Shown one piece after another: positions 1 to 64,000 of a stretch of 64,000 nucleotides of DNA. The stretch spans positions 5,330 through 69,329 of the forward strand of contig JABFGH010000016.1 in NCBI GenBank assembly GCA_013112585.1, written 5' to 3'. The position numbers and the translations under genes were made by a program. Origin of the DNA: Ignavibacteriota bacterium. GTDB lineage: Bacteria; Bacteroidota; Ignavibacteria; Ignavibacteriales; Melioribacteraceae. The notes below the pieces were generated by a model. The model saw nothing but the letters and a program-made list of their open reading frames with translations, was not told where the DNA came from and did not search any database. How positions within the stretch are numbered: the stretch's first letter is position 1; the number at the start of each line of letters is the position of its first letter.

Positions 1-1
1 G

Positions 2-886
2 GAACTTAAACAAGAAGTGTTTTCAAATCTTGACAAACTTTCCGGAAGCGAAACCATCTTATGCTCCAACACATCCTCACTGTCAATTACTTCTATTGCG
101 GCTGCATGTGAAAATCAAAGCCGAGTAATCGGCACCCATTTTTTTAATCCCGCTCCACTGCTTCCCTTGGTAGAAATTGTTCCGGGTATTGAAACTTCCG
201 CAGAGACTGTAAATGAAGTAAAGGAGCTAATTGCAGCTTGGGGTAAGTCGCCGGTTATTGCCAAGGATACACCCGGGTTTATTGTGAACCGAGTTGCTCG
301 ACCTTTTTACGGCGAAGCTCTAAGGATTTTAGAAGAGTCAATTGCTGATGTCCCCACAATTGATTGGGCACTGAAAAAATTCGGCGGATTTAAAATGGGT
401 CCTTTTGAATTGATGGATATGATCGGCAACGATGTCAACTTTTCTGTAACTGAAACTGTGTTCAAAGAATTTTATTACGATCCGAGATTCAAGCCGTCGT
501 TAATTCAAAAGAGATTGGTTGAGGCAAAACATTTCGGCAGAAAATCGGGCAAGGGGTTTTATGATTACTCGGATGGCGCTGCCGCACCTCAACCGGTTGA
601 AGATGAAAAACTTGGAAAAGAAATTGTTAATAGAATTTTAAGCATGTTAATAAACGAAGCTGCTGATGCTGTTTATATGAATATTGCATCGAAGGAAGAT
701 GTTGATCTGGCAATGACAAAAGGCACCAACTATCCTAAAGGATTACTGAAATGGGCTGATGAAATTGGAATTAAAAACGTGGTACATTCTTTAACTGAAC
801 TTAAAGAATTTTATGATGAAGACAGATACAGAGTAAATCCATTATTAAAAAACATGGCAAAGAATAATTTAAAGTTTTATGAATGA
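2..886 (+). CDS. paaH: 3-hydroxyacyl-CoA / 3-hydroxybutyryl-CoA dehydrogenase, C-terminal part (5' end lies outside the window)
   Basis: The reading frame is open to the window edge. The sequence FFNPAPLLPLVEIV...TPGFIVNRV...G.F.L.D.IG.D is typical of the HBD/FadB NAD-binding and C-terminal domains. It sits in a paa-like operon. Confidence 0.8.
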   Translation, partial: ELKQEVFSNLDKLSGSETILCSNTSSLSITSIAAACENQSRVIGTHFFNPAPLLPLVEIVPGIETSAETVNEVKELIAAWGKSPVIAKDTPGFIVNRVARPFYGEALRILEESIADVPTIDWALKKFGGFKMGPFELMDMIGNDVNFSVTETVFKEFYYDPRFKPSLIQKRLVEAKHFGRKSGKGFYDYSDGAAAPQPVEDEKLGKEIVNRILSMLINEAADAVYMNIASKEDVDLAMTKGTNYPKGLLKWADEIGIKNVVHSLTELKEFYDEDRYRVNPLLKNMAKNNLKFYE

Positions 887-1322
887 TAAAGAACTTGCGA
901 AAAAAGTTGTAAGCCGAATGCTTGAGCATGATGAGTTTTCTAAATGGCTTGGAATAGAAGTACTGAACATTTCTCCGGGCTATTCAAAACTCAAAATGAA
1001 AGTGCGTAAAGACATGCTCAACGGATTTCATACTTGTCACGGCGGAATAACATTTTCCCTTGCCGACAGTGCACTTGCATTTGCATCCAACAATCACGGC
1101 AGAGTTGCGGTAGCATTGGAAACAAGTATAGCTTTTCCAGCACCTGTTGTTGAAGGAGATGAGCTTACAGCAATTGCAAAGGAACAAAGCAAAGGCAATA
1201 GTGTCGGGGTTTATAATGTTTCGGTTGTAAATCAAGCCGGAGTTAAAGTAGGAATTTTCCGCGGAACGGTTTATAGAACTAAGAAAGAATATTTTCCCGA
1301 AGAAAAAATTGAAAAGGATTAA
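879..1322 (+). CDS. paaI: PaaI-type hotdog-fold thioesterase (hydroxyphenylacetyl-CoA thioesterase family)
   Basis: 147 aa with HGGITFSLADSALAFA, the PaaI/4HBT hotdog motif. It overlaps the upstream gene by 8 nt, consistent with operon coupling. Confidence 0.75.
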   Translation: MNDKELAKKVVSRMLEHDEFSKWLGIEVLNISPGYSKLKMKVRKDMLNGFHTCHGGITFSLADSALAFASNNHGRVAVALETSIAFPAPVVEGDELTAIAKEQSKGNSVGVYNVSVVNQAGVKVGIFRGTVYRTKKEYFPEEKIEKD

Positions 1323-2531
1323 ATGAAATCAGAAGCATACATCATTGATGGAATTAGAACTCCGATCGGCAAACTCGGCGGAATACTTTCCTCTGTTCGC
1401 GCAGATGATTTAGCAGCATTAACCATTAAAAAAATATTAGAACGAAACCCTTCAATTGATCCATCGAAAATTGATGATGTAATTTTGGGATGCGCAAACC
1501 AGGCAGGCGAGGATAATAGAAATATTGCTCGTATGGCGTTGCTGTTAGCCGGACTGCCAAGTTCCGTTCCCGGCGAAACTGTAAACCGCTTATGTGCATC
1601 GGGCATGAGCTCTGCTGTGCATGCATCAAGAGCAGTTAGGCTTGGTGACGGTGATCTGTATATTGCAGGCGGAGTTGAGAACATGACACGAGCGCCGCTT
1701 GTTCAATCGAAAGCCTCATCAGCTTTTTCAGGCAGGGTACAAATTTATGATTCTACACTCGGCTGGCGTTTCCCTAATCCAATTATGAAAGATATCTATG
1801 GAACAGAAGCCATGGGCGAAACAGCAGAAAATCTTGTTGAGATGTTTGAAATTTCGCGGGAGGAACAAGATAAATTTTCATATAACTCGCAAATGAAAGC
1901 CGCGGCTGCACAAGCAAACGGCAGACTGGCAAAGGAAATTGTTGCTGTTGAAATTCCGCAAAGAAAAGGTAATGCAATTATTTTTGATAAGGATGAATTT
2001 GTAAAACCGAACACCACTGTTGAAATTCTCTCAAAGTTAAAGCCTGCTTTTAGAAAAGGCGGATCGGTTACTGCCGGAAATTCTTCGGGACTTAACGACG
2101 GTTCCGCGGCAATGATTGTTGCCTCTGAAAAATCAATAAAGGATTTTAGTTTGAAACCGCGAGCTAAAATTTTAGGTTCCGCTGTCGTTGGTGTTGAGCC
2201 AAGAATTATGGGTATAGGTCCGGTTAACGCAGCCAAAAAAGTTTTGCAAAGCACCGGACTAACATTAAACGAAGTGGATGTTATTGAATTAAACGAGGCT
2301 TTTGCCGGACAAAGTTTAGCTGTTTTAAAAGAGTTAAAAATTGACGCAGACGATGAACGGTTAAATCCAAACGGAGGAGCAATTGCTCTTGGTCATCCGC
2401 TTGGCATGTCGGGCAGCAGATTACTAATTACTGCCATGATCGAACTAGAAGAAAGAAAAGCAAGGTACGCACTTTGCACAATGTGCATTGGTGTTGGGCA
2501 AGGTATGGCGGCAATAATTGAAAGAGTATAA
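1323..2531 (+). CDS. paaJ: acetyl-CoA acyltransferase / 3-oxoadipyl-CoA thiolase
   Basis: 402 aa. Thiolase signatures are present: NRLCASGM (active-site Cys), NPNGGAIALGHPLG and CIGVGQG at the C-terminus. Confidence 0.88.
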   Translation: MKSEAYIIDGIRTPIGKLGGILSSVRADDLAALTIKKILERNPSIDPSKIDDVILGCANQAGEDNRNIARMALLLAGLPSSVPGETVNRLCASGMSSAVHASRAVRLGDGDLYIAGGVENMTRAPLVQSKASSAFSGRVQIYDSTLGWRFPNPIMKDIYGTEAMGETAENLVEMFEISREEQDKFSYNSQMKAAAAQANGRLAKEIVAVEIPQRKGNAIIFDKDEFVKPNTTVEILSKLKPAFRKGGSVTAGNSSGLNDGSAAMIVASEKSIKDFSLKPRAKILGSAVVGVEPRIMGIGPVNAAKKVLQSTGLTLNEVDVIELNEAFAGQSLAVLKELKIDADDERLNPNGGAIALGHPLGMSGSRLLITAMIELEERKARYALCTMCIGVGQGMAAIIERV

Positions 2532-2561
2532 AATATTTTTAACAAAAAATGTAGTTAGAAA

Positions 2562-3155
2562 ATGATTTATGAATTTAACGGTATCAAGCCGGTCATTCAC
2601 GAAAGTGCTTTCATTCATCCGCAGGCAGTTGTTACGGGGAATGTTATAATCGGTAAAGATGTGTATGTGGGTCCAAGTGCCGCATTGCGCGGGGACTGGG
2701 GCGGGATAGTAATTGAAGATGGATGCAATGTTCAGGAGAACTGCACGATACACATGTTTCCGGGAGTTACAGTGCTGCTTAAAGAGAGCGCTCACATTGG
2801 TCATGGTGCAATAATTCACGGGGGAACAATCGGCAGAAATTCTCTGGTTGGAATGAATGCGGTTGTAATGGATAATGTTATTGTTGGCGATGAATGCATC
2901 ATTGGGGCTTTATGCTTTGTCCCCGAGGGTATGAAAATTCCGAATAGGAAAATTGTTGTTGGTAATCCGGCAAAAATAATTAAAGATGTAAGTGATGAAA
3001 TGATAAAGTGGAAAACGGAAGGCACCAAATTGTATCAGCAGCTTCCGGCTGAACTTTATCAAACCTTAAAAGAATGTGAGCCTTTAAGAAAGGTGTCTGC
3101 TAATAGACCCGCACAAAAAGTTGATTATAAAACCTGGAAAAACACAAATAAGTGA
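2562..3155 (+). CDS. paaY: hexapeptide-repeat (gamma-carbonic-anhydrase-like) protein, PaaY-like
   Basis: 197 aa left-handed beta-helix pattern (F.HP.A.V.G.V.IG....VGP.A.LRGD......IG...N.Q). It is placed in paa context. Confidence 0.7.
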   Translation: MIYEFNGIKPVIHESAFIHPQAVVTGNVIIGKDVYVGPSAALRGDWGGIVIEDGCNVQENCTIHMFPGVTVLLKESAHIGHGAIIHGGTIGRNSLVGMNAVVMDNVIVGDECIIGALCFVPEGMKIPNRKIVVGNPAKIIKDVSDEMIKWKTEGTKLYQQLPAELYQTLKECEPLRKVSANRPAQKVDYKTWKNTNK

Positions 3156-3291
3156 TCCGGAAACTTGATAAATTTTCGGTGTTCAGCAATAAAATTACAA
3201 GCCTTACAAAAATATTTTTTCTTCAATAAAATTTTCCTTGTATTCATATTAATTTTGATTTACATTCGTCATCTTTTTTTTTGAGGTTTAA

Positions 3292-4260
3292 GTGATAACA
3301 GTGCTGTGGGCTGGGTTTATTGTTTTGGTAATCTTTCTGCTTGCTCTCGATTTAGGGGTTCTAAATCGTAAAGAGCATGTTATAGGAATTAAAGAAGCCT
3401 TTCTTTGGTCAGCGTTCTGGATTTTCTTAAGCCTACTTTTCAGCGCTGCCGTTTACTTCATTTATGAAAATCATTTGTTCGACATTGGGCTTTACGCAAG
3501 CGGTACAATTTCGGGGCATCAGGCACTTATTCAATACCTTACCGGCTACATTATTGAAAAGTCATTAAGCCTTGATAATATTTTTGTTATCGCACTCATC
3601 TTCGGTTATTTTAAAGTTCCGGCAATATATCAGCACCGAGTTTTATTTTGGGGTATTGTTGGTGCTGTGGTTTTAAGGGGTGTAATGATTTTAGCCGGGG
3701 CTGTGTTAATAAATAATTTTAGCTGGATAGTTTATGTCTTTGGGGGGTTCTTGATAATTACTGCACTACGAATGCTTAAATCAAATCATGAAGAAATTGA
3801 TCCTGATAAAAGTGTGCTGGTTAGGTTGGCAAGAAAACTGTATCCTGTAACAAAAGATTTTCATGGAAAAAATTTCTTTGTAAAAGTAAATAATAAAAAA
3901 GCGGCAACTCCGTTATTTATTGCTCTGCTTGTGGTTGAAAGCAGCGACATACTTTTTGCCGTTGATTCTATTCCGGCAATATTTGCAATTACACGTGATC
4001 CTTTTATAGTATTCACATCAAATATTTTTGCCGTTCTCGGACTCCGCGCCTTATACTTTGCTTTAGCTGCAATGATAACTAAGTTTTACTATCTAAAATA
4101 TAGTTTAGTTATTATATTGCTATATGTTGGAGTAAAAATGCTTCTTACATATTACTATCATATCAACTCGCTAATATCGTTAGCAATAATAATAATTGTA
4201 CTTTCAACCGGAATCATTGCTTCGATGATTAAGAGTAAAAATGATTCTTACATAAAGTAA
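3292..4260 (+). CDS. TerC/Alx family integral membrane protein
   Basis: 322 aa, multi-span. It carries the TerC-type motifs EKSLSLDNIFV and ESSDILFAVDSIPA. GTG start lies 5 nt after GAGG. Confidence 0.82.
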   Translation: MITVLWAGFIVLVIFLLALDLGVLNRKEHVIGIKEAFLWSAFWIFLSLLFSAAVYFIYENHLFDIGLYASGTISGHQALIQYLTGYIIEKSLSLDNIFVIALIFGYFKVPAIYQHRVLFWGIVGAVVLRGVMILAGAVLINNFSWIVYVFGGFLIITALRMLKSNHEEIDPDKSVLVRLARKLYPVTKDFHGKNFFVKVNNKKAATPLFIALLVVESSDILFAVDSIPAIFAITRDPFIVFTSNIFAVLGLRALYFALAAMITKFYYLKYSLVIILLYVGVKMLLTYYYHINSLISLAIIIIVLSTGIIASMIKSKNDSYIK

Positions 4261-4320
4261 AGTTTCAAATCATAGACAATACTTAAAAAACTACTTACAA
4301 ATTATAGCCGGTAAACAAAA

Positions 4321-5427
4321 ATGGAAACCAACAATCAACACGAAATAAATTTTGAAAATAAACCCTATGACTTAATAGATGGCGCATCGGGTGCAGGGTT
4401 CGACATAGAAGCCGAAGTCGAAAAGCAGCGTAAAATAATTTTAGATCATGATTACCCTCTAGAGGAGAGGCTTGAAGCTTTTGAGGATATTATCGACTCG
4501 GAGGTTGGAGATACAAACTTAGTTAGAGCAAGAAATATTGAGCGTGAAGTAGGACTAAGACAAATTTACTTAAAATTTGAAGGCGGCAATCCAACTGGAA
4601 CGCAGAAAGACCGGATTGCATTTGCCCAGGCTATGGACGCACTGCGCCGAGGTTACGATACAATTACTCTTGCTACATGCGGTAATTACGGCGTTGCCTG
4701 TGCATTAGCAGCATCAATTGCCGGATTAAGATGCATAATCCATGTACCCGAAAATTATCATGCCCAACGAATAAAAGAGATGTCGGAACTGGGTGCCGAA
4801 ATAATTAGGGCAAAAGGTGATTACGAAAGTGCAGTTGAAATATCATCGGAATACGCGGATAAAAATGAACACTATGATGCTAACCCCGGCGGCAACAACA
4901 TTGCTTTACAGCTTAAAGCCTATGGCGAAATTGCTTATGAAATTTATGATGAGTTACGCGATGCACCAAAAGTATTAGCTGTGCCGGTTTCCAACGGTAC
5001 TACTTTAGCAGGTATTTACCGCGGCTTTTTAAGTTTATATAAACGAGGCAAAACTTCCCGCATGCCTAAGTTTGTTGCAGGCTCTTCATTCATGAAAAAT
5101 CCAATTGTACAAGCAGTAATTCATAATAAAGAAAAGTGCGAAGATTTAATTCCGGAAAAAATTAAAGAGTCGAAAATAAATGAACCGCTAATTAATTGGC
5201 ATTCAATAGATGGCGATTTAGCTTTAGATGCAGTTAGAAAAACTAACGGCTGGGCTATTAATGCATCTGATAAAAGCATGATCTCTTATTCAAAATTAAT
5301 CCGGGAAAAAGAAGGTATGTCGGTGCTTCCCGCCTCAACAGTCGGTTTAATTTCTTTACTGGATAGGCATAAAAAGGAACCGATTTCAAATGACAGATTT
5401 GTAGTAATATTAACAGGGAGAAAATAA
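4321..5427 (+). CDS. pyridoxal-phosphate-dependent enzyme (Trp-synthase beta-like fold, threonine synthase / cysteine synthase-like)
   Basis: 368 aa. FEGGNPTGTQKDRIA matches the PLP-lysine motif (NPTGS.KDR) of fold-type II enzymes. Confidence 0.7.
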   Translation: METNNQHEINFENKPYDLIDGASGAGFDIEAEVEKQRKIILDHDYPLEERLEAFEDIIDSEVGDTNLVRARNIEREVGLRQIYLKFEGGNPTGTQKDRIAFAQAMDALRRGYDTITLATCGNYGVACALAASIAGLRCIIHVPENYHAQRIKEMSELGAEIIRAKGDYESAVEISSEYADKNEHYDANPGGNNIALQLKAYGEIAYEIYDELRDAPKVLAVPVSNGTTLAGIYRGFLSLYKRGKTSRMPKFVAGSSFMKNPIVQAVIHNKEKCEDLIPEKIKESKINEPLINWHSIDGDLALDAVRKTNGWAINASDKSMISYSKLIREKEGMSVLPASTVGLISLLDRHKKEPISNDRFVVILTGRK

Positions 5428-6500
5428 TGCAGAATTATCCAACAGGAATTGCAATTGTTTATTGCGAAGGTGCTTACAATACAACCAACGGAAAAACAGC
5501 TCATGGTTTAGTAAGGTTTACAAAGCGGTATGATGTCCGGTGCGTAATTGATTCTCGTTATGCAGGTAAAGATTCGGGACTGGTATTAGACGGAAAAGAA
5601 AATGGAATTCCTATTATTGCAGCACTTAAGGATGCGGTTAAGTACATTAGAGAAAATGGAGAGGAGCCTACCCACTTTGTTGTAGGCTTAGCCCCTGACG
5701 GTGGAAGATTAAGCGAAGAAGCGGAAAAAGATGTTAGAAAAGCATTAAGACTTGGGCTTAATGTTGACAGCGGTCTGCATGATTTTTTAACCGAAAAAAG
5801 AAAAATGAGAGAACTTGCCGCTAAGCATAATGTAGTTATCAGAGATATAAGAAAACCGATCCACAGAGATGACCTTCACTTTTTTGAAGGAAAAATTGAA
5901 AAAGTTGACTGCCTTAAAGTAGCATTGCTCGGTACTGATTCGGCAATTGGTAAGAGAACAACTGCCTGGATTTTGGTACAGGCACTTCAAGATGCGGGTT
6001 ATAAAGCACAACTAATTGGAACTGGACAGACTGCATGGCTGCAGGGTGCCGCTTATTCCATCATAATGGATACACTTGTAAATGATTTTGTTGCCGGAGA
6101 AATTGAACACGCTGTTTATTCAGCATGGGAAAATGAAAAGCCTGAGGTGATTGTTATTGAAGGGCAGGGAAGTTTAATGAACCCTGCTTACCCCGGAGGC
6201 TTTGAAATTTTAGCCGCCGGCAGACCGGATGTTGTTGTGCTTCAGCATGCGCCCGCAAGAAAAGAGTATGACGGATTCCCCGGTTACCCATTACACCCGC
6301 TGCCCAAACAAATTGAAGCAATAGAATTAATATCGGGTAAAAAAGTTGTTGCCGTTACTATAAATCATGAAAACATAAGTGATGATAAAATAGCCGATGT
6401 ATGTGCTGCAGTTGAAAAAGAAGTGAATCTCCCCGCCTTTGATGTTCTAAAAACAGGGGGAGATGAATTAGCTAAAATTATATTAAAGTATAAAAAGTGA
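5427..6500 (+). CDS. DUF1611-family protein (DgcN-like putative N-acetyltransferase)
   Basis: 357 aa. GTDSAIGKRTT is a P-loop-like segment typical of DUF1611. The start overlaps the upstream stop (TAATG). It neighbours a dipeptide-epimerase-family gene, as in DgcN/DgcA pairs. The family call is from memory. Confidence 0.6.
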   Translation: MQNYPTGIAIVYCEGAYNTTNGKTAHGLVRFTKRYDVRCVIDSRYAGKDSGLVLDGKENGIPIIAALKDAVKYIRENGEEPTHFVVGLAPDGGRLSEEAEKDVRKALRLGLNVDSGLHDFLTEKRKMRELAAKHNVVIRDIRKPIHRDDLHFFEGKIEKVDCLKVALLGTDSAIGKRTTAWILVQALQDAGYKAQLIGTGQTAWLQGAAYSIIMDTLVNDFVAGEIEHAVYSAWENEKPEVIVIEGQGSLMNPAYPGGFEILAAGRPDVVVLQHAPARKEYDGFPGYPLHPLPKQIEAIELISGKKVVAVTINHENISDDKIADVCAAVEKEVNLPAFDVLKTGGDELAKIILKYKK

Positions 6501-6542
6501 TCAGTGAAATAATTTTACTGATAACTAATTTTGAGGAAAATA

Positions 6543-8903
6543 ATGAAGGGAAATAACTTATCAATACTTGAATGTAAGGAGCTAAAAGGGCTGCAGGCAT
6601 TTGATTGCTTGGAAGTAGGTCCGGTAAAGCTTAAAAAAGAGAGCATTACAATTCCTTACACAGTTGTAAATAAAAAGAAGAGAGAGACAACAGAACTTAT
6701 CTATACCTACGAAGCAGAAGTTTTTGATCCCAAGGATGATTCACATATTAACTTAGCCGGAATGATTGGTGCGCAGGTTGCATTAAACTATGGACTCTTC
6801 TGCAATAAAATTTTGTTCATTGGAATGTTCGATAACATTGATAGAGCGGCTCTGAAGGATTGGGCTGAAAACACAGCAAAAGAAATTTATGTGAAAAAAT
6901 TTCTTGAACCCAACCCTTTTCTTAAGGAGCCATTTAAGAACATGGAAGCAATTAAGTTAAGAAGTTATCTGCGTGCCGAACTGGAGTTTCAGGAAAGTGA
7001 TCAGGAGCCTGTTAAAACTAAGTGGGAGTTTTGGAATACCGACAGGCAAAAACATTGTGTGCTGTCTAGCGGCGGCAAAGATAGCCTTCTAACATACGGA
7101 TTAATTAACGAGATTGGATATGAAACTTACCCATACTTTGTTAATGAATCGGGACGGCATTGGTTTACTGCTATAAATTCATACAAATACTTTAAAGCTA
7201 ATATAAAGGGAACCGGAAGGGTTTGGACAAATTCCGACAGAGTGTTTTCATGGATGCTTAAACACCTTCCTTTTATCAGAGAGAATTATTCCTCAATAAG
7301 GGCAGATATATATCCTGTCAGGCTTTGGACAGTTGCCGTATTTCTATTCGGTGTTTTACCGCTGATGAGAAAGCATGGTGTAGGCAGGCTGCTGATTGGT
7401 GATGAATATGATACATCAACAAAAGTAACACACAAAACAATTCCGCATTTTGATGGTTTGTATGATCAAAGCAGGTATTTTGATGAGCAGATGTCGAGAT
7501 TTTTTATGCGTAAAGGCTGGGCTATTTCCCAATTCTCCGTGCTTCGTCCACTATCGGAAATGTTAATTGAAACAATACTTGCCAAACGCTATCCGCACCT
7601 TTTGGAAAACCAGGTTTCATGTCATTCTGCTCACAAAGATGGTGAACGTATTAAACCATGCGGTAAATGCGAAAAATGCAGAAGGATTGTTGGAATGCTT
7701 ACGGCTATTGATGTTGATGCCAAACTATGCGGGTACACCGACGAGCAGATTAAAAGCTGCCTTGCTCAAATAAGCAAACATCATGTTCATCAAGAAGCGG
7801 CAGGTTCAGAGCACTTGATGACGCTACTTCATAAAAAGGGTTTGGTCGATTTAGATGAAACACTGTTAAAAAAAATAAAAGAGCATCCCGAAATACTTCA
7901 AGTAAGATTCGATCAAGAAAGATCCCCAATGATAGGCATACCGGAAGAGTTGAGAAAACCCCTTTATAAAATATTTTTAGAATACTCAAACGGAGCTGTA
8001 AGAAAAGTATCAAGAAGCTGGAAAGAAATTGATCCATTCAAAGATCCATCATTTCAAAGACCTTATCCTTTTGAATTTAATAAAGAACAAAAGCCCGCAA
8101 AGCGGCAATCAAAAATGCTGGGCGGTAAATATATGTGGAGCGAATTAACCTGGGAGGAAGCCGAGGCAAGACTAAAAACCGTTGATGTAGCTCTGCTTCC
8201 CGTTGGAGCTATTGAACAGCACGGACCTCATCTTCCGCTGGATGTTGATGCTTATGATGCTGATTATCTTGCAAAAAAAGTCGCCGAAGCATGCAGCGAC
8301 CCAAAGCCTTTTGTGCTTCCCCTTTTATCTTACGGAGTTTCATATCATCACGATGATTTTCAAGGCACAATTAGTATATCAAATAATACACTTGCACAAC
8401 TGGTTTATGAAATAGGAATGAACATTGCTAGACAAGGAATTAATAAACTGGTAATAATTAATGGTCACGGCGATAACGCACCAACACTAAATTATGCTGC
8501 ACAGCTTATAAATCGTGATGCTAAAATATTTGTTGCCGTTGATACAGGCGAAACAAGCGATGTTGATTTGGAAGACCTTTCCGATACGCCTAATGATGTT
8601 CACGCAGGGGAAATTGAAACGAGTACTACTCTTGCAATTAGACCCGAAATGGTGCAGATGGATAAAGCCCGTAAAACTATACTCAGTTTTTCAAGCAGGT
8701 ACTTGAATTTTTCTTCTATCCGTAATGTGCCCTGGTATGCTCATACAAAAAAAATATCCGATTCCGGCACTATGGGCGATCCCACCAAAGCAAATGCTAA
8801 TAAGGGTAAAAAGATGTGGGAAATAATGGTTGCACACCTTGTTGCGTTTGTAGAGGACTTAAAAGATTTATCACTTAAAGAAATTCATCAAAAAAAATAT
8901 TGA
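6543..8903 (+). CDS. fusion protein: N-terminal region of unknown function + PP-loop (QueC-like) ATP pyrophosphatase domain + C-terminal creatininase-family amidohydrolase
   Basis: SSGGKDS PP-loop, followed about 190 aa later by a Cys cluster C.SAH......PCGKCEKCRR (QueC-like Zn site). The C-terminal 250 aa carry LLPVGAIEQHGPHLPLDVD, INGHGDN and HAGEIETS (creatininase family). ATG at 6543 lies 5 nt after GAGGA and is preferred over TTG at 6531. Confidence 0.6.
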   Translation: MKGNNLSILECKELKGLQAFDCLEVGPVKLKKESITIPYTVVNKKKRETTELIYTYEAEVFDPKDDSHINLAGMIGAQVALNYGLFCNKILFIGMFDNIDRAALKDWAENTAKEIYVKKFLEPNPFLKEPFKNMEAIKLRSYLRAELEFQESDQEPVKTKWEFWNTDRQKHCVLSSGGKDSLLTYGLINEIGYETYPYFVNESGRHWFTAINSYKYFKANIKGTGRVWTNSDRVFSWMLKHLPFIRENYSSIRADIYPVRLWTVAVFLFGVLPLMRKHGVGRLLIGDEYDTSTKVTHKTIPHFDGLYDQSRYFDEQMSRFFMRKGWAISQFSVLRPLSEMLIETILAKRYPHLLENQVSCHSAHKDGERIKPCGKCEKCRRIVGMLTAIDVDAKLCGYTDEQIKSCLAQISKHHVHQEAAGSEHLMTLLHKKGLVDLDETLLKKIKEHPEILQVRFDQERSPMIGIPEELRKPLYKIFLEYSNGAVRKVSRSWKEIDPFKDPSFQRPYPFEFNKEQKPAKRQSKMLGGKYMWSELTWEEAEARLKTVDVALLPVGAIEQHGPHLPLDVDAYDADYLAKKVAEACSDPKPFVLPLLSYGVSYHHDDFQGTISISNNTLAQLVYEIGMNIARQGINKLVIINGHGDNAPTLNYAAQLINRDAKIFVAVDTGETSDVDLEDLSDTPNDVHAGEIETSTTLAIRPEMVQMDKARKTILSFSSRYLNFSSIRNVPWYAHTKKISDSGTMGDPTKANANKGKKMWEIMVAHLVAFVEDLKDLSLKEIHQKKY

Positions 8904-8912
8904 TTAAAAAAA

Positions 8913-9983
8913 ATGAAAATTAAAAAAGTAAGTGCACATCCCGTTGAAATGAAATTGACTGAACCTTACACAATAGCCTATGAAACAGTAAGTTCAACAA
9001 CAAATGTGTTTTTAGTATTAGAAACGAATGAAGGAATAAAAGGCTGCGGCTGTGCGGCGCCTGATATTGAGGTTACGGGCGAATCTGCCGAAACTGTTTT
9101 GTCGGATTGCAGCGAATTTATTGAGCCGGTATTGAAAGGCGTTGACCCGGCAAGGTATATCTATCATTTGGAAAAACTAAAAACCGTTCTGCAAAACTCC
9201 CCATCTGCATTGGCAATGGTAGATATGGCTTTGTACGATATACTTGGTAAAATTGCCGGCTTACCCGTTTATAAATTGCTGGGCGGATTTAGGACTAGAA
9301 TGAAAACAAGTATTACAATTGGAATTCTTCCTGTTAAAGAAACCGTAGCGCGTGCAAAGGGTTTTATTGAGGATGGATTTAAAGTCCTTAAAATAAAAGG
9401 GGGTGCCGATGTTGATGAAGACATTGAAAAGATGATAAAAGTTAGAAAAGCGGTCGGCGAAAAAATTGAAATTCGATTTGATGCTAACCAGGGCTATTCT
9501 GTTTATGAATCATTAAAGTTTGTTGAGGAAACAAGAAAAGTAAAAATAGAATTGCTTGAACAGCCGACTCCTAAAGGGGAATCGGACTTATTAGGCGGAG
9601 TTACAAATAATGTTCCCATTCCCGTTATGGCGGATGAAAGCTTAATGAACCTGCGCGATGCATACAGATTAGCAAGAAAAAATTTGATTGATACAATAAA
9701 TATTAAGTTGATGAAAGTAGGCGGAATAAATGAAGCTATGCAAATTAATTCCGTAGCGAAAGCAGCTAATTTAGAAGTGATGGTCGGCTGTATGGATGAA
9801 TCGGCGCTTGCAATATCGGCGGGGCTTCATTTTGCATTGGCGCGTCCTAATGTAATTTATGCCGATCTTGACGGACACCTTGATTTAATTGGCGATCCGG
9901 CGGATGGCGCGGTGATACTAAAAGATGGTGTTTTGTATCCAACAAACAAACCTGGACTTGGTTTCGAGCCTAAGTTGTTTTAA
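8913..9983 (+). CDS. dipeptide epimerase / N-acylamino-acid racemase-like enolase-superfamily enzyme (MLE subgroup)
   Basis: 356 aa. KIKGG, RFDANQGY, LEQP, MADES and KLMKVGG are metal/acid-base motifs typical of L-Ala-D/L-Glu epimerase-like proteins. Confidence 0.82.
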   Translation: MKIKKVSAHPVEMKLTEPYTIAYETVSSTTNVFLVLETNEGIKGCGCAAPDIEVTGESAETVLSDCSEFIEPVLKGVDPARYIYHLEKLKTVLQNSPSALAMVDMALYDILGKIAGLPVYKLLGGFRTRMKTSITIGILPVKETVARAKGFIEDGFKVLKIKGGADVDEDIEKMIKVRKAVGEKIEIRFDANQGYSVYESLKFVEETRKVKIELLEQPTPKGESDLLGGVTNNVPIPVMADESLMNLRDAYRLARKNLIDTINIKLMKVGGINEAMQINSVAKAANLEVMVGCMDESALAISAGLHFALARPNVIYADLDGHLDLIGDPADGAVILKDGVLYPTNKPGLGFEPKLF

Positions 9984-10019
9984 ATGTTCTTCATCAATAA
10001 AGATTAAATCACCTGACAA

Positions 10020-10190
10020 AATTTTACTATTGGGCTTCGCAAAGCGATCCCTTCGGGAAAAGCCCAGATAAATGTAGTAATTTTAACTCCGCCTTAAAAG
10101 GCGGGGCTACTATTTAACTGATTATTAGACTTGCTCCGTCCTTTAGGGCGGAGGATAAAAACTTCGCAAGAAAAATTGGGTTTTAACCCA
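10020..10190. repeat. cluster of four short GC-rich stem-loops in a 350-bp intergenic region
   Basis: GGGCTT..AAGCCC, CTCCGCC-ttaaaa-GGCGGGG, CTCCGTCC-ttta-GGGCGGAG, GGGTT-tt-AACCC. They are flanked by TTTTACTATT / AATGTAGTAATTTT / GGCTACTATTT motifs that also occur in the attC arms at 16-24 kb. Confidence 0.35.
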
Positions 10191-10334
10191 TAAATGCTAA
10201 TTTGGAGTGTATTGGCTATTATTAACTTTCTTTCAATCAAACTATTTCAATTCTCCCCTAGTGTTACTACATTTGTATTTAATTAGAGCAAATATCTGAA
10301 AGTAATTTTATTTCAATTTTTTTAAGGGAAATAA

Positions 10335-12368
10335 ATGAAATTAAAAAGTTTCGCCAAAGGCGAATGGTTCGAAGGAACAGGAAGTTTTCAAAAATTACAT
10401 AACCCCATAAATGGTGAACTGATTGCCGAGACATCATCCGAAGGGCTTGATATTAAAGGGTTGCTGGAATATGCAAGGAATGTTGGAAGTCCTAATTTAA
10501 GAGAAATGACATTCCATGAACGCGGGAGAATGTTAAAATCACTTGCCCAATATTTAATGGCGCGCAAGGATGAATTTTATCCCCTTTCCTTTCAAACGGG
10601 AGCCACAAAAATTGATTCATGGGTTGATATCGAAGGGGGCATTTCAACTTTGTTTACTTACGCCAGTAAAGGGAGACGTGAACTACCCGATGAAAAAATT
10701 TGGGCAGAAGGAAATATGGAGCCGCTTTCAAAAAATGGAACATTTGTGGGACAGCATGTTTGTGTCCCTCTGCATGGCGCTGCTGTTCATATCAATGCCT
10801 ATAATTTTCCTATTTGGGGAATGCTGGAAAAGCTTTGTCCGACATTCATTGCCGGAATGCCTGTCGTTGTTAAACCCGCTCCTGTTTCATCCCACCTTGC
10901 AGAAAAGATGGTGCGCGTTATTATTGAATCTAAAATTTTACCGGAAGGATCGCTGCAATTAATTTGCGGCGAGCCCCGCGACTTGCTCGATCATTTAACG
11001 AGCCAGGATGTGCTGACTTTTACAGGCTCAGCCGAGACCGGAAGAAAATTAAAATCGCATCCAAATATTATTAACAATTCTGTACGATTTAACATGGAAG
11101 CAGATTCACTTAACTGCACAATTTTGGGTGAAGATGTAAAAGTTGACGATGATGAGTTTAAGCTTTTTGTAAAGGAAGTTGTAAATGAAATGACTTCAAA
11201 AGCAGGACAAAAGTGTACTGCTATTAGACGAACTCTTGTTCCGCAAAATATTTTGGATGAAGCTGTTAATGCAATAAAGGCAAGATTGGAAAAAATTAAT
11301 ATCGGCGATCCTTCAAACGAAGGTATTAGAATGGGTGCGCTCGCTGATAAGCGGTATCTTGAATTAGTTAATGAAAAAGTGGAGATGCTCAAAAATTCTG
11401 CTGATGTAGTTTATGAAGGGAAATCAAACTTTGAAGAATTTAAGGATGGAGCATTTTTCAATCCGGTTTTACTGCAATGCAATAATCCACATGAAACTAA
11501 AACCGTGCATGATATTGAAGCCTTTGGTCCGGTAAACACAGTAATGCCTTACAAATCATTGGATGATGCAGTTGAAATTGCAAAACTCGGGCAGGGCAGT
11601 TTGGTCGCGTCATTGTTCACACGCGATAACGAAATTGCAAAAAAGACTGTTGAAGGAATTGGAGCTTACCATGGAAGAATTGCGATAATAAATAGGGACT
11701 GCGCAAAAGAATCAACCGGGCATGGCTCACCGCTGCCGCATTTAACTCACGGCGGACCCGGAAGAGCGGGCGGCGGTGAAGAGATGGGCGGCATAAGAGG
11801 AATCTTTAAATATATGCAGAGAGTTGCGCTTCAAGGTCATCCTACAACTTTAACAAAAGTATGTAATGAGTTTATTGTCGGCGCAGATCAATCATCCGAT
11901 AAAGTTCATCCTTTTCAAAAATATTTTGAAGAACTTGAAATTGGCGAAACATTAATTACACACCGCCGAACGGTAACTGAGGCTGACATTGTAAACTTTG
12001 CCGGAATAAGCGGCGACTATTTTTACGCCCACATGGATGACATTGCAGCGAAAGAATCAATGTTTGAAAAGAGAGTTGCACATGGATACTTTGTTTTATC
12101 GGCTGCGGCTGGTTTATTTGTGCATCCCGCACCCGGACCGGTACTTGCAAACTATGGTTTAGAAGGACTGCGGTTTACCCAGCCGGTTTATGTTGGAGAT
12201 ACATTTTATGCAAAGCTGACTTGCAAGCGGAAAACTGAAAAGGAAAAAAGAGAAGATGAAGTTGCACAAGGTGTAGTTGAATGGTATGTTGAGGTAGTAA
12301 ATCAAGAAGAAGAGGTAGTTGCTGTTTATACAATTTTAACCTTAGTAAAAAGAAAAGATCAAAATTAA
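10335..12368 (+). CDS. paaZ: bifunctional aldehyde dehydrogenase / MaoC-hydratase (oxepin-CoA hydrolase / 3-oxo-5,6-dehydrosuberyl-CoA semialdehyde dehydrogenase)
   Basis: 677 aa. N-terminal ALDH domain (FTGS..TG, GQKCTA catalytic Cys) fused to a C-terminal MaoC/hotdog domain (AG.SGD....H.D), which is the PaaZ architecture. Confidence 0.85.
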   Translation: MKLKSFAKGEWFEGTGSFQKLHNPINGELIAETSSEGLDIKGLLEYARNVGSPNLREMTFHERGRMLKSLAQYLMARKDEFYPLSFQTGATKIDSWVDIEGGISTLFTYASKGRRELPDEKIWAEGNMEPLSKNGTFVGQHVCVPLHGAAVHINAYNFPIWGMLEKLCPTFIAGMPVVVKPAPVSSHLAEKMVRVIIESKILPEGSLQLICGEPRDLLDHLTSQDVLTFTGSAETGRKLKSHPNIINNSVRFNMEADSLNCTILGEDVKVDDDEFKLFVKEVVNEMTSKAGQKCTAIRRTLVPQNILDEAVNAIKARLEKINIGDPSNEGIRMGALADKRYLELVNEKVEMLKNSADVVYEGKSNFEEFKDGAFFNPVLLQCNNPHETKTVHDIEAFGPVNTVMPYKSLDDAVEIAKLGQGSLVASLFTRDNEIAKKTVEGIGAYHGRIAIINRDCAKESTGHGSPLPHLTHGGPGRAGGGEEMGGIRGIFKYMQRVALQGHPTTLTKVCNEFIVGADQSSDKVHPFQKYFEELEIGETLITHRRTVTEADIVNFAGISGDYFYAHMDDIAAKESMFEKRVAHGYFVLSAAAGLFVHPAPGPVLANYGLEGLRFTQPVYVGDTFYAKLTCKRKTEKEKREDEVAQGVVEWYVEVVNQEEEVVAVYTILTLVKRKDQN

Positions 12369-12380
12369 ATAGGATTGAAA

Positions 12381-13196
12381 ATGAAATCTTTAACAAAATT
12401 ATTTTTTCCTTTAATAGCAGCTTTATTAATTACATCATGTCTCGATGTGCATTATAAAGTAAAACTAAATTCCGATGGATCGGGAACCATTGAAGAAAGA
12501 TTTATGATGGGTAAAGAAATTGTAGAGATGCTCGGTTCATTTGCTTCAATGGGCGATTCTACCGAAACAGAAGGCTTTAACTTATTTGATGAAGAGGAGT
12601 TGAAAAATGAAGCAATGAAAATGGGAGAAGGTGTTGCTTATGTTTCGGGTGAGGCAATTAAGAATGATGGGGCAGAAGGCTACCTGGCGGTTTATAAATT
12701 TGATGACATTAACAAGATCAGCATAAAGCAAGACCCCAGTGAAAAAGTAGATGTACCGGGAATGACAAGCGATGAAGAAGAGAAGAAAGAAGAGTTCACC
12801 TTCAATTTTGTAAAAGGCAATCCCTCTGTATTGAACATTACAATGCCTAAAGATGAAGAATCGGATGAAGCGGAAGAGGAGGTAGAATTTGAATCGAGCG
12901 AGGACAGCAGCAGCGCAGATATGAACAATGAATTTATTGAACTGTTCAAGAGTTTAAGGATAAAGGTTGATATTGAATTTGACGGTGAAATAGTTGAAAC
13001 CGATGCTTCATTTGTTGACGATAATGTTTTAACTCTTTTTGAAATGAATTTTGAAGAGTTGTTTAACCGACCGGAAAGATTAGAAGAACTCAAAAAAATT
13101 AATCCTAAATCACTGAATGAAACTTCGGAACTTTTGAAAGACATACCCGGTTTTAAGTTTGAAATGAAAGAAAAAATTACTGTTAAGTTTGAATAG
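12381..13196 (+). CDS. acidic lipoprotein, unknown function
   Basis: Signal peptide with lipobox LITSC. Glu/Asp-rich middle region. ATG at 12381 lies 6 nt after AGGA and is preferred over TTG at 12375. Confidence 0.6.
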   Translation: MKSLTKLFFPLIAALLITSCLDVHYKVKLNSDGSGTIEERFMMGKEIVEMLGSFASMGDSTETEGFNLFDEEELKNEAMKMGEGVAYVSGEAIKNDGAEGYLAVYKFDDINKISIKQDPSEKVDVPGMTSDEEEKKEEFTFNFVKGNPSVLNITMPKDEESDEAEEEVEFESSEDSSSADMNNEFIELFKSLRIKVDIEFDGEIVETDASFVDDNVLTLFEMNFEELFNRPERLEELKKINPKSLNETSELLKDIPGFKFEMKEKITVKFE

Positions 13197-13399
13197 ATAA
13201 ACTGAACAAATTGTTAATTTTTTAGTCAATGTATGTTGAAAAATAATTTGATTAGTCATTCCGAGTTCGCCTGCAGCAGGTTGGCTTGTTTCGGAACCTT
13301 AAATTTGTAATTTAATTTACTTTTAGAGATTTCTCAGTCGTCAAAATACGACTCCATCGAAATGACAAGTTTTAATATAGTTTTTACGATAGTTGGAAA

Positions 13400-14623
13400 A
13401 TGAAAAAATTTGAAATACCAATAAAATATAAAAGCTCAATAATCAGCCGGATTAAAAGTTTAAGAAAAGATGATGATCCGCGGAAAAATGATTTTAGTCC
13501 GACCAGGCTTGATTTTGGACCCGTTGAATTTTTAATTGCCCGCCATTTTGGTTTTTGCTACGGTGTTGAAAACGCAATTGAAATTGCATACCGCACGATA
13601 GAAGAAAACCCCGGCAAGCGAATATTTTTATTGAGTGAAATGATTCACAATCCCGGTGTGAATGACGACCTGCTTTCGCGCGGCGTAAAATTTATTATGG
13701 ATACCGAGGGGAATCATTTAATTAATTGGGACGAATTAACTTCGGAAGACATTGTTATTGTTCCTGCATTCGGCACTTCTGTTGAAATTGAAAAGAAACT
13801 TAACTCTCTCGGCATTGACTCTTATGCCTTCAACACCACTTGTCCATTTGTAGAAAAAGTTTGGAACCGTGCATCATCACTCGGAAAAAAAGAACACACA
13901 ATTATTATTCACGGAAAACACAAACACGAGGAAACCAGGGCAACGTTTTCACACAGCTCTCAAAATGCGCCTTCGTTAATAGTGCGTGACTTAAATGAGA
14001 CCAAATTTCTCGGTGAAGTAATCCTCGGTAAAAAATCGAAAGAAGAGTTTTATAAATTTTTTGAAGGCAAATATTCTAAGAACTTTAACGTTGATGAAGA
14101 TTTGCTGAAAGTAGGAGTTGTTAATCAAACAACAATGCTGGCAACAGAAACGGAAGAGATAGCTAACTACTTAAAAAAAGTAATGATTGAAAAATATGGC
14201 ATTGAAAATTTGAAAGCTCACTTTGCCGATACGCGTGATACTCTTTGCTACGCTACAAATGATAATCAAAATGCTACCTACGGATTGATGGAAGAAGACG
14301 CTGATTTTGCAATTGTTGTAGGCGGTTATAATAGCTCTAATACAACACACCTGGTTGAATTGCTTGAAGAGAAATTTGAAACATTTTTCATTTCATCGGC
14401 AGATAAAATTATTGACGGCAGCAGAATAAAGCATTTTAATATTCATGATAAAAAGGAAATAATTACAAATGATTTTATTCCTTCTAAATCTAAAATTAAA
14501 ATTACCGTAACAAGCGGTGCATCATGCCCGGATGCTGTAGTTGATGATGTATTAAATAAAGTTTTATCTTTATTCAGCGGTACAAAAAGTATTGAAGAGG
14601 CTGTTAACGATTTACAGAATTAG
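13400..14623 (+). CDS. ispH: 4-hydroxy-3-methylbut-2-enyl diphosphate reductase (long form)
   Basis: 407 aa. GFCYGVENAI, the CPFV and NQTTM motifs and the SSNT segment are typical of IspH/LytB. Confidence 0.88.
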   Translation: MKKFEIPIKYKSSIISRIKSLRKDDDPRKNDFSPTRLDFGPVEFLIARHFGFCYGVENAIEIAYRTIEENPGKRIFLLSEMIHNPGVNDDLLSRGVKFIMDTEGNHLINWDELTSEDIVIVPAFGTSVEIEKKLNSLGIDSYAFNTTCPFVEKVWNRASSLGKKEHTIIIHGKHKHEETRATFSHSSQNAPSLIVRDLNETKFLGEVILGKKSKEEFYKFFEGKYSKNFNVDEDLLKVGVVNQTTMLATETEEIANYLKKVMIEKYGIENLKAHFADTRDTLCYATNDNQNATYGLMEEDADFAIVVGGYNSSNTTHLVELLEEKFETFFISSADKIIDGSRIKHFNIHDKKEIITNDFIPSKSKIKITVTSGASCPDAVVDDVLNKVLSLFSGTKSIEEAVNDLQN

Positions 14624-14765
14624 AATAATATAACACTGCCATTAGTTCATCAAGTAAGCCATTAAACAAGTGCCACAACTTCACACCCTCTGTCATAATT
14701 TCCAGCCATAATTTCTTGAATAATAGAAAGTGCGAAATCATTCGATTTTCAACACTTTTTATTAC

Positions 14766-14781
14766 TGGCATGTCACTTGCA
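14766..14781 (+). promoter_or_regulatory. sigma-54 (-24/-12) type promoter candidate
   Basis: TGGCATGTCACTTGCA has the GG-N10-GC spacing and matches TGGCAY-N5-TTGCA. It lies about 50 nt upstream of the Hsp20-like start at 14832. Confidence 0.5.
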
Positions 14782-14831
14782 TATATAGGCGCAAACAATA
14801 ACCAATACGCAATTAAGCAAGGAGAAATAAA

Positions 14832-15125
14832 ATGTATTTCAGAAATTATAACAACAAAATGTATTCAACAAGAATTAAAGATAATGAAGGTGATGTAGTT
14901 TTGGAATATCCGGTACCGGGATTTGAAAAGAAGGATTTAAATCTTTCAGTTAAGGAAAACTATCTCTTATTAAAAGGCGAAAGCGGCGAATTAAAATTTG
15001 AAGATGCGTTTAGATTAGGAAATAAAATTGATCAGGAAAATATTAACGCCGAGGTTGTGAACGGAGTGCTTGTAGTAAAGCTTAAGAAGTCTTTGCCCGA
15101 TAAAAAAGAGATAGCAATTAACTAA
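14832..15125 (+). CDS. small Hsp20/alpha-crystallin-like protein (short)
   Basis: 97 aa. Pattern VPGF.KKDL...V....L.L.GE...E......F....I...I.A...NGVL.V.L.K. AAGGAG ribosome-binding site lies 7 nt upstream. Confidence 0.7.
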   Translation: MYFRNYNNKMYSTRIKDNEGDVVLEYPVPGFEKKDLNLSVKENYLLLKGESGELKFEDAFRLGNKIDQENINAEVVNGVLVVKLKKSLPDKKEIAIN

Positions 15126-15130
15126 ATGCG

Positions 15131-15156
15131 AAAGCCCCCTTGCGGGGCTTTTTTAT
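15131..15156 (+). terminator. intrinsic terminator
   Basis: AAAGCCCC-cttgc-GGGGCTTTTTTATT immediately after the Hsp20-like stop codon. Confidence 0.7.
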
Positions 15157-15159
15157 TGC

Positions 15160-15448
15160 CTCCACTTTAACCATTCCTTAAAAAATCTACTTTGTTAAAC
15201 TCCTCTTCCACTTGCAGAATTTTATCCGCAATCACTTCTGCACAATTAAAATCGTAATAGTCTTTAAATTTTTTTCGCCATAACTATCTATCAAAATTTA
15301 TTTTTAATTTATCTGCCGGGCTTTTGATTTTATTTATTGAACAGGAATGTCCATGTGGATAAATATTAGTTGCTTCTTATAGTTTGCCGGGAATGATTTT
15401 CAACCTTGAGCTTTTGAATTGATTTTTCTATCAATCTTGTTTCTTCAT
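15160..15448 (-). pseudogene. heavily decayed tyrosine-recombinase (intI-like) N-terminal remnant, copy 1
   Basis: The minus-strand reading MKKQD(frameshift)LIEKSIQKLKVENHSRQTIRSN*YLSTWTFLFNK* aligns with the better-preserved copy at 19080-19493 (TKRQDIIDKFNKQLSIENYSNQTIKNYLSALKLFLDW). It contains multiple stops and frameshifts. Confidence 0.35.
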
Positions 15449-15453
15449 ATATA

Positions 15454-15533
15454 ATATTTTAGATTGGTTGATATAAACAACTAAATTTAACATATAGGCC
15501 CGCTATATACAATGTGTGTATTGGGATGTTGTG
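15454..15533 (+). repeat. attI-like / attC-like segment, copy 1 (about 85% identical to 19497-19578)
   Basis: AATATTTTAGATTGGTTGATATAAACAACTAAATTTAACATATAGGCCCGCTATATACAATGTGTGTATTGGGATGTTGTG. It contains AACAAC ... CTATATAC ... GTTGTG like the attC sites downstream. Confidence 0.5.
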
Positions 15534-15647
15534 CTTAATTTAAACAGAGAGATGCAAATTTCTTAAAGAAAAGATTGGAAAGTGTAAACGAGAAAAAAAC
15601 GGGAATTAATGGGAAATGGATTTCAACTAAAATCATAATTTTGAAAA

Positions 15648-16061
15648 GTGACTTATCAAATGGAATACTTGGGTTCTTGTTTATGCAAAGGAATTAAATT
15701 TAAAGTTATAGGTGACTTTGAGAGTTTTTATTTATGCCATTGCAGATATTGTAGGAAAGACACAGGGTCTGCTCATGCTGCAAATTTGTTTTCCACAGCA
15801 GCTAAACTAGAATGGATAAAAACGGAAACTGAAATTAAAATATTTCAACCACATAAAAGTAACCATGTGAAAGCCTTTTGTACAAATTGTGGTTCAGCTC
15901 TGCCCAATTTACAAATGGACGGTAAACTTTTAGTAGTTCCAGCAGGATGTCTAGATACAAAATTAGAAAAACGACCTTGTGCACATATTTTTATCTCAAA
16001 CAAAGCAAGTTGGGATGATTCGTTGGAAGAAATAAAGAAATTTAAACGATTCCCAGAATAA
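15648..16061 (+). CDS. GFA-family (glutathione-dependent formaldehyde-activating / CENP-V-like) zinc protein; cassette 1
   Basis: Cys pattern C.C......CHC..C.K..G....... and FCTNCGS. ATG at 15660 (MEYLGSCLC) is an alternative to the GTG start. Confidence 0.7.
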   Translation: MTYQMEYLGSCLCKGIKFKVIGDFESFYLCHCRYCRKDTGSAHAANLFSTAAKLEWIKTETEIKIFQPHKSNHVKAFCTNCGSALPNLQMDGKLLVVPAGCLDTKLEKRPCAHIFISNKASWDDSLEEIKKFKRFPE

Positions 16062-16157
16062 GAAATAGATATAAAGAAATTTGCTTCCGTTTTTTGATAT
16101 AAATAGACATTGAGAAACAACTTAATGGAGATTAATCTATTAGTGAAATAAAACTAA

Positions 16158-16286
16158 GCACAACAATGTATAAAAATAATGCCGAGAAGGTAGTAATATT
16201 AAGGGTTGTAGCCCGCTTCAACTTTCTTGTTACTTAACAGGAAAGTGCCGCGCAGTCGGCTACTATTCTTTTACTAAACGTTAACC
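16158..16286 (+). repeat. attC-like site 1
   Basis: GCACAAC-AATGTATAAAAATAATGCCGA ... TCGGCTACTATTCTTTTACTAAAC-GTTAACC. The arms are imperfectly complementary with bulges. Confidence 0.6.
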
Positions 16287-16309
16287 TTCATTAGAAGGAA
16301 GAAAAACCA

Positions 16310-17077
16310 ATGATAAAATTCTTTAGAAAAATTAGACAAAATTTACTTTCAGAAGGTAAAACTGGAAAATATTTGAAGTATGCGATTGGAGAAATTGTTC
16401 TTGTCGTCATTGGAATTCTAATTGCCTTGCAAATTAACAATTGGAACGAGGCAAGAAAAACAAGAACTAAAGAAGTTTCCTATTTGACAAATATTAAGAG
16501 TGATTTAGAATTGACTAATTTAGAAATTGACCAATATATATCCTCTCGAAAGCAACGTGCAATTGCTGCCAATAGTGTCGTTGAGCATTATAATGGAAAA
16601 CCTGTGACAGATTGGAATGAATTTAACAGACATACCATAGATGTATATACTTGGCAAAGGTTTTATCAAATAGATAATACGTTTCAAGAATTAATGAATT
16701 CTGGAAACTTTGAGATAATTTCTAATGATTCAATAAAAAATGGATTGCTTACGGTTGACCAACTCTATAAAAAACTCAAATACACAGAAGACCATTTCCG
16801 ATATGACGCAGAAATTACATTATACGAGCCTTCTTACAGAATGACTGACATTTATTCGCTATCCAATAATTATTTCTATCAAAAATCGAAAGGAAAGGAA
16901 GGTGCTTTAGGAAATTTAACCGAAGATGACTTTAAGGAAATGCTGAATGACCAAACACAAAAGAATGGATTTGCATTTGCAGCAATGTATTTCAAAGGGT
17001 GGAATACGCAACTATTGAATATAAAAGAGAAAAATGAGAAAATTATTGAGTTGATAAATAATGATTTAGAGGAGTGA
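16310..17077 (+). CDS. membrane-anchored protein with conserved N-terminus MIKFFRKIRQ..L (family recalled as DUF6090); cassette 2
   Basis: 255 aa with a single N-terminal TM (IGEIVLVVIGILIALQINNWNE). A paralog lies at 20621. Confidence 0.65.
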   Translation: MIKFFRKIRQNLLSEGKTGKYLKYAIGEIVLVVIGILIALQINNWNEARKTRTKEVSYLTNIKSDLELTNLEIDQYISSRKQRAIAANSVVEHYNGKPVTDWNEFNRHTIDVYTWQRFYQIDNTFQELMNSGNFEIISNDSIKNGLLTVDQLYKKLKYTEDHFRYDAEITLYEPSYRMTDIYSLSNNYFYQKSKGKEGALGNLTEDDFKEMLNDQTQKNGFAFAAMYFKGWNTQLLNIKEKNEKIIELINNDLEE

Positions 17078-17090
17078 AAAAATAACGAAA

Positions 17091-17286
17091 GCACAACAAC
17101 GTATATAGCTCATAGCAAATCAGTTGCTTAATCGAAGTTAAGGCATATTTGGAATGTCGCCAAATTTTTAAATTTGACGATTTCCAATAAAAAAGATAAA
17201 TAGTAAAATTTAAAAATCTAGCTTGTGCTTAATCTGAAAAAATAGCTAATTTACACGCTACGGGCTATATACAAGACCGTTGTGTG
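17091..17286 (+). repeat. attC-like site 2 (long)
   Basis: GCACAACAACGTATATAGC ... GCTATATACAAGACCGTTGTGTG, with an internal palindrome TTGGAATGTCGCCAAATTT..AAATTTGACGATTTCCAA. Confidence 0.55.
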
Positions 17287-17318
17287 TAATTATTAGCTAT
17301 TAAACCAAAATAATAACT

Positions 17319-18887
17319 ATGTTCAGTAGCACTTATGATACAATAATTATAGGTTCTGGCGCCGGGGGATTGACTGCAGCGGTTGCACTTGCACAAGCAG
17401 GTCAGAACGTTTTGGTATGTGAACAACACGAAGTACCTGGAGGATGGACTCATTCTTTTACCTTAGAAGGTTACAGATTCAATACAGGAGTTCATTATAT
17501 CGGTGAACTTGGAGAAGGAGAAAGATTACGTAAAATTTATGAAGGACTAGGTGTTTCAAATGATCTAACCTTTCTTGAACTAAACCCTGATGCATACGAC
17601 CATATTCTCATTGGGGACTACCAATTTGATATTCCTAAGGGCAAAGAAGCCTTCATTCATCGGTTAAAAGAACGGTTCCCGGATGAAGCAAAAGGGATTG
17701 ACTTATTATTTGAACAACTAGCCAACATCTATTCGCAATTACTAAATGTTATAGATGAAAAATGGTTCTCTTTGCTAAGATGTCCAACGGCACTTCCGTG
17801 GTTTACGAAATCCGGGGGTGACTTAATTAAGCACTATGTAAAAAATCCACTTTTGAGAGCAATTTTATTGGGGCAATGTGGAGCACATGGCTTGCCGCCC
17901 TCACAAGTATCTGCGGCAATTCATGCTGCAATCATACAACATTATATAGAGGGAGCGTATCATCCGCTTGGCGGTGGAATGACGATCGCACGAGCTATGT
18001 TGAGAGCACTTAAAAAAGCCAATGGTACTATCCGTTTGAATACCTCAGTTAATGAAATCATTTTAGATAAACAAAGAGCAATCGGAGTAAGGCTAAGTAA
18101 TGGAGAAATCGTCAGAAGCAAGCATGTCATTAGTAATGCTGACCCTTATTTCACATTCAATAAACTTATTGGAAAAACGAATTTAAGTAGAAAGCTAAAA
18201 AGTAAGCTCAAAAAAGTGAGATGGTCGACTTCCTGCTTTAGCTTATATCTTGTTATTGACTGCGATTTAAGGAAAATGGGTTTGGACTCCGGAAATTATT
18301 GGATTTATTCAAATGAAAATATCGAACAATTATATCAACTAGGATTAACAGACTATAATGTACATAACTTACCAGCGGTAATGTTTGTGACTGCCACCTC
18401 ACTTAAGGATCCGAGTAAATCAAAGAGCAATCATCATCAACTGGAGGTGTTTTCTTTTGTTAGTTACGACTTTTTTAAACGTTGGGAAAATCAAGTTTCG
18501 GGACAAAGAGATGCCGAATACATTCAACTCAAAGAAAAGATTAGCAATAATATGATTTCTTCCCTTGACCATCGATTTCCAGGTATAAGCAAATCGATAA
18601 TACTAAAAGAACTAGGCACTCCGCTAACTAATTACCACTATATTAAAGCGCATAGAGGAAATATCTATGGAATAGATAAGAGTATTTGGCAAGCGGGTCC
18701 ATTGGGCTTCCGAAACAGAACCGAATTTAAAGATTTGTACATGTGCGGCTCCAGCACCTTGGCACACGGTATAGCTTATGCTTCATATTCCGGGCTTATT
18801 GCAGCATCAAAGCTATTAAGATGTCGCCCTATGGATCTCTTGAAACAAAATGGTCCTGAACTAGAGATTTTGCAATGTGAAAGATGA
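17319..18887 (+). CDS. FAD/NAD(P)-dependent oxidoreductase, phytoene-desaturase (CrtI)-like; cassette 3
   Basis: 522 aa with an N-terminal dinucleotide-binding motif YDTIIIGSGAGGLTAA..LA.AG..V.V.E. Confidence 0.75.
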   Translation: MFSSTYDTIIIGSGAGGLTAAVALAQAGQNVLVCEQHEVPGGWTHSFTLEGYRFNTGVHYIGELGEGERLRKIYEGLGVSNDLTFLELNPDAYDHILIGDYQFDIPKGKEAFIHRLKERFPDEAKGIDLLFEQLANIYSQLLNVIDEKWFSLLRCPTALPWFTKSGGDLIKHYVKNPLLRAILLGQCGAHGLPPSQVSAAIHAAIIQHYIEGAYHPLGGGMTIARAMLRALKKANGTIRLNTSVNEIILDKQRAIGVRLSNGEIVRSKHVISNADPYFTFNKLIGKTNLSRKLKSKLKKVRWSTSCFSLYLVIDCDLRKMGLDSGNYWIYSNENIEQLYQLGLTDYNVHNLPAVMFVTATSLKDPSKSKSNHHQLEVFSFVSYDFFKRWENQVSGQRDAEYIQLKEKISNNMISSLDHRFPGISKSIILKELGTPLTNYHYIKAHRGNIYGIDKSIWQAGPLGFRNRTEFKDLYMCGSSTLAHGIAYASYSGLIAASKLLRCRPMDLLKQNGPELEILQCER

Positions 18888-19044
18888 AACAACAATCAAT
18901 TCAACCATTATTGCTGATGAAAATATATTTTGAAGAATATAGAAATTCGATAGGTGTGATATTTACATACATAATATATCGAATAAGTTATTAGTTGTTT
19001 ATATGAAAAAGAATTCAATTGACTGATGAGATATAATATTTACA

Positions 19045-19075
19045 GCACACAACAATGTATAAGCGGCATTAAGAG
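19045..19075 (+). repeat. attC-like left arm only (truncated at the junction with the intI fragment)
   Basis: GCACACAACAATGTATAAGCGGCATT matches the left arms of sites 1 and 7. No matching right arm appears before the inverted recombinase fragment starts. Confidence 0.45.
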
Positions 19076-19079
19076 GACC

Positions 19080-19493
19080 GCTTAAACGTAACCCGCCGGA
19101 ATAGATAAGCATTAAATTAGTTTTGTGTTTTAAGTCTTTAGTTACATCTAAAATTTTGTTTATATCTTTTACAGATAATACTGTTGGCAGGTGTGTTGGT
19201 TTTCTTAGTTTTATCTCTAAAGCTTTTGGAACCGGTTTGTAAAATACTTTTAAATACAAAAAACTAATGGCAGCGATTACTTGCTTCATTGTTGAGAAGG
19301 CATATTTTCTATGCTCTTCGCAATAAAATAAATAATTTTGTATATCGTTATCGGTTACTTTTTTTGCTTTTGAATTTTCAATCCAATCTAAAAACAACTT
19401 TAATGCTGATAAATAATTTTTGATTGTCTGATTGGAGTAGTTTTCAATACTTAATTGCTTATTGAACTTATCTATAATATCTTGTCTTTTCGT
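19080..19493 (-). pseudogene. tyrosine recombinase (integron-integrase-like) N-terminal fragment, copy 2; start codon mutated and C-terminal catalytic domain missing
   Basis: SAM-like N-domain: ENYSNQTIKNYLSALKLFLDW......VTDNDIQNYLFY......AFSTMKQVIAAISFLYLKV......LRKPTHLPTVLSVKDINKIL......HKTNLMLIYSGGLRLS. Homology then stops. The position aligned to the ATG of copy 1 is ACG here. Confidence 0.6.
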
Positions 19494-19496
19494 ATA

Positions 19497-19578
19497 AAAT
19501 ATTTTAGATTGCTTGATATGAACAACTAAATATAACGTATAATCCTGCTATATACATTGTGTGTATTGGGATGTTGTA
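19497..19578 (+). repeat. attI-like / attC-like segment, copy 2
   Basis: AAAATATTTTAGATTGCTTGATATGAACAACTAAATATAACGTATAATCCTGCTATATACATTGTGTGTATTGGGATGTTGTAG. Confidence 0.5.
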
Positions 19579-19597
19579 GTTCATTAAATAAAATGTT

Positions 19598-20461
19598 ATG
19601 AAAAAACAACTTAGCACTGCATTAATTATTATGGTAGGTATTTTCATTTCACAGAATGCTTACTGTCAAATTGAAACGGAAAAGATAGAATTCATCAGTG
19701 AGGGTAATCGATTGAATGCTGAATTATTCTTTCCCTTATTGGATACGGTAAGTCCTGCAATAGTTTTAATGCATGGATATCCTGGTGGAGAAGGGGATCC
19801 CTTAGGTCTTGCAAAGAAACTAAGTGCTCTGGGAATAATTGCCTTTGTCTTTAATTATCAAGGAACATGGAGTAGTGAAGGAGATTTTAATTTTGAAAAT
19901 TCTATGATTGATGCGCGAAATGCCGTCAGGCTGTTGAAACAAAAAAATATCGCAGAAAAATTCAAAATTGACACAAGCAACATCGTAATTGGAGGGTATA
20001 GTTTTGGAGGTGCGATGGCTTTAGCTGGAGCAATCTACTATTCAGAAATCCAAAGAATTATTGCAATAGGCGGCCCAAATGAAGCAGTTTATGCTAGAAA
20101 AATGCTTGCCAACAAGAGTGTTTATAATATGTTTCTTAATATGTTTAAGAGTTTCGAATACCCTGATGGGCCTATAAAAGTTAATTCTGAATTATGGATA
20201 AATAACTTCTTAAATGATTATCAAAAACTTGATTTGATATTACATTCGGATTCATTAAAGAATAAGGATATACTCTTAATTGGGGGTTGGGATGATCAAA
20301 ATGTTTTACTCGAAGAACATCAAATTCCTTTATATAGAAAGCTTAATGCCATTGGTGCTTCAAGGATAAAATTATTAGCATTCAAGACAGATCACTCTTT
20401 TAATGGAGTAAAGAATAATATGGCCCAAGAAATATATGACTGGATTTTCGAAAAGAATTAA
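19598..20461 (+). CDS. secreted alpha/beta hydrolase; cassette 4
   Basis: 287 aa with a signal peptide, GYSFGG nucleophile elbow (G.S.G), and late D and H residues. Confidence 0.75.
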   Translation: MKKQLSTALIIMVGIFISQNAYCQIETEKIEFISEGNRLNAELFFPLLDTVSPAIVLMHGYPGGEGDPLGLAKKLSALGIIAFVFNYQGTWSSEGDFNFENSMIDARNAVRLLKQKNIAEKFKIDTSNIVIGGYSFGGAMALAGAIYYSEIQRIIAIGGPNEAVYARKMLANKSVYNMFLNMFKSFEYPDGPIKVNSELWINNFLNDYQKLDLILHSDSLKNKDILLIGGWDDQNVLLEEHQIPLYRKLNAIGASRIKLLAFKTDHSFNGVKNNMAQEIYDWIFEKN

Positions 20462-20465
20462 CGAA

Positions 20466-20597
20466 CTACAACATTTTGTATAAGTAATGGCACTGAGAGT
20501 GCTATGTATCAAAGTTTTTAGCCTGCTCAAAGTGAGTAGTAGTTTGACAGGAAAGTGCCACGTAATCTGCCACTACTCATACAATTTACCGTTAACC
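20466..20597 (+). repeat. attC-like site 4
   Basis: CTACAAC-ATTTTGTATAAGTAATGGCA ... TGCCACTACTCATACAATTTACC-GTTAACC. Confidence 0.6.
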
Positions 20598-20620
20598 TTC
20601 ATTAGAAGGAAGAAAAACCA

Positions 20621-21388
20621 ATGATAAAATTCTTTAGAAAAATTAGACAAAGACTTCTCTCTGAAAATAAATTCAGTAAGTATATTCTATATGCCGTTGG
20701 CGAAATTATTCTGGTCGTTTTCGGAATTTTGATTGCCCTTCAGATAAATAATTGGAATGAATATCAAAAAATGCAAAAAGAAGAGAAAGCAATTTTATTC
20801 AATCTAAAAAACGAGTTCGATAGTAATCTTCCAAGGCTAAGAGAGAATATATTAACCCATGAGCTAGTTCAAAAAGCTTGTGTTGAAATTTTAGCAAGGA
20901 TGGGGCCAAATCCCAAGATACTACAGAACAGTTGCATTGACAGTTTATTGGCAATTTCTTATGTATCACCACGTTTTAAGTATAATAATGGTGCATTAAA
21001 ATCAGTAATTAACTCAGGTAAATTAGCGATTATACGAAATAAATCCATTCGCCATAAAATAGCCGAGTTTCCTGGAATAATAGAGAGTGGCATCATAACT
21101 GAAACTTCATTGAGAGAAATATCATGGAGTAAATATGCTCCTTTATTAGAGCAGAATACTCTAACATCAAAAGCACTTGAGGCGGTTGGCTTGTTTAAAG
21201 GAATGTTGCCAAAAATTAAGGAAACTGAATTCAGTTACAATCAACAAGAGCTTCTTTCAAATGCTAATTTCGAAAACCACTTGGTAAATAGAGTGCTTAT
21301 TACTCAAGTTGTAATTAATGAATTAAATTGGCTAGAAACTGAAATTAAAAACGCCATTGAAGATATTAATCGAGAATTAGAAAAATAA
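20621..21388 (+). CDS. paralog of 16310-17077 (MIKFFRKIRQ family, recalled as DUF6090); cassette 5
   Basis: 255 aa. The first ~47 aa are nearly identical to the paralog and the remainder is diverged. Confidence 0.65.
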   Translation: MIKFFRKIRQRLLSENKFSKYILYAVGEIILVVFGILIALQINNWNEYQKMQKEEKAILFNLKNEFDSNLPRLRENILTHELVQKACVEILARMGPNPKILQNSCIDSLLAISYVSPRFKYNNGALKSVINSGKLAIIRNKSIRHKIAEFPGIIESGIITETSLREISWSKYAPLLEQNTLTSKALEAVGLFKGMLPKIKETEFSYNQQELLSNANFENHLVNRVLITQVVINELNWLETEIKNAIEDINRELEK

Positions 21389-21393
21389 CGAAA

Positions 21394-21577
21394 GCACAAC
21401 ATTGCATAAAAGCAATAACGGCTGAATTTCCTGCTCGGAAATTCAAACCCTTTTAGTAAATTGGTCAATAATCGGAATAGTTAGTATATGCAGTTTCTCC
21501 ATCTGACTTGTACGCTCAAGCGTACACCAGGTAGTCGCTGACATCCGTTACTGACTTTTATACAAACTCGTTATGTG
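21394..21577 (+). repeat. attC-like site 5
   Basis: GCACAAC-ATTGCATAAAAGCAATAACGG ... CCGTTACTGACTTTTATACAAACTC-GTTATGTG. Confidence 0.55.
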
Positions 21578-21684
21578 TAATTAGCGAAACCCATCTAAAT
21601 TCAAAATATTAAAAAATTTATTTGCATAATATGTTATATATTTCTCTCTTTATGTTAGATATATTTAACTAAAGAGGTGTTTTT

Positions 21685-22098
21685 ATGAAAAAGACAAGAA
21701 CAATACTGTATCTGCTAATCGGCTTGACAGTAACATTTGTTGTGGGAATTACAATGTATTCTACTGTGGCTGAAATAAAACCAATTGAGTATTTGATTTA
21801 TGGTATAGTTGGACTATTAGTAATATTCAGTATACTACGAGTTTTTAAAAATCTGAAAGATGAGAACAAAGGATTGACTACTGAAGATGAATTGAGCAAA
21901 AAAATAAAATTGAAAGCTGGTGCAAATGCATTTATGGCTTCATTTTATTTATGGACTATGATTTTGTTATTTACTATGGATAGTAGTTTTAGTAATGAGA
22001 TTATTCTTGGAATTGGCATTTTTGGTATGGGAGTTCTGTTTGTTGGATTTTGGGTTTATCATAATAACAAAGGAATTAATGATGGAAACCAGAATTAA
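21685..22098 (+). CDS. four-TM membrane protein (DUF2178-like partner of small HTH regulators); cassette 6
   Basis: 137 aa, hydrophobic. It overlaps the downstream HTH gene by 17 nt. Confidence 0.55.
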
Positions 22099-22276
22099 GG
22101 AATTAAGAGCGAAACATAATTTCACTCAACAAGACCTTGCAACTAAAGTGAATGTGAGACGTGAAACAATAGGATTTCTTGAAAAAGGAAAATATAATCC
22201 ATCGTTAAAGTTAGCTTATGATATTTCAAAAATATTTAATCTAAAAATTGAAGAAGTGTTTATTTTCGATGAATAA
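22082..22276 (+). CDS. XRE/Cro-type helix-turn-helix transcriptional regulator (64 aa)
   Basis: [64 protein letters not shown] is the classic short Cro/C1 HTH. The internal ATG at 22082 is chosen over the 21995 ORF start. Confidence 0.8.
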
Positions 22277-22287
22277 TAGAATTTATT

Positions 22288-22458
22288 ATGAAGAATATAA
22301 ATTCAACTCGTTATATAATCGGTATTATTATCGGACTTGGACTTGGTTTAATTTTAGGAATTATCCTTGATAAAATTGGTTTAGTAATTGTAATAGGACT
22401 TCCACTTGGTGCTGGTCTTGGATTTATTTTAACAATGAGAAATGATGAAAAGTTATAG
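22288..22458 (+). CDS. small Gly-rich two-TM membrane peptide (56 aa)
   Basis: MKNINSTRYIIGIIIGLGLGLILGIILDKIGLVIVIGLPLGAGLGFILTMRNDEKL. It is not in the ORF track because it is under 60 aa. It is co-oriented and tightly spaced after the HTH gene. Confidence 0.45.
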   Translation: MKNINSTRYIIGIIIGLGLGLILGIILDKIGLVIVIGLPLGAGLGFILTMRNDEKL

Positions 22459-22627
22459 GAACTACAAGCAATTATTTTATATAGGGTTAATTCTTGAAAT
22501 ATCAGGTTCCTTGCTATTGACAATATTTAAAGAAAATAATAACTCAAGTGGAGTTGTTTTTATTGCCGTTGGCAGTAAATTTTTTATAATAAATTTGAAG
22601 AATATAAATATCTGGAATAAGCAATAA
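22442..22627 (+). CDS. small membrane protein (61 aa), hypothetical
   Basis: It overlaps the previous ORF end (ATGATGA) and has a hydrophobic core. Confidence 0.35.
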   Translation: MMKSYRNYKQLFYIGLILEISGSLLLTIFKENNNSSGVVFIAVGSKFFIINLKNINIWNKQ

Positions 22628-22794
22628 AAGTCCATAACAAAGTGTATAAATCATTGGTCAATAATCAATTAAGTCAAAGTTAGTATCTATAAATAAAATG
22701 AATAGTAAGCTGAAAATGAAGTGATCTAAGTGCCCAACGCTTCTTACACAAACCATAATACTGCAAGCAGATTTAGCACAAACAGAAAACTACA

Positions 22795-23370
22795 ATGATA
22801 GAAAAAGCATATTTAGGACTAATACTGATTTTTTTCATTCTTGCGTTTGCAGTTAGGAATATTAAAACCTATCTATCGACAAAGAAATCAATTAGAGGAA
22901 AGTCATTAAAATTGACAATCTCGGTTATTATTTCTACAATAATTTATTGTTTGATTATTTTACGATTAACAATACTTAAACCTAAATTTATTTTTGAAAT
23001 TGACTTGCCTAAATTTATTAATACAATAGGCTTATTAATTGTTTTCCTCGGATTCGTTATAGGAATACTTGCTTTAATTGCCATGAAAGACTCTTGGAGA
23101 GTTGGGATTAAATATGACCAAAAGACTGACTTGATAACCACGGGTATTTATAGTATTAGTCGTAATCCATACTTTTTATCATATAACATATTAATATTTG
23201 GCTACATTTTGATTTTTACTTCACCAATATTAATCGTTCTATACATTATACTTGTGGTCGTATTTCATAGAATGATTTTGGAAGAGGAAAAATATTTACA
23301 GTCAATCCAAGGTGCCCAATATGAGGAGTATAAAAGTAAAGTAAATAGATATTTTACGATTAAGCAATAA
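22795..23370 (+). CDS. isoprenylcysteine carboxyl methyltransferase (ICMT)/phospholipid methyltransferase-family membrane protein; cassette 7
   Basis: 191 aa, multi-TM. TTGIYSISRNPYFLSY...EE.YL....G..Y..Y is the ICMT-family C-terminal signature. Confidence 0.7.
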   Translation: MIEKAYLGLILIFFILAFAVRNIKTYLSTKKSIRGKSLKLTISVIISTIIYCLIILRLTILKPKFIFEIDLPKFINTIGLLIVFLGFVIGILALIAMKDSWRVGIKYDQKTDLITTGIYSISRNPYFLSYNILIFGYILIFTSPILIVLYIILVVVFHRMILEEEKYLQSIQGAQYEEYKSKVNRYFTIKQ

Positions 23371-23379
23371 GACACGAAA

Positions 23380-23497
23380 GCACAACAATGCATAATAATA
23401 ATAGCCGTAAGAGTAGTAAATTCAAGGAGTGTAGTCCGTTTAACTTTATTCTGTTTTACAACGCCATCGGCTACTATTCCTATACTAACCGTAAGCA
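23380..23497 (+). repeat. attC-like site 7
   Basis: GCACAAC-AATGCATAATAATAATAGCCG ... CGGCTACTATTCCTATACTAACC-GTAAGCA. Its central part is homologous to site 1. Confidence 0.55.
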
Positions 23498-23529
23498 AAC
23501 ATTAAAAATAAAACTGAAAGAGAAAATTT

Positions 23530-24033
23530 ATGAGTAGAGGTTTTGTAAAAGAAGGAGATCAAGAGGAGACTCCTTTAGTAACACCAAGAGCACATCTTCC
23601 TGCCGGCGTTCTCAATTATGTCACTCCCAATGGTCTAAAAGAATTGGAGCATGAGCGGAATTTGTTAGTTGAAGAACGGAAAACATTAATAGAGCAGGAT
23701 AGCGAGAATAATCGTGTTCAGATAAATTACATCACAGCCAAGTTGGGCTTGCTTGAGGAACGAATAAGCTCAGCTAAATTAGTTGAATTATCAAACCAGC
23801 CTCAAAATAAAGTTTACTTCGGGGCAACAATAACACTCTACAAAACAAAGGAAGATTGCGAAAGTCAATATCAGATTGTAGGTGTAGATGAAGCAGATGT
23901 TTCCAAAAATAAAGTCTCGTTTTTATCCCCTATTGCCAAAGCTTTAATAAATAAAAAAGTAGGTGATGAAATTATACTTCAAACACCTAAAGGTAAAAGA
24001 TTTATGAAAATAGAAGCTATTGATTATAAATAA
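23530..24033 (+). CDS. GreA/GreB-family transcription elongation factor-like protein; cassette 8
   Basis: 167 aa. N-terminal coiled coil (T..G...L..E...L) plus a C-terminal Gre domain (V.FG..V....ED......Y.IVG..EAD.....VS..SPIA.AL..K.VGD). Confidence 0.7.
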   Translation: MSRGFVKEGDQEETPLVTPRAHLPAGVLNYVTPNGLKELEHERNLLVEERKTLIEQDSENNRVQINYITAKLGLLEERISSAKLVELSNQPQNKVYFGATITLYKTKEDCESQYQIVGVDEADVSKNKVSFLSPIAKALINKKVGDEIILQTPKGKRFMKIEAIDYK

Positions 24034-24206
24034 TTAACATGTTATATAATGAATGGTAATATTATTGACAGAACTAAATTAGAAAATTCCAGCCGAAGTA
24101 CCGGCAGGGAAATTGCGATATAAAAGTGTGTAACCCGCTCCAACTTCATTACGGTTTGAAAGGATACTGCCGTGCTTCGGCTGTTATTCTTTTACAAACG
24201 TTAGGA
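24032..24206 (+). repeat. attC-like site 8
   Basis: AATTAAC-ATGTTATATAATGAATGG ... CGGCTGTTATTCTTTTACAAAC-GTTAGGA, which is close to the canonical GTTRRRY right core. Confidence 0.55.
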
Positions 24207-24234
24207 AACATTTAATCACGTACTAAGGACAACC

Positions 24235-24651
24235 ATGAATCCAATAATCAAAAATATATTAGCTGTTATAGCCGGTTGGTTAGGCGGCAGTGCAATTAAC
24301 ATGGGTCTCATCCAAATTGGCAATATGTTATTTCCCATCGAGGGTATAGATACCAATGACATGGAAGCATTGGCGAATATAATGCCAACTTTGAGCTTCG
24401 AATATTTTATTTTTCCTTTTTTGGCTCACGCATTAGGTGCTTTGGTTGGTGCCGCCATTGCCGGTTGGATAGCCGCAAGTCATAAAATGAAATTTTCACT
24501 GGGAGTTGGTGGTTTATTCCTATTGGGCGGAATAATGGTCAATTACATGCTGCCCGGACCAACATGGTTTGCAGTCGTGGACATTGTTTTCGCTTATATA
24601 CCAATGGCGTGGATTGGTGGAAAAATAGCTGAAAAGGTGTCTAGCAAATAA
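24235..24651 (+). CDS. four-TM membrane protein, unknown function; cassette 9 (last)
   Basis: 138 aa, Gly/Ala-rich hydrophobic segments. Confidence 0.55.
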   Translation: MNPIIKNILAVIAGWLGGSAINMGLIQIGNMLFPIEGIDTNDMEALANIMPTLSFEYFIFPFLAHALGALVGAAIAGWIAASHKMKFSLGVGGLFLLGGIMVNYMLPGPTWFAVVDIVFAYIPMAWIGGKIAEKVSSK

Positions 24652-24653
24652 AT

Positions 24654-24980
24654 TTACTTTCCAACCAACTTAACCCGCCTCTTCTTTTTTCTGCCCGACT
24701 CTGTTTTATTGGATGCCGCAGGTGCAAGCGGACCAACACCATCGGCAGTTAATCTATTTTTGCTGATCTTATATTTTGCTTTTAATTCTTCAACTACCGC
24801 CGCGGCTCTATCTTTTGATAGCTTCATATTGTGAGAATATGTTCCCGTCATATCTGTATGCCCGACAACATAAATATTCAACTCCGAGTTATCTTTCAGC
24901 AGCTTTACAATCTCCTTAAATGTCGGCTCCGATTCCGGTTTGATAGTTGATTTATCAGTATCAAAGTAAATACCGTACAA
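24654..24980 (-). CDS. OmpA-family C-terminal (peptidoglycan-binding) domain only; probably a truncated gene
   Basis: YFDTDKSTIKPES...VVGHTD..G....N..LS..RA..V...L......RL...G.G...P is the OmpA_C motif. There is no N-terminal domain or signal peptide, and the frame opens with TTG. Confidence 0.5.
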   Translation of the reverse strand: MYGIYFDTDKSTIKPESEPTFKEIVKLLKDNSELNIYVVGHTDMTGTYSHNMKLSKDRAAAVVEELKAKYKISKNRLTADGVGPLAPAASNKTESGRKKKRRVKLVGK

Positions 24981-25069
24981 GGCAATTTTAATTCAACCCC
25001 GCTAGAGTTGAACTGCTAGTAATCCAAACATAAGCCTTTCTTTTGCTGCATGGTCTCGAACTTCGCAAA

Positions 25070-25975
25070 TTATTTTAAAAGTATCATCTTACGTGTTTGA
25101 GAAAAATCACTTGCAGTTAATCGATAAATATAAGTTCCCGAAGGCAGTCCGGCTGAATTCCAATCGGCATTATATTGCCCAGGGGATAGAAACTCATTCA
25201 CGAGCACCGCAGTTTTTTCACCAAGCATATTGTAAATTTCCAATTTCACATGTCCCTCTTCGGCAATTGAAAAACTAATATTTGTAGCCGGGTTAAACGG
25301 ATTAGGATAGTTCTGTTCAAGAGAAAATTCCGATACAACAATATCATCTTCTTTTGTAATTCCTGTAGTGCCGGTAAAAGTTAGATCATCCAAAAGCATG
25401 TATGTTCCATATGCAGCGGGAATGTCATCGTCTTCCAGTTCCCCAATTTGTATTTGCAGTTGTGCTTTTACCGCATTACCATTGCCGCCAACTGAGTAAT
25501 CTATTGGAATTGTAAAACTCTGCCAGGTAGATACTGTTTCAGAAAGCAGCCAGGTTTCAGTTTGAGCAACTGTTATACCTTGTGCATCAATTAAAGTAAT
25601 AACAAAATGAGGACCTAACAGTAACCCCGGTGTTGAAGGGTGGAATTGATAATACCCTTGCAGCCCTCCATAATTTTGACTTATAGGAAAGGATGGATTT
25701 AAAACATCTCCGGGATATAAATATGGTATAGCAGGAACCGGTGGAGCAGGAGGAAACGTAACTTCAATTAACTCAGCTCTTAAGGATGAGTTTCCCGAAT
25801 GAGCAACGGCAGATTGTGTAACGTTTGTATAAAGCTGTGAGTTTACTATATACCAGCCATCAAGGCTGCTGCCGGTCCAGTTCTCAAAACTCGCATTTGG
25901 TATCTCTTGGGCAATTATTGTGATCGGCAATATTATACTTAACGCTATAAAACATGTCATTTTTTTTATATTCAT
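25070..25975 (-). CDS. secreted protein with T9SS C-terminal sorting domain
   Basis: Signal peptide. N-terminal IPNASFENW motif. C-terminus LEQNYPNPFNPATNISFSI..EGHVKLEIYNMLGEK...L......G.Y...W......PSGTYIYRL. Confidence 0.75.
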   Translation of the reverse strand: MNIKKMTCFIALSIILPITIIAQEIPNASFENWTGSSLDGWYIVNSQLYTNVTQSAVAHSGNSSLRAELIEVTFPPAPPVPAIPYLYPGDVLNPSFPISQNYGGLQGYYQFHPSTPGLLLGPHFVITLIDAQGITVAQTETWLLSETVSTWQSFTIPIDYSVGGNGNAVKAQLQIQIGELEDDDIPAAYGTYMLLDDLTFTGTTGITKEDDIVVSEFSLEQNYPNPFNPATNISFSIAEEGHVKLEIYNMLGEKTAVLVNEFLSPGQYNADWNSAGLPSGTYIYRLTASDFSQTRKMILLK

Positions 25976-26006
25976 ATCTAAGTCCTATATTTTAATATTC
26001 AATAAA

Positions 26007-26885
26007 TTATTTTAAAAGAATCATCTTACGTGATTGAGAATAATCATTTGCAGTTAATCGATATATATATGTTCCCGATGGTAATCCGGCTGAACTCCAA
26101 TCGGCAGAATAATTACCGGCTGATAAGTATTGATTAACAAGTGTCGATATTTTTTCGCCCAGCATGTTGTAAATCTCCAATTTCACTTCTCCTTCATCAG
26201 CGATTGAAAAATTAATATTTGTTGTTGGGTTAAATGGATTTGGGTAATTTTGTTCAAGTTTAAACTCATTCGGTAAAATTCCGCTTTTAATTTCCTTTAC
26301 ATCAAGCGGGGAGTTTTCAAATGAGATATGATCTACTTTAAATTTTGAACCAACATGCGGCAAGTCGCCCGCAGAAGGTGAAATTACAATAGTCACAGAT
26401 GCTTCAGTCGGCTGCCATCCCGGAGGATTATCTTCAGAATAAATTATCGGAATTTCGAACGCAGTATAGCCGCTGGCTGCTTCAGTTATCTCAACATGTC
26501 CTTCTGCTCCTCCGCCAATGCTTTGATTTATCAGCACAATTTCTATCAATAAAATATCTCCGCCCTGCGGCTCATATTGATATTGACCGGTTAACGTGGT
26601 TGGGTGACTGCTCATCGGAAATAGGGGCTGGGCTTGTGTTCCTGTAAAAAGAGTAGGCGGAAATGCCGTATTAAAAAAATCTATCACTTCACCCTGCACG
26701 GCAAAACTTCCGCTGTAAGCATCTGTGGTTTGTGTAACGGTAGGTATTGATGCCGATCCGTTGTGAGTCCAATCATTGATGTTTGCACCAGACCAGCCTT
26801 CAAATCCGCCATTGGGAACGCTTTGCGCAAATAGAGTGCTTGTCAAAAATAAAAATATCAGACCAATTGTATTTCTTGATTTCAT
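26007..26885 (-). CDS. secreted protein with T9SS C-terminal sorting domain (paralog of 25070-25975)
   Basis: Same architecture: VPNGGFEGW at the N-terminus and a near-identical C-terminal domain. Confidence 0.75.
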   Translation of the reverse strand: MKSRNTIGLIFLFLTSTLFAQSVPNGGFEGWSGANINDWTHNGSASIPTVTQTTDAYSGSFAVQGEVIDFFNTAFPPTLFTGTQAQPLFPMSSHPTTLTGQYQYEPQGGDILLIEIVLINQSIGGGAEGHVEITEAASGYTAFEIPIIYSEDNPPGWQPTEASVTIVISPSAGDLPHVGSKFKVDHISFENSPLDVKEIKSGILPNEFKLEQNYPNPFNPTTNINFSIADEGEVKLEIYNMLGEKISTLVNQYLSAGNYSADWSSAGLPSGTYIYRLTANDYSQSRKMILLK

Positions 26886-27012
26886 AGTTGTCTCCTCTTT
26901 TTACTATTTATAATTAACTATCCGAAATCAACCTAATTGAGAAGGTTTGATAAATCAATTACGCATATGAGGTATTTTTAAAATGGAATTTTTAGGGAGG
27001 GATGATAAAATT

Positions 27013-27657
27013 TTAAAGCAGATTTTTATTTATAGCTTTTGCAACAGCTTCGGCGCGGCTGTTTACCTGCAGCTTTTTGTAGATGTTTTTTATGTGCGCC
27101 CTAACTGTGTTGCCGCTTACAAAAATAGCATCGGCAATAGTTTTATAATTCTCGCCGTCACACAGCCGTTTCAGCACTTCAGTTTCCCTTGCGGAAAGGG
27201 GAGACTCGGTATTTTTATGAAATGATGATGTAACTTTTCTTGCAATGCCTGCGCTCATAGGGGAACCCCCTTCAACAACATCCTTTATTGCATTAAGAAG
27301 TTTTACCGGCGGAATATCCTTTACTAAATAACCCGTAGCCCCCGCACAGAGGGATTGAAACACGGATTCATCGTCTTCTTTTATTGTCAGCATAATAAAA
27401 TCCGTTTTCGCAACTTTCTCTTTCAAAATTCTTATTCCCTCAATTCCATTCAGCTTGGGTAAATCAATATCCATTAAAACAACATCGGGCGGATTTTTAG
27501 GAATTCCGGTAATTGCATCTTCACAAGTTGAGTATGTATGCGTGCATTCAAATCCCGGTGAGCCGTCAATAATTAATGAAAGAAGATTTCTTATCTCGGA
27601 ATCATCTTCCACAATTGATACCTTAATTATTCGGTCACTCATTTTCTCTTCTTTCAA
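27013..27657 (-). CDS. response regulator, NarL/LuxR-type DNA-binding output
   Basis: Receiver domain (DVVLMDIDLP phospho-Asp region) plus a C-terminal LuxR HTH (LSARETEVL..L..G..YK.IA....VS..TV..H..NIY.KL.V). Confidence 0.88.
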   Translation of the reverse strand: MKEEKMSDRIIKVSIVEDDSEIRNLLSLIIDGSPGFECTHTYSTCEDAITGIPKNPPDVVLMDIDLPKLNGIEGIRILKEKVAKTDFIMLTIKEDDESVFQSLCAGATGYLVKDIPPVKLLNAIKDVVEGGSPMSAGIARKVTSSFHKNTESPLSARETEVLKRLCDGENYKTIADAIFVSGNTVRAHIKNIYKKLQVNSRAEAVAKAINKNLL

Positions 27658-27700
27658 TTAATTACTTTTTATTCATAATAACACTTGATGACTCATTTCG

Positions 27701-30700
27701 TCAATTACCCATTTGGGTGATATTGCCTTTAAAAATAATTTTTGTTCCCTCATCAACTTCTGATATAACATCCAGTTTTCCTTTTACAGATTCAGCTCTC
27801 GATTTCATATTCTTTATTCCATATCCTTCCGAATCTTTCTCGCTGTTAAATCCTTCGCCGTCATCACTCAGCGTTAAGCTTAAAATATTATTTTCAAATT
27901 CTATTTGCAGTGTTACATTTTTAGCTTTGGAATATTTAAGGCAGTTGTTAATTGCTTCCTTAAAAATTAAAATTAAAGTACGCCTTGCTTCCATCGGCAA
28001 ATTTATTTTTTTAAACTCATTATGCTCGCCCATTACTTTGAAGTTTGTTTCGGAATATTCGAACATGCTGTTACCAAATTCCTTTAACCGTTTTATCATA
28101 TCAAACAAAGTATCTTTTCCGGCATCGAGCACCCAAAGAAAATCTCTCATGCCGTTTGAAAGCTCTGCTGTATTCTCTTCAATTTCAGATAAATATTTTT
28201 TTAATGATTCATCCGCTCCGCTTTCCCTTTTTGCAAGCGTGGTAAACAATCTAATTTTTGTTAATTTATTTCCCGCTTCATCATGAAAATCCTGCGAAGT
28301 TTTGTTGCGAACATTTTCCCTTTCCTCTGCTTTTGCCTGATCAATTTTAAGCTGAACTTCCAACTCGCGCTTCAAAGCTTTTTCTCTTTTTCTGATCAAT
28401 AAAAATATTCCGTAAAGAATAAGCAAAACATAAATTGTATAAGCCCACCATGAAGCCCACGGCGGGGGAGTTACAATAATAAAAATTGATGCGCCCGTTT
28501 CATTCCAAATGCCGTCGTTGTTGCTGCCTTTAACTTTAAAAATATATTCGCCCGCATCAAGATTCGTGTAGGTAACAAATCTGCGGCTGCCGGAATAAAT
28601 CCAATCAGCATCAAATCCTTCCATCATATAAGCATAGCGGTTTCGCTTGGGCACAGTAAAATTAAGCGCAGCAAACTCAAAGGATATAACATCATCACGG
28701 TATGATAAAATTATTGTGTCGGTTTCGGTAATTGATTTTCGCAATCTATAATCGCTGCCCCCATTTTGATGATTTTCATTTTCATCATTATTGCCAATCA
28801 ATACCGATTCATTCATAATTTTGAAATCTGTAATTACGATTGTGGGAACAAATGGATTATCTTTTATGCTGTCGGGATGATAAACATTAAAGCCGTTTAT
28901 TCCGCCGAAATACATTTTGCCGTCATTCGATTTACTGAAGGAGTTTTGATCAAATTCATTACTCTGCAATCCGTCTTCTGTGTAATAATTTCTGAACGAA
29001 ACTTCGCCATTGGCTTCGGTTAATTTGCTTAAACCGTTATTTGTGCTTATCCATATATTGCCTGCATCATCTTCAAGCATGCCGTAAATAACATCATTCG
29101 GCAGTCCGTCTTTTTCATAATATTTAATAAATGAATAATCCTCGTAACTGTTTTGCGGCTCTGATAATTTGTTTAATCCCAGCGCCGTACCAATCCAAAT
29201 ATCACCGGTTCGGGTTTCTAAAATTGAGAGCACTCTATTGTTGCCTAAACTTTTTTTGTCTGAAGGATCATGACGAAAATGTTTAAATGTTTTTTCTGCC
29301 GGGTCAAATAAATTCAGCCCATAGGCTGCGGTACCGAGCCATAGTTTTCCACGCCTGTCTTCAACAATATTATAAATCCAATTTCCGCTTACACCATTCG
29401 GTACATTTTCCGATGGGATAAAGCGTGTAAATGATTTACTATCGGAGTTAAGCAAACACAAGCCGCCGCCGCCCGTGCCGACCCACAAATTTCCTTTTGT
29501 ATCTTCATAAATTGAATGAACATTGTTCGAACTTAGACTTGTGCTGTCAGAAGGATCGTGCTTAAAGTTTTTGAAAGCAGGCTTTCCGGATTGTTTGAAA
29601 GTTAGTTTACTTAAACCGTTTCCTCTCGTCCCTACCCAAAGATTGCCGCTTTCGTCTTCGTGAATGGATAAGATATAATTACCGGCTAAACTATTTCTTG
29701 AATTTTCGGGATCACTAAAATAGTGCGTAAACTTAGCTCTGTTCTCATCAAACTTATTCAAACCGTTACGCGTACCGATCCACACAATTCCCTGATTTAT
29801 TTTAGATGCAAAAATCGGCAGCACTCCGTTATGGCTAAGCGAGTTTGGATTATTTTGCGAGTTAAAATAATGCCGGAATTTTTGATTGTTATAATCGAAT
29901 TTGTTTAGTGCATCTCGCGCGCTTATCCAAATTTCGCCCCCGCGGCTTTGATATATTGTAGAAAGTTTATTGCTGCTCAAACTTTGGGGATCAATTTTAT
30001 CATGATAGTAATTTGTACGCGATAATAATTTATTGCCGGAATATTTTAGTATTGATAAACCATTTTTAGTAGCCCCCCAAATAAATCCCTGCGGGCTTAA
30101 AATTACCTGAAGCGATGATGTATGGCTAACTCTAATATTATTTTTGTTTAGGTTGTAGGTATAACTTTTGGTTACCGGCTTTGGTATTTCAAAAGGAATA
30201 ATATTTTGTGATACCTCTTCAAGCCAAAATGACCCAGAAGAATCTTGATCAATAAAATTTAATTTTTTCAACTCAATCGGCAGCAGTTCAAACTTTTTAG
30301 TGATTAAAGAAAAGTTAAACATTCCGCCTGCAGTTTTGATTATTAAATTATTTATATCGGATGGAAAAATTTCAAACACATTTGTAAGCTTGCCGGGCGG
30401 CGGAAAGAAGGTAAAAGTTTCTCTCTCTTCGTTAAATAAGTTTAGTCCGTTATTCGCGCCAATCCACAAATCTCCATTTGCGGTTTCATGAAAACACCAA
30501 ATTGTGTTATCGCTTATCGATGTTGAATCTGCCGGATCATTTCTAAACGACTTAAAAGTTTCCGACTTTCGATCGAACCTGCTTGCCCCGCCGCCGAAAG
30601 TTCCGCACCACAAATATCCTTTGCTGTCTTCATAAATATCCCAAACCCAATTTTCGCTTAAACTTTTTTCGTCACCGGGCACATGGCGGTAAACAACAAA

Positions 30701-30907
30701 ATTATATCCGTCAAATCTATTCAACCCATCTTGCGTACCGAACCACATAAAACCCACTTTATCCTGCATGATAGAAGTTACAAATGATTGGGACAACCCA
30801 TCCTTAACGCGGTATTTATTAAACTTAAGCTCCGCAGGCTGAGCCGAAATAGCTAAACATAAAAAGCTATTTAGAATTACAATTTTTAGAATGCATAATT
30901 TAGCCAT
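27701..30907 (-). CDS. sensor histidine kinase with periplasmic two-component-regulator propeller repeats and Y_Y_Y domain (HisKA_3 type)
   Basis: 1068 aa. Repeated W.GT..GL..F/Y blades, a TM segment, then the DFHDE H-box and HATPase_c (LSDDGEGF...GYGI.NM..R). Confidence 0.85.
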   Translation of the reverse strand: MAKLCILKIVILNSFLCLAISAQPAELKFNKYRVKDGLSQSFVTSIMQDKVGFMWFGTQDGLNRFDGYNFVVYRHVPGDEKSLSENWVWDIYEDSKGYLWCGTFGGGASRFDRKSETFKSFRNDPADSTSISDNTIWCFHETANGDLWIGANNGLNLFNEERETFTFFPPPGKLTNVFEIFPSDINNLIIKTAGGMFNFSLITKKFELLPIELKKLNFIDQDSSGSFWLEEVSQNIIPFEIPKPVTKSYTYNLNKNNIRVSHTSSLQVILSPQGFIWGATKNGLSILKYSGNKLLSRTNYYHDKIDPQSLSSNKLSTIYQSRGGEIWISARDALNKFDYNNQKFRHYFNSQNNPNSLSHNGVLPIFASKINQGIVWIGTRNGLNKFDENRAKFTHYFSDPENSRNSLAGNYILSIHEDESGNLWVGTRGNGLSKLTFKQSGKPAFKNFKHDPSDSTSLSSNNVHSIYEDTKGNLWVGTGGGGLCLLNSDSKSFTRFIPSENVPNGVSGNWIYNIVEDRRGKLWLGTAAYGLNLFDPAEKTFKHFRHDPSDKKSLGNNRVLSILETRTGDIWIGTALGLNKLSEPQNSYEDYSFIKYYEKDGLPNDVIYGMLEDDAGNIWISTNNGLSKLTEANGEVSFRNYYTEDGLQSNEFDQNSFSKSNDGKMYFGGINGFNVYHPDSIKDNPFVPTIVITDFKIMNESVLIGNNDENENHQNGGSDYRLRKSITETDTIILSYRDDVISFEFAALNFTVPKRNRYAYMMEGFDADWIYSGSRRFVTYTNLDAGEYIFKVKGSNNDGIWNETGASIFIIVTPPPWASWWAYTIYVLLILYGIFLLIRKREKALKRELEVQLKIDQAKAEERENVRNKTSQDFHDEAGNKLTKIRLFTTLAKRESGADESLKKYLSEIEENTAELSNGMRDFLWVLDAGKDTLFDMIKRLKEFGNSMFEYSETNFKVMGEHNEFKKINLPMEARRTLILIFKEAINNCLKYSKAKNVTLQIEFENNILSLTLSDDGEGFNSEKDSEGYGIKNMKSRAESVKGKLDVISEVDEGTKIIFKGNITQMGN

Positions 30908-31017
30908 TAGAAAATTTTTCCGGGACGATAATAAAAATTGTTAAGTTGGTTGTGGGTCTGAATTAATGATGAATTTAAGTTATCATAACTTAAAATTCAA
31001 GCGTTGAAATGAAACAA

Positions 31018-31713
31018 TCAATCCTCAAAAATATAACCCGCACTTCGTACACTCTTAAAATAGATGGGCTTAGATGGTTCCGGTTCAAAATATTTTCGCA
31101 GGCGGGCAATAAAATTATCAACGGTACGTGTTTCAACATCGGGATTTGTATGCCATACTTTTTCCAGCAGTTCTTTTCGTGATATAACTTTGCCTTTGTT
31201 ATCAACAAGGTATTTAAGCACCATTGCTTCCTGCTGAGTTAAATTAAACTTTTTATCATCCTTTTTACCAATTAACTTACCAAAGTTTACTTCGTTATTA
31301 CCGAATGTGTAAACCGGGTTTTCTTCGGCTGTGCTTTTGTACCACTCTTTTCTTTTAAGCATGCCTTTAACACGCAGCAGCAGTTCATCAAGATTAAACG
31401 GCTTCGTTAAGTAATCGTCGGCACCGGCTTCCAATCCTTTAATTTTATCCTTGGCTGTAGTTTTTGCAGTCAGCATAAGTATCGGCATTTGCGGCTGATC
31501 TTTTCTGATGTGCTCGGCAATTTCAAATCCGTTTAAATAAGGCAGCATTATATCGAGCACAATCAAATCAAACTTATCTGATTCAAAATATTTTACCGCT
31601 TCGTTGCCATCCTTTGCCCATATTACATCGTAGCCTTCTTCAGATAAATTATACTCTAAGCCTTTAGCCAGATGTTCTTCATCTTCAACTAATAATATTT
31701 TTTGTTTTTCCAT
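31018..31713 (-). CDS. response regulator, OmpR/PhoB-type winged helix
   Basis: Receiver (DLIVLDIMLP) plus trans_reg_C (LT..E..VL.YL..N.G.V.SR..LL..VW......TRTVD..I.RLRK). Confidence 0.88.
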   Translation of the reverse strand: MEKQKILLVEDEEHLAKGLEYNLSEEGYDVIWAKDGNEAVKYFESDKFDLIVLDIMLPYLNGFEIAEHIRKDQPQMPILMLTAKTTAKDKIKGLEAGADDYLTKPFNLDELLLRVKGMLKRKEWYKSTAEENPVYTFGNNEVNFGKLIGKKDDKKFNLTQQEAMVLKYLVDNKGKVISRKELLEKVWHTNPDVETRTVDNFIARLRKYFEPEPSKPIYFKSVRSAGYIFED

Positions 31714-31716
31714 AAT

Positions 31717-32742
31717 CTATTCGCTATTTATTTCAGCATTTTTAGCCCGTCTTTTTTCTGTTCGTTTCAGCAGGCGAGTTGTAATTCCACCTTCAGTTGA
31801 ATAATACACCGGAAGTTCAATTCTAAATGTTGTTCCGTTATTTTCTCCTTCGCTTGCAACAGATATTTTTCCGCCATGTACTCTCAATATTTCCCTTACC
31901 CAATATAGCCCCAAGCCTGTTCCTTTAACATTGGGAATTTTGCTGTTATAAATTCTATAAAATTTATTAAAAACATATTTTAACTGCGATTGCTGAATTC
32001 CAATTCCATTATCTGAAAATGTTATTATTATTTTTCTGAATTGATCTTTCAGCTTAACATTTATCTTTGCTTTTCCGGTTGAATATTTTTTTGCGTTATC
32101 AATCAAATTATCGAACACCATTTTAATTGCCTTTTCATCAATCACGCAATCACAATCGGCACTCCCTTCAATCTTCAGCATATCTTCGGTAAGTTTAAAT
32201 TGTTCGGCAGATTCTGAAAGCAGCTTTTTAATTATTTTTTCTGCATTGAATATTTTAAAATCATGTGCAACTTTTTTCTGTTCCAGCATTGATATTTCAA
32301 GAATTGAGTTGATCAAATTTTTTAATCTATCTGCATCTTGAATCATCAAATCTAAAAACTCTTTTTGTTTTTTCGGCGGCACATTACGGGTTCTTAGTGT
32401 TTGAAGATAAAGCTGAATTGATGCAAGAGGGGATTTTAGTTCGTGGGTTATATTGCCGATAAAATTATCATAAAGGTTGGCAAGTTTGAATTGAACATTT
32501 AATCCGCGGAATAAAAATGACATGCCGACAGCCACTGCAACTATTAGAACAATTCCCCCTACAAAAACTACAACATTAGGATTATCAATTTTTATTTGTG
32601 GAGCTAATTGGTCGCCTACTTTTTCAAAAATTATATAATTGGTTACATAAAAATAGATCCAGAGTCCGAGTAATCCCATCCAGGCAAGCTGTGCAATAAC
32701 AAAAATAGAAATATGATAAAAAAGAGAATCTCTTTTTTTCAT
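31717..32742 (-). CDS. sensor histidine kinase (HisKA/HATPase_c), two TM segments
   Basis: H-box ITHELKSPL. N, G1 and G2 boxes (DNLIDNAKKY, DNGIGI, GTGLGL). Confidence 0.85.
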   Translation of the reverse strand: MKKRDSLFYHISIFVIAQLAWMGLLGLWIYFYVTNYIIFEKVGDQLAPQIKIDNPNVVVFVGGIVLIVAVAVGMSFLFRGLNVQFKLANLYDNFIGNITHELKSPLASIQLYLQTLRTRNVPPKKQKEFLDLMIQDADRLKNLINSILEISMLEQKKVAHDFKIFNAEKIIKKLLSESAEQFKLTEDMLKIEGSADCDCVIDEKAIKMVFDNLIDNAKKYSTGKAKINVKLKDQFRKIIITFSDNGIGIQQSQLKYVFNKFYRIYNSKIPNVKGTGLGLYWVREILRVHGGKISVASEGENNGTTFRIELPVYYSTEGGITTRLLKRTEKRRAKNAEINSE

Positions 32743-33088
32743 CGGTTGTAGTCCGTGTAAAGGTTTGTAAATATCTCGTTTTAAATATGCCGGATAATTT
32801 TAAGAGTTACAAATTTTAAAGGGACTACGGAGGTAGTCAAAGGCAAATAACTATGGATGCAATCCATAGAATTGGGAAAAGAAAAAAGACTGGAACTGCA
32901 ACGCAGTTCAAGTTTTTGGCTTACACTATTAAAAGGCTTAACTTCAACTACTTTCGTAGTTGTGCTTTTTACGGCTTCGGCATCTTCTCCGCATTTCATA
33001 CGGAGTTATTATAATTTGGACTACCCTGTAGTCCGAAACATATTCTTTAACATGTTAAATATAAATTTCAATTAATCAATCTATCTCT

Positions 33089-33130
33089 CCGCTTTCCAAA
33101 GATCCCATCTTTTTGAAAGATGTGATCTTC
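33089..33130. promoter_or_regulatory. 31-bp palindrome (14-3-14), repeat copy A
   Basis: CCGCTTTCC-AAAGATCCCATCTTT-ttg-AAAGATGTGATCTT. It lies 107 bp upstream of the radical SAM start. A second copy is at 34863-34902. Confidence 0.45.
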
Positions 33131-33236
33131 TTTATAGAAGAATTATTGCAAGTGCTTTTACATTTCTTTTACAATAATATTCAAAAAAAATTTGCATAAT
33201 ACTTTCAGTCAACAATAACAATTTTCAGAGGGAAAC

Positions 33237-34715
33237 ATGAAAGCATTATTAGTTTACCCTGAAACACCCCCGACCTTTTGGAGTTTCACCAGCGCATTAA
33301 AAATTATTTCAAAAAAAGCAGCAGAGCCGCCGCTTGGTATAATCACTGTAGCTGCTATGCTTCCGCAAAATTGGGATATCAAATTAATTGACATGAATGT
33401 TTCACCATTGCCAGACGAAGAAATCGTCTCAGCCGATTACGTTTTTTTAACGGGAATGAGTGTACAGGAAAAATCATTCCGAGAAGTAATTAGGCGGTGC
33501 AACATTTTAGGAACAAAGATTGTTGCCGGCGGACCGCTTGCTACAATTCATTTTGATGATTATCTCGGTGTTGATCATTTCGTTTTAAATGAAGCGGAAA
33601 TAACTCTCCCTCAATTTCTTGAAGATCTAGCTAATGGAGATCCGAAACAGTTTTATACTACAGATGAATTTCCTGATATTTCAAACACACCTGTTCCACG
33701 TTTTGATCTGCTCGAAAGGAAAAAATATGCGGCGATGGCAATTCAATATTCACGAGGCTGCCCTTATGATTGTGAGTTTTGCAGCATAACAATGCTCAAC
33801 GGACGTAAACCCCGCACAAAAACAACAAAGCAATTTCTTAATGAACTTGAATCGCTCTATAATTTAGGATGGCGCGGCGGAATATCGATCGTTGATGATA
33901 ACTTTATCGGCAACAAAAAATTACTTAAGAACGAATTACTGCCCGCTTTGATTAAATGGAACAAAGACAAAAAATTTCCATTCACTTTTGGAACGGAAGT
34001 TTCAATTAATCTTGCTGATGACGAAGAATTAATGCAGCTAATGGTTGCCGCCGGATTCAATAGTATTTTTGTCGGCATCGAAACACCTAACACTTCAAGC
34101 CTTAGCGAATGCGGCAAGTCTCAAAACTTAAAAAGGGATCTCTCCAATTCTGTTTCAATTCTACAGAGCAACGGGTTAGCGGTTTCGGGCGGATTTATTG
34201 TCGGGTTTGACAACGATCCGGAAAATATTTTTGAGCAGCAGATCGAGTTCATAAATAAAAGCGCTATTGTTACCGCAATGGTTGGAATATTAAACGCGCC
34301 GAAAGGAACAAAATTATTCAATCGCTTGAAGTCCGAGAACCGCCTGCTTGAACATTTTACAGGCAACAACACTGACGGCTCAATTAACTTTATTCCTAAA
34401 ATGAACTACGCTGAATTGATAAAAGGCTATTCAAAAATTTTATCGAACATTTATTCACAAAAAGAATATTACGAGCGGTTAAAAAAATTCTTGCAGGAAT
34501 ATCATCTGCCAAAATTAAAAGGGGAGATGATCTCGTGGGATAAAATAAAAATATTCTTAAAACTAACCTGGCGGATCGGCATTACAGAAAAAGGGAAGAG
34601 GTACTTTTGGAAACTTTTGGCGTTCACAATTTTTAGGCAGCCGAGAAAGTTCGTGCTTGCAATGACAATGGCGGTTTATGGTTTTCATTTTAGGAAGATT
34701 GTTGAGACGATTTAG
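33237..34715 (+). CDS. B12-binding-domain radical SAM protein (with DUF4070-like C-terminal extension)
   Basis: 492 aa. N-terminal cobalamin-binding-like region (PPLGI..VAAMLP) and a C.YDC.FC radical SAM cluster motif (SRGCPYDCEFCS). Confidence 0.8.
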   Translation: MKALLVYPETPPTFWSFTSALKIISKKAAEPPLGIITVAAMLPQNWDIKLIDMNVSPLPDEEIVSADYVFLTGMSVQEKSFREVIRRCNILGTKIVAGGPLATIHFDDYLGVDHFVLNEAEITLPQFLEDLANGDPKQFYTTDEFPDISNTPVPRFDLLERKKYAAMAIQYSRGCPYDCEFCSITMLNGRKPRTKTTKQFLNELESLYNLGWRGGISIVDDNFIGNKKLLKNELLPALIKWNKDKKFPFTFGTEVSINLADDEELMQLMVAAGFNSIFVGIETPNTSSLSECGKSQNLKRDLSNSVSILQSNGLAVSGGFIVGFDNDPENIFEQQIEFINKSAIVTAMVGILNAPKGTKLFNRLKSENRLLEHFTGNNTDGSINFIPKMNYAELIKGYSKILSNIYSQKEYYERLKKFLQEYHLPKLKGEMISWDKIKIFLKLTWRIGITEKGKRYFWKLLAFTIFRQPRKFVLAMTMAVYGFHFRKIVETI

Positions 34716-34862
34716 CCTGGACTTCAATAGCAAGATGGCATCTCCGAAGGAGATAACATCTTTAGAAGTCAGTGCATAAACAGAATCACTTTGCAACACT
34801 TCCAATTTTTAGTTTGGATAAAAATTTATTCAAATAAATAGCATGAATAAACTACATCTGCA

Positions 34863-34902
34863 CGCTTTCCAAAGATCCAATCTTTTGCAAAGATGTGATC
34901 TT
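34863..34902. promoter_or_regulatory. 31-bp palindrome, repeat copy B
   Basis: CGCTTTCC-AAAGATCCAATCTTT-tgc-AAAGATGTGATCTT. It lies 127 bp upstream of the AraC-like pseudogene start. Confidence 0.45.
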
Positions 34903-35028
34903 AGTTGCGCAACAAATTAAGCGGTTAATTTGTTTTCTAAGATAATTTCTTCAATATTAGAATATTATTCTTTGAAACTATAAATTCAATTTAGTGTCGC
35001 TATTCATTATAAATCAGATTTTGGAATA

Positions 35029-35481
35029 ATGAAAAATCTTCCCCTACCAAAAAGTCTTGAACCATTCGTAAAAGATATTTTTGCTTTAGAAAATGATGAT
35101 GCCGATGCGGAAAACAAATTTCCATTTTAGGCAGATGACTTTGCGGGAATTATTTTTTCTAAATCAGATAACCCATTTTATCTACAGCCGCGTAATAAAA
35201 AACTATCCGACTTTTATTTATACAGGCAAACAATAGAGCCAATTTCTCTTGATGTAAAAGGAGCGTTTCATTTAGTATGCACGCGCATGTATCCCTTTGC
35301 AGTAAGAATATTGCTCGGTGTTGATCCGAAAGAATTAAATGATGATTGCTTTGATCTAAAGCTCGTTGAAAATGTTGATACAGAAAGCATGCTAAAAATG
35401 TTAAAACAAACAGAAGATAAAAATACGATTGTAAAAATTATAGAAGAGTATTTTAACGAACTGCTAAATAAGATGTTTTGA
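35029..35481 (+). pseudogene. AraC-family regulator N-terminal domain remnant (in-frame TAG at 35128, HTH domain absent)
   Basis: MKNLPLPKSLEPFVKDIFALEN....NKFPF*ADDFAGIIFS continues in frame with ORF 35287-35481. The pattern resembles the N-terminal domain of AraC-type regulators. The frame ends after about 150 codons without the C-terminal HTH. Confidence 0.4.
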
Positions 35482-35498
35482 AAATAGGTTAAATAAAA

Positions 35499-35519
35499 AC
35501 CCGGCATTGCTCGCCGGGT
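35499..35519 (-). terminator. intrinsic terminator of 35563-37242
   Basis: Minus strand: ACCCGGC-gagcaat-GCCGGGTTTTTATTT. Confidence 0.6.
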
Positions 35520-35562
35520 AATGATAACTATTTTATTCTTAATTCTGACTTCTGGCTCCTAA

Positions 35563-37242
35563 CTATTTGAGCAGTATCATCTTCTTAACACTGACAAATT
35601 TTTCCACCTGCAACTTATAAAAATAAATTCCTGAGTTTAAGTTTTCAGCATTAAATGTAATTGAATGATTACCAGCTTCAAGATTGTCTTTTACCAATTC
35701 TGCAACTTCCTGACCGATTGTATTGAATACAGTTAGTTTAACATTTGCCGCTTCCGGAAGGCTGAATGTTATTGTTGTACTTGGGTTAAATGGATTTGGA
35801 TAATTGTTTCCAAGTACGTAGTCGGATGGAACATCTATCACATTATCGTCCACATCTGTAACGCCGGATGGTAAGTTTAAGTTAACAACTTGGCTTGTAC
35901 CGCTTGATAGATCCAAATTAATGTTTTGAGTTTGACTTTGGTAATTTACTTTAGTTGCAGTTAAAGTATAATCGCCGCTGTTCAATCCGCTAATATTATA
36001 TTGCCCTGATGCATCTGTCATTGAATAAGCCATCATTTCCTGATTTGTGTTTGACACAGAAACCATAACACCGGAAACCGGATCTCCATTGCTTGTAATT
36101 ATACCATTAATGTTGCCGGGAAACACCAGCACAGGCATTTCAGTTAATACTGCATTAATACCAAATATATCAGACTGCAGATCAATAGGATCAGCATCTT
36201 CCCAAATTATTGCACCGTCATAGAATTGGGGCGCATATCCCATTCTATAAAACAGCACATAATAAATTCCCTGAGGAAGGTTTGGTATAAAGTAATTTCC
36301 TGTGCTATCGGTAATGGCAAAACCAAAGCTTCCTAATTGATTTCCAAATGCTGCAACTATTGTTGAGTTTAATCCCGCGCCCAAACTATCTGTAACTGTT
36401 CCGCTAATTGAATAAAATTCCAACGGTGTTATTTCTTCTAAGGAAAAATCTATGCCGGTTATCAGTGTGTCTTCAGATGAATCAATTATAATTCTGTCCG
36501 CCAGAAACATTTCAGGCTTGTTATCATAGAATTCTTTTTTGTAGCCTTCCTTTTTTGCCATAACAATAAAAGAATTTCCGAATGGGCTTACATGTTCAAT
36601 GGTAATAGAATATTCACCGTTTTCGTTTGTAAAATCGGTAAGGTTATAAACTATACCCCCCGAATTATTTCCGCCGGAAAAAATACTTACTCGAGCATTC
36701 TCTAATGGATTACCATTTTCGTCTTCAACTATACCTTCAATTGTAGCACTAACAAAATTTGGCGTTGGAATTCCGAAATCAATATTCTCCGTTGCCATAC
36801 TATCACTAACGGTTACCGGAGTTGCTTCAGCAAAATTCTGCACATCATCATAAAACTCTACGTATGGATTAAGCATTACAGGGTCTAAATAATATTCTAC
36901 CATAACGTAATAATCCCACGGCGGCAATTGATATTCATAGTATCCTGCTGAATCTGTAAATGCAATTGGAGCTGCAAAAAATTGCGGACCTCCGGCAGTT
37001 GCCATAAAGTGAACCGCGGCGCCCAATATTGGTTCATTGCTTCCATCAAAAAATACATGACCGGAAATTGTGCCGAAATCTGAATCGTTTGCTGTCCCAT
37101 CTAAATTGTAGGCAACAACTTTTGCATTATTGATTCCCAATTGTGTTTGAGAATCGGTAACTTTTCCTGTAACCGTTATTGCTTGAATGTTGGATAGAAA
37201 GATGAAAGAAAGAATTAAAAATAATAGTTGTTTATATTTCAT
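35563..37242 (-). CDS. secreted protein with repeated carboxypeptidase-regulatory-like (Ig-like) domains and T9SS C-terminal sorting domain
   Basis: 559 aa with signal peptide. Repeated G.V.D..G.P..GA.V motifs. C-terminus NYPNPFNPSTTITFSLPE...VKLTVFNTIGQEV. Confidence 0.72.
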   Translation of the reverse strand: MKYKQLLFLILSFIFLSNIQAITVTGKVTDSQTQLGINNAKVVAYNLDGTANDSDFGTISGHVFFDGSNEPILGAAVHFMATAGGPQFFAAPIAFTDSAGYYEYQLPPWDYYVMVEYYLDPVMLNPYVEFYDDVQNFAEATPVTVSDSMATENIDFGIPTPNFVSATIEGIVEDENGNPLENARVSIFSGGNNSGGIVYNLTDFTNENGEYSITIEHVSPFGNSFIVMAKKEGYKKEFYDNKPEMFLADRIIIDSSEDTLITGIDFSLEEITPLEFYSISGTVTDSLGAGLNSTIVAAFGNQLGSFGFAITDSTGNYFIPNLPQGIYYVLFYRMGYAPQFYDGAIIWEDADPIDLQSDIFGINAVLTEMPVLVFPGNINGIITSNGDPVSGVMVSVSNTNQEMMAYSMTDASGQYNISGLNSGDYTLTATKVNYQSQTQNINLDLSSGTSQVVNLNLPSGVTDVDDNVIDVPSDYVLGNNYPNPFNPSTTITFSLPEAANVKLTVFNTIGQEVAELVKDNLEAGNHSITFNAENLNSGIYFYKLQVEKFVSVKKMILLK

Positions 37243-37500
37243 TTATACCTCCCCATAAATAAATTAATTTCTTTCTGTGAACCAAAATAAATGCCAGCAG
37301 AGACGCCAAAATATTTTTCACACTGATACTTATTATTTTAAATTATAAACAAAATTTTATAAAAAAGTATCACAAAAACTTTACACAACTCTCAACCATA
37401 AAACCTGCAAAAAATTACTACGCAAATTTTTCATGCCCTAATGCAAAATATGCAGACAAAGATCAAAATACATTTGAAATGATTTTATTTTTGGAGGAGA

Positions 37501-37527
37501 TAAAAAAGACCATCGATCGATGGCCTT
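37501..37527 (-). terminator. intrinsic terminator of 37547-38017
   Basis: Minus strand: AGGCCATCGATCGATGGTCTTTTTTA. Confidence 0.6.
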
Positions 37528-37546
37528 TAAGGTAATTTTATTAATT

Positions 37547-38017
37547 CTAATTAGACTGTCTTCTTCCGCCGGCATCGCCAATGAGAACCCACTTGTTGCC
37601 TTTTTTCATGAGTATGTCAGTCCATCTTCCGCCGCTCATTTTTTCCTTACCTTCTTTATTTTTTTCAACGGTAGAGAAATAATAATGAACGAAAGCAAAT
37701 TCACCTTTTACCCAAATCGAAACCGGTGTAATTGTATAAAGTACAGTTGAATTATTTGACATATCCCAGCGGACATATTTACTAACGTTAGCTTTGTTGT
37801 TAGGAACAGGTGCGCGGTTATTCCAACCGGTGTAGCTTTCATCAAAATAGTTTAGAAAACCGTCAACATCACCTTTTGATGATATTGACCAATAGGCTTC
37901 AACACTTGCCCAGACATCTTTTTGCTCGCTGCTCCACTCTTGAGCAAAAGTGCTATTTATTAGAATTAAAGAAAAAGCAATTATTAAAATAGATTTGAAG
38001 TATTTTGACATACTCAA
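37547..38017 (-). CDS. secreted NTF2-like (SnoaL/DUF4440-like) protein
   Basis: 156 aa with signal peptide. The W..V..Y......GD.DGF...F...Y.GW pattern is typical of the NTF2-like fold. Confidence 0.55.
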   Translation of the reverse strand: MSMSKYFKSILIIAFSLILINSTFAQEWSSEQKDVWASVEAYWSISSKGDVDGFLNYFDESYTGWNNRAPVPNNKANVSKYVRWDMSNNSTVLYTITPVSIWVKGEFAFVHYYFSTVEKNKEGKEKMSGGRWTDILMKKGNKWVLIGDAGGRRQSN

Positions 38018-38446
38018 TCTCCCTTATTTGTGGTTGATTTATTTAGTTTCTCCACGGTTATTTTTGTTCTCATGTTCAAATTTTAATTTAGAATAATTAT
38101 CCAGGATAAATCAGTGCGATAGAGATCACCGGGAAGCAAAATTAAAATAAGATAAAATATCGAATTAACAATGGCTCTTTCAAATATAATTGTTGTGTTT
38201 TATTTAGGGTTACAAAAACTATTATAAGAATCTGCAGGCGATTTCTGTGACTAACATACAATAAAACCGTTCTCTCGTGTTTTATTGCACAAATAGTTCC
38301 ACTCTTAATTCGGATATTGGGTCTAATTAATTCACGTTCTCACTTTGAGACTAATATTTAATATAAAACTGAAAATTTGGTCTCTTTTCGAAGGATGATA
38401 TTGGTACTCACTTTGAACATAAATATTATAAAATAAAGGAAAGAAA

Positions 38447-38593
38447 ATGTTTTCATTACCAAACTTTACGGAATTTCTCGGCTTTGCATCTATTATTCCT
38501 GTTTATCTAGTAATTGTATTTTATTTGATATCTATTAAAAACAAGCCCGCAAAAAACAATAAGCAGTCCTCAATTTTTCATAAAGCAACTTAG
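38447..38593 (+). CDS. small single-TM peptide (48 aa), hypothetical
   Basis: AAGGAAAG ribosome-binding site 7 nt upstream. MFSLPNFTEFLGFASIIPVYLVIVFYLISIKNKPAKNNKQSSIFHKAT. A TM segment followed by a basic tail is reminiscent of CcoQ/FixQ-like peptides, but there is no supporting context. Confidence 0.3.
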   Translation: MFSLPNFTEFLGFASIIPVYLVIVFYLISIKNKPAKNNKQSSIFHKAT

Positions 38594-38751
38594 CTTTCTT
38601 CTTCATTATTGTATAAAAACCAATTAATCTCACTCCTTATTATTCAATCATTAAGCAATCTTATATTAAGCAATCACCAAAATTAGGTCACAAAAAAACG
38701 ACTTTCTTGTTCAACTTACTATTTACTAACTTGAAATAAAAATGAGAGCCC

Positions 38752-39180
38752 ATGTCCAATTATACAAAATTTATTTTTTTAATTTTTATTTCAATATTAA
38801 TTAACTCCTGCGCAGAGCACATTGTTGAAAGCACTCCATCAATAATTGATAAGCAAAATCAAGATAAGGTTCTGGCAAAATTCTCTTCTATTCAAGATAG
38901 AGTTTTAAATTTGTCTTGTGCAGTAAGCGGTTGTCACAACGGCACTACTTTCCCAAATTTGAGCGAAGGCGGTGCATATGCCAATATTGTTGGTGTTACC
39001 GGCTCGTCGGGGCAAAACTTAATTGAACCGGGAGATGCAAATAATAGTTATCTGTACCTAAAAATTGTAGGCGCCTCGGGTATTTTCGGCGATCAAATGC
39101 CGAAAGGACAAGACCCTTTGCCCGGCGAAGTAATTGACTCGATTAAAATGTGGATTGATAACGGAGCTTTGAATAATTAA
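38752..39180 (+). CDS. lipoprotein with planctomycete-cytochrome-c-like (PSCyt1-like) domain
   Basis: Lipobox LINSC. C....GCH followed by ...PG....S.L...........MP......L....I..I..WI..GA. Confidence 0.5.
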   Translation: MSNYTKFIFLIFISILINSCAEHIVESTPSIIDKQNQDKVLAKFSSIQDRVLNLSCAVSGCHNGTTFPNLSEGGAYANIVGVTGSSGQNLIEPGDANNSYLYLKIVGASGIFGDQMPKGQDPLPGEVIDSIKMWIDNGALNN

Positions 39181-39195
39181 TCACAAGGAGATGCA

Positions 39196-39762
39196 ATGAA
39201 AAAGTTTCTATTGATATTAATTTTAGTATCAAGTATAATTTTTGCCGATGAATGGCAGGTTGAAAAAACAACTAAAAATTCCGTGCAGTTTATATCTTCA
39301 ACTACTTTGCTCGATTTTGAAGGCAACACCACTAACATCGACGGTTATCTTTACTGGGAAGGCGAAAGTATGTTTGCGGATAAAAATGAACTTTATTTTG
39401 AAGTTGATTTAAATAGTGTAAAAACCGGGAACGCCAAGCGTGATAGGGATATGCGAGAAGAGGTTCTTGAGACTGATAAATTTCCTACAACTCACTTTAA
39501 AGGAACAATAATAAAGTTTGAAGAAAAGGAAGCTGGTATTTATTCTGTGATAACAAAGGGCTTGTTTTCTTTACACGGCAACAAAATGGAAATGGAAATT
39601 CCGGGCGACATAACAATTAAGGATGGCGCGATGAATATTCAAACACACTTTTCCGTTTTCTTAAATGAGTTTGATATTGAAGCACCAAGTCTGCTTGCAT
39701 TTATTAAAGTTGCCGAAGAAATAAAACTTAATCTAAAGTTCTATTTAAAAAAAGCTGAATAA
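39196..39762 (+). CDS. YceI-family periplasmic polyisoprenoid-binding-like protein
   Basis: 188 aa with signal peptide. The segment SV.TGNAKRDRDMREEVLETDKFP...F.G is the YceI signature. Confidence 0.78.
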   Translation: MKKFLLILILVSSIIFADEWQVEKTTKNSVQFISSTTLLDFEGNTTNIDGYLYWEGESMFADKNELYFEVDLNSVKTGNAKRDRDMREEVLETDKFPTTHFKGTIIKFEEKEAGIYSVITKGLFSLHGNKMEMEIPGDITIKDGAMNIQTHFSVFLNEFDIEAPSLLAFIKVAEEIKLNLKFYLKKAE

Positions 39763-39766
39763 ACTT

Positions 39767-40642
39767 ATGATGAAAAATTTGAAACTTGTTATCCCAATTT
39801 TATTATTGTTCTCTTTTGAAATTTTAGCGCAGCCGAGATGGAAAAAAAGCGAGCCGACAGCTCAGGTTAAATTGCAATTATTCCATTCAACAGAAACGGC
39901 AAATTTTCCCACAACTGAAACTCTAGGCAAATTTGATTTAATGTATGAAATCTCCCATCGCTTTATTCCATCAATTAAAGATGGGTATGATGTTTATTTC
40001 GGCTTGGATGGGCCTGCAAGAATTAGAACTGCTATTGGCTTCGGTATTACTGAAGATCTTATGGTTACTCTAGGTAGAAGCAACGATATTGATAATTTGG
40101 ACCTGCAATTCAAACAAAGACTGATTGAATTTCCGAATGATATTATTCCTAGTGTAATTGCAGTTAGAGCAGGCATTGCCTGGAACACCGAAGTACCAGA
40201 TGGAATTGATAGAAAGCGAACCGACGGGGATAATTTTCAATATTATGCCCAGTTGATTTATAACGGGATGCTGTTTGATAAAAAATTAGGAATCGGAATT
40301 GTGCCATCTTACCTATACAACAGTTTTATATATGCCGTTGATAAACAATATACTTTTACCCTGGGAACATACGTGCAATATTATATTGATGCCATGTGGA
40401 GTTTTTGGGTTGAGTATAATCCCGTAATAGCCGGTTACCGTGGAGTGATTAGACTTGATGAAAGAGGAAAATCGCACAACAGTGTTGCAATTGGAATGGA
40501 TATTGAAACCGGCGGACATATCTTTCATTTAATCTTAACAAATAATGCACGATTAAATCCATCGCAATATTTGGTGGGGGCAGATAGATCCGCCAATGAT
40601 GATATGTGGAGATTAGGTTTTGGAATTAAGAGATATTTTTAA
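39767..40642 (+). CDS. outer-membrane beta-barrel-like protein (family recalled as DUF5777, often next to YceI)
   Basis: 291 aa with signal peptide, alternating hydrophobic beta-strand pattern, and C-terminal aromatic residue (RYF). Confidence 0.5.
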   Translation: MMKNLKLVIPILLLFSFEILAQPRWKKSEPTAQVKLQLFHSTETANFPTTETLGKFDLMYEISHRFIPSIKDGYDVYFGLDGPARIRTAIGFGITEDLMVTLGRSNDIDNLDLQFKQRLIEFPNDIIPSVIAVRAGIAWNTEVPDGIDRKRTDGDNFQYYAQLIYNGMLFDKKLGIGIVPSYLYNSFIYAVDKQYTFTLGTYVQYYIDAMWSFWVEYNPVIAGYRGVIRLDERGKSHNSVAIGMDIETGGHIFHLILTNNARLNPSQYLVGADRSANDDMWRLGFGIKRYF

Positions 40643-43600
40643 TTTTCAACCGGAACTTCAGCTTCCAGAAACACAACAGTAAATGTAGTGCCTTCCCCCT
40701 TTTTACTGCGGCATATTATTTTTGCGTCATTTAATTCACAATATTTTTTTACCAGGGCTAATCCCAATCCATTACCTTCAAACTTGCGCGTGTACCCTGT
40801 TTCCTCTTGCGAAAAAGCTTGAAATAAATTTTTCTGGAACTCTTCGGAAATACCTACACCGGTATCGGTTACGTTAACAACAATAAAATCCTCGTTGTCT
40901 TTTTTCGTTTCAACAACTATCTCGCCTTCGTTTGTGTACTTAATTGCATTGTCGATTAGGTTTACGAACAGTTGTGTAATCGTATATTCATCGCCCTGTA
41001 TGGTGCCGATATTTTCTTCAGGAATAAATTTGAGTTCAATGTTTTTTTGCTCGGCAGCACTACGGAACTCTCGTATTAGTTTGACTAAAATTTCGTTGAG
41101 GTCCAGCTTAGTAGGAAAAACTTCAAAGCTGTCCGTTTGAATTTGCGACATATTCAAAATTGAATCTATAGTTCTAATTAATCTTCTGCCGCCGCTTTCA
41201 ATTATTGTAAATCCCTCTTTCAATTCATTATTAATTTTACCAACCATTTCATTTTTAAGCAGATTGGAAAAATTCAAAATAGAATTTACCGGCGTTCTGA
41301 TTTCGTGAGACATCTGCGCTAAAAATTCTGACTTAAGTGCATCGGAGCGTTCAGCTTTTTCTTTGGCAATAAGTAATTCTCTTTCAGATTTCTCCAATTC
41401 CTTTTCATATTTTAGCCGGAATTTTATTCTCTCCTCCAGCTCTTTATTTTGCCTGGTAATAGTTGATATCCTTAATTTATATAAGCCGTAAATACTAAGC
41501 AGAAGTAATAATCCAACAATAATATAAAACCAAATTGATCTCCAAAACGGAGCTACAATTTCGAAGTGAACACTTGCCGGACTAAAATTCCAAATGTTGT
41601 TTTGATTTTTAGATATTACCTGGAATGTATATTTACCCGGCGATAAGCTGGAATATGAAACATGAGTATTTGAAGTTAAGGGCGACCACTCGGAGCCGGA
41701 AATTCTAAATCTATAAAGAACACTTTTGGGATTACTAAAATTTATTCCTGCATAATCAATTGATATTGAGTTGTTCTTATATGGAATCTGCTGGTAGGCA
41801 TCGGGGTTTTCTTTTACTAAGTGTAATATACTTTTAAATTCAACTTTCGGCTGACTATCGATAACTTTAAATTCCTTTATCACCGTTAAGGGTTCAAGCC
41901 AATTGGGTGTAACCTTTCTGGGGTCAACTCTAACTATTCCTGCAATTGTGCCAAACCACAAATCGCCGTCAGTGCCTTTAACCACAGCGTTTTGAGTTGT
42001 TTCTAATCCCGGTGTTCCGTCATATCTATTATAACCTAATATGCTAACTTGTTTGTTTTCGTTATAAGAACTGAAATCAATTTTATTAAGACCTTTATTT
42101 GTACCAACCCACAAATTATTGAAGTTATCAAAAATCATCAGCAGAACCGAGTTGTCATTTAACCCTTTTGCACTATTCAGTGTATCTAAAACCGCCGTTT
42201 CATTTTCAGTATTAAAATCATGAATCAGCACACCGACTTCATAAGTTCCTATAAATAATTTTTTTTGCTTATAGAGCAAACTGATTATAGAGTAACGGTT
42301 CAATTTATTAAATCTGTTCGTATAGCTAAGTTTATTATCTTTTACCTCGCACAAACCCCTTTCGGTACCTATCCAGATTCTATTTTCATGATCTTGAGTA
42401 ATGGAAAATATACTTTCAAACTCAAAGCCTGTTGTATTTTGAACTTGAGTAAACTTTCCGTTATCAAAATAAAAAACGCCGTGGTAGCCGGTTCCAAACC
42501 AAATGCGCCCTGTGTTATCTTCAAAAATAGAATAGACTCCGCCCGATTCAATAAATCCCTCCTCCTCATTAAATAGATCATACTTCCCATTTTCATATTT
42601 GACCACACCGCTGTCTATTCCAAACCATATTCTGTTCCTGCTGTCCTTTTTAATAGAGTAAACTGTATTACCATCAAAATATTCTGAGTTTATTTTTGAA
42701 AATGTACTATCCTCAAATTTTAAAACTCCTTTCGTATCAGTTCCTATCAATAACTCATTGCTGCTGTTAAACGTAAATGTCCACGGGCTTAAAATGCTGT
42801 CGTTAAATTTATCGTAAAGAATAAACTCTTTATTTTTTAATGAATAAATACCTGCATCTGTCGCAAACCATATTATCCCTTCTCTATCTTGAATAATACA
42901 CCATGTTTTTAAGTCGGTAAACCCGTTACGGTTTGAATAATTAATAAAATTAGTACCGTCAAATTCATTTAATCCCTTTTCGGTTGAAATCCAAAAAGTA
43001 CCGTTTGAGGTTTCGGATATCCAGAGAATTGAATTATCACTTAATCCGTCTTCGACTGTATAACGTACAAAACTGTTATTAATATATTTGAAAAGTCCCA
43101 TGTTGGTTGCAATCCAATAGACTCCTTTTCTATCGCGCAGAATATGCCTGATTGAGTAAGTAGAATCAATAACATCGGTAAATTTACGCTCAACTTTTCC
43201 ATTGATAATTTCGTAAAGACCGTTATACGTACCGATAAGGATATTGTTTATTGAATTAGCATAAATAGCCGGTACGTGATCGATATTTGCAGGCAGTTTA
43301 ATTTCATAAAATCTATTTTGGGAAATCTCAAAAACGGATAGACCATTTGTTGTTCCAATCAAAAGGTTGTCCCCGTCAACAACTGTAAGGGAATAAATAT
43401 CGTTGCTGAGCAAACCGTCTTCAACAAAATAATTAGTAAATTTATAACCGTTAAAACTGCTTAAACCCTTTTTCGTAGCCAGCCAAATAGTTCCGTTTTC
43501 ATCTTCTGCTATGGAGTAAATTGAGTTATCAGCTAATCCGTTACTTGAGTTGTATGATTTGAAGTTTAAGCCGTCATAAACATTAAGTCCCCCGCCGAAT

Positions 43601-43800
43601 GTACCAATATACAAATGCCCTGATGATGCCTGAAGCACATAAGATGATTGAGTAAGGCTTAAGCCGTCATCAACTTTATAATTTTTAAAATTATACTTTT
43701 GTGCAAATATTACATTGGCAAAAAGGGTAACGACAAATAATATATTATAAATTGGTTTGTGCATTAAATTTTTATTTTTTGAGGTAAAACAAAATAGCAT
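40639..43800 (-). CDS. sensor histidine kinase with propeller repeats and Y_Y_Y domain (HisKA type)
   Basis: 1053 aa. Same periplasmic architecture as 27701-30907. H-box SHEIRTPVN and HATPase_c (DTGVGI, GNGLGL). An alternative start lies at 43764 (MHKPIYN). Confidence 0.85.
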   Translation of the reverse strand: MLFCFTSKNKNLMHKPIYNILFVVTLFANVIFAQKYNFKNYKVDDGLSLTQSSYVLQASSGHLYIGTFGGGLNVYDGLNFKSYNSSNGLADNSIYSIAEDENGTIWLATKKGLSSFNGYKFTNYFVEDGLLSNDIYSLTVVDGDNLLIGTTNGLSVFEISQNRFYEIKLPANIDHVPAIYANSINNILIGTYNGLYEIINGKVERKFTDVIDSTYSIRHILRDRKGVYWIATNMGLFKYINNSFVRYTVEDGLSDNSILWISETSNGTFWISTEKGLNEFDGTNFINYSNRNGFTDLKTWCIIQDREGIIWFATDAGIYSLKNKEFILYDKFNDSILSPWTFTFNSSNELLIGTDTKGVLKFEDSTFSKINSEYFDGNTVYSIKKDSRNRIWFGIDSGVVKYENGKYDLFNEEEGFIESGGVYSIFEDNTGRIWFGTGYHGVFYFDNGKFTQVQNTTGFEFESIFSITQDHENRIWIGTERGLCEVKDNKLSYTNRFNKLNRYSIISLLYKQKKLFIGTYEVGVLIHDFNTENETAVLDTLNSAKGLNDNSVLLMIFDNFNNLWVGTNKGLNKIDFSSYNENKQVSILGYNRYDGTPGLETTQNAVVKGTDGDLWFGTIAGIVRVDPRKVTPNWLEPLTVIKEFKVIDSQPKVEFKSILHLVKENPDAYQQIPYKNNSISIDYAGINFSNPKSVLYRFRISGSEWSPLTSNTHVSYSSLSPGKYTFQVISKNQNNIWNFSPASVHFEIVAPFWRSIWFYIIVGLLLLLSIYGLYKLRISTITRQNKELEERIKFRLKYEKELEKSERELLIAKEKAERSDALKSEFLAQMSHEIRTPVNSILNFSNLLKNEMVGKINNELKEGFTIIESGGRRLIRTIDSILNMSQIQTDSFEVFPTKLDLNEILVKLIREFRSAAEQKNIELKFIPEENIGTIQGDEYTITQLFVNLIDNAIKYTNEGEIVVETKKDNEDFIVVNVTDTGVGISEEFQKNLFQAFSQEETGYTRKFEGNGLGLALVKKYCELNDAKIICRSKKGEGTTFTVVFLEAEVPVEN

Positions 43801-43890
43801 TGCGGAAAATTTATTGAATTATATCCATCAAAACAAAGTTTATTTAATATTGCAAATACATATTAAACCCGATAATTTTTTAAGTACACT

Positions 43891-45141
43891 TTATAAATCA
43901 GTTTTATGTGTAATTAACCGAATATCATTTTTATAAGTCAGGTAATAATACATCCACTCAGTCATAACCTTGTATCGTTTTTTGAAATTAATCAGCAGTG
44001 CGATATGAACAAAACCCCAAACAAGCCAGGCGATAAAACCGGACAGCTTAAATTTTTTAATCTGCAATACAGCTTTTGCCCTGCCAATTGTAGCAAGATT
44101 TCCCTTATCAAAATACTCAAACTTTTCTCTATCAGATTTGGGTATTTGCCGGGCAATAATTTTTGCAGCGTACTTACCCTGCTGTTCGGCAACCGGTGCT
44201 ACTCCGGGCAAAGGCTTTCCGTTTTCGCCGGTAAAATTAGCTGCATCGCCAATTACAAAAATATTCGGGTTGCCTGGAATGCTGCAATCGTTTTCGACCT
44301 TAACTCTTCCAGCTTTATCCTGTTCAACTTTTAAGTACTCCAATAATGGCGAGGCTTTGTTACCTGCAGCCCAAATAACATTGTTAGTTTTTATGAACTC
44401 ATCTTCAAACTGAACGCCTTCTTTATTAATCTCTTTAACAAATTTGTCAACCATTACTGTAACGCCTAAATCTTCAAGTGCTTTTTTTGTGTACCCGTTA
44501 AGAGGCTGATCAAATGAAGTAAGCAGTCTATCCAGTCCTTCGGCTAAAATTATTTTAAAATTTTTAGGGTCAATTGACTTAAATTCCTTAAGCATATTTT
44601 TTTTTGCTAACTCTGCAATAGAGCCTGCCATTTCTACCCCCGTTGGTCCGCCGCCCACAACAACAAATGTTAAATGTTTTTTCTTTTCCTCTTCGTTGTC
44701 ACATCTTTCAGCTCTTTCAAATGAGAGCAAAATGCGTTCGCGAATTTTTAGTGCATCTCCTATTGTTTTTAATCCCGGCGCGTACTTCTCCCAATCATCA
44801 TTACCGAAGTATGAGTGTTTTGCACCCGCGGCAACAATTAAGTAATCGAAAATAAAAGTATCGCCATTTAGCATTTTTACATTTTTATTTTCTTTATCAA
44901 TGTCTATTACCTCGCCCATAATAATTCTAATATTTTTCTGCTTGCGTAAAATTTCGCGCACCGGTGCAGCAATATCACCGGGAGATAAAGCGGCAGTTGC
45001 AACTTGATAAAGCAGCGGCTGAAATAAATGATGATTTGTTTTGTCGATAAGTAAAATTTCAACATCTGCATTTTTAAGAGACTTTGCCGCAGCAAGTCCG
45101 CCAAAGCCGGCACCGATTATTATTACTTTTGGCTTGTTCAT
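43891..45141 (-). CDS. ndh: type II NADH dehydrogenase (NDH-2)
   Basis: 416 aa. Two GxGxxG motifs (IIGAGFGG and VVGGGPTGVE) and a C-terminal membrane-anchor helix. Confidence 0.8.
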   Translation of the reverse strand: MNKPKVIIIGAGFGGLAAAKSLKNADVEILLIDKTNHHLFQPLLYQVATAALSPGDIAAPVREILRKQKNIRIIMGEVIDIDKENKNVKMLNGDTFIFDYLIVAAGAKHSYFGNDDWEKYAPGLKTIGDALKIRERILLSFERAERCDNEEEKKKHLTFVVVGGGPTGVEMAGSIAELAKKNMLKEFKSIDPKNFKIILAEGLDRLLTSFDQPLNGYTKKALEDLGVTVMVDKFVKEINKEGVQFEDEFIKTNNVIWAAGNKASPLLEYLKVEQDKAGRVKVENDCSIPGNPNIFVIGDAANFTGENGKPLPGVAPVAEQQGKYAAKIIARQIPKSDREKFEYFDKGNLATIGRAKAVLQIKKFKLSGFIAWLVWGFVHIALLINFKKRYKVMTEWMYYYLTYKNDIRLITHKTDL

Positions 45142-45324
45142 ATTTTCCTTATTTGATTAATACTTAAATTAGAAACTAATATGATTCCTTAAATGAATGA
45201 AGTATTAAAAATAAATTTAAGTTCCTCAACTTAAAGATTGAGAGAAATTATTAACATAAAATTAATACTTACATAATCAAATTTGAAAAACTAATTAATT
45301 TACTAACAGCAGGGGATCAGTTTA

Positions 45325-45362
45325 AACAAAAAAATCCGCACCCCTTAACGAGATGCGGATTC
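45325..45362 (-). terminator. intrinsic terminator of hsp20
   Basis: Minus strand: ATCCGCA-tctcgttaagggg-TGCGGATTTTTTTGTTT. Confidence 0.65.
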
Positions 45363-45381
45363 AGTTACATTAAATTGTTCG

Positions 45382-45843
45382 TTAGTTAACTTTAATATCA
45401 ATTTCTTTCGGTTTAACTTCATCGGCTTTTGGAATTAAGATATTCAGCGAACCGTTCTTAAACTCAGCTTTAATCTGATCATCTTTTATCTTTTCCGGTA
45501 ATCTGAAAGACCTGAAGTATTTTCCAAAGCTTCTTTCAACTCTGTGATATTTTGAATCTTTCTCTTCTTTTTCTTCCTTTCTTTCACCGCTTATCTGAAG
45601 TTCGCCGTTTGAGTAACTTATTTTTACATCTTTTTTATCTACACCCGGTAAATCGAGTTTTAGAGAATAAGAGTCGTTATTTTCAGCAATGTCGGTTAAG
45701 GGTGCCCAAACCGCGCTTTCATATTCTGCGTTATCGTCTTCTTTTCTAAAACCGAATCTGTTTTCGAAATTGTTGAACATTCTTTTGAATTCACGATCAA
45801 CGTCCAACAATTCTCTTGCAGGGTTCCATCTAACTAATGCCAT
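45382..45843 (-). CDS. Hsp20/alpha-crystallin small heat-shock protein
   Basis: MALVRWNP....D...... P.DI.E......L..DLPG..K.D..I......L.ISGER....E......R.ER.FG.F.R.F.LP...D...I.A.F.NG.L. ATG at 45843 follows AAGGAG and is preferred over 45873. Confidence 0.88.
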   Translation of the reverse strand: MALVRWNPARELLDVDREFKRMFNNFENRFGFRKEDDNAEYESAVWAPLTDIAENNDSYSLKLDLPGVDKKDVKISYSNGELQISGERKEEKEEKDSKYHRVERSFGKYFRSFRLPEKIKDDQIKAEFKNGSLNILIPKADEVKPKEIDIKVN

Positions 45844-45894
45844 TTTACTTCTCCTTAAATTGTTAAACATCATTTAATTATGTACTATACACTA

Positions 45895-45911
45895 TACAAC
45901 TTAGATGCCAA
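45895..45911 (-). promoter_or_regulatory. sigma-54-like promoter candidate P1 for hsp20 (imperfect -12)
   Basis: Minus strand TTGGCAT-CTAAG-TTGTA. The spacing is correct, but the -12 element reads GT instead of GC. Confidence 0.35.
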
Positions 45912-45988
45912 CTGGATATTTCACTGTAACTCTTTGTAATCAAACAACTTACGGGAAATCAAGTAAAAACTAAGGTCCATGACAATAT

Positions 45989-46004
45989 TGCAGCGAATTT
46001 GCCA
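45989..46004 (-). promoter_or_regulatory. sigma-54-like promoter candidate P2 for hsp20
   Basis: Minus strand TGGCAAATTCGCTGCA with GG-N10-GC. It lies about 145 nt upstream of the hsp20 ATG. Confidence 0.4.
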
Positions 46005-46092
46005 CATATTGAGTATGACTGACAAATATTATTAGAAGCAGACAAATTTGGTTTTCTCGGAATGTTGAAACTTGGAGCGGGATAGAAGTAAA

Positions 46093-46124
46093 GAAGTTTA
46101 GGAGTGTAGAAGTTTAGGAGTGTA
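46093..46124. repeat. 16-bp tandem direct repeat x2 (GAAGTTTAGGAGTGTA)
   Basis: Read directly from the sequence. It is followed by AATCGATAAT/AATCG iterations (46137-46184) and TTTGTTATTTGG x2 (46257-46290). Confidence 0.6.
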
Positions 46125-46528
46125 GTAGAGAGCATCAATCGATAATTGGATACTCGTTAATCGATAATCGAATAATCGTAAATCAGAACCATTTTAAATA
46201 GTAATTTGTTTTTTGAGACCCTTCCTTCCTGCAGACAGGAGTGAATTTTTGGGTTTATTTGTTATTTGGAATTTGTTTGTTATTTGGGATTTGAAAATTG
46301 CTTTTTGAGACTTGGATTCTAACTCCAGTTTTTCCCATTTGAATTTAATTAGATAATAAACTATTTTTATAGCGAGCTTAATTTTATGGTATTGGGTATG
46401 TGCTTAGGAGCGTCTCGATTGGATTTGCATTTTTAAGTTTCGTTTGATTGATATCTTGCAAAATGAAAATACTGCAGTTGTAATTTTTAAAACTATTTAA
46501 TAACTATAAATTTTATAAGGAACTAGAT

Positions 46529-47074
46529 ATGAAAAAGGTAATAATTCTATTTTTATTAGTCGTCCTTATAATTGGTTGTGACAATAATGTCGAGCCAACA
46601 CCGCCAAAGACTTCAGGCGAAATTACAATTAATTCTAAAGTTGTGAATTTCAAGACTAAGGGATTTTCTTTTTCACAAGGTGACCTGGTTGAATTTCCAA
46701 ACTCACAAAATATTAACCCGGATCTATTTTTATTAGTCCAGACTACTGCCGAGAATGATATTGCCGGTGTATTCTTTTCGCCGCCAAATAATCAGCCAAG
46801 CTTCCGACTATTAGCTCAATTAAATGATGCTGATTCAGCGAATAATTATTTCTCCGAGTTATCAGAACTTCCGGATACCACTTATGATTTGCTCGCATTA
46901 CCACTAAAGGAAAATCAAATTTGGGCTGTAAAAAACCAAGATAATAAATACGCAAAGTTATTAATTAAACATACAGAAGCATATATGGATAGTTCAATTC
47001 AAAATTCTCCAACCCCTTATGGCGAGGCAGCGTTTAAATGGAACTATCAACCAAATGGAACAAGGAGCTTTTAG
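46529..47074 (+). CDS. lipoprotein, unknown function
   Basis: 181 aa, lipobox LIIGC. Confidence 0.6.
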   Translation: MKKVIILFLLVVLIIGCDNNVEPTPPKTSGEITINSKVVNFKTKGFSFSQGDLVEFPNSQNINPDLFLLVQTTAENDIAGVFFSPPNNQPSFRLLAQLNDADSANNYFSELSELPDTTYDLLALPLKENQIWAVKNQDNKYAKLLIKHTEAYMDSSIQNSPTPYGEAAFKWNYQPNGTRSF

Positions 47075-47181
47075 CTATTTAGGAAACTCTATGTCTGGCT
47101 TTTCAGTTCGGGGCGTACTGATCAAAAGCGACGCTGTTAGGCTGTTGTATAAATCAACCAAAGATAGACTGATCTAAAAAC

Positions 47182-47790
47182 ATGAAAGATAATTCAATAC
47201 TTCTCAGACCAGCAAGACCTGAGTACAAAGAGGGTTTAATCTTTGCCCGCTACGCAGATCAGGCGGCAGAAGGCTTTTTCCGATTTATGCTGGGCAAAAA
47301 ATTTAAAACTATTATTGCAAACGCTTTTCTTGAGGAAAGACATGCGCTCTCTTTTGAGAATGTCATGTTTGCAGAGAAAGAGGAAAGAATTGTTGGCATG
47401 AGTTCAGCTTTCAGCGGCGTACAGCAAAGAGATTTTTCAGATGAGCCTTTGCGCCGCGCCGCAAAAAGAAGCGCTATTCGAATGAAACTAGTACGAACTA
47501 TTTTTGCACCGATGTGGCGCATATTAGAATCGATTCCCGAGGAGGCTTTTTATATTCAGAGCATTGCCGTTGAGTCGGATCTTCGTGGATCAGGAATTGG
47601 CTCACTGCTCATGAACGATATTGAGAAACGTGCTGTTGATAGTGGTTCAGCGAGACTTAGCCTGGATGTTTCAGCAAAAAATGAAAGTGCAATTAAAATA
47701 TATAAGCACCGTCAGATGCTGGAAATTTCCGCCTGGCCTAAGTCGCGCTTTTTACCAACTCTTTTTGTTCGCATGTCAAAAGATTTGTGA
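47182..47790 (+). CDS. GNAT-family N-acetyltransferase
   Basis: 202 aa. IAVESDLRGSGIGSLLM is the acetyl-CoA binding motif A (R/Q-x-x-G-x-G/A). Confidence 0.8.
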   Translation: MKDNSILLRPARPEYKEGLIFARYADQAAEGFFRFMLGKKFKTIIANAFLEERHALSFENVMFAEKEERIVGMSSAFSGVQQRDFSDEPLRRAAKRSAIRMKLVRTIFAPMWRILESIPEEAFYIQSIAVESDLRGSGIGSLLMNDIEKRAVDSGSARLSLDVSAKNESAIKIYKHRQMLEISAWPKSRFLPTLFVRMSKDL

Positions 47791-48030
47791 ATCTCTTAAT
47801 ATCGCAGCCTAACTAGCGTCCAACCCGCCCTTTCTTTTGCTTTACAAGGTTGGCGGTTTTTTGTAAATTGCGTTTGCATTGTGAAGAGGCTTTAACAGGC
47901 AGTACCAAATAAATTATAACGTCATGTTTTTTTGATTGAACCCCGCTTACGCGCGGGCAGGTTTAAATAGTATCAAAAAGAAAGATAATATACCGATAAA
48001 TTATAAATCGTCCTTAATCTGGAGAAAGAA

Positions 48031-49728
48031 ATGAAAAAAAGATTATTAAGTTTTTTATTACTATTAATTATTTGCGCCTGTTCAAGTGGAGATAATACTC
48101 CGGTTGAAAGTAATGAAGATGTTAAAATTAATGTGTACAATGCAAACTATACTTTAGAAACGATTCACGGTTCATTTTTCGGCGAGCTAAACGATTACCA
48201 TTACAGATCGTTTTCAATTCTAGTTAAATTAGATCAACCGGCATTCTATAAAAACATAAAAAAACTAATTATTTATGATGATGTTAACAAAATTGGCTGG
48301 GAGTTTTCAGACGAAGAATTACACAGCAAATATGCAGCCGATTTGGAAGGTTTTCATTTGGAACATTTGATAGTCTCCAGCTATAACACCGGAGAAGGAA
48401 TATGTAAAATAACTTTGTATGATTATAAAAATGAAATAATTGATATATATGATTTTATTTTAAAAAACAACCACCCTCCTTATTCGAGATTTGAATATAA
48501 CTGGTATGATACCGATAAACTTCTCATAGAAACTGATTTTTCACATTCATTCCCTGATACTATTAATGTGATCTATTTGAATGAAAACGAAATAGTTCAA
48601 AAGAGCACATATTTACCAATTACGAATACTATTATTGCAGACAGCTTGCCTAATAATTTCAATTCTTTCTTTCTTGAATGCAAATTTGAGAATGAACTAT
48701 ATAGAGGTATTTCTATTTCTCCACGAAAATTTATTGAAAATAGAGTTCCAATTAATGCGGTTTTTTTGCCGGAAGGAATATCGGTTGACAAATCAATTTT
48801 TTCTGCATCGCGAGATAGACTTATTTTATTGAGCAGCCAAAATTCAAAAGTTTATTTCTGGGATCATAATTCAAATACAATCACTTCAGAATTTCTTATC
48901 CAAAGCAGCCCAACAGCTTGCAAACAAAAGGACGGCAATTTATTTATTAGCACTGAGAATGGAAGTATCTACAAACTTGATGAAAATGATAATTTAACGT
49001 TTTTAAGTAAGTTGAGCGGCAAGATAACGGACTTTGTAATTGCTGAAGATTATTTAGTATCAAGCATTTCAAATAATGATTTTTGGGTATATAATCTAAT
49101 TAGCGACACTGCTATGAAAGTGACAGGCTACTATTCAGGTGCAATGTATGGAATGGTTTACAACACTTCTCTAAAAGTAATTTATGCCTGTGATAGGTCA
49201 ACACAATCAAATAATGAAATTTTTAGGATGAACTTTGATCCTGTTTCCGGGGAAATTAGTCAATTTAGAAGAAAATATTTTTCAAGTTCTAGTGGTGATG
49301 CCGGTTTTCCCTTAAGAATATTTCCAAGTCAAAACAAGCTGATTACCGGTTCCGGTTTGGTGCTTTCACTTTCTGATTCTTATTCAAACGATTTAACTTA
49401 CATAACCAATACTTCAGAATATTTTACCGACATGTTGTTTTCTCCAACAGGCAAAATGGTAATAGTTTATTCAAATTATTCACCTTATTATCAAAGCAGT
49501 GCTAACACCGCTCAATTAAAAATTTTAAATCCAAATAATTTTGAGACAGAAAAAACTTACGATTTATTTGAAACACCAATTTCTATTTTTAGTGTAAATC
49601 AAGACTATTTGGTTTTGTCGAAGATATCTACAAGTGAACGTTATTTTTTACAGAAAATTAATAAACAAGAATTGGTAAAGGGTTCATTTGGTAAATTTAT
49701 AAATAAGTATTATAAACCAAATTTTTAA
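48031..49728 (+). CDS. large lipoprotein, unknown function
   Basis: 565 aa, lipobox IICAC. No recognisable catalytic motif. Confidence 0.6.
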   Translation: MKKRLLSFLLLLIICACSSGDNTPVESNEDVKINVYNANYTLETIHGSFFGELNDYHYRSFSILVKLDQPAFYKNIKKLIIYDDVNKIGWEFSDEELHSKYAADLEGFHLEHLIVSSYNTGEGICKITLYDYKNEIIDIYDFILKNNHPPYSRFEYNWYDTDKLLIETDFSHSFPDTINVIYLNENEIVQKSTYLPITNTIIADSLPNNFNSFFLECKFENELYRGISISPRKFIENRVPINAVFLPEGISVDKSIFSASRDRLILLSSQNSKVYFWDHNSNTITSEFLIQSSPTACKQKDGNLFISTENGSIYKLDENDNLTFLSKLSGKITDFVIAEDYLVSSISNNDFWVYNLISDTAMKVTGYYSGAMYGMVYNTSLKVIYACDRSTQSNNEIFRMNFDPVSGEISQFRRKYFSSSSGDAGFPLRIFPSQNKLITGSGLVLSLSDSYSNDLTYITNTSEYFTDMLFSPTGKMVIVYSNYSPYYQSSANTAQLKILNPNNFETEKTYDLFETPISIFSVNQDYLVLSKISTSERYFLQKINKQELVKGSFGKFINKYYKPNF

Positions 49729-49956
49729 TGTTTGATAAACAATTTTAACAAATAATTTCAGTGTATAGTCCTGAAATAGGTTGACTGAAAAAGTCAATTA
49801 AAAACGGGACTATGCATACCTCTGGTTTTCACCACACTTATAAAACTCTGCTTAATTAAGTTTGCTTATTTACCACAGAACAAATATTTTCAATCCAGCA
49901 CGTTTCCTTGTGTATAAAAAAATAATATTGAAGACCATGTATAAAGGGAGAAGTTT

Positions 49957-51000
49957 ATGAAAAAGGTATATTCTATTACTAAGCCTATAAAAAAAATTAT
50001 TGAGCGATTATATCTTGCTGCTGTAATCATAATGCTTCTATCATTGCCAAATTCTCTTTTCGCTCAATCGCAGCCAATTGGACCAGGCAATGGTAGTTAT
50101 GAGAAAAACCAAATCATGGGTCAGTTTTTAGACTGGGATAGAAAAGCGACCCCAAAGTTAGTGCTTAGGGTTCATGGGGCAGGCAAACTTCAAACTTTCG
50201 CAGATATTTCCGCTACAGGTGAGTTTAAGATATCACTACCGGAAATTCCAGCTGATGGAAACTATGGTACGTTGAATTGCGGTGATCCAGCTAAAGGTTC
50301 CATTGTGCTCGTAACCGACTTTTCATTGCTTACGACTCTGCCGGGATTTTCTTCTCCGGGAAGATGGGACCGGGGGTTAAGTGTTATCGGTATGGCGATC
50401 TACTCTGATGAAACATTCAGCAAAAATATTGGTAAACCGGGCGGCAAACGAGCTCAGTGGCTATACAGCAATGCAGCCCGAACCGTTGAAGCCGGAGAAT
50501 GTAATAATAGTAACAGCTTTCCGCTTGAGGTTGGCTGGAATGTATTTACTGTTATTAGCGGTCCCAGCGGCGGTCCTCACGCCTACAATCCCGGGCTCGA
50601 TAACGACTTGGGGTGGTATTGGTATGCTTTTCCGGAAGATGCCGCACAAAATATCTCACCTAGCCGCAAGCAAAAAACTGACAATGATGATAATTCCAAA
50701 ACACAGGTAAGCAAAAATTCTGAACTTCAGAAAAGTTGGCTATTGGGGGACTGGAACGGCGTTCAGCTTGACACCAAAATGCATTTACGGTTAAAAGATT
50801 CCGGCGAGGTGTGGTTAGAAAGCATTGAAGGTGGCAGCAAAAAAACAATTGAAGGTACTTGGTTATTAAAGGATGGAGAATTCGCCTTAGACATCAAAGA
50901 AGGAGGGCTGCGTTTTAATATAGAACAAACCTCTGAAACGAGTTTCCGGCTTTTCGGTAAGGCGGCTAGCAGCGATATTGTGTTTACGAGAAAAAAATAA
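49957..51000 (+). CDS. secreted protein, unknown function
   Basis: 347 aa, N-terminal signal/anchor ending SLFAQ. Confidence 0.55.
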   Translation: MKKVYSITKPIKKIIERLYLAAVIIMLLSLPNSLFAQSQPIGPGNGSYEKNQIMGQFLDWDRKATPKLVLRVHGAGKLQTFADISATGEFKISLPEIPADGNYGTLNCGDPAKGSIVLVTDFSLLTTLPGFSSPGRWDRGLSVIGMAIYSDETFSKNIGKPGGKRAQWLYSNAARTVEAGECNNSNSFPLEVGWNVFTVISGPSGGPHAYNPGLDNDLGWYWYAFPEDAAQNISPSRKQKTDNDDNSKTQVSKNSELQKSWLLGDWNGVQLDTKMHLRLKDSGEVWLESIEGGSKKTIEGTWLLKDGEFALDIKEGGLRFNIEQTSETSFRLFGKAASSDIVFTRKK

Positions 51001-51421
51001 GCGCTTTGTTATTTTACTCCGCTAAGATGCCTTTCTTTGAAAATAAAGTCTTCAGTCAGCTTGATGAGGACAGTACCGGCAGTTATCTTTCTGAAAAATG
51101 GAAGACTGTATAAATATTTATTGATAAATACACACAAGAATAACGGTGCTAAAACTTTAAATAACTCTGCAATGAATTTTAATGCATTGTTATTTGTTTG
51201 CTGAATGCAGGTAATTTTAAAGAGAAAAACTGTAATGATAATCTAATCTTGTCTTAAGTTCATCCGCTTATCAATCGGGCACAGATAAAGACAGTTGAAA
51301 ATTGATAAAACTTATTTTATCTTAATAAGACAAAATCATGCTTTAGTAATTAGTTGAGAGGCATAAAGCAAGAAATTAAATTGGAAGTTGATTATGGCAA
51401 AAAGTATAGGGATAAACTAAA

Positions 51422-52150
51422 ATGAAAAATTCTTTTTTACTCGCATGGATTGTTTTATTTTCAGTTGCAGCTTGCAGTGAAAGTTCAAATCCGGTTGAAA
51501 GTATAGACGAGGGCTCTTTAAGGATTTCCGGGAAAATAAGTAATTTTGATGGGCATTTTAATAAGGTTTATATCAGCCTTCCTCCCCTTTCCAGCACGCA
51601 ATCATATTTTGAATCTGAGATCACGACTGACGGCTCATTTGATATTACCATAGCTCCGCCTGCTGACGAGCAATTAATCAAATATATTCCCCGCAGCAGG
51701 GTTTCAGTTATAAATAACGATACAACATTTTACATTGACAGCTTACGCATCGCAGATGAAGAGCTTAAATATCGTAAGTACGGTTTGTCTGCGCATAATC
51801 CTGGTAGTATTAACCATAGAATATCTTATTCACTGCCTTTAGTGTTGGGGGAAAGAAAAGATTCAATTGGTCTTCCAACGGTTGGCGATTATCTTATCAC
51901 TTACCATTATTTTAATAGACAAACAAAAATTGAAGGCTTTCAAAAATGGAAAATTGTTACTTCAACTCGTACAGGTGAAACTGTAACTAATTTTAATATT
52001 AACACAAAAGTTGGTTGGAACCTGGTGATGACAAAATTTTTGAGTGATGAAAATGATAAATCCATTTATGAAGTTACTGATGTTGATGCAGAATCGGGCG
52101 AATGGATGATTGGTACTAACATGATTAGCGGAATTACACAGACATTGTAA
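51422..52150 (+). CDS. lipoprotein, unknown function
   Basis: 242 aa, lipobox VAAC. Confidence 0.55.
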   Translation: MKNSFLLAWIVLFSVAACSESSNPVESIDEGSLRISGKISNFDGHFNKVYISLPPLSSTQSYFESEITTDGSFDITIAPPADEQLIKYIPRSRVSVINNDTTFYIDSLRIADEELKYRKYGLSAHNPGSINHRISYSLPLVLGERKDSIGLPTVGDYLITYHYFNRQTKIEGFQKWKIVTSTRTGETVTNFNINTKVGWNLVMTKFLSDENDKSIYEVTDVDAESGEWMIGTNMISGITQTL

Positions 52151-52573
52151 TTGGGAAGCATTAAAATTTGTTTGCTTCAATAAAAATTCTAAACTACATG
52201 AGATTTATAAAAAATTTGTTAACTATTACCAAAACGAAAATAAAAAAGAATTGACTTACCAGATTCAGAAACCGGAAAACAGAATATTGATCATTACTTC
52301 AGAATTAGAGCCGGGTGAAGATGGGTCTTACAAAAACATTACAACTGAATTGGATACATTAAAAGTAAGTTTTCATTAATTGAAGCAGGATGTTGACAAA
52401 GATAGGATTAAGATAGATGATTAAACGAGCAATTTATTCTCAAAGCTGTTAGTAATTATTTAAGTAAATAAAAAACATTTGGCTGCAAAATTGATTAAAG
52501 TCTTATCTTGCGTTTACAGTATAATAGTATGTTTGAGTACTGAGTAATTTTACGGTTAATATTTAATAAACCA

Positions 52574-53287
52574 ATGAAACAAGAAGAAGTTATTGCCAAA
52601 AAATATCTTAAAGAATTACAGGTTGGTTCTGTGGAGTTCGAACCCGATGGGAATATACCACCAGATTTTAAGATTAATAATATTGGTATTGAAGTCAGAA
52701 GGCTTAATCAAAATTATACAAGTAATCATAAAACAGAAGGCATAGAACAAAAGCATAGCCAAATGCAAAAATTATTTGAACAGGTCTACGCTACTTTTGA
52801 TAAACAATATTCTGGGCGTTCATTTTGGACTTCACTTAGGTTTTGCCGTCCGTTAGAAGACAAAAGGGTTATTCGAAGCTATGCAAAAAAATCACTACAG
52901 GAATTTATTGACAACCCTATTCCAACTCCAACAACGCTAGAGATTTGTAATAATGTAGAAATGTATTTGGTTGAAGCTGAAAATAAATTTGATAAAGTTT
53001 TTTTGACTGGAAGCATTCTTGATCATGATTATAACGGATTTGTTAATAATATTTATATAGAGAATATTAAATTATGTATCTCTGAAAAGAGTAAAAAAAT
53101 TGAAAAATATAAGCAAAAGTATCAAGAGTGGTGGCTGGTTTTAGTTGATCATATAAAACTCCCAATTTCAGAATCAAATTTGAAGATATGGAAGCAATAT
53201 TTAAGTAATACTGAGAAATTTTCAAAAATTTTGATTATTTCCGAAAAAGATGGTGAGTTAATTTTCTCTTTTCAAAACTATTTATAA
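52574..53287 (+). CDS. hypothetical cytoplasmic protein with possible PD-(D/E)xK nuclease-like N-terminal core
   Basis: 237 aa. E..A..YL......VEFEPDGNIPPDF.I.NIGIEVRRL resembles the helix / D / E-x-K(R) arrangement of restriction-endonuclease-like folds. Weak, motif level only. Confidence 0.45.
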   Translation: MKQEEVIAKKYLKELQVGSVEFEPDGNIPPDFKINNIGIEVRRLNQNYTSNHKTEGIEQKHSQMQKLFEQVYATFDKQYSGRSFWTSLRFCRPLEDKRVIRSYAKKSLQEFIDNPIPTPTTLEICNNVEMYLVEAENKFDKVFLTGSILDHDYNGFVNNIYIENIKLCISEKSKKIEKYKQKYQEWWLVLVDHIKLPISESNLKIWKQYLSNTEKFSKILIISEKDGELIFSFQNYL

Positions 53288-53416
53288 CAAGCTTTTTGCC
53301 AGACCCGTGGCCTTTTGGCATTGTTCAAGTCTTCGGGTTTCGATTAAAAGGTAAGCATCGCTTGTAAGTTTGTTCGATAAAATAAAATCATCAAAAATTC
53401 AAGTTAAGGTTTCAAA

Positions 53417-54025
53417 ATGGAATTTCTTAAAGAGGTTGAGTTTTGGATTGTTCTTTTACTTACTGCAATCTTTTATATACTTTTTTTTGTTAGTGGATAT
53501 ATCAAAGCTTCTTGGAATATGACATTAAAAAAATATACTGGGTTTGGAATATTTGCTTACATGATATTCTTCTTTTATCAATTTGGTTGGGAAGCTGGAA
53601 TATTTGTTTTAATATTTCTCCTTTTATGGGCTTTCCTTTCAAACCCGTTTATAAAATATATAGCAAGGAAATTGAATCCTGAAGCATACATAGCATTTAA
53701 TATTATCAAAGGAATTCCCAAACAAAAGAATTCTTCTTCATTTGGGAGTAATTTAACTGAAGGTGTGGTTCGAGCAGAAAAAAATATTTTGGCAGTTAGG
53801 GATTTAGAAAAAGATGAAAAAATAATTAGCGTATTAAAAAAATATAATAAGCCTCCTTCATATATTGAAGAAATTTACCAAATTTTACTAGCTTGCGGCA
53901 CCAATAATTATATTGCTCTTAAAATAGCAAGTAGTCCAAATCATTTAAATAATTATCTTGAGTTAATATCTAAAGGAACATCTGATTTTGATGCAGCCTT
54001 CAAAGTTGCTAAAGAAGTTTCATAA
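53417..54025 (+). CDS. membrane protein (3-4 N-terminal TM segments) with soluble C-terminal domain, unknown function
   Basis: 202 aa. Confidence 0.5.
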   Translation: MEFLKEVEFWIVLLLTAIFYILFFVSGYIKASWNMTLKKYTGFGIFAYMIFFFYQFGWEAGIFVLIFLLLWAFLSNPFIKYIARKLNPEAYIAFNIIKGIPKQKNSSSFGSNLTEGVVRAEKNILAVRDLEKDEKIISVLKKYNKPPSYIEEIYQILLACGTNNYIALKIASSPNHLNNYLELISKGTSDFDAAFKVAKEVS

Positions 54026-54168
54026 AAACCGTATAACCTCTTAAATCCTCCTTCCGCGGAGAGGTAAGTAAAAAGCCACATCGGGTTGTGAGTAAAAATA
54101 TACTTAAAATTTTTAACTTGACTTACTTGTCTAGACGAACTAAATTTAGTCTAAAAAAGGTCTTGCCA

Positions 54169-54441
54169 ATGAAATTAAGTGAATCAGTAAAATCAATAAG
54201 CTATCTTAAAGCCAATGCCGCTAATCTAATTGATGAAATTAATAAAAATCAAAAAACTTTTGTAATTACTCAAAATGGTGAGGCTAAAGTTGTTGTTCAG
54301 GACATTAAAGCTTTTGAAAAGATGCAAGAAACGATGGCGATGTTAAAGTTATTAGCTATGACAAATGTTCATAGCAAGGAGGCTGACGATATAAAATCTA
54401 CTTTCAGCGCATTGAGAAAAGAATTAAAGTCCTTACACTAA
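54169..54441 (+). CDS. Phd/YefM-family antitoxin
   Basis: MKLSESVKSISYLKANAANLIDEINKNQKTFVITQNGEAKVVVQDIKAFEKMQETMAMLKLL is the typical Phd/YefM N-terminal fold pattern. The internal ATG at 54169 is chosen over 54088. Confidence 0.75.
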   Translation: MKLSESVKSISYLKANAANLIDEINKNQKTFVITQNGEAKVVVQDIKAFEKMQETMAMLKLLAMTNVHSKEADDIKSTFSALRKELKSLH

Positions 54442-54442
54442 A

Positions 54443-54769
54443 ATGAAAAAGTATAAAGTTTTAATTGACCCTCAAGCGAAAAAAGATTTAAGAGAAATAT
54501 TTATATATGCAGCGGCTAACGATAGTATTGCCTCAGCGGAAAAGCTTTTAGAGGCAATTGAAAAAACTTGTTTTAAATTGGAAAAATTCCCGGAAAGAGG
54601 TCACATTCCACAAGAGTTAAGGCAAACCGGAATAAAAAGATATTTGGAAATTCATTGTAAGCCTTACCGAATAATTTATGAAATTGAAAAAGATCAAATC
54701 TATATACACACTATACTTGATGGAAGAAGAAACATACAAGAAATATTATCTGAGAGATTATTAAGATAA
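54443..54769 (+). CDS. RelE/ParE-family toxin
   Basis: 108 aa. It starts 1 nt after the antitoxin stop. The pattern A..DL..I..Y........A......I......L..FP..G........G.R.......YRIIY.I.....I.I..I.H.RR is ParE-like. Confidence 0.75.
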   Translation: MKKYKVLIDPQAKKDLREIFIYAAANDSIASAEKLLEAIEKTCFKLEKFPERGHIPQELRQTGIKRYLEIHCKPYRIIYEIEKDQIYIHTILDGRRNIQEILSERLLR

Positions 54770-54783
54770 ACTAAATTGAAGCC

Positions 54784-55224
54784 ATGAAAAAAAATGAAAA
54801 ACCAATAATAGTTGAACAAACATTCAACGCAGCAGCAGAAGAAGTTTGGAAAGCCATAACGGATCTTGACTTGATGCGTCAATGGTATTTTGAAAACATT
54901 CCCGCATTTATTCCTGTAGTCGGATTCAAAACAGAGTTTAATGTAGTGAGTGATGGAAGAAACTTTTTACATAAGTGGAAGATCACTGAAGTTATTCCCG
55001 GTAAAGTAATTAAGTACAATTGGCGGTTTGAAGAATACCCGGGCGAAGGATTAGTTGAATTTAAAATTTCCGCTGAAAATAATAAAACAAAATTGCGGCT
55101 GACAAATTATGTTTTAGAAGACTTCCCGGACGACGTTCCCGAATTTACAAGAGAAAGCTGCCTTGGCGGCTGGAAGTATTTTATCAATGAAAGATTGAAA
55201 GATTTTTTAAACAAGGGTAAATAG
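54784..55224 (+). CDS. SRPBCC-superfamily protein (AHSA1/START-like)
   Basis: 146 aa. F.A..E.VW.A.TD...M..W............F is the typical AHSA1 N-terminus. Confidence 0.65.
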   Translation: MKKNEKPIIVEQTFNAAAEEVWKAITDLDLMRQWYFENIPAFIPVVGFKTEFNVVSDGRNFLHKWKITEVIPGKVIKYNWRFEEYPGEGLVEFKISAENNKTKLRLTNYVLEDFPDDVPEFTRESCLGGWKYFINERLKDFLNKGK

Positions 55225-55228
55225 CTCA

Positions 55229-55891
55229 ATGCTGAAAGAATTATTAGAAAAAATACAAACACTCTCCCGAACTCAAACACCATTTGACGTTTCCCGTTTT
55301 AATGACCCGGTTGCGGAAAAGACTCTATGGACACCGGCAAAAGGAGGAGGAGCAAATTTTAAAACCCATAACCTTGTAAAGGTGGATTACAGCCGAATCG
55401 AGTTTCGCTCTTCAGTCGGGGCTAAGTTATTCTATCTTATTTTTCTGCTAGTTGGGCTTGGGGTAATGATTGGTGTTTCAGTCTCTAAAATTTCAGATGG
55501 AACTTTCGGGTTTAATTGGGAAACCTTTCTTATGCTGACATTCGGTTCTATATTTGCCGGGGTTGGCGGGGGATTGCTCTATTATGGATCCGCTCCGGTA
55601 GTATTTGATAAAAAGGCGGGGTACTTTTGGAAAGGCAGAAAATCACCGCGCGAGGTATTTAATAAAAGCTCCATTAAACATCTCGCAAAACTTGAGGATG
55701 TTCACGCCATTCAATTGATCTCGGAATTTGTATGGGGCAATAAAAGCTCCTACCACAGCTACGAAATAAATCTTGTTCTAAAAGATGCATCCCGCATAAA
55801 TGTTATTGATCACGGAAATATAAAATCTATTAGGGAAAACGCTGAAACGCTTTCCGCATTTTTGGATAAACCGGTTTGGTATGCGGTGTAG
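55229..55891 (+). CDS. two-TM membrane protein, unknown function
   Basis: 220 aa. Confidence 0.5.
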   Translation: MLKELLEKIQTLSRTQTPFDVSRFNDPVAEKTLWTPAKGGGANFKTHNLVKVDYSRIEFRSSVGAKLFYLIFLLVGLGVMIGVSVSKISDGTFGFNWETFLMLTFGSIFAGVGGGLLYYGSAPVVFDKKAGYFWKGRKSPREVFNKSSIKHLAKLEDVHAIQLISEFVWGNKSSYHSYEINLVLKDASRINVIDHGNIKSIRENAETLSAFLDKPVWYAV

Positions 55892-55892
55892 T

Positions 55893-55927
55893 TTTATGAA
55901 CCCAGCTGCGAAAGCTGAGTTCATAAA
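55893..55927. terminator. bulged stem-loop between convergent genes (terminator or attC-like site)
   Basis: TTTATGAAC-c-CAGCT-gcgaa-AGCTG-a-GTTCATAAA. There is no clear U-tract on either strand. Confidence 0.4.
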
Positions 55928-55946
55928 CAGATCAATCAAAGAGGGT

Positions 55947-57035
55947 TTATTTGAGGAGTGTCATTTTTTTAGTTTGAGTAAAATTATTTCCGGTTAAACT
56001 GTAAATATATATTCCTGAGGTTAGGCTTGATGCATCAAAATAAAAATTATAATTTCCCGCTGAAACTTGATCATTCAAAAGTGTAGCAACTTCCTGCCCC
56101 AAAATATTATAAACTTTTAAAGTGTAATTGCCGCTTTCAGGTATGCTAACTAAAATCTGCGTAGTTGGATTAAACGGATTGGGAAAGTTTTGCTCCAAAC
56201 TAAACTCACTTGGATCACCTATTTTAAGATCGCTGCGCTGAGCTCCGGCACCATGAACATCCTGCCAGTTTCCAATATAATCCATTGCTCTTCCGAAGCT
56301 TACATATGATGCAAAGCCGCCCGAAACTATTGACCATTTGGCATGTGTTGTTCCCGACCAATAGCTTGGGTAATCAGCTTCACCTGCTTCGTTTGTAATC
56401 TGAGTAGAATTAAAAAGCGGGTCGATAGCTGCTGAGTTTGTAGTCCCCGGAGAGCATGTATAATCAACAATGCTTTGAAGCTCTTTGACATTGGGCAATC
56501 GCCAATCCGAATATCCCGCGAAATCTAAATTTTCTGCAAAGCTAAGTGCATCTTCCCAATTCATGCCCGACTGGCTATCGTTCTGCATCCACATCAATCC
56601 GGTTGCGTTGTCGGAAATTGTTCCATCGCCGTTATTAGAAAAATTATTTATTCCGTATGTTGCGTTTCCACGAACGTAAAAAACAAAAAATGTTTTTTCA
56701 CCCGGTCCGAAAGGCATTTGTAAGCCGTAACCTTTTATACGCCCGTCTGCAAAATTTACACCGAATAGTAGTTGTCCATCAACATACATTGATGAAGTTG
56801 CAAATTGAGCATCAATAATACGCTCGCCGGCATCTGTATCGCCATATGCAAAATCAAAGTAATCTGTATTTATGAAAGGGACCAAACCTTCAGTTGCGGT
56901 ACCTTCGTATCCGCTTGGATCGATACCGCTGAAAATAATAAGTGAATACAATTCTTTAATAGTTGGCAAGCGCCAATCGTCGTGCCCGGCAAGGTTAAAA
57001 GCGGCGGCACCTGCAACAGCTTCACTAAATGTCAT
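55947..57035 (-). CDS. DUF1566 (Lcl C-terminal-like) repeat protein with T9SS C-terminal sorting domain; no signal peptide, apparently 5'-truncated
   Basis: Two AG(H/Y)(D/S)DWRLP..KEL repeats. C-terminus LEQNFPNPFNPTTQILVSIPE....LKVYNILGQEV. The in-frame sequence upstream of the ATG (LNWRDQ) looks like the missing part of the first repeat. Confidence 0.65.
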   Translation of the reverse strand: MTFSEAVAGAAAFNLAGHDDWRLPTIKELYSLIIFSGIDPSGYEGTATEGLVPFINTDYFDFAYGDTDAGERIIDAQFATSSMYVDGQLLFGVNFADGRIKGYGLQMPFGPGEKTFFVFYVRGNATYGINNFSNNGDGTISDNATGLMWMQNDSQSGMNWEDALSFAENLDFAGYSDWRLPNVKELQSIVDYTCSPGTTNSAAIDPLFNSTQITNEAGEADYPSYWSGTTHAKWSIVSGGFASYVSFGRAMDYIGNWQDVHGAGAQRSDLKIGDPSEFSLEQNFPNPFNPTTQILVSIPESGNYTLKVYNILGQEVATLLNDQVSAGNYNFYFDASSLTSGIYIYSLTGNNFTQTKKMTLLK

Positions 57036-57066
57036 TTGATCTCTCCAGTTTAAAATTACAATTACA

Positions 57067-57456
57067 TTATTTTCTTATTCTATTCTGATTCGGCTGTTTG
57101 TTCTGACTCTTGCTGTATTTTTCAAATTTAAATTTCTGTTCTTCATTTAGTTTATTTCTAACATTCTTTTCAAATTCATTTTTTAGTTTATCCATTTGTT
57201 CCCTGCTCGGTCTTTGACCATTAGTTAAACTTTTAACATCAGCAAAATGATCAATATATAATGCAAGGATTTCTATCTTTTGAACATCACTTAGTGATAA
57301 TTCATTTGAAAGGTCATCAACCATTTTATTAATTTGTGTTTCGTTAGGTATTGGGGGCGGACCTTGTCTTTGTTGAGCTGCAATGTTACTGGTTAGAAAA
57401 AGCATCGCTGTGATTAATAAAACTATACTTAGGCTGATTCTTTTTATTGTGTTTAT
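57067..57456 (-). CDS. Spy/CpxP-like periplasmic protein (LTxxQ-type helices)
   Basis: LSDVQKIEIL..Y and LNEEQKFKFEKY motifs. The ORF track starts at ATG 57405, inside what reads as a signal peptide (KRISLSIVLLITAMLFLTSNIAAQ). GGAG lies 7 nt before an in-frame ATA at 57456. Confidence 0.55.
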   Translation of the reverse strand: MNTIKRISLSIVLLITAMLFLTSNIAAQQRQGPPPIPNETQINKMVDDLSNELSLSDVQKIEILALYIDHFADVKSLTNGQRPSREQMDKLKNEFEKNVRNKLNEEQKFKFEKYSKSQNKQPNQNRIRK

Positions 57457-57499
57457 TTTATTTCTCCGTTTTTAATTATTTACGTTTTCTAATATTTAA

Positions 57500-57525
57500 G
57501 ACGATAGATTTGCAAATAACTTGCG
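57500..57525 (-). promoter_or_regulatory. ECF-type promoter motif copy 4
   Basis: Minus strand CCGCAAG-TTATTTGCAAATCTAT-CGTC, 16-nt spacer. Confidence 0.5.
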
Positions 57526-57743
57526 GTGATGTTTCAGATTTTTTTTAGTTCAGCAAGTGCGGAGAATTTCAGGCGTGTGACGATGAGGAAACATTATAAT
57601 AGCCGGGTCGCCCGGCTTTTTGTTTTTTCAACTTAGCAGAAGTAATGGTAATCTTAAAATTTGCTGCTGAATTTATTTGAAGTACATATTGTGTCAGTAG
57701 TAATAAAAATACAAAACACTATGCGCGTAATATTCTTGTTGAA

Positions 57744-58964
57744 TTATTCATGTCTTAAAGCTTCGATAGGGTCTAACGCTGAAGCCTTTCTAGCCGGGTA
57801 CCAGCCAAAAAACACACCGATAAATGAACAGAACAAAAATGAAATAAGTATTGCATCGGAAGTAATTAATACGGGCCATCCCATAATATTTTCAACTGTA
57901 TTCGAAGTTATTATTCCCAAAACAACCCCAACAATTCCACCAATAACACTTAGTAAAACGGCTTCAAGAAGAAACTGCAGCAAAATATCTTTTCCTTTTC
58001 CGCCAATGGCTAAACGAAGACCAATCTCTCTAGTCCTTTCCGTAACGGATACATACATTATATTCATAATCCCTATGCCCCCAACAATTAATGAAATTGC
58101 TGCGATGGACCCCAGCAGCACAAGCATCATTTCAGAGATTGATCCAAATGTACTAATTAATTCATCTTGTGTTCTAATTTCAAAATCATTCTCCTCAGTA
58201 TCTTTTAATTTATGCGCAAGTCTCATTCCTGCTTCAATTTGAGTGCTGGTTTGACTTATTTGATCTTCTGAATAAGCAGAGATAACAATGGAGCGAAGAT
58301 AAATTTGTCGCGTAATTCTTTTCATAACGGTGGTGTAGGGTGCTAAGATTATATCATCCTGATCCTGCCCAAATGTATTATCGCCTTTCTCTTCAAGAAT
58401 ACCGATTACCTTAAACGGAATTTTATCGAATCGGATACTTTGCCCAATTGGATCAACATCATCTCCAAATAAATTATCTACAACAGTTTGGCCAAGCAGG
58501 CAAACTTTTGCAGAACTCTTAATTTCTTGTGAATTAAAAATTCTACCGCTAGCAACTTCATATTTTTTAATGTAAGTGTATTCTTCATTGCCGCCATACA
58601 TTTGTGTCGGCCAATTGCTTGAACCGAAGATAACCTGACCTGAACTTTGAACCTCTGGAGATATTGCTTTAACTAAATCACTATTATTTCGTAAGTATTC
58701 TATATCAGAGACTACTAATGTCTGAGACATTGATCTTCCTTGTTGAACACCACCTCTATTTCTACTTGCCGGCATAACATTAATTAGATTTGTTCCCATG
58801 GAAGATATTTGTTCTTGAATACTTGCATTTGATCCTTCGCCAATCGCCAGCATGGCAATAACTGAGGCAACGCCAATAATTATTCCCAGCATGGTTAAAA
58901 AAGAGCGGGTCTTGTTTCTTCTAATTGCTGCAATTGCGACTTTTATTAAATTTTGTATTTTCAT
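57744..58964 (-). CDS. ABC transporter permease, MacB/FtsX family
   Basis: 406 aa. N-terminal TM, large periplasmic MacB_PCD-like domain and C-terminal FtsX 3-TM bundle. Confidence 0.85.
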   Translation of the reverse strand: MKIQNLIKVAIAAIRRNKTRSFLTMLGIIIGVASVIAMLAIGEGSNASIQEQISSMGTNLINVMPASRNRGGVQQGRSMSQTLVVSDIEYLRNNSDLVKAISPEVQSSGQVIFGSSNWPTQMYGGNEEYTYIKKYEVASGRIFNSQEIKSSAKVCLLGQTVVDNLFGDDVDPIGQSIRFDKIPFKVIGILEEKGDNTFGQDQDDIILAPYTTVMKRITRQIYLRSIVISAYSEDQISQTSTQIEAGMRLAHKLKDTEENDFEIRTQDELISTFGSISEMMLVLLGSIAAISLIVGGIGIMNIMYVSVTERTREIGLRLAIGGKGKDILLQFLLEAVLLSVIGGIVGVVLGIITSNTVENIMGWPVLITSDAILISFLFCSFIGVFFGWYPARKASALDPIEALRHE

Positions 58965-58981
58965 TTTATTATCACTTTGTA

Positions 58982-59767
58982 TTAAATATAGGCTAAATTC
59001 AAATTTTCCTGTTCTTCTAGAAACGCCTCTTCGTCTTTTAATTCTTTAAGAGCAATTTGAGCGCTTAAACGATTCTCAACAGTAAAATCTTTAATTAATC
59101 TTCCATCACGAAAAACAATATTTCTTTTTGTAAATGTTGCTATATCCGGTTCATGAGTTACAAATCCGATAGTTATTCCCTTTTCATTCAACTCTTGAAA
59201 TAAACTCATGATCTCGTAAGAAGTTTTGGTATCAAGATTCCCTGTTGCCTCGTCAGCTAAAATTATAACCGGGTCATTTACTAATGAGCGGGCTATTGCT
59301 ACGCGCTGCTGTTGCCCACCAGACATTTGATTTGATAAGTGTTTCATCCTGTCAACTAAACCGACTGCCTCTAACGCATGTTCAGCTTTTTCTCTACGTA
59401 GTCTGTTGCTAATACTAGAATTATAAAGCAAAGGTAATTCTACATTTTCAAGTGCTGTTGTTCGTGGTAATAGATTATAGGACTGAAAAACAAAACCAAT
59501 TTTTGTGTTACGAATACTGGCAAGTTGATTTTTTGTCATAGCATTAACATTCTTTCCATCAAGCCAATAGTCACCACTGGTTGGTTTATCTAAACAACCC
59601 AGAATGTTTAGCAATGTTGATTTACCGGAACCGCTTGCACCCATAATTGCAATAAATTCTCCAGCTTCAACCGAAAGGTTAAGTTCACGCAAAGCTTTTA
59701 CTATTTCAGCACCAACAAAATAATTTTTATTAAGATTATTTAGATCAATAATTTTCTTTAATTTCAT
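58982..59767 (-). CDS. ABC transporter ATP-binding protein (MacB/LolD-like)
   Basis: Walker [10 protein letters not shown], signature LSGGQQQR, Walker B ILADE. ATG at 59767 (MKLKKII) abuts the upstream stop, so the 59830 start is rejected. Confidence 0.88.
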
Positions 59768-59768
59768 T

Positions 59769-61037
59769 TTATCTTCCCCTACCGCCACCCGGTCTTTCTT
59801 GAACAAATGGACTTTTTTGAGTTTCTTCACTTTCTTCGTTTTTAGCTAATGAGCTATTGCCTATTTCCATTGAAGTAACAATTTCATCACCCGCCTCAAG
59901 TCCGGAAAGAATTTCTAAATTTATTCCATCTGACATTCCGGTTTCAACCATTACCGGTTTAATGATGTCACCATTTTTAATCCATACCCTTTTAATATTT
60001 TCAGATAATTCTTTTCTATTACTTTCACCAGATACATCTTCTTTATTTTCAGGTCTCTGTCCCGCTCTCGGTTGCGGTCTTTCGTTCTCAGGAAGTGAAC
60101 TGAAATAATCCATCATTGTTTCTCGGGCGGGCGAAAAACGTATTGCTTTTCCTGCTAACACAAGAACATCATTTACTTCTTGAACATAATCGGTTATGCT
60201 TGCTGTCATACCCGGTTTAAGTTTTAAATCGGGATTAGCAACAGTGACGATTACAGTGTAGGTTATAACATTAGATGCCTCTTTTGGCTGCAATCTAACC
60301 TGAGTGATCTTGCCGGAAAATGTTTCATCAGGAAATGCATCAACTGAAAACTCTACTCTTTGTCCTTCTGTTACCATTCCAATATCTGCTTCATCAACAT
60401 CAGCTTCAACTTGCATTTCGGTAAGATCATTAGCAATTGTAAATAGCTCCGGTGTGCTCATGCTCGCTGTAACCGTTTGTCCTTCCTCTACGGCTCTATT
60501 CATAACAATGCCGTCAATCGGAGCATATATATTTGTGTATCCCAAGTTTTGCTTAGCTCTGTTTAAATTTGCTTTTGCTGATTTAAGTGTTGCTTCACTT
60601 CTTTTGTAATTATATTTACTTAAATCAAAGTCACTTTCGGAGATCATTTGTTTTTCGAAGAGCTTTTTGTTTCTTTCAAAGTTTGATTTTTGATATTCCA
60701 GTTCGGCTTCTGCATTTGATAAATCGGCTTCGGCATTTTCTAAATTTGATTGTAAGGTTGATTTATCAAGCTCTGCAATTAACTGACCTTTCTTAACCTT
60801 CGAGTTAAAGTCAACATATAGTTTTTCAATAACTCCCGAAACTTGAGTTCCGACGACTACCGTGTTGGTTGCTTCCAACGTACCAGTTGCTGTAACAACA
60901 TTGCTGATTGAACCTTTTTCAATAGTCACTGTTTCAAAAATATATTCTGTTTTGCTATTTGCATTAAGTACAAAAACTGCACTTGTAATAATTAAAATTG
61001 TTACTGCAACAATTATTATTGTTTTTCGATTTTTCAT
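59769..61037 (-). CDS. efflux transporter periplasmic adaptor (HlyD/MacA family)
   Basis: 422 aa. TM anchor, lipoyl/barrel-sandwich motifs (V.EG..VKKGQLIAELD), long coiled coil and beta-barrel domain. Confidence 0.85.
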   Translation of the reverse strand: MKNRKTIIIVAVTILIITSAVFVLNANSKTEYIFETVTIEKGSISNVVTATGTLEATNTVVVGTQVSGVIEKLYVDFNSKVKKGQLIAELDKSTLQSNLENAEADLSNAEAELEYQKSNFERNKKLFEKQMISESDFDLSKYNYKRSEATLKSAKANLNRAKQNLGYTNIYAPIDGIVMNRAVEEGQTVTASMSTPELFTIANDLTEMQVEADVDEADIGMVTEGQRVEFSVDAFPDETFSGKITQVRLQPKEASNVITYTVIVTVANPDLKLKPGMTASITDYVQEVNDVLVLAGKAIRFSPARETMMDYFSSLPENERPQPRAGQRPENKEDVSGESNRKELSENIKRVWIKNGDIIKPVMVETGMSDGINLEILSGLEAGDEIVTSMEIGNSSLAKNEESEETQKSPFVQERPGGGRGR

Positions 61038-61317
61038 TTTACTTATGATCCATAATTGTTTCTAAACATTTTATTTGACAAAATTTATATTCATATGGTT
61101 TAAAATTTCTTGTTTTCTAAGCCGTATTGATCTAATTGAACCCATGGAACAATAAATTGAATCTCGGAATAATAATTTTTATTAAAAGTTGAAATTCTAC
61201 TTTTGGAGTATTTCTCATCTTGACTCTTTTTCGCCTTGTCATTTCTTTCTATGTTTTTCATGTCAGTGCTCCAAAAAATTAATTATACATGTAGAACTTT
61301 TGCTCTTTGGTTATTTA

Positions 61318-61343
61318 GACGTTAAAATTGAAATTATCTTGTG
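61318..61343 (-). promoter_or_regulatory. ECF-type promoter motif copy 3 (upstream of efflux operon)
   Basis: Minus strand GCACAAG-ATAATTTCAATTTTAA-CGTC. Confidence 0.5.
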
Positions 61344-61355
61344 CGGTATAAAAAA

Positions 61356-61403
61356 ATATATTTTAAAAAGAAAAAGCCCCTCGTCAATTATGATAAAGGG
61401 CTT
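61356..61403 (-). terminator. intrinsic terminator after 61435-61992
   Basis: Minus strand AAGCCC-tttatcataattgacga-GGGGCTTTTTCTTTTT. Confidence 0.55.
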
Positions 61404-61434
61404 AATAAAAAATAAAATTTTTACTTTGGTATGA

Positions 61435-61992
61435 TCATTCACCTTTTGAAGGATGCTCACCAGGCGGAGGCGGCATGGTATCATCGAACTCTCTCCGTGG
61501 GCCATCAGGCGGTGGACCCCCTTTATGCTTCGGACCTAATAATCGATGCATCAGTTTAAATAGTTTTTCCTGCTGTTCTGGCGTACATATTTGTTTTACC
61601 TTTTGAAAATGTTGAAATGTAATTATCTCAAGCTGCTTTTGTTTTTCGAGTGTTAGGCTAAGTAATGAGTCGGAGATATTCATATTATTATTATACATGG
61701 CTTCATTGAACATTTCTTTCTTTAGTTGTACTAATTCATCTTCCAGCGAAATTGTTTTTTCCCGATGATTTTTTCTTAACTCTAAAAACTGCTCGGCTTG
61801 TTCATCAGAAAAATCCAACTCTTTCTTCAACATTTGCTTAATTCTAACTTCTTGATTTCCCTTCTTTGAGGATTCACGTAAATCTTCATGCTTCGGTTTA
61901 CCCAACCAGAGCAAGGTTATTGTTGCTAAATTGAGAATAACTAAAATTACAATTGTTATTTTCAAATTTTTATTTCGTTTGAAAATGTCCAT
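61435..61992 (-). CDS. periplasmic Spy/CpxP-like (heavy-metal-sensor-like) protein with TM anchor
   Basis: 185 aa. LDFSDEQAEQF..LR..H and CTPEQQEKL helices. Pro/Gly-rich C-terminal tail. Confidence 0.6.
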   Translation of the reverse strand: MDIFKRNKNLKITIVILVILNLATITLLWLGKPKHEDLRESSKKGNQEVRIKQMLKKELDFSDEQAEQFLELRKNHREKTISLEDELVQLKKEMFNEAMYNNNMNISDSLLSLTLEKQKQLEIITFQHFQKVKQICTPEQQEKLFKLMHRLLGPKHKGGPPPDGPRREFDDTMPPPPGEHPSKGE

Positions 61993-62000
61993 TTTATTAC

Positions 62001-62327
62001 CTATTCAAATATTAAATTTTCTGTTTGTTCACTTTCTAAATTAAAATCACTCTTCAATATATCAACCAATTCTTGATCTGTATCTGTGCTAACAATTGAA
62101 CTGTCAGAACTTGTGTACCAAATAGCAGTTGTTAAATTAATTGCTATTAAGGCAGTAAAGAAAGCCGGTTTTAATACACTAAAAATTGAAAATTCCTTTT
62201 TAGTTTTTTCATTCAGTCTTTGCTGAATGCGGGTATAAATATAAGGATTGGGCGGTAATGACTCCTTCTTGTCAAACATACCCAAGGTCTTTTCAATTTC
62301 GTTCTGTATTTTTTCTTGATCGTTCAT
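62001..62327 (-). CDS. putative anti-sigma factor (single-TM)
   Basis: About 108 aa. It follows the ECF sigma gene. Cytoplasmic N-terminus plus one TM (PAFFTALIAINLTTAIWY). ATG at 62327 lies 5 nt after GGGAG. Confidence 0.5.
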   Translation of the reverse strand: MNDQEKIQNEIEKTLGMFDKKESLPPNPYIYTRIQQRLNEKTKKEFSIFSVLKPAFFTALIAINLTTAIWYTSSDSSIVSTDTDQELVDILKSDFNLESEQTENLIFE

Positions 62328-62346
62328 ATTAACTCCCAATAATTGA

Positions 62347-62372
62347 GACGTTCTTTTATTAAAAAACTTGTG
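62347..62372 (-). promoter_or_regulatory. ECF-type promoter motif copy 2
   Basis: Minus strand GCACAAG-TTTTTTAATAAAAGAA-CGTC. It lies in the 36-bp gap between the sigma gene stop (62376) and the anti-sigma gene, 20 nt upstream of the anti-sigma ATG. Confidence 0.5.
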
Positions 62373-62375
62373 CTT

Positions 62376-62948
62376 TTATAAATGTTTTTCAAAATAATCT
62401 TTTAATTGTTTTTGTAAATTCTTCTTAGCTCTAAACATTAATGCTTCAACTGCAGAAAGGGACATATTCATAATTTCTGTTATTTCCTTGTTACTAAACC
62501 CCTCATATCTGCTTAAAATTATTGCAGTTTTCTGATTTTCCGGTAATTTTGCTATTGCCCAATCTAAAATCTCCTTTCTTTCTTTATCTTCTAATTCTTG
62601 TTCCGGCGTTCCATAACTTGGAATTTCAATAATTTCTTCACCTTCTTCTGTGGAACGGAACAAACTTGTTAATTGACCAAAACGTTTTTTCCTTTTCTTG
62701 CTTCTTAAAAAGTCTAACGATTTATTAACAGCAATTCTATAAACCCAAGTAGAAATTTGAGATTCCTCACGAAAATGGGACATGGATTCATACACTTGGA
62801 TGAAAACCTCCTGGGCAATATCATCGGCATCTTCAACATTATTAACATATCGAAAACAGGTGTTTCTTACCTTTTCCTGAAGGTTTTCTACTATGCTTTT
62901 AAAATCTGTGGTATTATAAGTTTGCTCGGCCAAAAACATTTTTTCCAA
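62376..62948 (-). CDS. RNA polymerase ECF-type sigma-70 factor
   Basis: Region 2 (DADDIAQEVFI.V......F........TW.YRIA.N...D) and region 4 (LPE.QK.A..L....G.S..EI.EIM..S..AV....FRAKK.L). Confidence 0.88.
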   Translation of the reverse strand: MEKMFLAEQTYNTTDFKSIVENLQEKVRNTCFRYVNNVEDADDIAQEVFIQVYESMSHFREESQISTWVYRIAVNKSLDFLRSKKRKKRFGQLTSLFRSTEEGEEIIEIPSYGTPEQELEDKERKEILDWAIAKLPENQKTAIILSRYEGFSNKEITEIMNMSLSAVEALMFRAKKNLQKQLKDYFEKHL

Positions 62949-62973
62949 CTATTCAATTGCAATTTACTATTAT

Positions 62974-62999
62974 GACGATACAATTGGAAAAAACTTGTG
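62974..62999 (-). promoter_or_regulatory. ECF-type promoter motif copy 1 (autoregulatory position)
   Basis: Minus strand GCACAAG-TTTTTTCCAATTGTAT-CGTC, about 25 nt upstream of the sigma start codon. Confidence 0.5.
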
Positions 63000-63100
63000 C
63001 TTATAAATAAATTCTTTTTCCTAAAAGATAACTGAATCCTTTTGGTCCCTTATGCTTCTTATTTTAAACTAATATTTTTAATAATGTAAATCGAACAAAA

Positions 63101-64000
63101 ATGAACAAATCTTTAATTATTACAATCTTCTTAGTAATACTGGTTTTGGTAATGATCAATGTTTTTCATACGGGCGAACCTGAAAATCTAAACCTTCTTA
63201 AACTCAAACAAGAATACGTTCAACCGGATGTGGTATCCGTTGACCACAGTACATTTCCCGAATTGCAAAAAACATTTAACTCCCCACAAGATGTAACCGA
63301 AACTTGCATTTCGTGCCATACGGAAAGGCATACCGAAATAATGGAATCTGCACATTGGAATTGGGAGCGTGTTGCTTATGTAGAAGGACGCGGAATAACT
63401 AAGCTGGGTAAAAAAAATGTGCTGAATAATTTTTGTATCGGTGCCTCCGGTAATGAACAGTCATGCGCTAAATGCCATATTGGTTTTGGAATGAATAACG
63501 ATCAGTTCGATTTTGAAAATGCTCGAAATGTTGATTGCATGGTTTGTCATGATAACAGTGAAGAATATATGAAAGGCTCTGCCACAGCAGGCTACCCTGA
63601 TAGAAATGTTAATCTTACAAAAGTTGCTCAGAGTGTCGGCTCGCCCCAAAAAGAGAACTGCGGCTTCTGCCATTTTAACAGCGGCGGCGGCAACAATGTT
63701 AAGCATGGCGATCTTGAGCAGGCTTTGCTTGCCGCGGATAGAGAAGTTGATATTCACATGGGCGCAAACGGAATGGATATGTCATGCGTTGATTGCCACA
63801 CGGCAGAAAACCACCAAATTAAAGGAAGACTTTATTCTGTTTCATCTGAAAACACAAACAGAGCTTTTTGCGAAGACTGCCACGGAAACCTTCCCCACTT
63901 TGATAATATTTTAAATAGACATACAAGCAAAGTTGCCTGCCAAACATGTCACATTCCTGAATACGCAAAAGTTAACGCAACTAAAATGGCTTGGTACTGG
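63101..64000 (+). CDS. multiheme c-type cytochrome, tetrathionate-reductase-family octaheme type (3' end outside the window)
   Basis: It is not in the ORF track because no stop is reached. ATG at 63101 with a signal anchor. Seven CxxCH motifs read in frame (CISCH, CAKCH, CMVCH, CGFCH, CVDCH, CEDCH, CQTCH), plus the GGGNNVKHGD segment characteristic of Otr-like octaheme proteins. Confidence 0.75.
   Translation, partial: MNKSLIITIFLVILVLVMINVFHTGEPENLNLLKLKQEYVQPDVVSVDHSTFPELQKTFNSPQDVTETCISCHTERHTEIMESAHWNWERVAYVEGRGITKLGKKNVLNNFCIGASGNEQSCAKCHIGFGMNNDQFDFENARNVDCMVCHDNSEEYMKGSATAGYPDRNVNLTKVAQSVGSPQKENCGFCHFNSGGGNNVKHGDLEQALLAADREVDIHMGANGMDMSCVDCHTAENHQIKGRLYSVSSENTNRAFCEDCHGNLPHFDNILNRHTSKVACQTCHIPEYAKVNATKMAWYW

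Follow-up and report, generated by a model that had tools for sequence, protein, structure and literature searches.

The window analysed here, a stretch of 64,000 nucleotides from an Ignavibacteriota bacterium, carries four co-directional ORFs on the plus strand at 4321-9983, and the coordinates first given for them are correct. The ORFs, the domains and motifs of the third, and the hairpins that follow the cluster are:

4321-5427, +: ORF 1, threonine-synthase-like fold-type-II PLP enzyme (368 aa)
5427-6500, +: ORF 2, DUF1611 protein (357 aa)
6531-8903, +: ORF 3, PP-loop/creatininase fusion (790 aa, ORF-maximal)
aa 1-530 of the fusion, +: MurL/QueC-like PP-loop ATP pyrophosphatase module
6531-7040, +: N-terminal subdomain of the fusion (aa 1-170), beta-beta-beta-alpha-beta-alpha-beta in AF2 models
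7065-7085, +: PP-loop motif SSGGKDS for ATP binding (aa 179-185), without variation in 18 sequences drawn from several phyla
7620-7679, +: Cys4 zinc motif C364-x12-C377-x2-C380-x2-C383, all four Cys invariant in the 18 sequences
8142-8852, +: creatininase-family metallo-amidohydrolase domain of the fusion (aa 538-774; Pfam PF02633)
8913-9983, +: ORF 4, enolase-superfamily dipeptide-epimerase-type enzyme (356 aa)
about 10035-10068: further hairpin
10087-10106, +: terminator-like GC-rich hairpin closing the operon
10134-10153: related copy of the 10087-10106 hairpin

The domain families that an earlier note on this DNA had assigned to the ORFs (PLP enzyme, DUF1611, creatininase and MR_MLE) are all matched in Pfam, and the tight packing it described is real: ORFs 1 and 2 share a TAATG stop/start overlap at 5425-5429, the gaps within the cluster are 9-42 nt, and 9 nt precede the epimerase gene. 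The fusion most likely starts at ATG 6543, giving 786 aa, with TTG 6531 being the ORF-maximal start only; the ATG is preferred because GAGGAAA lies upstream of it and because 786 aa is the length of the closest homologue, P0001. The four genes form a self-contained operon, which most likely serves the ATP-using modification of a small amino-acid or dipeptide compound. Upstream lie paaH-paaI-pcaF/paaJ-paaY and downstream paaZ, so that the insertion into a paa operon reported earlier is true of the window, but a TerC/Alx gene (3292-4260) also intervenes between paaY and the cluster and the setting is incidental, since the flanks differ in every lineage. An Hsp20 gene is present in the window at 14832-15125.

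Full-length homologues of the fusion, 55-93% identical to it, number more than 3000; the protein occurs in 410 or more of some 185,000 species-representative genomes and in more than 3000 protein clusters. In 80 species genomes with the fusion, all four genes are present in the same order at 56 of the 63 assessable loci. Taking the partners singly, the 1.5 kb upstream of the fusion hold a PALP gene at 68 of 69 assessable loci and a DUF1611 gene at 63 of 69, and the 400 nt downstream of it lead to an epimerase gene at 60 of 71. This clustering is far beyond chance and the genes are truly inherited together as a unit, so that dispersal of the homologues, which the earlier note had named as the outcome that would undo its proposal, is not what the genomes show. 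The cassette recurs with unchanged order in more than ten bacterial phyla, mostly at about 60-70% identity and with a range of 55-78% for the four proteins, including Ignavibacteriota, Bacteroidota, Desulfobacterota (with the cultured Desulfosarcina variabilis and D. alkanivorans), Calditrichota, Gemmatimonadota, Acidobacteriota, Planctomycetota, Zixibacteria and Latescibacterota. The flanking genes are unrelated between lineages and different in each. Horizontal spread of the operon is the favoured reading. No consistently linked transporter or regulator was found in the cassette neighbourhoods. The literature searched held no description of the four-gene combination, in agreement with the earlier impression that this was not a described pathway, nor of the PP-loop/creatininase fusion arrangement.

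Comparison of the variants separates an invariant core, the PALP and PP-loop enzymes, from a dispensable part, the DUF1611 protein and the epimerase. The hydrolase partner differs among distant variants, being creatininase, HDAC-like or FGase-like (N-formylglutamate-amidohydrolase-like). The creatininase domain, fused in the window's protein, is absent in locus L085; an HDAC-like gene neighbours the PP-loop gene in L086 and the whole cassette in L021, L027 and L068; and in L090 a PP-loop-methyltransferase fusion is followed by an FGase-family gene. GNAT acetyltransferases recur (L086, L088, L021, L027), and in one representative, P0124, DUF1611 is joined to the PP-loop domain in a Rosetta-stone fusion. 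A lysine-2,3-aminomutase/ligase/deacetylase set adjoins the cassette in 4 of 80 loci (L021, L027, L051, L068), in three different arrangements; there an AblA-type lysine 2,3-aminomutase (494-499 bits against a cut-off of 525), a GNAT, an HDAC-type deacetylase and two Ddl-type ligases abut it.

The PLP enzyme matches Pfam PALP (190 bits) and passes NCBIfam NF004996 (PRK06381; 430 bits, cut-off 266), a model that appears to describe its own subfamily. Its PLP lysine lies within NPTGTQKDR, its Asn-loop reads ATCGNYG where that of ThrC reads STGNTS, and the Arg of the ThrC ‘PHRLEG’ motif is Gln at the aligned position. We take the STGNT(S) and PHR positions of ThrC to be binders of the O-phosphohomoserine phosphate. 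Threonine synthase was rejected as the identity of the enzyme because it scores below the thrC cut-off (TIGR00260; 109 bits against 167) and because STGNT(S) is changed to CGNY(G) and PHR to ALQ.

The DUF1611 protein has the Rossmann-like N domain and P-loop C domain expected of the DgcN/DUF1611 superfamily, with both Pfam domains above threshold (DUF1611_N, 82 bits; DUF1611_C, 222 bits). The P-loop, GTDSAIGKRTT, is intact and is kept in 66 orthologues, and relatives in the PDB are 2g0t, 2obn and 7xrj. Orthology to DgcN was rejected, the score with NF041892 being 154.4 bits against an equivalog cut-off of 480; the protein is instead predicted to be a DgcN-family paralogue.

In the fusion, the N-terminal subdomain carries five invariant acidic residues (D25, E61, D101, D104 and E118) and gives only weak, RNase H-like Foldseek matches (TM about 0.3). 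The AF2 model of the PP-loop module (pLDDT 77) matches 9y02_B (QatC), 9nto_B (Cap9), and 3bl5_A and 2pg3 (QueC), each with a Foldseek probability of 1.0. TM-scores normalised to the target are 0.58-0.67 for the last three and 0.36 for 9y02_B, those relative to the query are low (0.27-0.31), and identity to these proteins is 12-17%. With the SGGxDS loop, the Cys4 zinc site and a superposable Rossmann-type core all present, the modelled domain has a QueC/Cap9/QatC-like fold. The spacing of its zinc motif is C-x12, whereas the canonical QueC motif is C(x)8CxxCxxC (PMC13329287).

By sequence the relationships look different. The Pfam QueC score (PF06508) is 16 bits against a gathering score of 22 and comes from the C-terminal zinc region only, which is also the source of the weak MurL profile match. 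In NCBIfam, the query fusion and three other homologues match MurL only, the query reaching 18.7 bits with NF041275 (cut-off 700). The link to MurL passes through one intermediate, P0245, which matches the query fusion with E 6e-28 and the MurL profile with E 7e-10 over 225 residues (model positions 130-354), while the direct matches of the query, P0129, P0132 and P0149 are weak (E about 4e-4). The domain is thus probably related to MurL, transitively and weakly for the query, and its nearest characterised sequence relative would be MurL, not QueC. The ‘QueC-like’ label given earlier therefore stands for the fold and SSGGKDS but not for the family. PADLOC models gave no match to the fusion at E up to 0.1. 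Membership in QatABCD or type IV CBASS was rejected, there being no PADLOC match and no conserved partner genes.

The hydrolase domain is a clear member of PF02633 (237.5 bits, threshold 31.3). Residues E34, H36, D45, H120, E122 and H178 of creatininase align with E562, H564, D571-D573, H646, D648 and H691, which are conserved, so that the binuclear-metal ligands and catalytic His are intact. The best NCBIfam match, MftE (TIGR03964), stays at 144.1 bits under a cut-off of 172, and creatininase proper (TIGR04448) at 112.6 under 235; no mft genes were found near the cassette in the neighbourhood survey. The fusion ends in a Tyr that does not vary in 18 sequences. That this domain is a plausible deacylase or amidase, as suggested earlier, is favoured by the conserved metal ligands and catalytic His and by its replacement in distant variants with HDAC-like or N-formylglutamate-amidohydrolase-like proteins.

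The epimerase (MR_MLE_N, 64 bits; MR_MLE_C, 165 bits) has as its best PDB relatives the dipeptide epimerases 3rit, 3jva and 1jpm (E about 1e-64 to 1e-66). Aligned with these, it has every motif of the dipeptide-epimerase (MLE) subgroup, and all are kept in 62 orthologues: LKIKGG, the KxK on beta-2; FDANQ, LEQP and MADES, with the D/E/D metal ligands; NIKLMK, with the second catalytic Lys on beta-6; and ADLDG, the DxD after beta-8. It belongs to the YkfB/3RIT/3JVA group and shares GCMDES with 3rit. The DxD motif presumably binds the free N-terminus of the dipeptide. At the position of YkfB Arg24, the Glu-binding Arg of Ala-Glu epimerases, the enzyme has Glu24, and D295/E296 are further acidic specificity positions. 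Our reading of these positions assumes that R24, in the 20s loop of YkfB, binds the Glu side chain and that 3RIT is a cationic dipeptide epimerase. The retained DxD together with Glu in place of the Glu-binding Arg makes D-Glu an unlikely substrate, and the acidic positions, with the AblA-type aminomutase adjacency, point to a cationic one. Two identities were rejected: DgcA, as NF042940 gives 156.2 bits against a cut-off of 400, and L-Ala-D/L-Glu epimerase, as both equivalogs fail (NF041118, 253 against 500 bits; NF011708, 99 against 343), Arg is replaced by Glu24 and there are no murein-recycling neighbours.

From the gene set, its conservation, the intact catalytic motifs, the fold and homology relations and the division into core and exchangeable parts, all established here, we infer a pathway that would acylate, adenylate or epimerise, and deacylate a cationic amino acid or dipeptide. 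We favour it tentatively, and it falls somewhat short of probable. The operon would build or convert a small N-acylated amino acid or dipeptide, with ATP paying for a step at the C-terminal carboxylate, and the side chain is probably cationic, of the lysine, beta-lysine or diamino-acid type. The ThrC-like PLP enzyme would either supply the free amino acid, through beta/gamma-replacement or through elimination, or use it up. The DgcN-like DUF1611 protein, or in variants a GNAT or Ddl-type ligase, may then add an acyl or aminoacyl group to the alpha-amine, and the dipeptide-type epimerase could invert the C-alpha of the C-terminal residue. The MurL/QueC-like PP-loop domain would adenylate the carboxylate, converting ATP to AMP and PPi, and the activation may then drive a one-way epimerisation of the MurL kind or else, in the manner of QueC, Cap9 and QatC, the formation of an amide or a ring. 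Cleavage of an amide by the fused binuclear-metal amidohydrolase, by deacylation or ring opening, would release the product.

Consistent with this pathway are the conserved order and identity of the genes amid unrelated flanks, the ATP and zinc motifs of the PP-loop domain, its structural matches and its link to MurL, the exchange of hydrolases, the recurrent GNATs, the P0124 fusion and the intact catalytic residues. Against it, MurL-like epimerisation by the PP-loop domain would make the enolase-type epimerase look redundant, yet most loci keep both, and ligase and hydrolase in one protein would form a futile pair unless they differed in stereo- or regio-specificity. The MurL link is transitive and weak for the query, the lysine-aminomutase association is confined to four loci, and no consistently linked transporter or regulator fixes the direction of the scheme as biosynthetic or catabolic. 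A bolder version, which we think doubtful, is that the fusion is a new ATP-driven enzyme that adenylates the C-terminal carboxylate of an N-acyl amino acid or dipeptide and passes an activated, possibly cyclised, intermediate to its metallo-hydrolase, with irreversible stereoinversion or rearrangement as the outcome. With the non-canonical ThrC-like PLP enzyme it would constitute a pathway, hitherto unrecognised and widely transferred, by which anaerobic bacteria of sediments arrive at a metabolite that is D-configured or linked to beta-lysine. If true, this would show a role for the MurL superfamily outside peptidoglycan synthesis.

Catabolic stereoinversion of the Dgc type, the lead given by the earlier note, with D-glutamate or another acidic D-amino acid N-acetylated by the DUF1611 protein, racemised by the enolase-superfamily enzyme and deacetylated by the creatininase domain, and with the PLP and PP-loop enzymes as accessories, is unlikely. 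The earlier note was right that the two proteins come from the families of DgcN and DgcA and stand side by side; they match both models in part, the fusion has a deacylase-type hydrolase, and dgcN-like genes are reported to be widespread in sediment Bacteroidota (PMC12363236). However, the scores (154 against 480 and 156 against 400 bits) are far under the equivalog cut-offs, the epimerase is closer to dipeptide epimerases in its DxD and its Glu for Arg, the pair is dispensable while PALP and PP-loop are invariant, and no transporter or catabolic partner is linked. Of the D-amino-acid or peptide-processing idea, the genuine unit survives, but not DgcN/DgcA membership, and D-Glu is unlikely. 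Ordinary murein-peptide recycling, with an L-Ala-D/L-Glu epimerase whose neighbours are a common threonine synthase and genes of no related function, is disfavoured to the point of being scarcely credible. Annotation models do give threonine synthase through NF004996, and the Ala-Glu epimerase models are the nearest to the epimerase, but their cut-offs are missed, the Arg24 equivalent is absent, and the PALP protein fails thrC and differs at the positions that we take to bind phosphate. The four genes also co-occur in fixed order across phyla, and the neighbourhood survey linked the cassette to no LD-carboxypeptidase, no endopeptidase and no peptide transporter; the epimerase is not in the murein-recycling context that the earlier note had named as counting against its proposal.

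The associated genes and the PP-loop fold lend themselves to two other explanations. In the first, the cassette makes a solute that protects against stress and is an N-acetyl-diamino acid or cyclic amidine in type (ectoine-like or N-acetyl-beta-lysine-derived); this would have the PLP enzyme or aminomutase supply a diamino acid, DUF1611 or a GNAT acetylate it, the PP-loop domain activate a carbonyl for amidation or cyclisation, and the hydrolase recycle or trim. The aminomutase, GNAT, deacetylase and ligase genes abutting the cassette, the acidic epimerase pocket, the YitT-type membrane proteins downstream of the cassette in 15 loci and the Hsp20 genes recurring nearby (in the window and in L003, L039, L042, L047, L067 and L079) would suit such a role, as would NASAT, a PP-loop enzyme described in PMC10607449 as turning N-acetyl amides into amidines. 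These associations are in the minority, however (4 of 80 for the aminomutase), a hydrolase-synthetase fusion is odd for solute accumulation, and the idea is entirely inferential; we consider it improbable. The second, in which the cassette matures a ribosomal peptide or modifies a protein, by QueC-like conjugation of a carboxylate to a protein amine (Cap9, QatC) or by MftE-like trimming of a precursor (mycofactocin), is very improbable. It accords with QatC and Cap9 as top Foldseek matches, MftE as best NCBIfam match (144 bits) and the invariant C-terminal Tyr. But MftE remains under its cut-off of 172, the TM-scores relative to the query are 0.27-0.31, no conserved precursor-peptide, radical-SAM, TGT-like or nuclease partner gene accompanies the cassette, PADLOC gives no match, and conservation is housekeeping-like rather than defence-island-like.

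The cassette is common, strongly conserved and entirely uncharacterised, and the current labels ‘threonine synthase’, ‘creatininase family protein’ and ‘7-cyano-7-deazaguanine synthase’ are probably misleading. It joins DUF1611/DgcN-like, MurL-like PP-loop and non-creatinine creatininase homologues, all poorly understood, in one testable operon, and the cultured Desulfosarcina carriers make experiments possible. Its solution would give a function to thousands of genes and could expose a new ATP-dependent route to D-/beta-amino-acid-containing metabolites in sediment anaerobes.

Parts of the cassette resemble several known systems. Among characterised families, MurL alone is matched by sequence by the PP-loop module and its homologues. 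With ATP and Mg as cofactors and AMP as a product, MurL converts the L-Glu at the end of a peptide to its epimer in one direction only (PMC5808125, PMC8788868). Its site of action is the alpha-carboxylate of a peptide's C-terminal residue, which becomes a D-residue, and the cassette also holds an epimerase for a C-terminal residue. In contrast to MurL, the cassette has no MurD2 partner and no peptidoglycan context, and its module, at 18.7 against 700 bits, is extended by further subdomains at its N- and C-terminal ends and is fused to a hydrolase. QueC, Cap9 (type IV CBASS) and QatC (QatABCD), whose chemistry is adenylation of a carboxylate followed by amine attack, are the best structural matches and share the SGGxDS PP-loop and Cys4 zinc site. 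The fusion differs from them in its sub-threshold Pfam QueC score, its C-x12 rather than C-x8 spacing and its 12-17% identity, and the cassette in having no 7-deazaguanine or defence partner genes.

In DgcN/DgcA/DgcH, a pathway of irreversible racemisation for which dgcN is described as the key gene (PMC12363236), a DUF1611 protein and an MLE-subgroup enolase enzyme likewise stand side by side with an amide hydrolase, and the logic is to acylate, racemise and deacylate; but the invariant PALP and PP-loop enzymes have no Dgc counterpart, and the cassette's DUF1611/epimerase module is dispensable, with an epimerase of YkfB/3RIT dipeptide type and an acidic pocket. The dipeptide epimerases YkfB (1jpm/1tkk), 3rit and 3jva are matched over the full length (E 1e-64 to 1e-66), with catalytic, metal and DxD motifs all present, but the cassette lacks murein and peptide-transport genes and has Glu24 for the Arg of Ala-Glu epimerases. 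Finally, the hydrolase is a clear Pfam member of the family of creatininase, MftE, ArfB and IolN, with its binuclear-metal ligands and catalytic His, but it lies under every equivalog cut-off and, unlike them, is fused to a PP-loop module.

That the four genes form a real functional unit is well supported. They are tightly packed in the window, as the earlier note had it, with a TAATG overlap between the PALP and DUF1611 reading frames and a gap of 9 nt between the fusion and epimerase genes; its domain assignments for all four ORFs also proved correct. The features are:

4321-5427, + strand, co-directional with the other three: PALP-type PLP enzyme (ORF call and domain match)
5427-6500, + strand, co-directional with the other three: DUF1611_N plus DUF1611_C protein (ORF call and domain matches)
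6531-8903, + strand, co-directional with the other three: fusion protein, a long N-terminal region followed by a creatininase domain (residues 538-774)
8913-9983, + strand, co-directional with the other three: epimerase, MR_MLE_N plus MR_MLE_C (domain matches)
10087-10106, after the epimerase gene: terminator-like GC-rich hairpin

The fusion protein most likely starts at ATG 6543 rather than at the ORF-maximal TTG 6531; this ATG has GAGGAAA 6-12 nt upstream and gives a product of 786 aa, matching the closest homologue, P0001, in length. The hairpin is one of three GC-rich hairpins (~10035-10068, 10087-10106 and 10134-10153) in the 350-nt spacer before paaZ (9984-10334), of which the latter two are related copies absent from the rest of the window. 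A search of window positions 2500-10500 against Rfam (E up to 0.1) gave no riboswitch or other RNA, including upstream of the TerC/Alx gene, and a sigma-70 promoter scan (27 against 22.4 for shuffled sequence) did not rise above expectation.

Full-length homologues of the fusion protein number more than 3000, at 55-93% identity, the nearest named relatives being from Ignavibacteriales and Melioribacteraceae (67-69%). When one genome per species was scanned, at least 410 species carried a fusion relative, and 80 loci were fetched and scored by tblastn with the four window proteins. In 68 of 69 assessable loci the PLP gene is found no more than 1.5 kb upstream of the fusion gene, the DUF1611 gene is upstream in 63 of 69, and the epimerase gene follows within 400 nt in 60 of 71. 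The complete set is present in 56 of 63 loci and the gene order never varies, so the co-localisation on which the proposal of a joint pathway depended is borne out. Median identities to the window proteins are 69% (PLP enzyme), 64% (DUF1611), 59% (fusion) and 64% (epimerase). Host phyla include Ignavibacteriota, Bacteroidota, Desulfobacterota (with the cultured Desulfosarcina variabilis and D. alkanivorans), Calditrichota, Gemmatimonadota and Acidobacteriota; further hosts are Planctomycetota, Zixibacteria, Latescibacterota, Krumholzibacteria and some Clostridia. The cultured strains are D. variabilis str. Montpellier (locus L031, within NZ_CP159846.1 7,916,239-7,934,584) and D. alkanivorans PL12 (locus L081, within NZ_AP021874.1 4,779,878-4,798,232).

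Clustering of all flanking ORFs found no fifth universally linked gene, and the flanks vary from lineage to lineage; the cassette is therefore a self-contained unit that has spread laterally, and its position among paa genes is incidental. In the window it does sit within a paa operon, with paaH, paaI, pcaF/paaJ, paaY and the TerC/Alx gene (3292-4260) upstream and paaZ, an unassigned ORF and ispH downstream. No other locus shares these flanks, and a link to phenylacetate catabolism was rejected on that ground.

Variant loci separate a core from exchangeable parts. In seven loci of Desulfobacterales the cassette consists of PALP and the fusion alone, and a YitT-type membrane protein usually comes next. 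One locus (L085) has PALP, DUF1611, a PP-loop protein that lacks the creatininase domain, and the epimerase; another (L088) has PALP, DUF1611, PP-loop and GNAT; a third (L086) has PALP, DUF1611 and a GNAT next to an HDAC-like hydrolase, an uncharacterised protein and a PP-loop protein; and a fourth (L090) combines DUF1611 with a PP-loop-methyltransferase fusion and a gene of the N-formylglutamate amidohydrolase family. In one representative, DUF1611 and the PP-loop module are joined in a single protein, and older fusions, at 31-33% identity, likewise bear the creatininase domain. The contexts of three further homologues (P0144, P0245, P0251) were too short or uninformative for this comparison. 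From these variants, PALP plus PP-loop is the invariant core across cassette forms; an amide hydrolase is nearly always there but comes from three unrelated families, a gene for N-acyl transfer (DUF1611 or GNAT) is recurrent, and the enolase-superfamily epimerase is optional. The Desulfobacterales MAG JASFFJ01 contains three separate minimal PALP-fusion-YitT copies (L032, L035, L044), which may reflect paralogy or a binning artefact.

The N-terminal 530 aa of the fusion alone have no above-threshold Pfam or NCBIfam match and no sequence relative in the PDB; the sub-threshold matches are to QueC, DUF6395 and MurL only. A PP-loop, SSGGKDS, and four cysteines (C364-x12-C377-x2-C380-x2-C383) are invariant. 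The AlphaFold2 model of the module (pLDDT 77, pTM 0.80) has QatC, Cap9 and QueC as its best Foldseek matches (probability 1.0; TM normalised to target 0.58-0.67 for Cap9 and QueC and 0.36 for QatC), and on this model the core is predicted to be a QueC-like ATP pyrophosphatase, with one subdomain on its N-terminal side (aa 1-170) and a helical one on its C-terminal side (aa 400-530). QueC-family enzymes adenylate a carboxylate and then couple it to ammonia or a protein amine (PMC13329287); neither creatininase fusions nor MurL are mentioned in the 2026 survey of the family. When 1.84 billion representatives were searched exhaustively with HMMER, the module had only 405 relatives. One of these, P0245, matches the query module at E 6e-28 and aligns over 225 positions with the MurL model of NCBIfam (E 7e-10); the query module and three other relatives match MurL weakly and no other NCBIfam model. 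With P0245 as intermediate, the module, with its predicted QueC-like fold, is thus probably a distant relative of MurL, by a transitive link. MurL itself 'lacks known conserved domains' according to its discoverers (PMC5808125, PMC8788868). In the N-terminal subdomain (window 6531-7040) strands and helices follow an RNase H-like order, and the acidic residues D25, E61, D101, D104 and E118 are invariant. An RNase H-like identity was set aside, since the separately modelled subdomain gave only weak topology matches in Foldseek (TM ~0.3, rmsd ~10 Å). PADLOC found no defence-system match. Some fusion proteins carry the JGI label '7-cyano-7-deazaguanine synthase'.

The C-terminal domain is, from its sequence, clearly a creatininase-family member, in which the counterparts of creatininase E34, H36, D45, H120, E122 and H178 are conserved; it falls below the equivalog cut-offs of both creatininase and MftE. 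The extreme C-terminus, EIHQKKY (window 8886-8903), is nearly invariant, with Ile785 and the terminal Tyr790 identical in 18 multi-phylum sequences.

In the favoured reading, offered tentatively and with every step proposed, these proteins may acylate a small amino acid or dipeptide, activate and epimerise it, and then deacylate it. The PLP enzyme would supply or remove the free amino acid, whose amine the DUF1611 protein would acylate. The PP-loop module would adenylate the C-terminal carboxylate, powering a MurL-like inversion or a QueC-like formation of an amide or ring, and the fused hydrolase would then cleave an amide. The enolase-superfamily enzyme would contribute reversible epimerisation of a dipeptide-like intermediate.

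A true Dgc-type pathway of D-glutamate catabolism, suggested by the pairing of a DUF1611 protein with an epimerase, is weaker. The P-loop of the DUF1611 protein is intact, but the score of 154 bits against the DgcN model falls short of the cut-off of 480. The epimerase misses the DgcA equivalog; the earlier call of it as dipeptide-epimerase-like holds, its closest solved structures being the dipeptide epimerases 3rit, 3jva and 1jpm (E 1e-64 to 1e-66). The KxK, three metal ligands, second lysine and DxD motif are present; in dipeptide epimerases the last of these is the binding site for the dipeptide's free N-terminal ammonium. A conserved Glu occupies the position of YkfB Arg24, and GCMDES is common to the epimerase and 3rit, which was reportedly solved with a cationic dipeptide; from these residues the C-terminal substrate residue would be cationic, not acidic. 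Ordinary murein recycling plus threonine synthesis, towards which NF004996 ('threonine synthase', PRK06381) would point, is also weaker. The epimerase misses both L-Ala-D/L-Glu epimerase equivalogs and has Glu at the Arg24 position. The PLP enzyme passes NF004996 (430 bits against 266), misses thrC TIGR00260, departs from the solved threonine synthase structures at two aligned positions, the Asn-loop Thr and the 'PHR' Arg, and always occurs within this cassette; it is probably not a threonine synthase, and the NF004996 name is probably a systematic mis-naming of the cassette enzyme.

Neighbouring genes give a lead on the substrate of the acylate, activate/epimerise, deacylate pathway. At four loci from two phyla (L021, 10375-16348; L027, 71-5456; L051, 777-5002; L068, 374-5483) an extra gene set adjoins the cassette in three arrangements, co-directional, divergent or convergent. 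It includes an AblA-type lysine 2,3-aminomutase (494-499 bits against a cut-off of 525), Ddl-type ATP-grasp ligases (two each in L021, L027 and L051; none detected in L068), a small GNAT and an HDAC-type deacetylase. In several lineages an Hsp20 gene is found no more than a few kb from the cassette (window 14832-15125; L003 7368-7592; L039, L042, L047, L067, L079). CorA is near it in 7 loci of several lineages. Recurrent neighbours in Desulfobacterota are a sigma-54 response regulator and a YitT/DUF2179 membrane protein, each in 15 loci, and a DksA-like protein, in 7. The aminomutase set, the Hsp20 genes and the acidic epimerase pocket together point to a compound of lysine, beta-lysine or diamino-acid type, and the cassette possibly has a stress-related role, the support for both coming from a minority of loci. 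The idea that the cassette makes a solute of the N-acetyl-diamino-acid or cyclic-amidine type would draw on the same neighbours, with the same restriction to a minority of loci, and is a weaker explanation. Modification of peptides or proteins would accord with the coupling to protein amines by QueC-family enzymes; it too is weaker.

The literature searched, including for DUF1611 and creatininase with PP-loop, held no paper on this four-gene combination, in keeping with the initial impression that it matched no described pathway. The cassette is of note in being widespread, probably mis-annotated and experimentally accessible. By the curated criteria applied, its proteins lie outside DgcN, DgcA, MurL, QueC, MftE, creatininase proper, Ala-Glu epimerase and ThrC, and it may be likened to a hybrid of the stereoinversion logic of Dgc with ATP-dependent epimerisation of the MurL type.

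Follow-up and report, generated by a model that had tools for sequence, protein, structure and literature searches.

The stretch of DNA analysed here (the window, 64,000 nt from an Ignavibacteriota bacterium) contains a region, 15157-24651, that raises the question of what kind of system assembled nine functionally unrelated gene units in a single orientation (Table 1). An earlier note, made from the sequence alone, had read the region as an integron-like cassette array, and the ORFs of the window together with Pfam matches bear out its nine co-oriented units (all on the forward strand) in the families named. The array has a GC content of 32.6%, compared with 38.3% in the left flank and 35.1% in the right flank. 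An imperfect hairpin site, starting with ..AAC and ending with GTT.., lies 3' of 8 of the 9 units, as had been claimed for most of them, and the two repeats that had been quoted as examples are present at 17091 (GCACAAC...GTTGTGT, ending at 17285) and 20466 (CTACAAC...GTTAACC, ending at 20597). The terminal unit, which adjoins the 3' end of an opposite-strand OmpA-domain ORF, has no recognisable 3' site, and its membrane protein gave no match in Pfam and NCBIfam. A promoter was sought in the region and none was identifiable, with the counts of terminator-like and promoter-like sequences at chance level; the cassettes would presumably be expressed from the platform end.

Table 1. Positions of platform copies, integrase remnants, cassettes and hairpin sites in the window (R1, covariance model described in the text)
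Feature	Position	Strand	Content and support
Integrase remnant a	15290..15437	-	Internal-deletion pseudogene with stops; about residues 5-27 fused to 255-283
Platform copy a	15434..15543	+	Integrase gene 5' end and attI-like site; core 15502-15530, GCTATATACAATGTGTGTATTGGGATG|TT; crossover G15528|T15529
Cassette 1	15529..16280	+	GFA-family protein, ORF 15648-16061; Pfam GFA, E 1.5e-23
Site s1 of cassette 1	R'' 16158-16164, R' 16280-16286	+	R1 88 bits; seed sequence
Cassette 2	16281..17279	+	DUF6090 protein 16310-17077; Pfam DUF6090
Long site s2 of cassette 2	17091-17285	+	195 nt; arm duplex energy -12.4; R1 weak, 14.8 bits
Cassette 3	17280..19087	+	FAD/amine-oxidase-type oxidoreductase 17319-18887; Pfam Amino_oxidase, NAD_binding_8
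Site s3x of cassette 3	19046-19094	+	Short, degenerate; R' = GTAACCC, one T missing; 5' motif match at 19045
Integrase remnant b	19080..19490	-	Residues 2-137, single open frame to LIYSGGLRL; broken exactly at s3x
Platform copy b	19479..19588	+	attI-like core 19547-19575; crossover G19573|T19574
Cassette 4	19574..20590	+	Alpha/beta hydrolase 19598-20461; Pfam hydrolase families
Site s4 of cassette 4	20466-20597	+	R1 111 bits; seed sequence
Cassette 5	20591..21569	+	Second DUF6090 protein 20621-21388; Pfam DUF6090
Long site s5 of cassette 5	21394-21576	+	183 nt; arm duplex energy -17.5; R1 16.4 bits
Cassette 6	21570..22754	+	Membrane protein 21685-22098; HTH_3 regulator about 22079-22276 (Pfam E 1e-14); small TM protein 22288-22458
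Site s6 of cassette 6	22632-22761	+	Non-seed; R1 65.3 bits, E 5e-12, full model length; R' decayed to ATA
Cassette 7	22755..23490	+	PEMT/ICMT-type methyltransferase 22795-23370; Pfam PEMT, ICMT
Site s7 of cassette 7	23380-23497	+	Non-seed; R1 56.4 bits, E 4e-10; R' = GTA
Cassette 8	23491..24199	+	GreA/GreB C-terminal-domain protein 23530-24033; Pfam GreA_GreB, E 1e-25
Site s8 of cassette 8	24068-24206	+	5' arm decayed; 3' arm and GTTAGGA intact; 3' motif present; arm duplex energy -14.7; R1 match partial, 9.4 bits
Terminal unit	24200..24651	+	138-aa membrane protein 24235-24651; ORF list

A naive scan for AAC...GTT hairpins gives 119 candidate pairs across the window, and the bare pattern is therefore unspecific, which, like the chance-level counts above, would suit generic intergenic elements (REP/MITE-like or terminators) lying among unrelated genes, with the recombinase fragments described below coming from an unrelated mobile element. 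This explanation is extremely improbable, as the specific motif and the model matches are confined to the array and to one strand. The 5' motif AAGCACAACAATGTATAA occurs five times, always in the array region and on the forward strand (0.25 expected; five reached in 0 of 100 shuffles), while GGCTACTATTCTTTTAC occurs three times (0.21 expected), once in each of sites 1, 7 and 8, for which a common internal sequence had been noticed before. The covariance model R1, whose seed comprises 13 sites from other loci (mostly other phyla) and two window sites, retrieves the non-seed sites s6 and s7 from the 64 kb, both on the forward strand. Outside the array no match improves on E ~1, and past 24206 there is no R1 match. 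R1 scores are poor for s2, s5, s3x and s8, which are called from their motif, the energy of the arm duplex and the logic of the boundaries; the bottom strands of s2 and s5 fold into long hairpins, in s2 with CACAAC paired with GTTGTG. In the comparison set of 83 related loci (939 kb; R1 cutoff E <= 0.01), 61 of 61 matches are found on that side of the integrase gene which holds the array, and on the array's strand, either upstream and antisense to the gene or downstream and co-oriented with it. Generic palindromes would also leave unexplained the complementarity between cassette ends, and the hairpins carry no T-runs.

The sites of this family open with an R'' box (..AAC), set off by a 3-nt spacer from an L stem of 16 positions; after a variable loop come the L' arm, a spacer of 5-7 nt (..ACC) and the closing R' box (GTT..). 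Compensatory changes occur in 11 of the 14 L-stem pairs in an independent MAFFT alignment, and in the model-fitted alignment of 61 sites the pairing cells reach 94.9% (63% when shuffled) with a covariation score of 0.711 (0.147 when shuffled; slid controls <=0.08). The arms are 16/16 nt long in 45 of the 61 sites, and the consensus is symmetric with no extrahelical or bulged bases; bulged pairing in the manner of attC boxes, as suggested earlier, is thus not the rule in this family. At two conserved positions, 5 nt apart, an A in the 5' arm faces a C in the 3' arm, which becomes a G.T wobble when the bottom strand is read; the first has A in 60 and C in 59 of the 61 sites, the second 47 A and 12 G opposite C in 54 of 61. 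Stability is higher for the bottom strand in 55 of 61 sites, and the asymmetry between G.T and A.C suggests bottom-strand use, so that the bottom strand is probably the one that folds and is recombined. The site type, about 131 nt long and with conserved internal sequence, is common to several phyla, which contradicts the view of the shared internal sequence as a host-specific homogeneous attC family, and the site model finds 0 of 7 class 1 attC sites.

The position of the crossover, between G and TT, is recorded in the cassette ends. When the 8 nt that follow G|TT at the 5' end of a cassette are compared with the 8 that precede AA|C in its own 3' site, 5.1 of 8 positions match on average, and 24 of 39 cassettes score 6-7; the mean is 2.4 for both the same-site control and random pairs. 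In the window, cassettes 1 and 4 match at 7 of 8 positions, as read directly from the sequence with the same measure (their attI junctions lie outside the 39-cassette table); the 5' end TTGTGCTTA of cassette 1 is the reverse complement of its own R'' TAAGCACAA, and that of cassette 4, TTGTAGTTC, of its own R'' GAACTACAA. Cassette 3 likewise begins with TTGTGTG, complementary to the R'' CACACAA of s3x, while both DUF6090 cassettes and cassettes 6 to 8 have no good own-end complementarity. Such complementarity is the signature of circular cassettes predicted to recombine at G|TT. Cassettes 2 and 5 share an identical first 60 nt after G|TT, with DUF6090 proteins just 37% identical.

The array contains two platform copies, which form a 110-nt direct repeat (85% identical), each adjoining an integrase remnant. 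With a reconstructed 283-aa relative as query, tblastn matches remnant a over residues 255-283 (15376-15290; 72% identity, E 3e-7) and 5-35 (15437-15339), leaving about 23 N-terminal residues and the last 29 residues. Remnant b shares 73% identity with a Melioribacteraceae integrase (tblastn, E 3e-66), contains Pfam Phage_int_SAM_4, and has Melioribacteraceae site-specific integrases as its homologues. The earlier note had placed recombinase fragments on the opposite strand at the head of the array; the strand is right for both, and the position is right for remnant a, whereas remnant b lies mid-array with its own copy of the attI-like region. Searched by tblastn with a full-length relative, the 64 kb gave matches to these two remnants alone, and the window therefore lacks a catalytic domain, as had been stated. 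Nearly all close relatives of the integrase are preceded by the same conserved attI-like sequence, roughly 60 nt ending in GA(T/C)G|TT, with divergence directly after it; it is conserved upstream of integrases from several phyla, and intact relatives have the same integrase-attI-array layout. Most of the 33 relatives examined keep an intact 280-aa integrase ORF; the gene is often a pseudogene. The family occurs in Ignavibacteriota, Calditrichota, Marinimicrobia, Bacteroidota and some Gammaproteobacteria, in sequences that are MAGs or drafts except for a few isolates (Marinicella pacifica, Flavobacterium ardleyense).

Xer proteins are core-gene products acting at a single chromosomal dif site. 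The intact integrase relatives, which are IntI/XerA-like, resemble archaeal XerA and bacterial XerC/XerD (PDB 5hxy, 4a8e, 1a0p) as two-domain simple tyrosine recombinases of the same length, with XerA as the best PDB sequence match in a colinear alignment and XerA_Arch (NF040815; 224 bits, just over its cutoff) as the top NCBIfam model. A module system of the Xer/dif type, comparable to pdif modules or IMEX elements, would have gene modules flanked by double-stranded dif-like sites on which a XerA/XerCD-like recombinase works. It would also agree with the lack of the IntI insertion, as the I2 helix is viewed in PMC7790495 as having made single-strand recombination possible, and double-strand recombination would then be the default chemistry. 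It is nevertheless very unlikely, as the sites are not 28-bp dif-like cores but 58-195-nt structures with a distal stem that covaries rather than being conserved, and are all directly oriented beside a dedicated attI. Moreover, the integrase gene is accessory, located beside cassette arrays, spread over several phyla and often a pseudogene, and the C-terminal SP(A/L)D tail (SPxD) is shared with IntI, including IntI1.

Sedentary chromosomal integrons and CALINs (Mazel 2006; Cury et al. 2016, PMC4889954) are similar in many respects. Their tyrosine recombinase gene is transcribed away from a conserved attI, and the array is polar, with cassettes that mostly hold a single gene, share one orientation and are unrelated in function. 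Each cassette ends in an imperfect hairpin that combines R boxes (..AAC / GTT..) with an L stem, a variable loop and a spacer that is unpaired and asymmetric. Further shared features are a G|TT crossover with own-end complementarity, integrase pseudogenes, decayed arrays and cassettes that differ between related genomes. The region may thus be taken for an ordinary remnant of this kind, a CALIN with an intI pseudogene and canonical IntI/attC in an under-sampled phylum, as complete integrons are reported from Ignavibacteriae in the IntegronFinder 2.0 paper (PMC9024848) and the integron integrase model TIGR02249 still gives 211 bits. This is unlikely, as those 211 bits fall in two stretches and below the cutoff of 265, the NF011946 cutoff is not reached either, and the IntI-specific domain of roughly 45 aa is missing from the intact relatives: IntI4 residues 185-247 are passed over in the alignment to VchIntIA (2a3v), and the 46 gap positions of the alignment to IntI1 (31% identity) cluster around IntI1 206-250. 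The absence of extrahelical bases and the failure of the site model on class 1 attC also speak against it, and the single site type across phyla is a further difference. As judged by NCBIfam cutoffs, IntI alignments and site geometry, the family departs from canonical integrons in two linked features, an integrase without the IntI-specific domain and sites with A/C positions in place of extrahelical bases. Since the integrase family lacks this domain, the term integron does not fit and integron-like is apt.

Divergent and co-oriented layouts both occur among canonical integrons. Integrons with an inverted integrase orientation, of the Treponema/Chlorobium type, were reportedly described by Boucher et al. 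in 2007. Five Bacteroidota relatives (L043, L048, L062, L070 and L078) are similar to these, as their array is downstream of and co-oriented with the integrase; the inverted-orientation integrases, however, have the IntI domain, and the layout of the window is divergent. Insertion-less relatives at the protein level are found in the 'integron-like' subgroup of simple tyrosine recombinases (Smyshlyaev et al. 2021, PMC8138268), whose proteins are not tied to cassette arrays or hairpin sites in the available text of that study. No description of such an integron-like family was found in the literature searched.

On this sequence evidence, the region is probably the fossil of an integron-like gene-capture platform belonging to a non-canonical family. 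R1, covariation, own-end complementarity, the layout of relatives and the different cassette at this locus in a related genome support the original proposal of an integron-like array with attC-like sites that cannot be mobilised in cis. A 280-aa tyrosine recombinase gene would have stood back to back with an attI-like site ending in GA(T/C)G|TT, where circular, mostly single-gene cassettes would have entered one by one through recombination of attI with the folded hairpin site of each cassette. Crossover between G and TT would explain why the 5' end of a cassette carries TTnnnnnn pairing with its own R''. Both integrase copies are destroyed: copy a has an internal deletion, and copy b stops after codon ~137 at a cassette site, where a deletion, either site-specific or through microhomology, probably fused two tandem platforms. 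Several R' boxes have decayed. What is left is a fixed set of nine accessory genes, immobile unless an integrase acts in trans.

Related genomes, in which cassette variation had been proposed as a check, differ at this locus between species. In the relative L084, whose IspH is 90% identical, the flanks correspond to those of the window as far as the hsp20 terminator and once more from window position 31018 onwards. The interval holds a remnant of the platform, a single cassette that differs from those of the window, and a single site whose own-end match is 9/9. Platform copy b is nearest to this platform remnant. The relative L085 (IspH 80%) has none of these. Within the species the contigs of five samples are 99.9-100% identical with invariant gene order, which is expected since the array has no integrase; the copy in the window is a fixed fossil.

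The array at 15157–24651 comprises nine co-oriented units between the hsp20 gene and an OmpA-domain ORF, and their ORF and domain content bears out the earlier note in describing them as functionally unrelated, while the inverted repeats that it quoted lie where it had placed them. The array has a GC content of 32.6%, compared with 38.3% in the left flank and 35.1% in the right flank. The 18-mer AAGCACAACAATGTATAA occurs five times at up to three mismatches, always on the plus strand and within the array region (0.25 expected), and GGCTACTATTCTTTTAC occurs three times (0.21 expected). An Rfam search and a tRNA scan gave no matches, and a sigma-70 promoter and terminator scan of the window gave counts at chance level, so that it is uninformative on a Pc-like promoter.

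Features of the array, its borders, recombinase remnants and hairpin sites (R1, covariance model of the sites; own-end match, agreement between the 5′ end of a cassette and its own 3′ site)
Feature	Position	Strand	Details
hsp20 gene	14832–15125		left border of array; own terminator
Remnant a (integrase pseudogene)	15437–15370 joined to 15376–15290	minus	~23 N-terminal residues + last 29 residues
110-nt repeat, copy a	15434–15543		beside remnant a
attI-like site, copy a	15502–15530
Cassette 1, GFA protein			5′ end TTGTGCTTA, own R″ TAAGCACAA; match 7/8, read from sequence
Site s1			R1 88 bits; seed
Cassette 2, DUF6090 protein			own-end match 3/8
Cassette 3, FAD/amine-oxidase-type oxidoreductase			paired with short site s3x; match ~5/8
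Remnant b (integrase pseudogene)	19490–19068 (aligned)	minus	residues 2–142, 73% identity; real homology stops at ..LIYSGGLRL
110-nt repeat, copy b	19479–19588		beside remnant b
attI-like site, copy b	19547–19575
Cassette 4, alpha/beta hydrolase			5′ end TTGTAGTTC, own R″ GAACTACAA; match 7/8, read from sequence
Site s4			R1 111 bits; seed
Cassette 5, DUF6090 protein			own-end match 3/8
Cassette 6, membrane + HTH_3 + small-TM module
Site s6	22629–22764		R1 65 bits, E 5e-12; non-seed
Cassette 7, PEMT/ICMT methyltransferase
Site s7	23377–23500		R1 56 bits, E 4e-10; non-seed
Cassette 8, GreA/B C-terminal-domain protein
Cassettes 6–8 together			low own-end match; R′ boxes ATA, GTA; s8 5′ arm decayed
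Terminal membrane protein			without recognisable site
OmpA-domain ORF	24654–24980	opposite to array units	right border

The recombinase matches in the whole 64 kb are two remnants only (tblastn, full-length relative as query), in agreement with the earlier statement that no catalytic domain is present, and the region of the IntI-specific additional domain is missing altogether from both. A copy of the 110-nt repeat (85% identity between copies) adjoins each remnant, which gives the window a pair of platform heads, the first opening the array and the second in mid-array. Recombinase fragments had been placed at the head of the array, which holds for remnant a but not for remnant b, as the latter lies mid-array with a platform head of its own. 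Some 20 loci of different phyla have in common a stretch of ~60 nt ahead of the integrase start (..ATATAACATATAGTCCCGCTATAYRCAAT..GTATATTGRGAYG|TT). It is carried by both window copies and ends in GA(T/C)G|TT, and divergence sets in immediately past GTT. As in canonical integrons, an attI-like site adjoins the integrase gene where the array begins, and in relatives with long flanks (L005, L033, L019, L015 and L003) the upstream region is made up of successive ORFs of one orientation, all directed away from the integrase. With eight clustered sites and no functional integrase in the 64 kb, the element may correspond to a CALIN (at least two attC sites) if its sites count as attC by the IntegronFinder definition.

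A simple search of the window for paired AAC...GTT motifs, with arm duplex energy taken into account, returns 119 candidates and is without useful specificity, so a covariance model (R1) was used instead, which was built from 15 sites aligned with MAFFT (s1 and s4 of the window and 13 sites of other loci). In this alignment RNAalifold predicts a 14-bp stem, where 11 pairs carry compensatory changes. Apart from the sites scored in the table, s5 and s2 give weak matches, and on the whole window with filters off no match beyond s1, s4–s7 and s2 is better than E ~1. Applied to 83 related loci (939 kb in total), R1 identifies 61 sites at E ≤ 0.01, of which 38 lie upstream of and antisense to the integrase, 23 downstream and co-oriented, and none elsewhere. 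The 23 downstream sites belong to Bacteroidota loci, among them that of the isolate Flavobacterium ardleyense KCTC 52644, which has 8 sites in 5.7 kb; the family thus occurs in divergent as well as “inverted” layouts, a trait that it shares with canonical integrons. Seven Bacteroidota relatives (L043, L048, L062, L070, L078, L051 and L060), whose integrases are 38–45% identical, have all their matches downstream and co-oriented. A shufflon or invertase system is rejected on account of the direct orientation of all sites.

The common layout in the relatives is ..[CG][AC][CT]AAC-A-NN, an L″ arm (G[CT]TATAAG.AAT...), a loop, an L′ arm (..ACT.CTCATA[GC]C) and xA(r)A[CA]C-GTT, where the AAC and GTT boxes are invariant in 58–61 of the 61 sites. 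Site length has its mode at ~131 nt, with some sites near 60 and some near 190, and R1 matches, including short flanks, span 58–195 nt (mode ~137). Across the 61 sites, 94.9% of cells are paired (63% in shuffles), the covariation score is 0.711 (0.147 in shuffles, at most 0.08 with slid partners), and 14/14 L pairs have changed on both sides; this alignment is fitted to R1, and the independent check is the 15-site MAFFT alignment. The sites are therefore imperfect hairpins with an L stem and an unpaired spacer, as are canonical attC sites, which are recognised by structure. The ~131-nt type, to which s1, s4, s6 and s7 belong, keeps to 129–133 nt and retains some internal sequence (AGTGCTAAA, GAAGG) across phyla, whereas the corresponding central part of canonical attC is the “variable” terminal structure. 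Although the central 80 nt of the ~131-nt sites are conserved to some extent in sequence, neither strand yielded a conserved secondary structure there.

If the cassettes recombine as circles at G|TT, the 5′ end TTnnnnnnnn of a cassette is predicted to pair with its own 3′ site nnnnnnnnAA|C, and not with the adjacent site. For 39 cassettes between consecutive R1 matches, with 8 variable positions each, the mean own-end match is 5.1/8, compared with 2.4 for the same site and 2.4 for random pairs. Scores of 6–7 are reached by 24 of the 39, and most low scores belong to intervals exceeding 1.5 kb, which probably contain an undetected site. R boxes and a G|TT crossover with the cassette's own R′ tail at its 5′ end are thus present, as in canonical integrons. 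The own-end matches show the units to be true mobile cassettes, and the copy in the window to be partly eroded (cassettes 2 and 5–8 decayed). The two DUF6090 cassettes are identical over their initial 60 nt (60/60; 16281–16340 and 20592–20651), a stretch that comprises the 5′ UTR and the codons of MIKFFRKIRQ and begins exactly at the G|TT crossover. Their proteins are only 37% identical over 165 aa, and at the nucleotide level identity is down to background beyond ~180 nt, a pattern resembling a mosaic tract, a gene-conversion tract or a conserved leader. Downstream of the oxidoreductase stop codon and ahead of s3x there is a weak second inverted repeat (18888–19000; GAAACAAC ... GTTGTTT, ~105 nt apart) with R-box-like ends and no L-box consensus, which may be the remnant of another site.

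The arms had been described as pairing with bulges, as those of attC do; the hairpin pairing stands, but bulges are not typical of the family, as none exists in the consensus of the 61 sites. The L arms are 16/16 nt in 45 of the 61 sites, and this symmetry leaves no consensus extrahelical base, the element that dictates strand choice in canonical attC. The two spacers of a site are unequal, with 3 nt on the R″ side and 5–7 nt on the R′ side. At two near-invariant positions, 5 nt apart, a 5′-arm A stands opposite a 3′-arm C (60/61 A with 59/61 C; 47 A and 12 G with 54/61 C). These conserved A·C mismatches on the top strand become G·T wobbles on the bottom strand, which is for this reason the more stable one (55/61 sites). 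When R1 was run on three plasmid integrons, none of 7 genuine class 1 attC sites was detected (aac(6′)-29a, blaVIM-2, aac(6′)-29b, arr-3, aacA4, aadB and aadA2). The sites also differ from Xer/dif modules, which have short dif-like double-stranded sites (~28 bp, two 11-bp arms and a 6–8-bp centre), whereas here 58–195 nt contain a covarying stem and a long loop. That the sites have no extrahelical bases fits with an integrase that lacks the domain by which IntI binds such bases. In the VchIntIA–VCR structure of MacDonald et al. from 2006, the IntI-specific domain reportedly makes this contact.

Remnant b is homologous to Melioribacteraceae “site-specific integrases”. A scan covering a single genome of each species yielded 536 relatives, of which the best 80 are from Ignavibacteriota, Calditrichota, Marinimicrobia, Bacteroidota, others and some Gammaproteobacteria, the last at 75–76% identity (e.g. 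the isolate Marinicella pacifica). Among 33 relatives checked, the ORF is intact (278–285 aa) in most, and several are pseudogenes like the window copies. A reconstructed full-length protein scores 224.4 bits with the NCBIfam model XerA_Arch (NF040815; cutoff 220), while scores with integron integrase TIGR02249 (211 bits in two stretches; cutoff 265), NF011946 (153; cutoff 435), XerD (190 bits) and XerC (184 bits) are all below cutoff. Structure-sequence alignments are colinear with XerA and fall into two blocks with VchIntIA, skipping IntI4 residues 185–247. With IntI1 the identity is 31%, and 46 gap positions lie mostly at ~206–250, which is the IntI-specific additional domain, while a C-terminal SP(A/L)D tail is common to both proteins. 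The family is thus IntI-like but without the domain defining IntI in canonical integrons (I2 helix region near patch III). A housekeeping Xer role is disfavoured, as the arrays, attI, frequent pseudogenes and cross-phylum spread argue against it. Three diverged integrase genes outside the window (L001:903–945, L002:884–926 and that of protein P0007), from families 67–74% identical in amino acids, share a 22-nt insertion (GGCGTAGCCATCCCTTTGGGAC / GGCATAGCCATCCCTTCGGGGC) which is absent from most relatives. The insertion, a small hairpin, separates the ..RHSFA codons from those of THLLDDG... and adds a stop codon and a frameshift, with the downstream C-terminal frame still intact and conserved; it could represent recoding, an excisable element or a shared pseudogene.

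The window organism is an “Ignavibacteriae bacterium” MAG (IspH 100% identical). Contigs from five other same-species samples are 99.9–100% identical over 14001–15452 and 16311–20619 with unchanged gene order, and the array is thus fixed within the species. All same-species public short-read assemblies break at window 15452, 16311 and 20619, positions that fall at the platform repeat and at the 5′ module identical in both DUF6090 cassettes; this accounts for the location of most relatives' integrase genes at contig ends. In the related locus L084 (IspH 90% identical), synteny extends to the hsp20 terminator (window 15155) and resumes at window 31018. Between these flanks lie an ABG-family transporter gene, a platform remnant of the first four integrase codons only with an attI closest to window copy b, and a single different cassette (140-aa ORF), whose site scores 36.6 bits with R1 (E 9e-6) and has an own-end match of 9/9 (TTGGGCAAC / GTTGCCCAA). 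In L085 (80%), platform or site was not found at the locus. The synteny comparison proposed for cassette variation thus reveals different content between species at this locus, but not the variation within the species, where gene order is the same in the five samples. In L084 the attI-like core (13560–13590) is split by a ~29-nt GC-rich hairpin, TATTTACCCCGCGACTTCATTTGCGGGGC, between GCTATAT and ATTGTGTGTATTGGGATGTT. Window 24654–31017, encoding an OmpA-domain-only ORF (108 aa, TTG start), two T9SS-sorted proteins, a LuxR-type response regulator and a large hybrid sensor kinase, also has no counterpart at the syntenic locus of L084, which suggests that the variable island may be larger than the cassette array and reach past it.

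The element in the window is decayed and fixed, and the array is unable to mobilise itself. Its family lacks two defining features of canonical integrons, the IntI domain and extrahelical bases, and possesses the others, i.e. attI, R boxes, the G|TT crossover, structured sites and variable cassette content, which support the proposed reading as an integron-like cassette array; it is thus a variant of integrons, not a member. IntegronFinder defines IntI by PF00589 plus the intI_Cterm profile, and current definitions and tools recognise integrons by the IntI-specific domain and attC with extrahelical bases. Single-strand cassette recombination is held in the field to have come about through acquisition of the I2 helix (PMC7790495; PMC4889954). 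Complete integrons have been reported in Ignavibacteriae (PMC9024848). Passages of Smyshlyaev et al. state that the insertion “is not fully conserved” in an integron-like subgroup and do not link arrays to it (PMC8138268), while a 2020 eLife abstract describes IntI as having moved to single-strand recombination by gaining the I2 helix (PMC7790495). A full-text literature search did not turn up any account of insertion-less IntI-like recombinases at the head of cassette arrays with hairpin sites, an absence which is no proof of newness. With confidence that falls a little short of even, the window is read as a fossil of a large, apparently undescribed, cross-phylum integron class, where an IntI-like recombinase without the I2/additional domain would recombine folded hairpin sites, and two G·T wobbles, not extrahelical bases, would mark the recombined strand. 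If true, single-strand cassette recombination would not need the I2 helix, or the class would represent an ancestral pre-I2 form of integron. Such a broad family, with full integron layout and G|TT crossover yet neither the IntI-specific domain nor extrahelical bases, would widen the gene-capture platforms of Bacteroidota, Ignavibacteriota, Calditrichota and Marinimicrobia, account for arrays that standard searches may miss, and provide a natural test case, with cultured hosts, for integron recombination evolving from Xer-like enzymes, although the window copy itself is merely a dead array of accessory genes.

As for the two platform heads, a tandem duplication of one platform is rejected, as the copies are merely 85% identical and their N-terminal coding parts strongly different, a divergence that speaks against any recent duplication. 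Remnant b ends with the codons of GGLRL (GGC GGG TTA CGT TTA), which read TAAACGTAACCCGCC on the array strand and overlap the 3′ end of s3x, where ..TTAAACG-TAACC differs from the end of s1 (..CTAAACGTTAACC) by one T. The heads may have been joined by a deletion between a cassette-site R′ in the upstream platform-a array and a look-alike secondary site within intI-b, which would have produced the present junction. The 9-mer TAACCCGCC at the end of the OmpA-domain ORF (~24670) recurs at the remnant-b junction (19089–19097), which may be due to chance.
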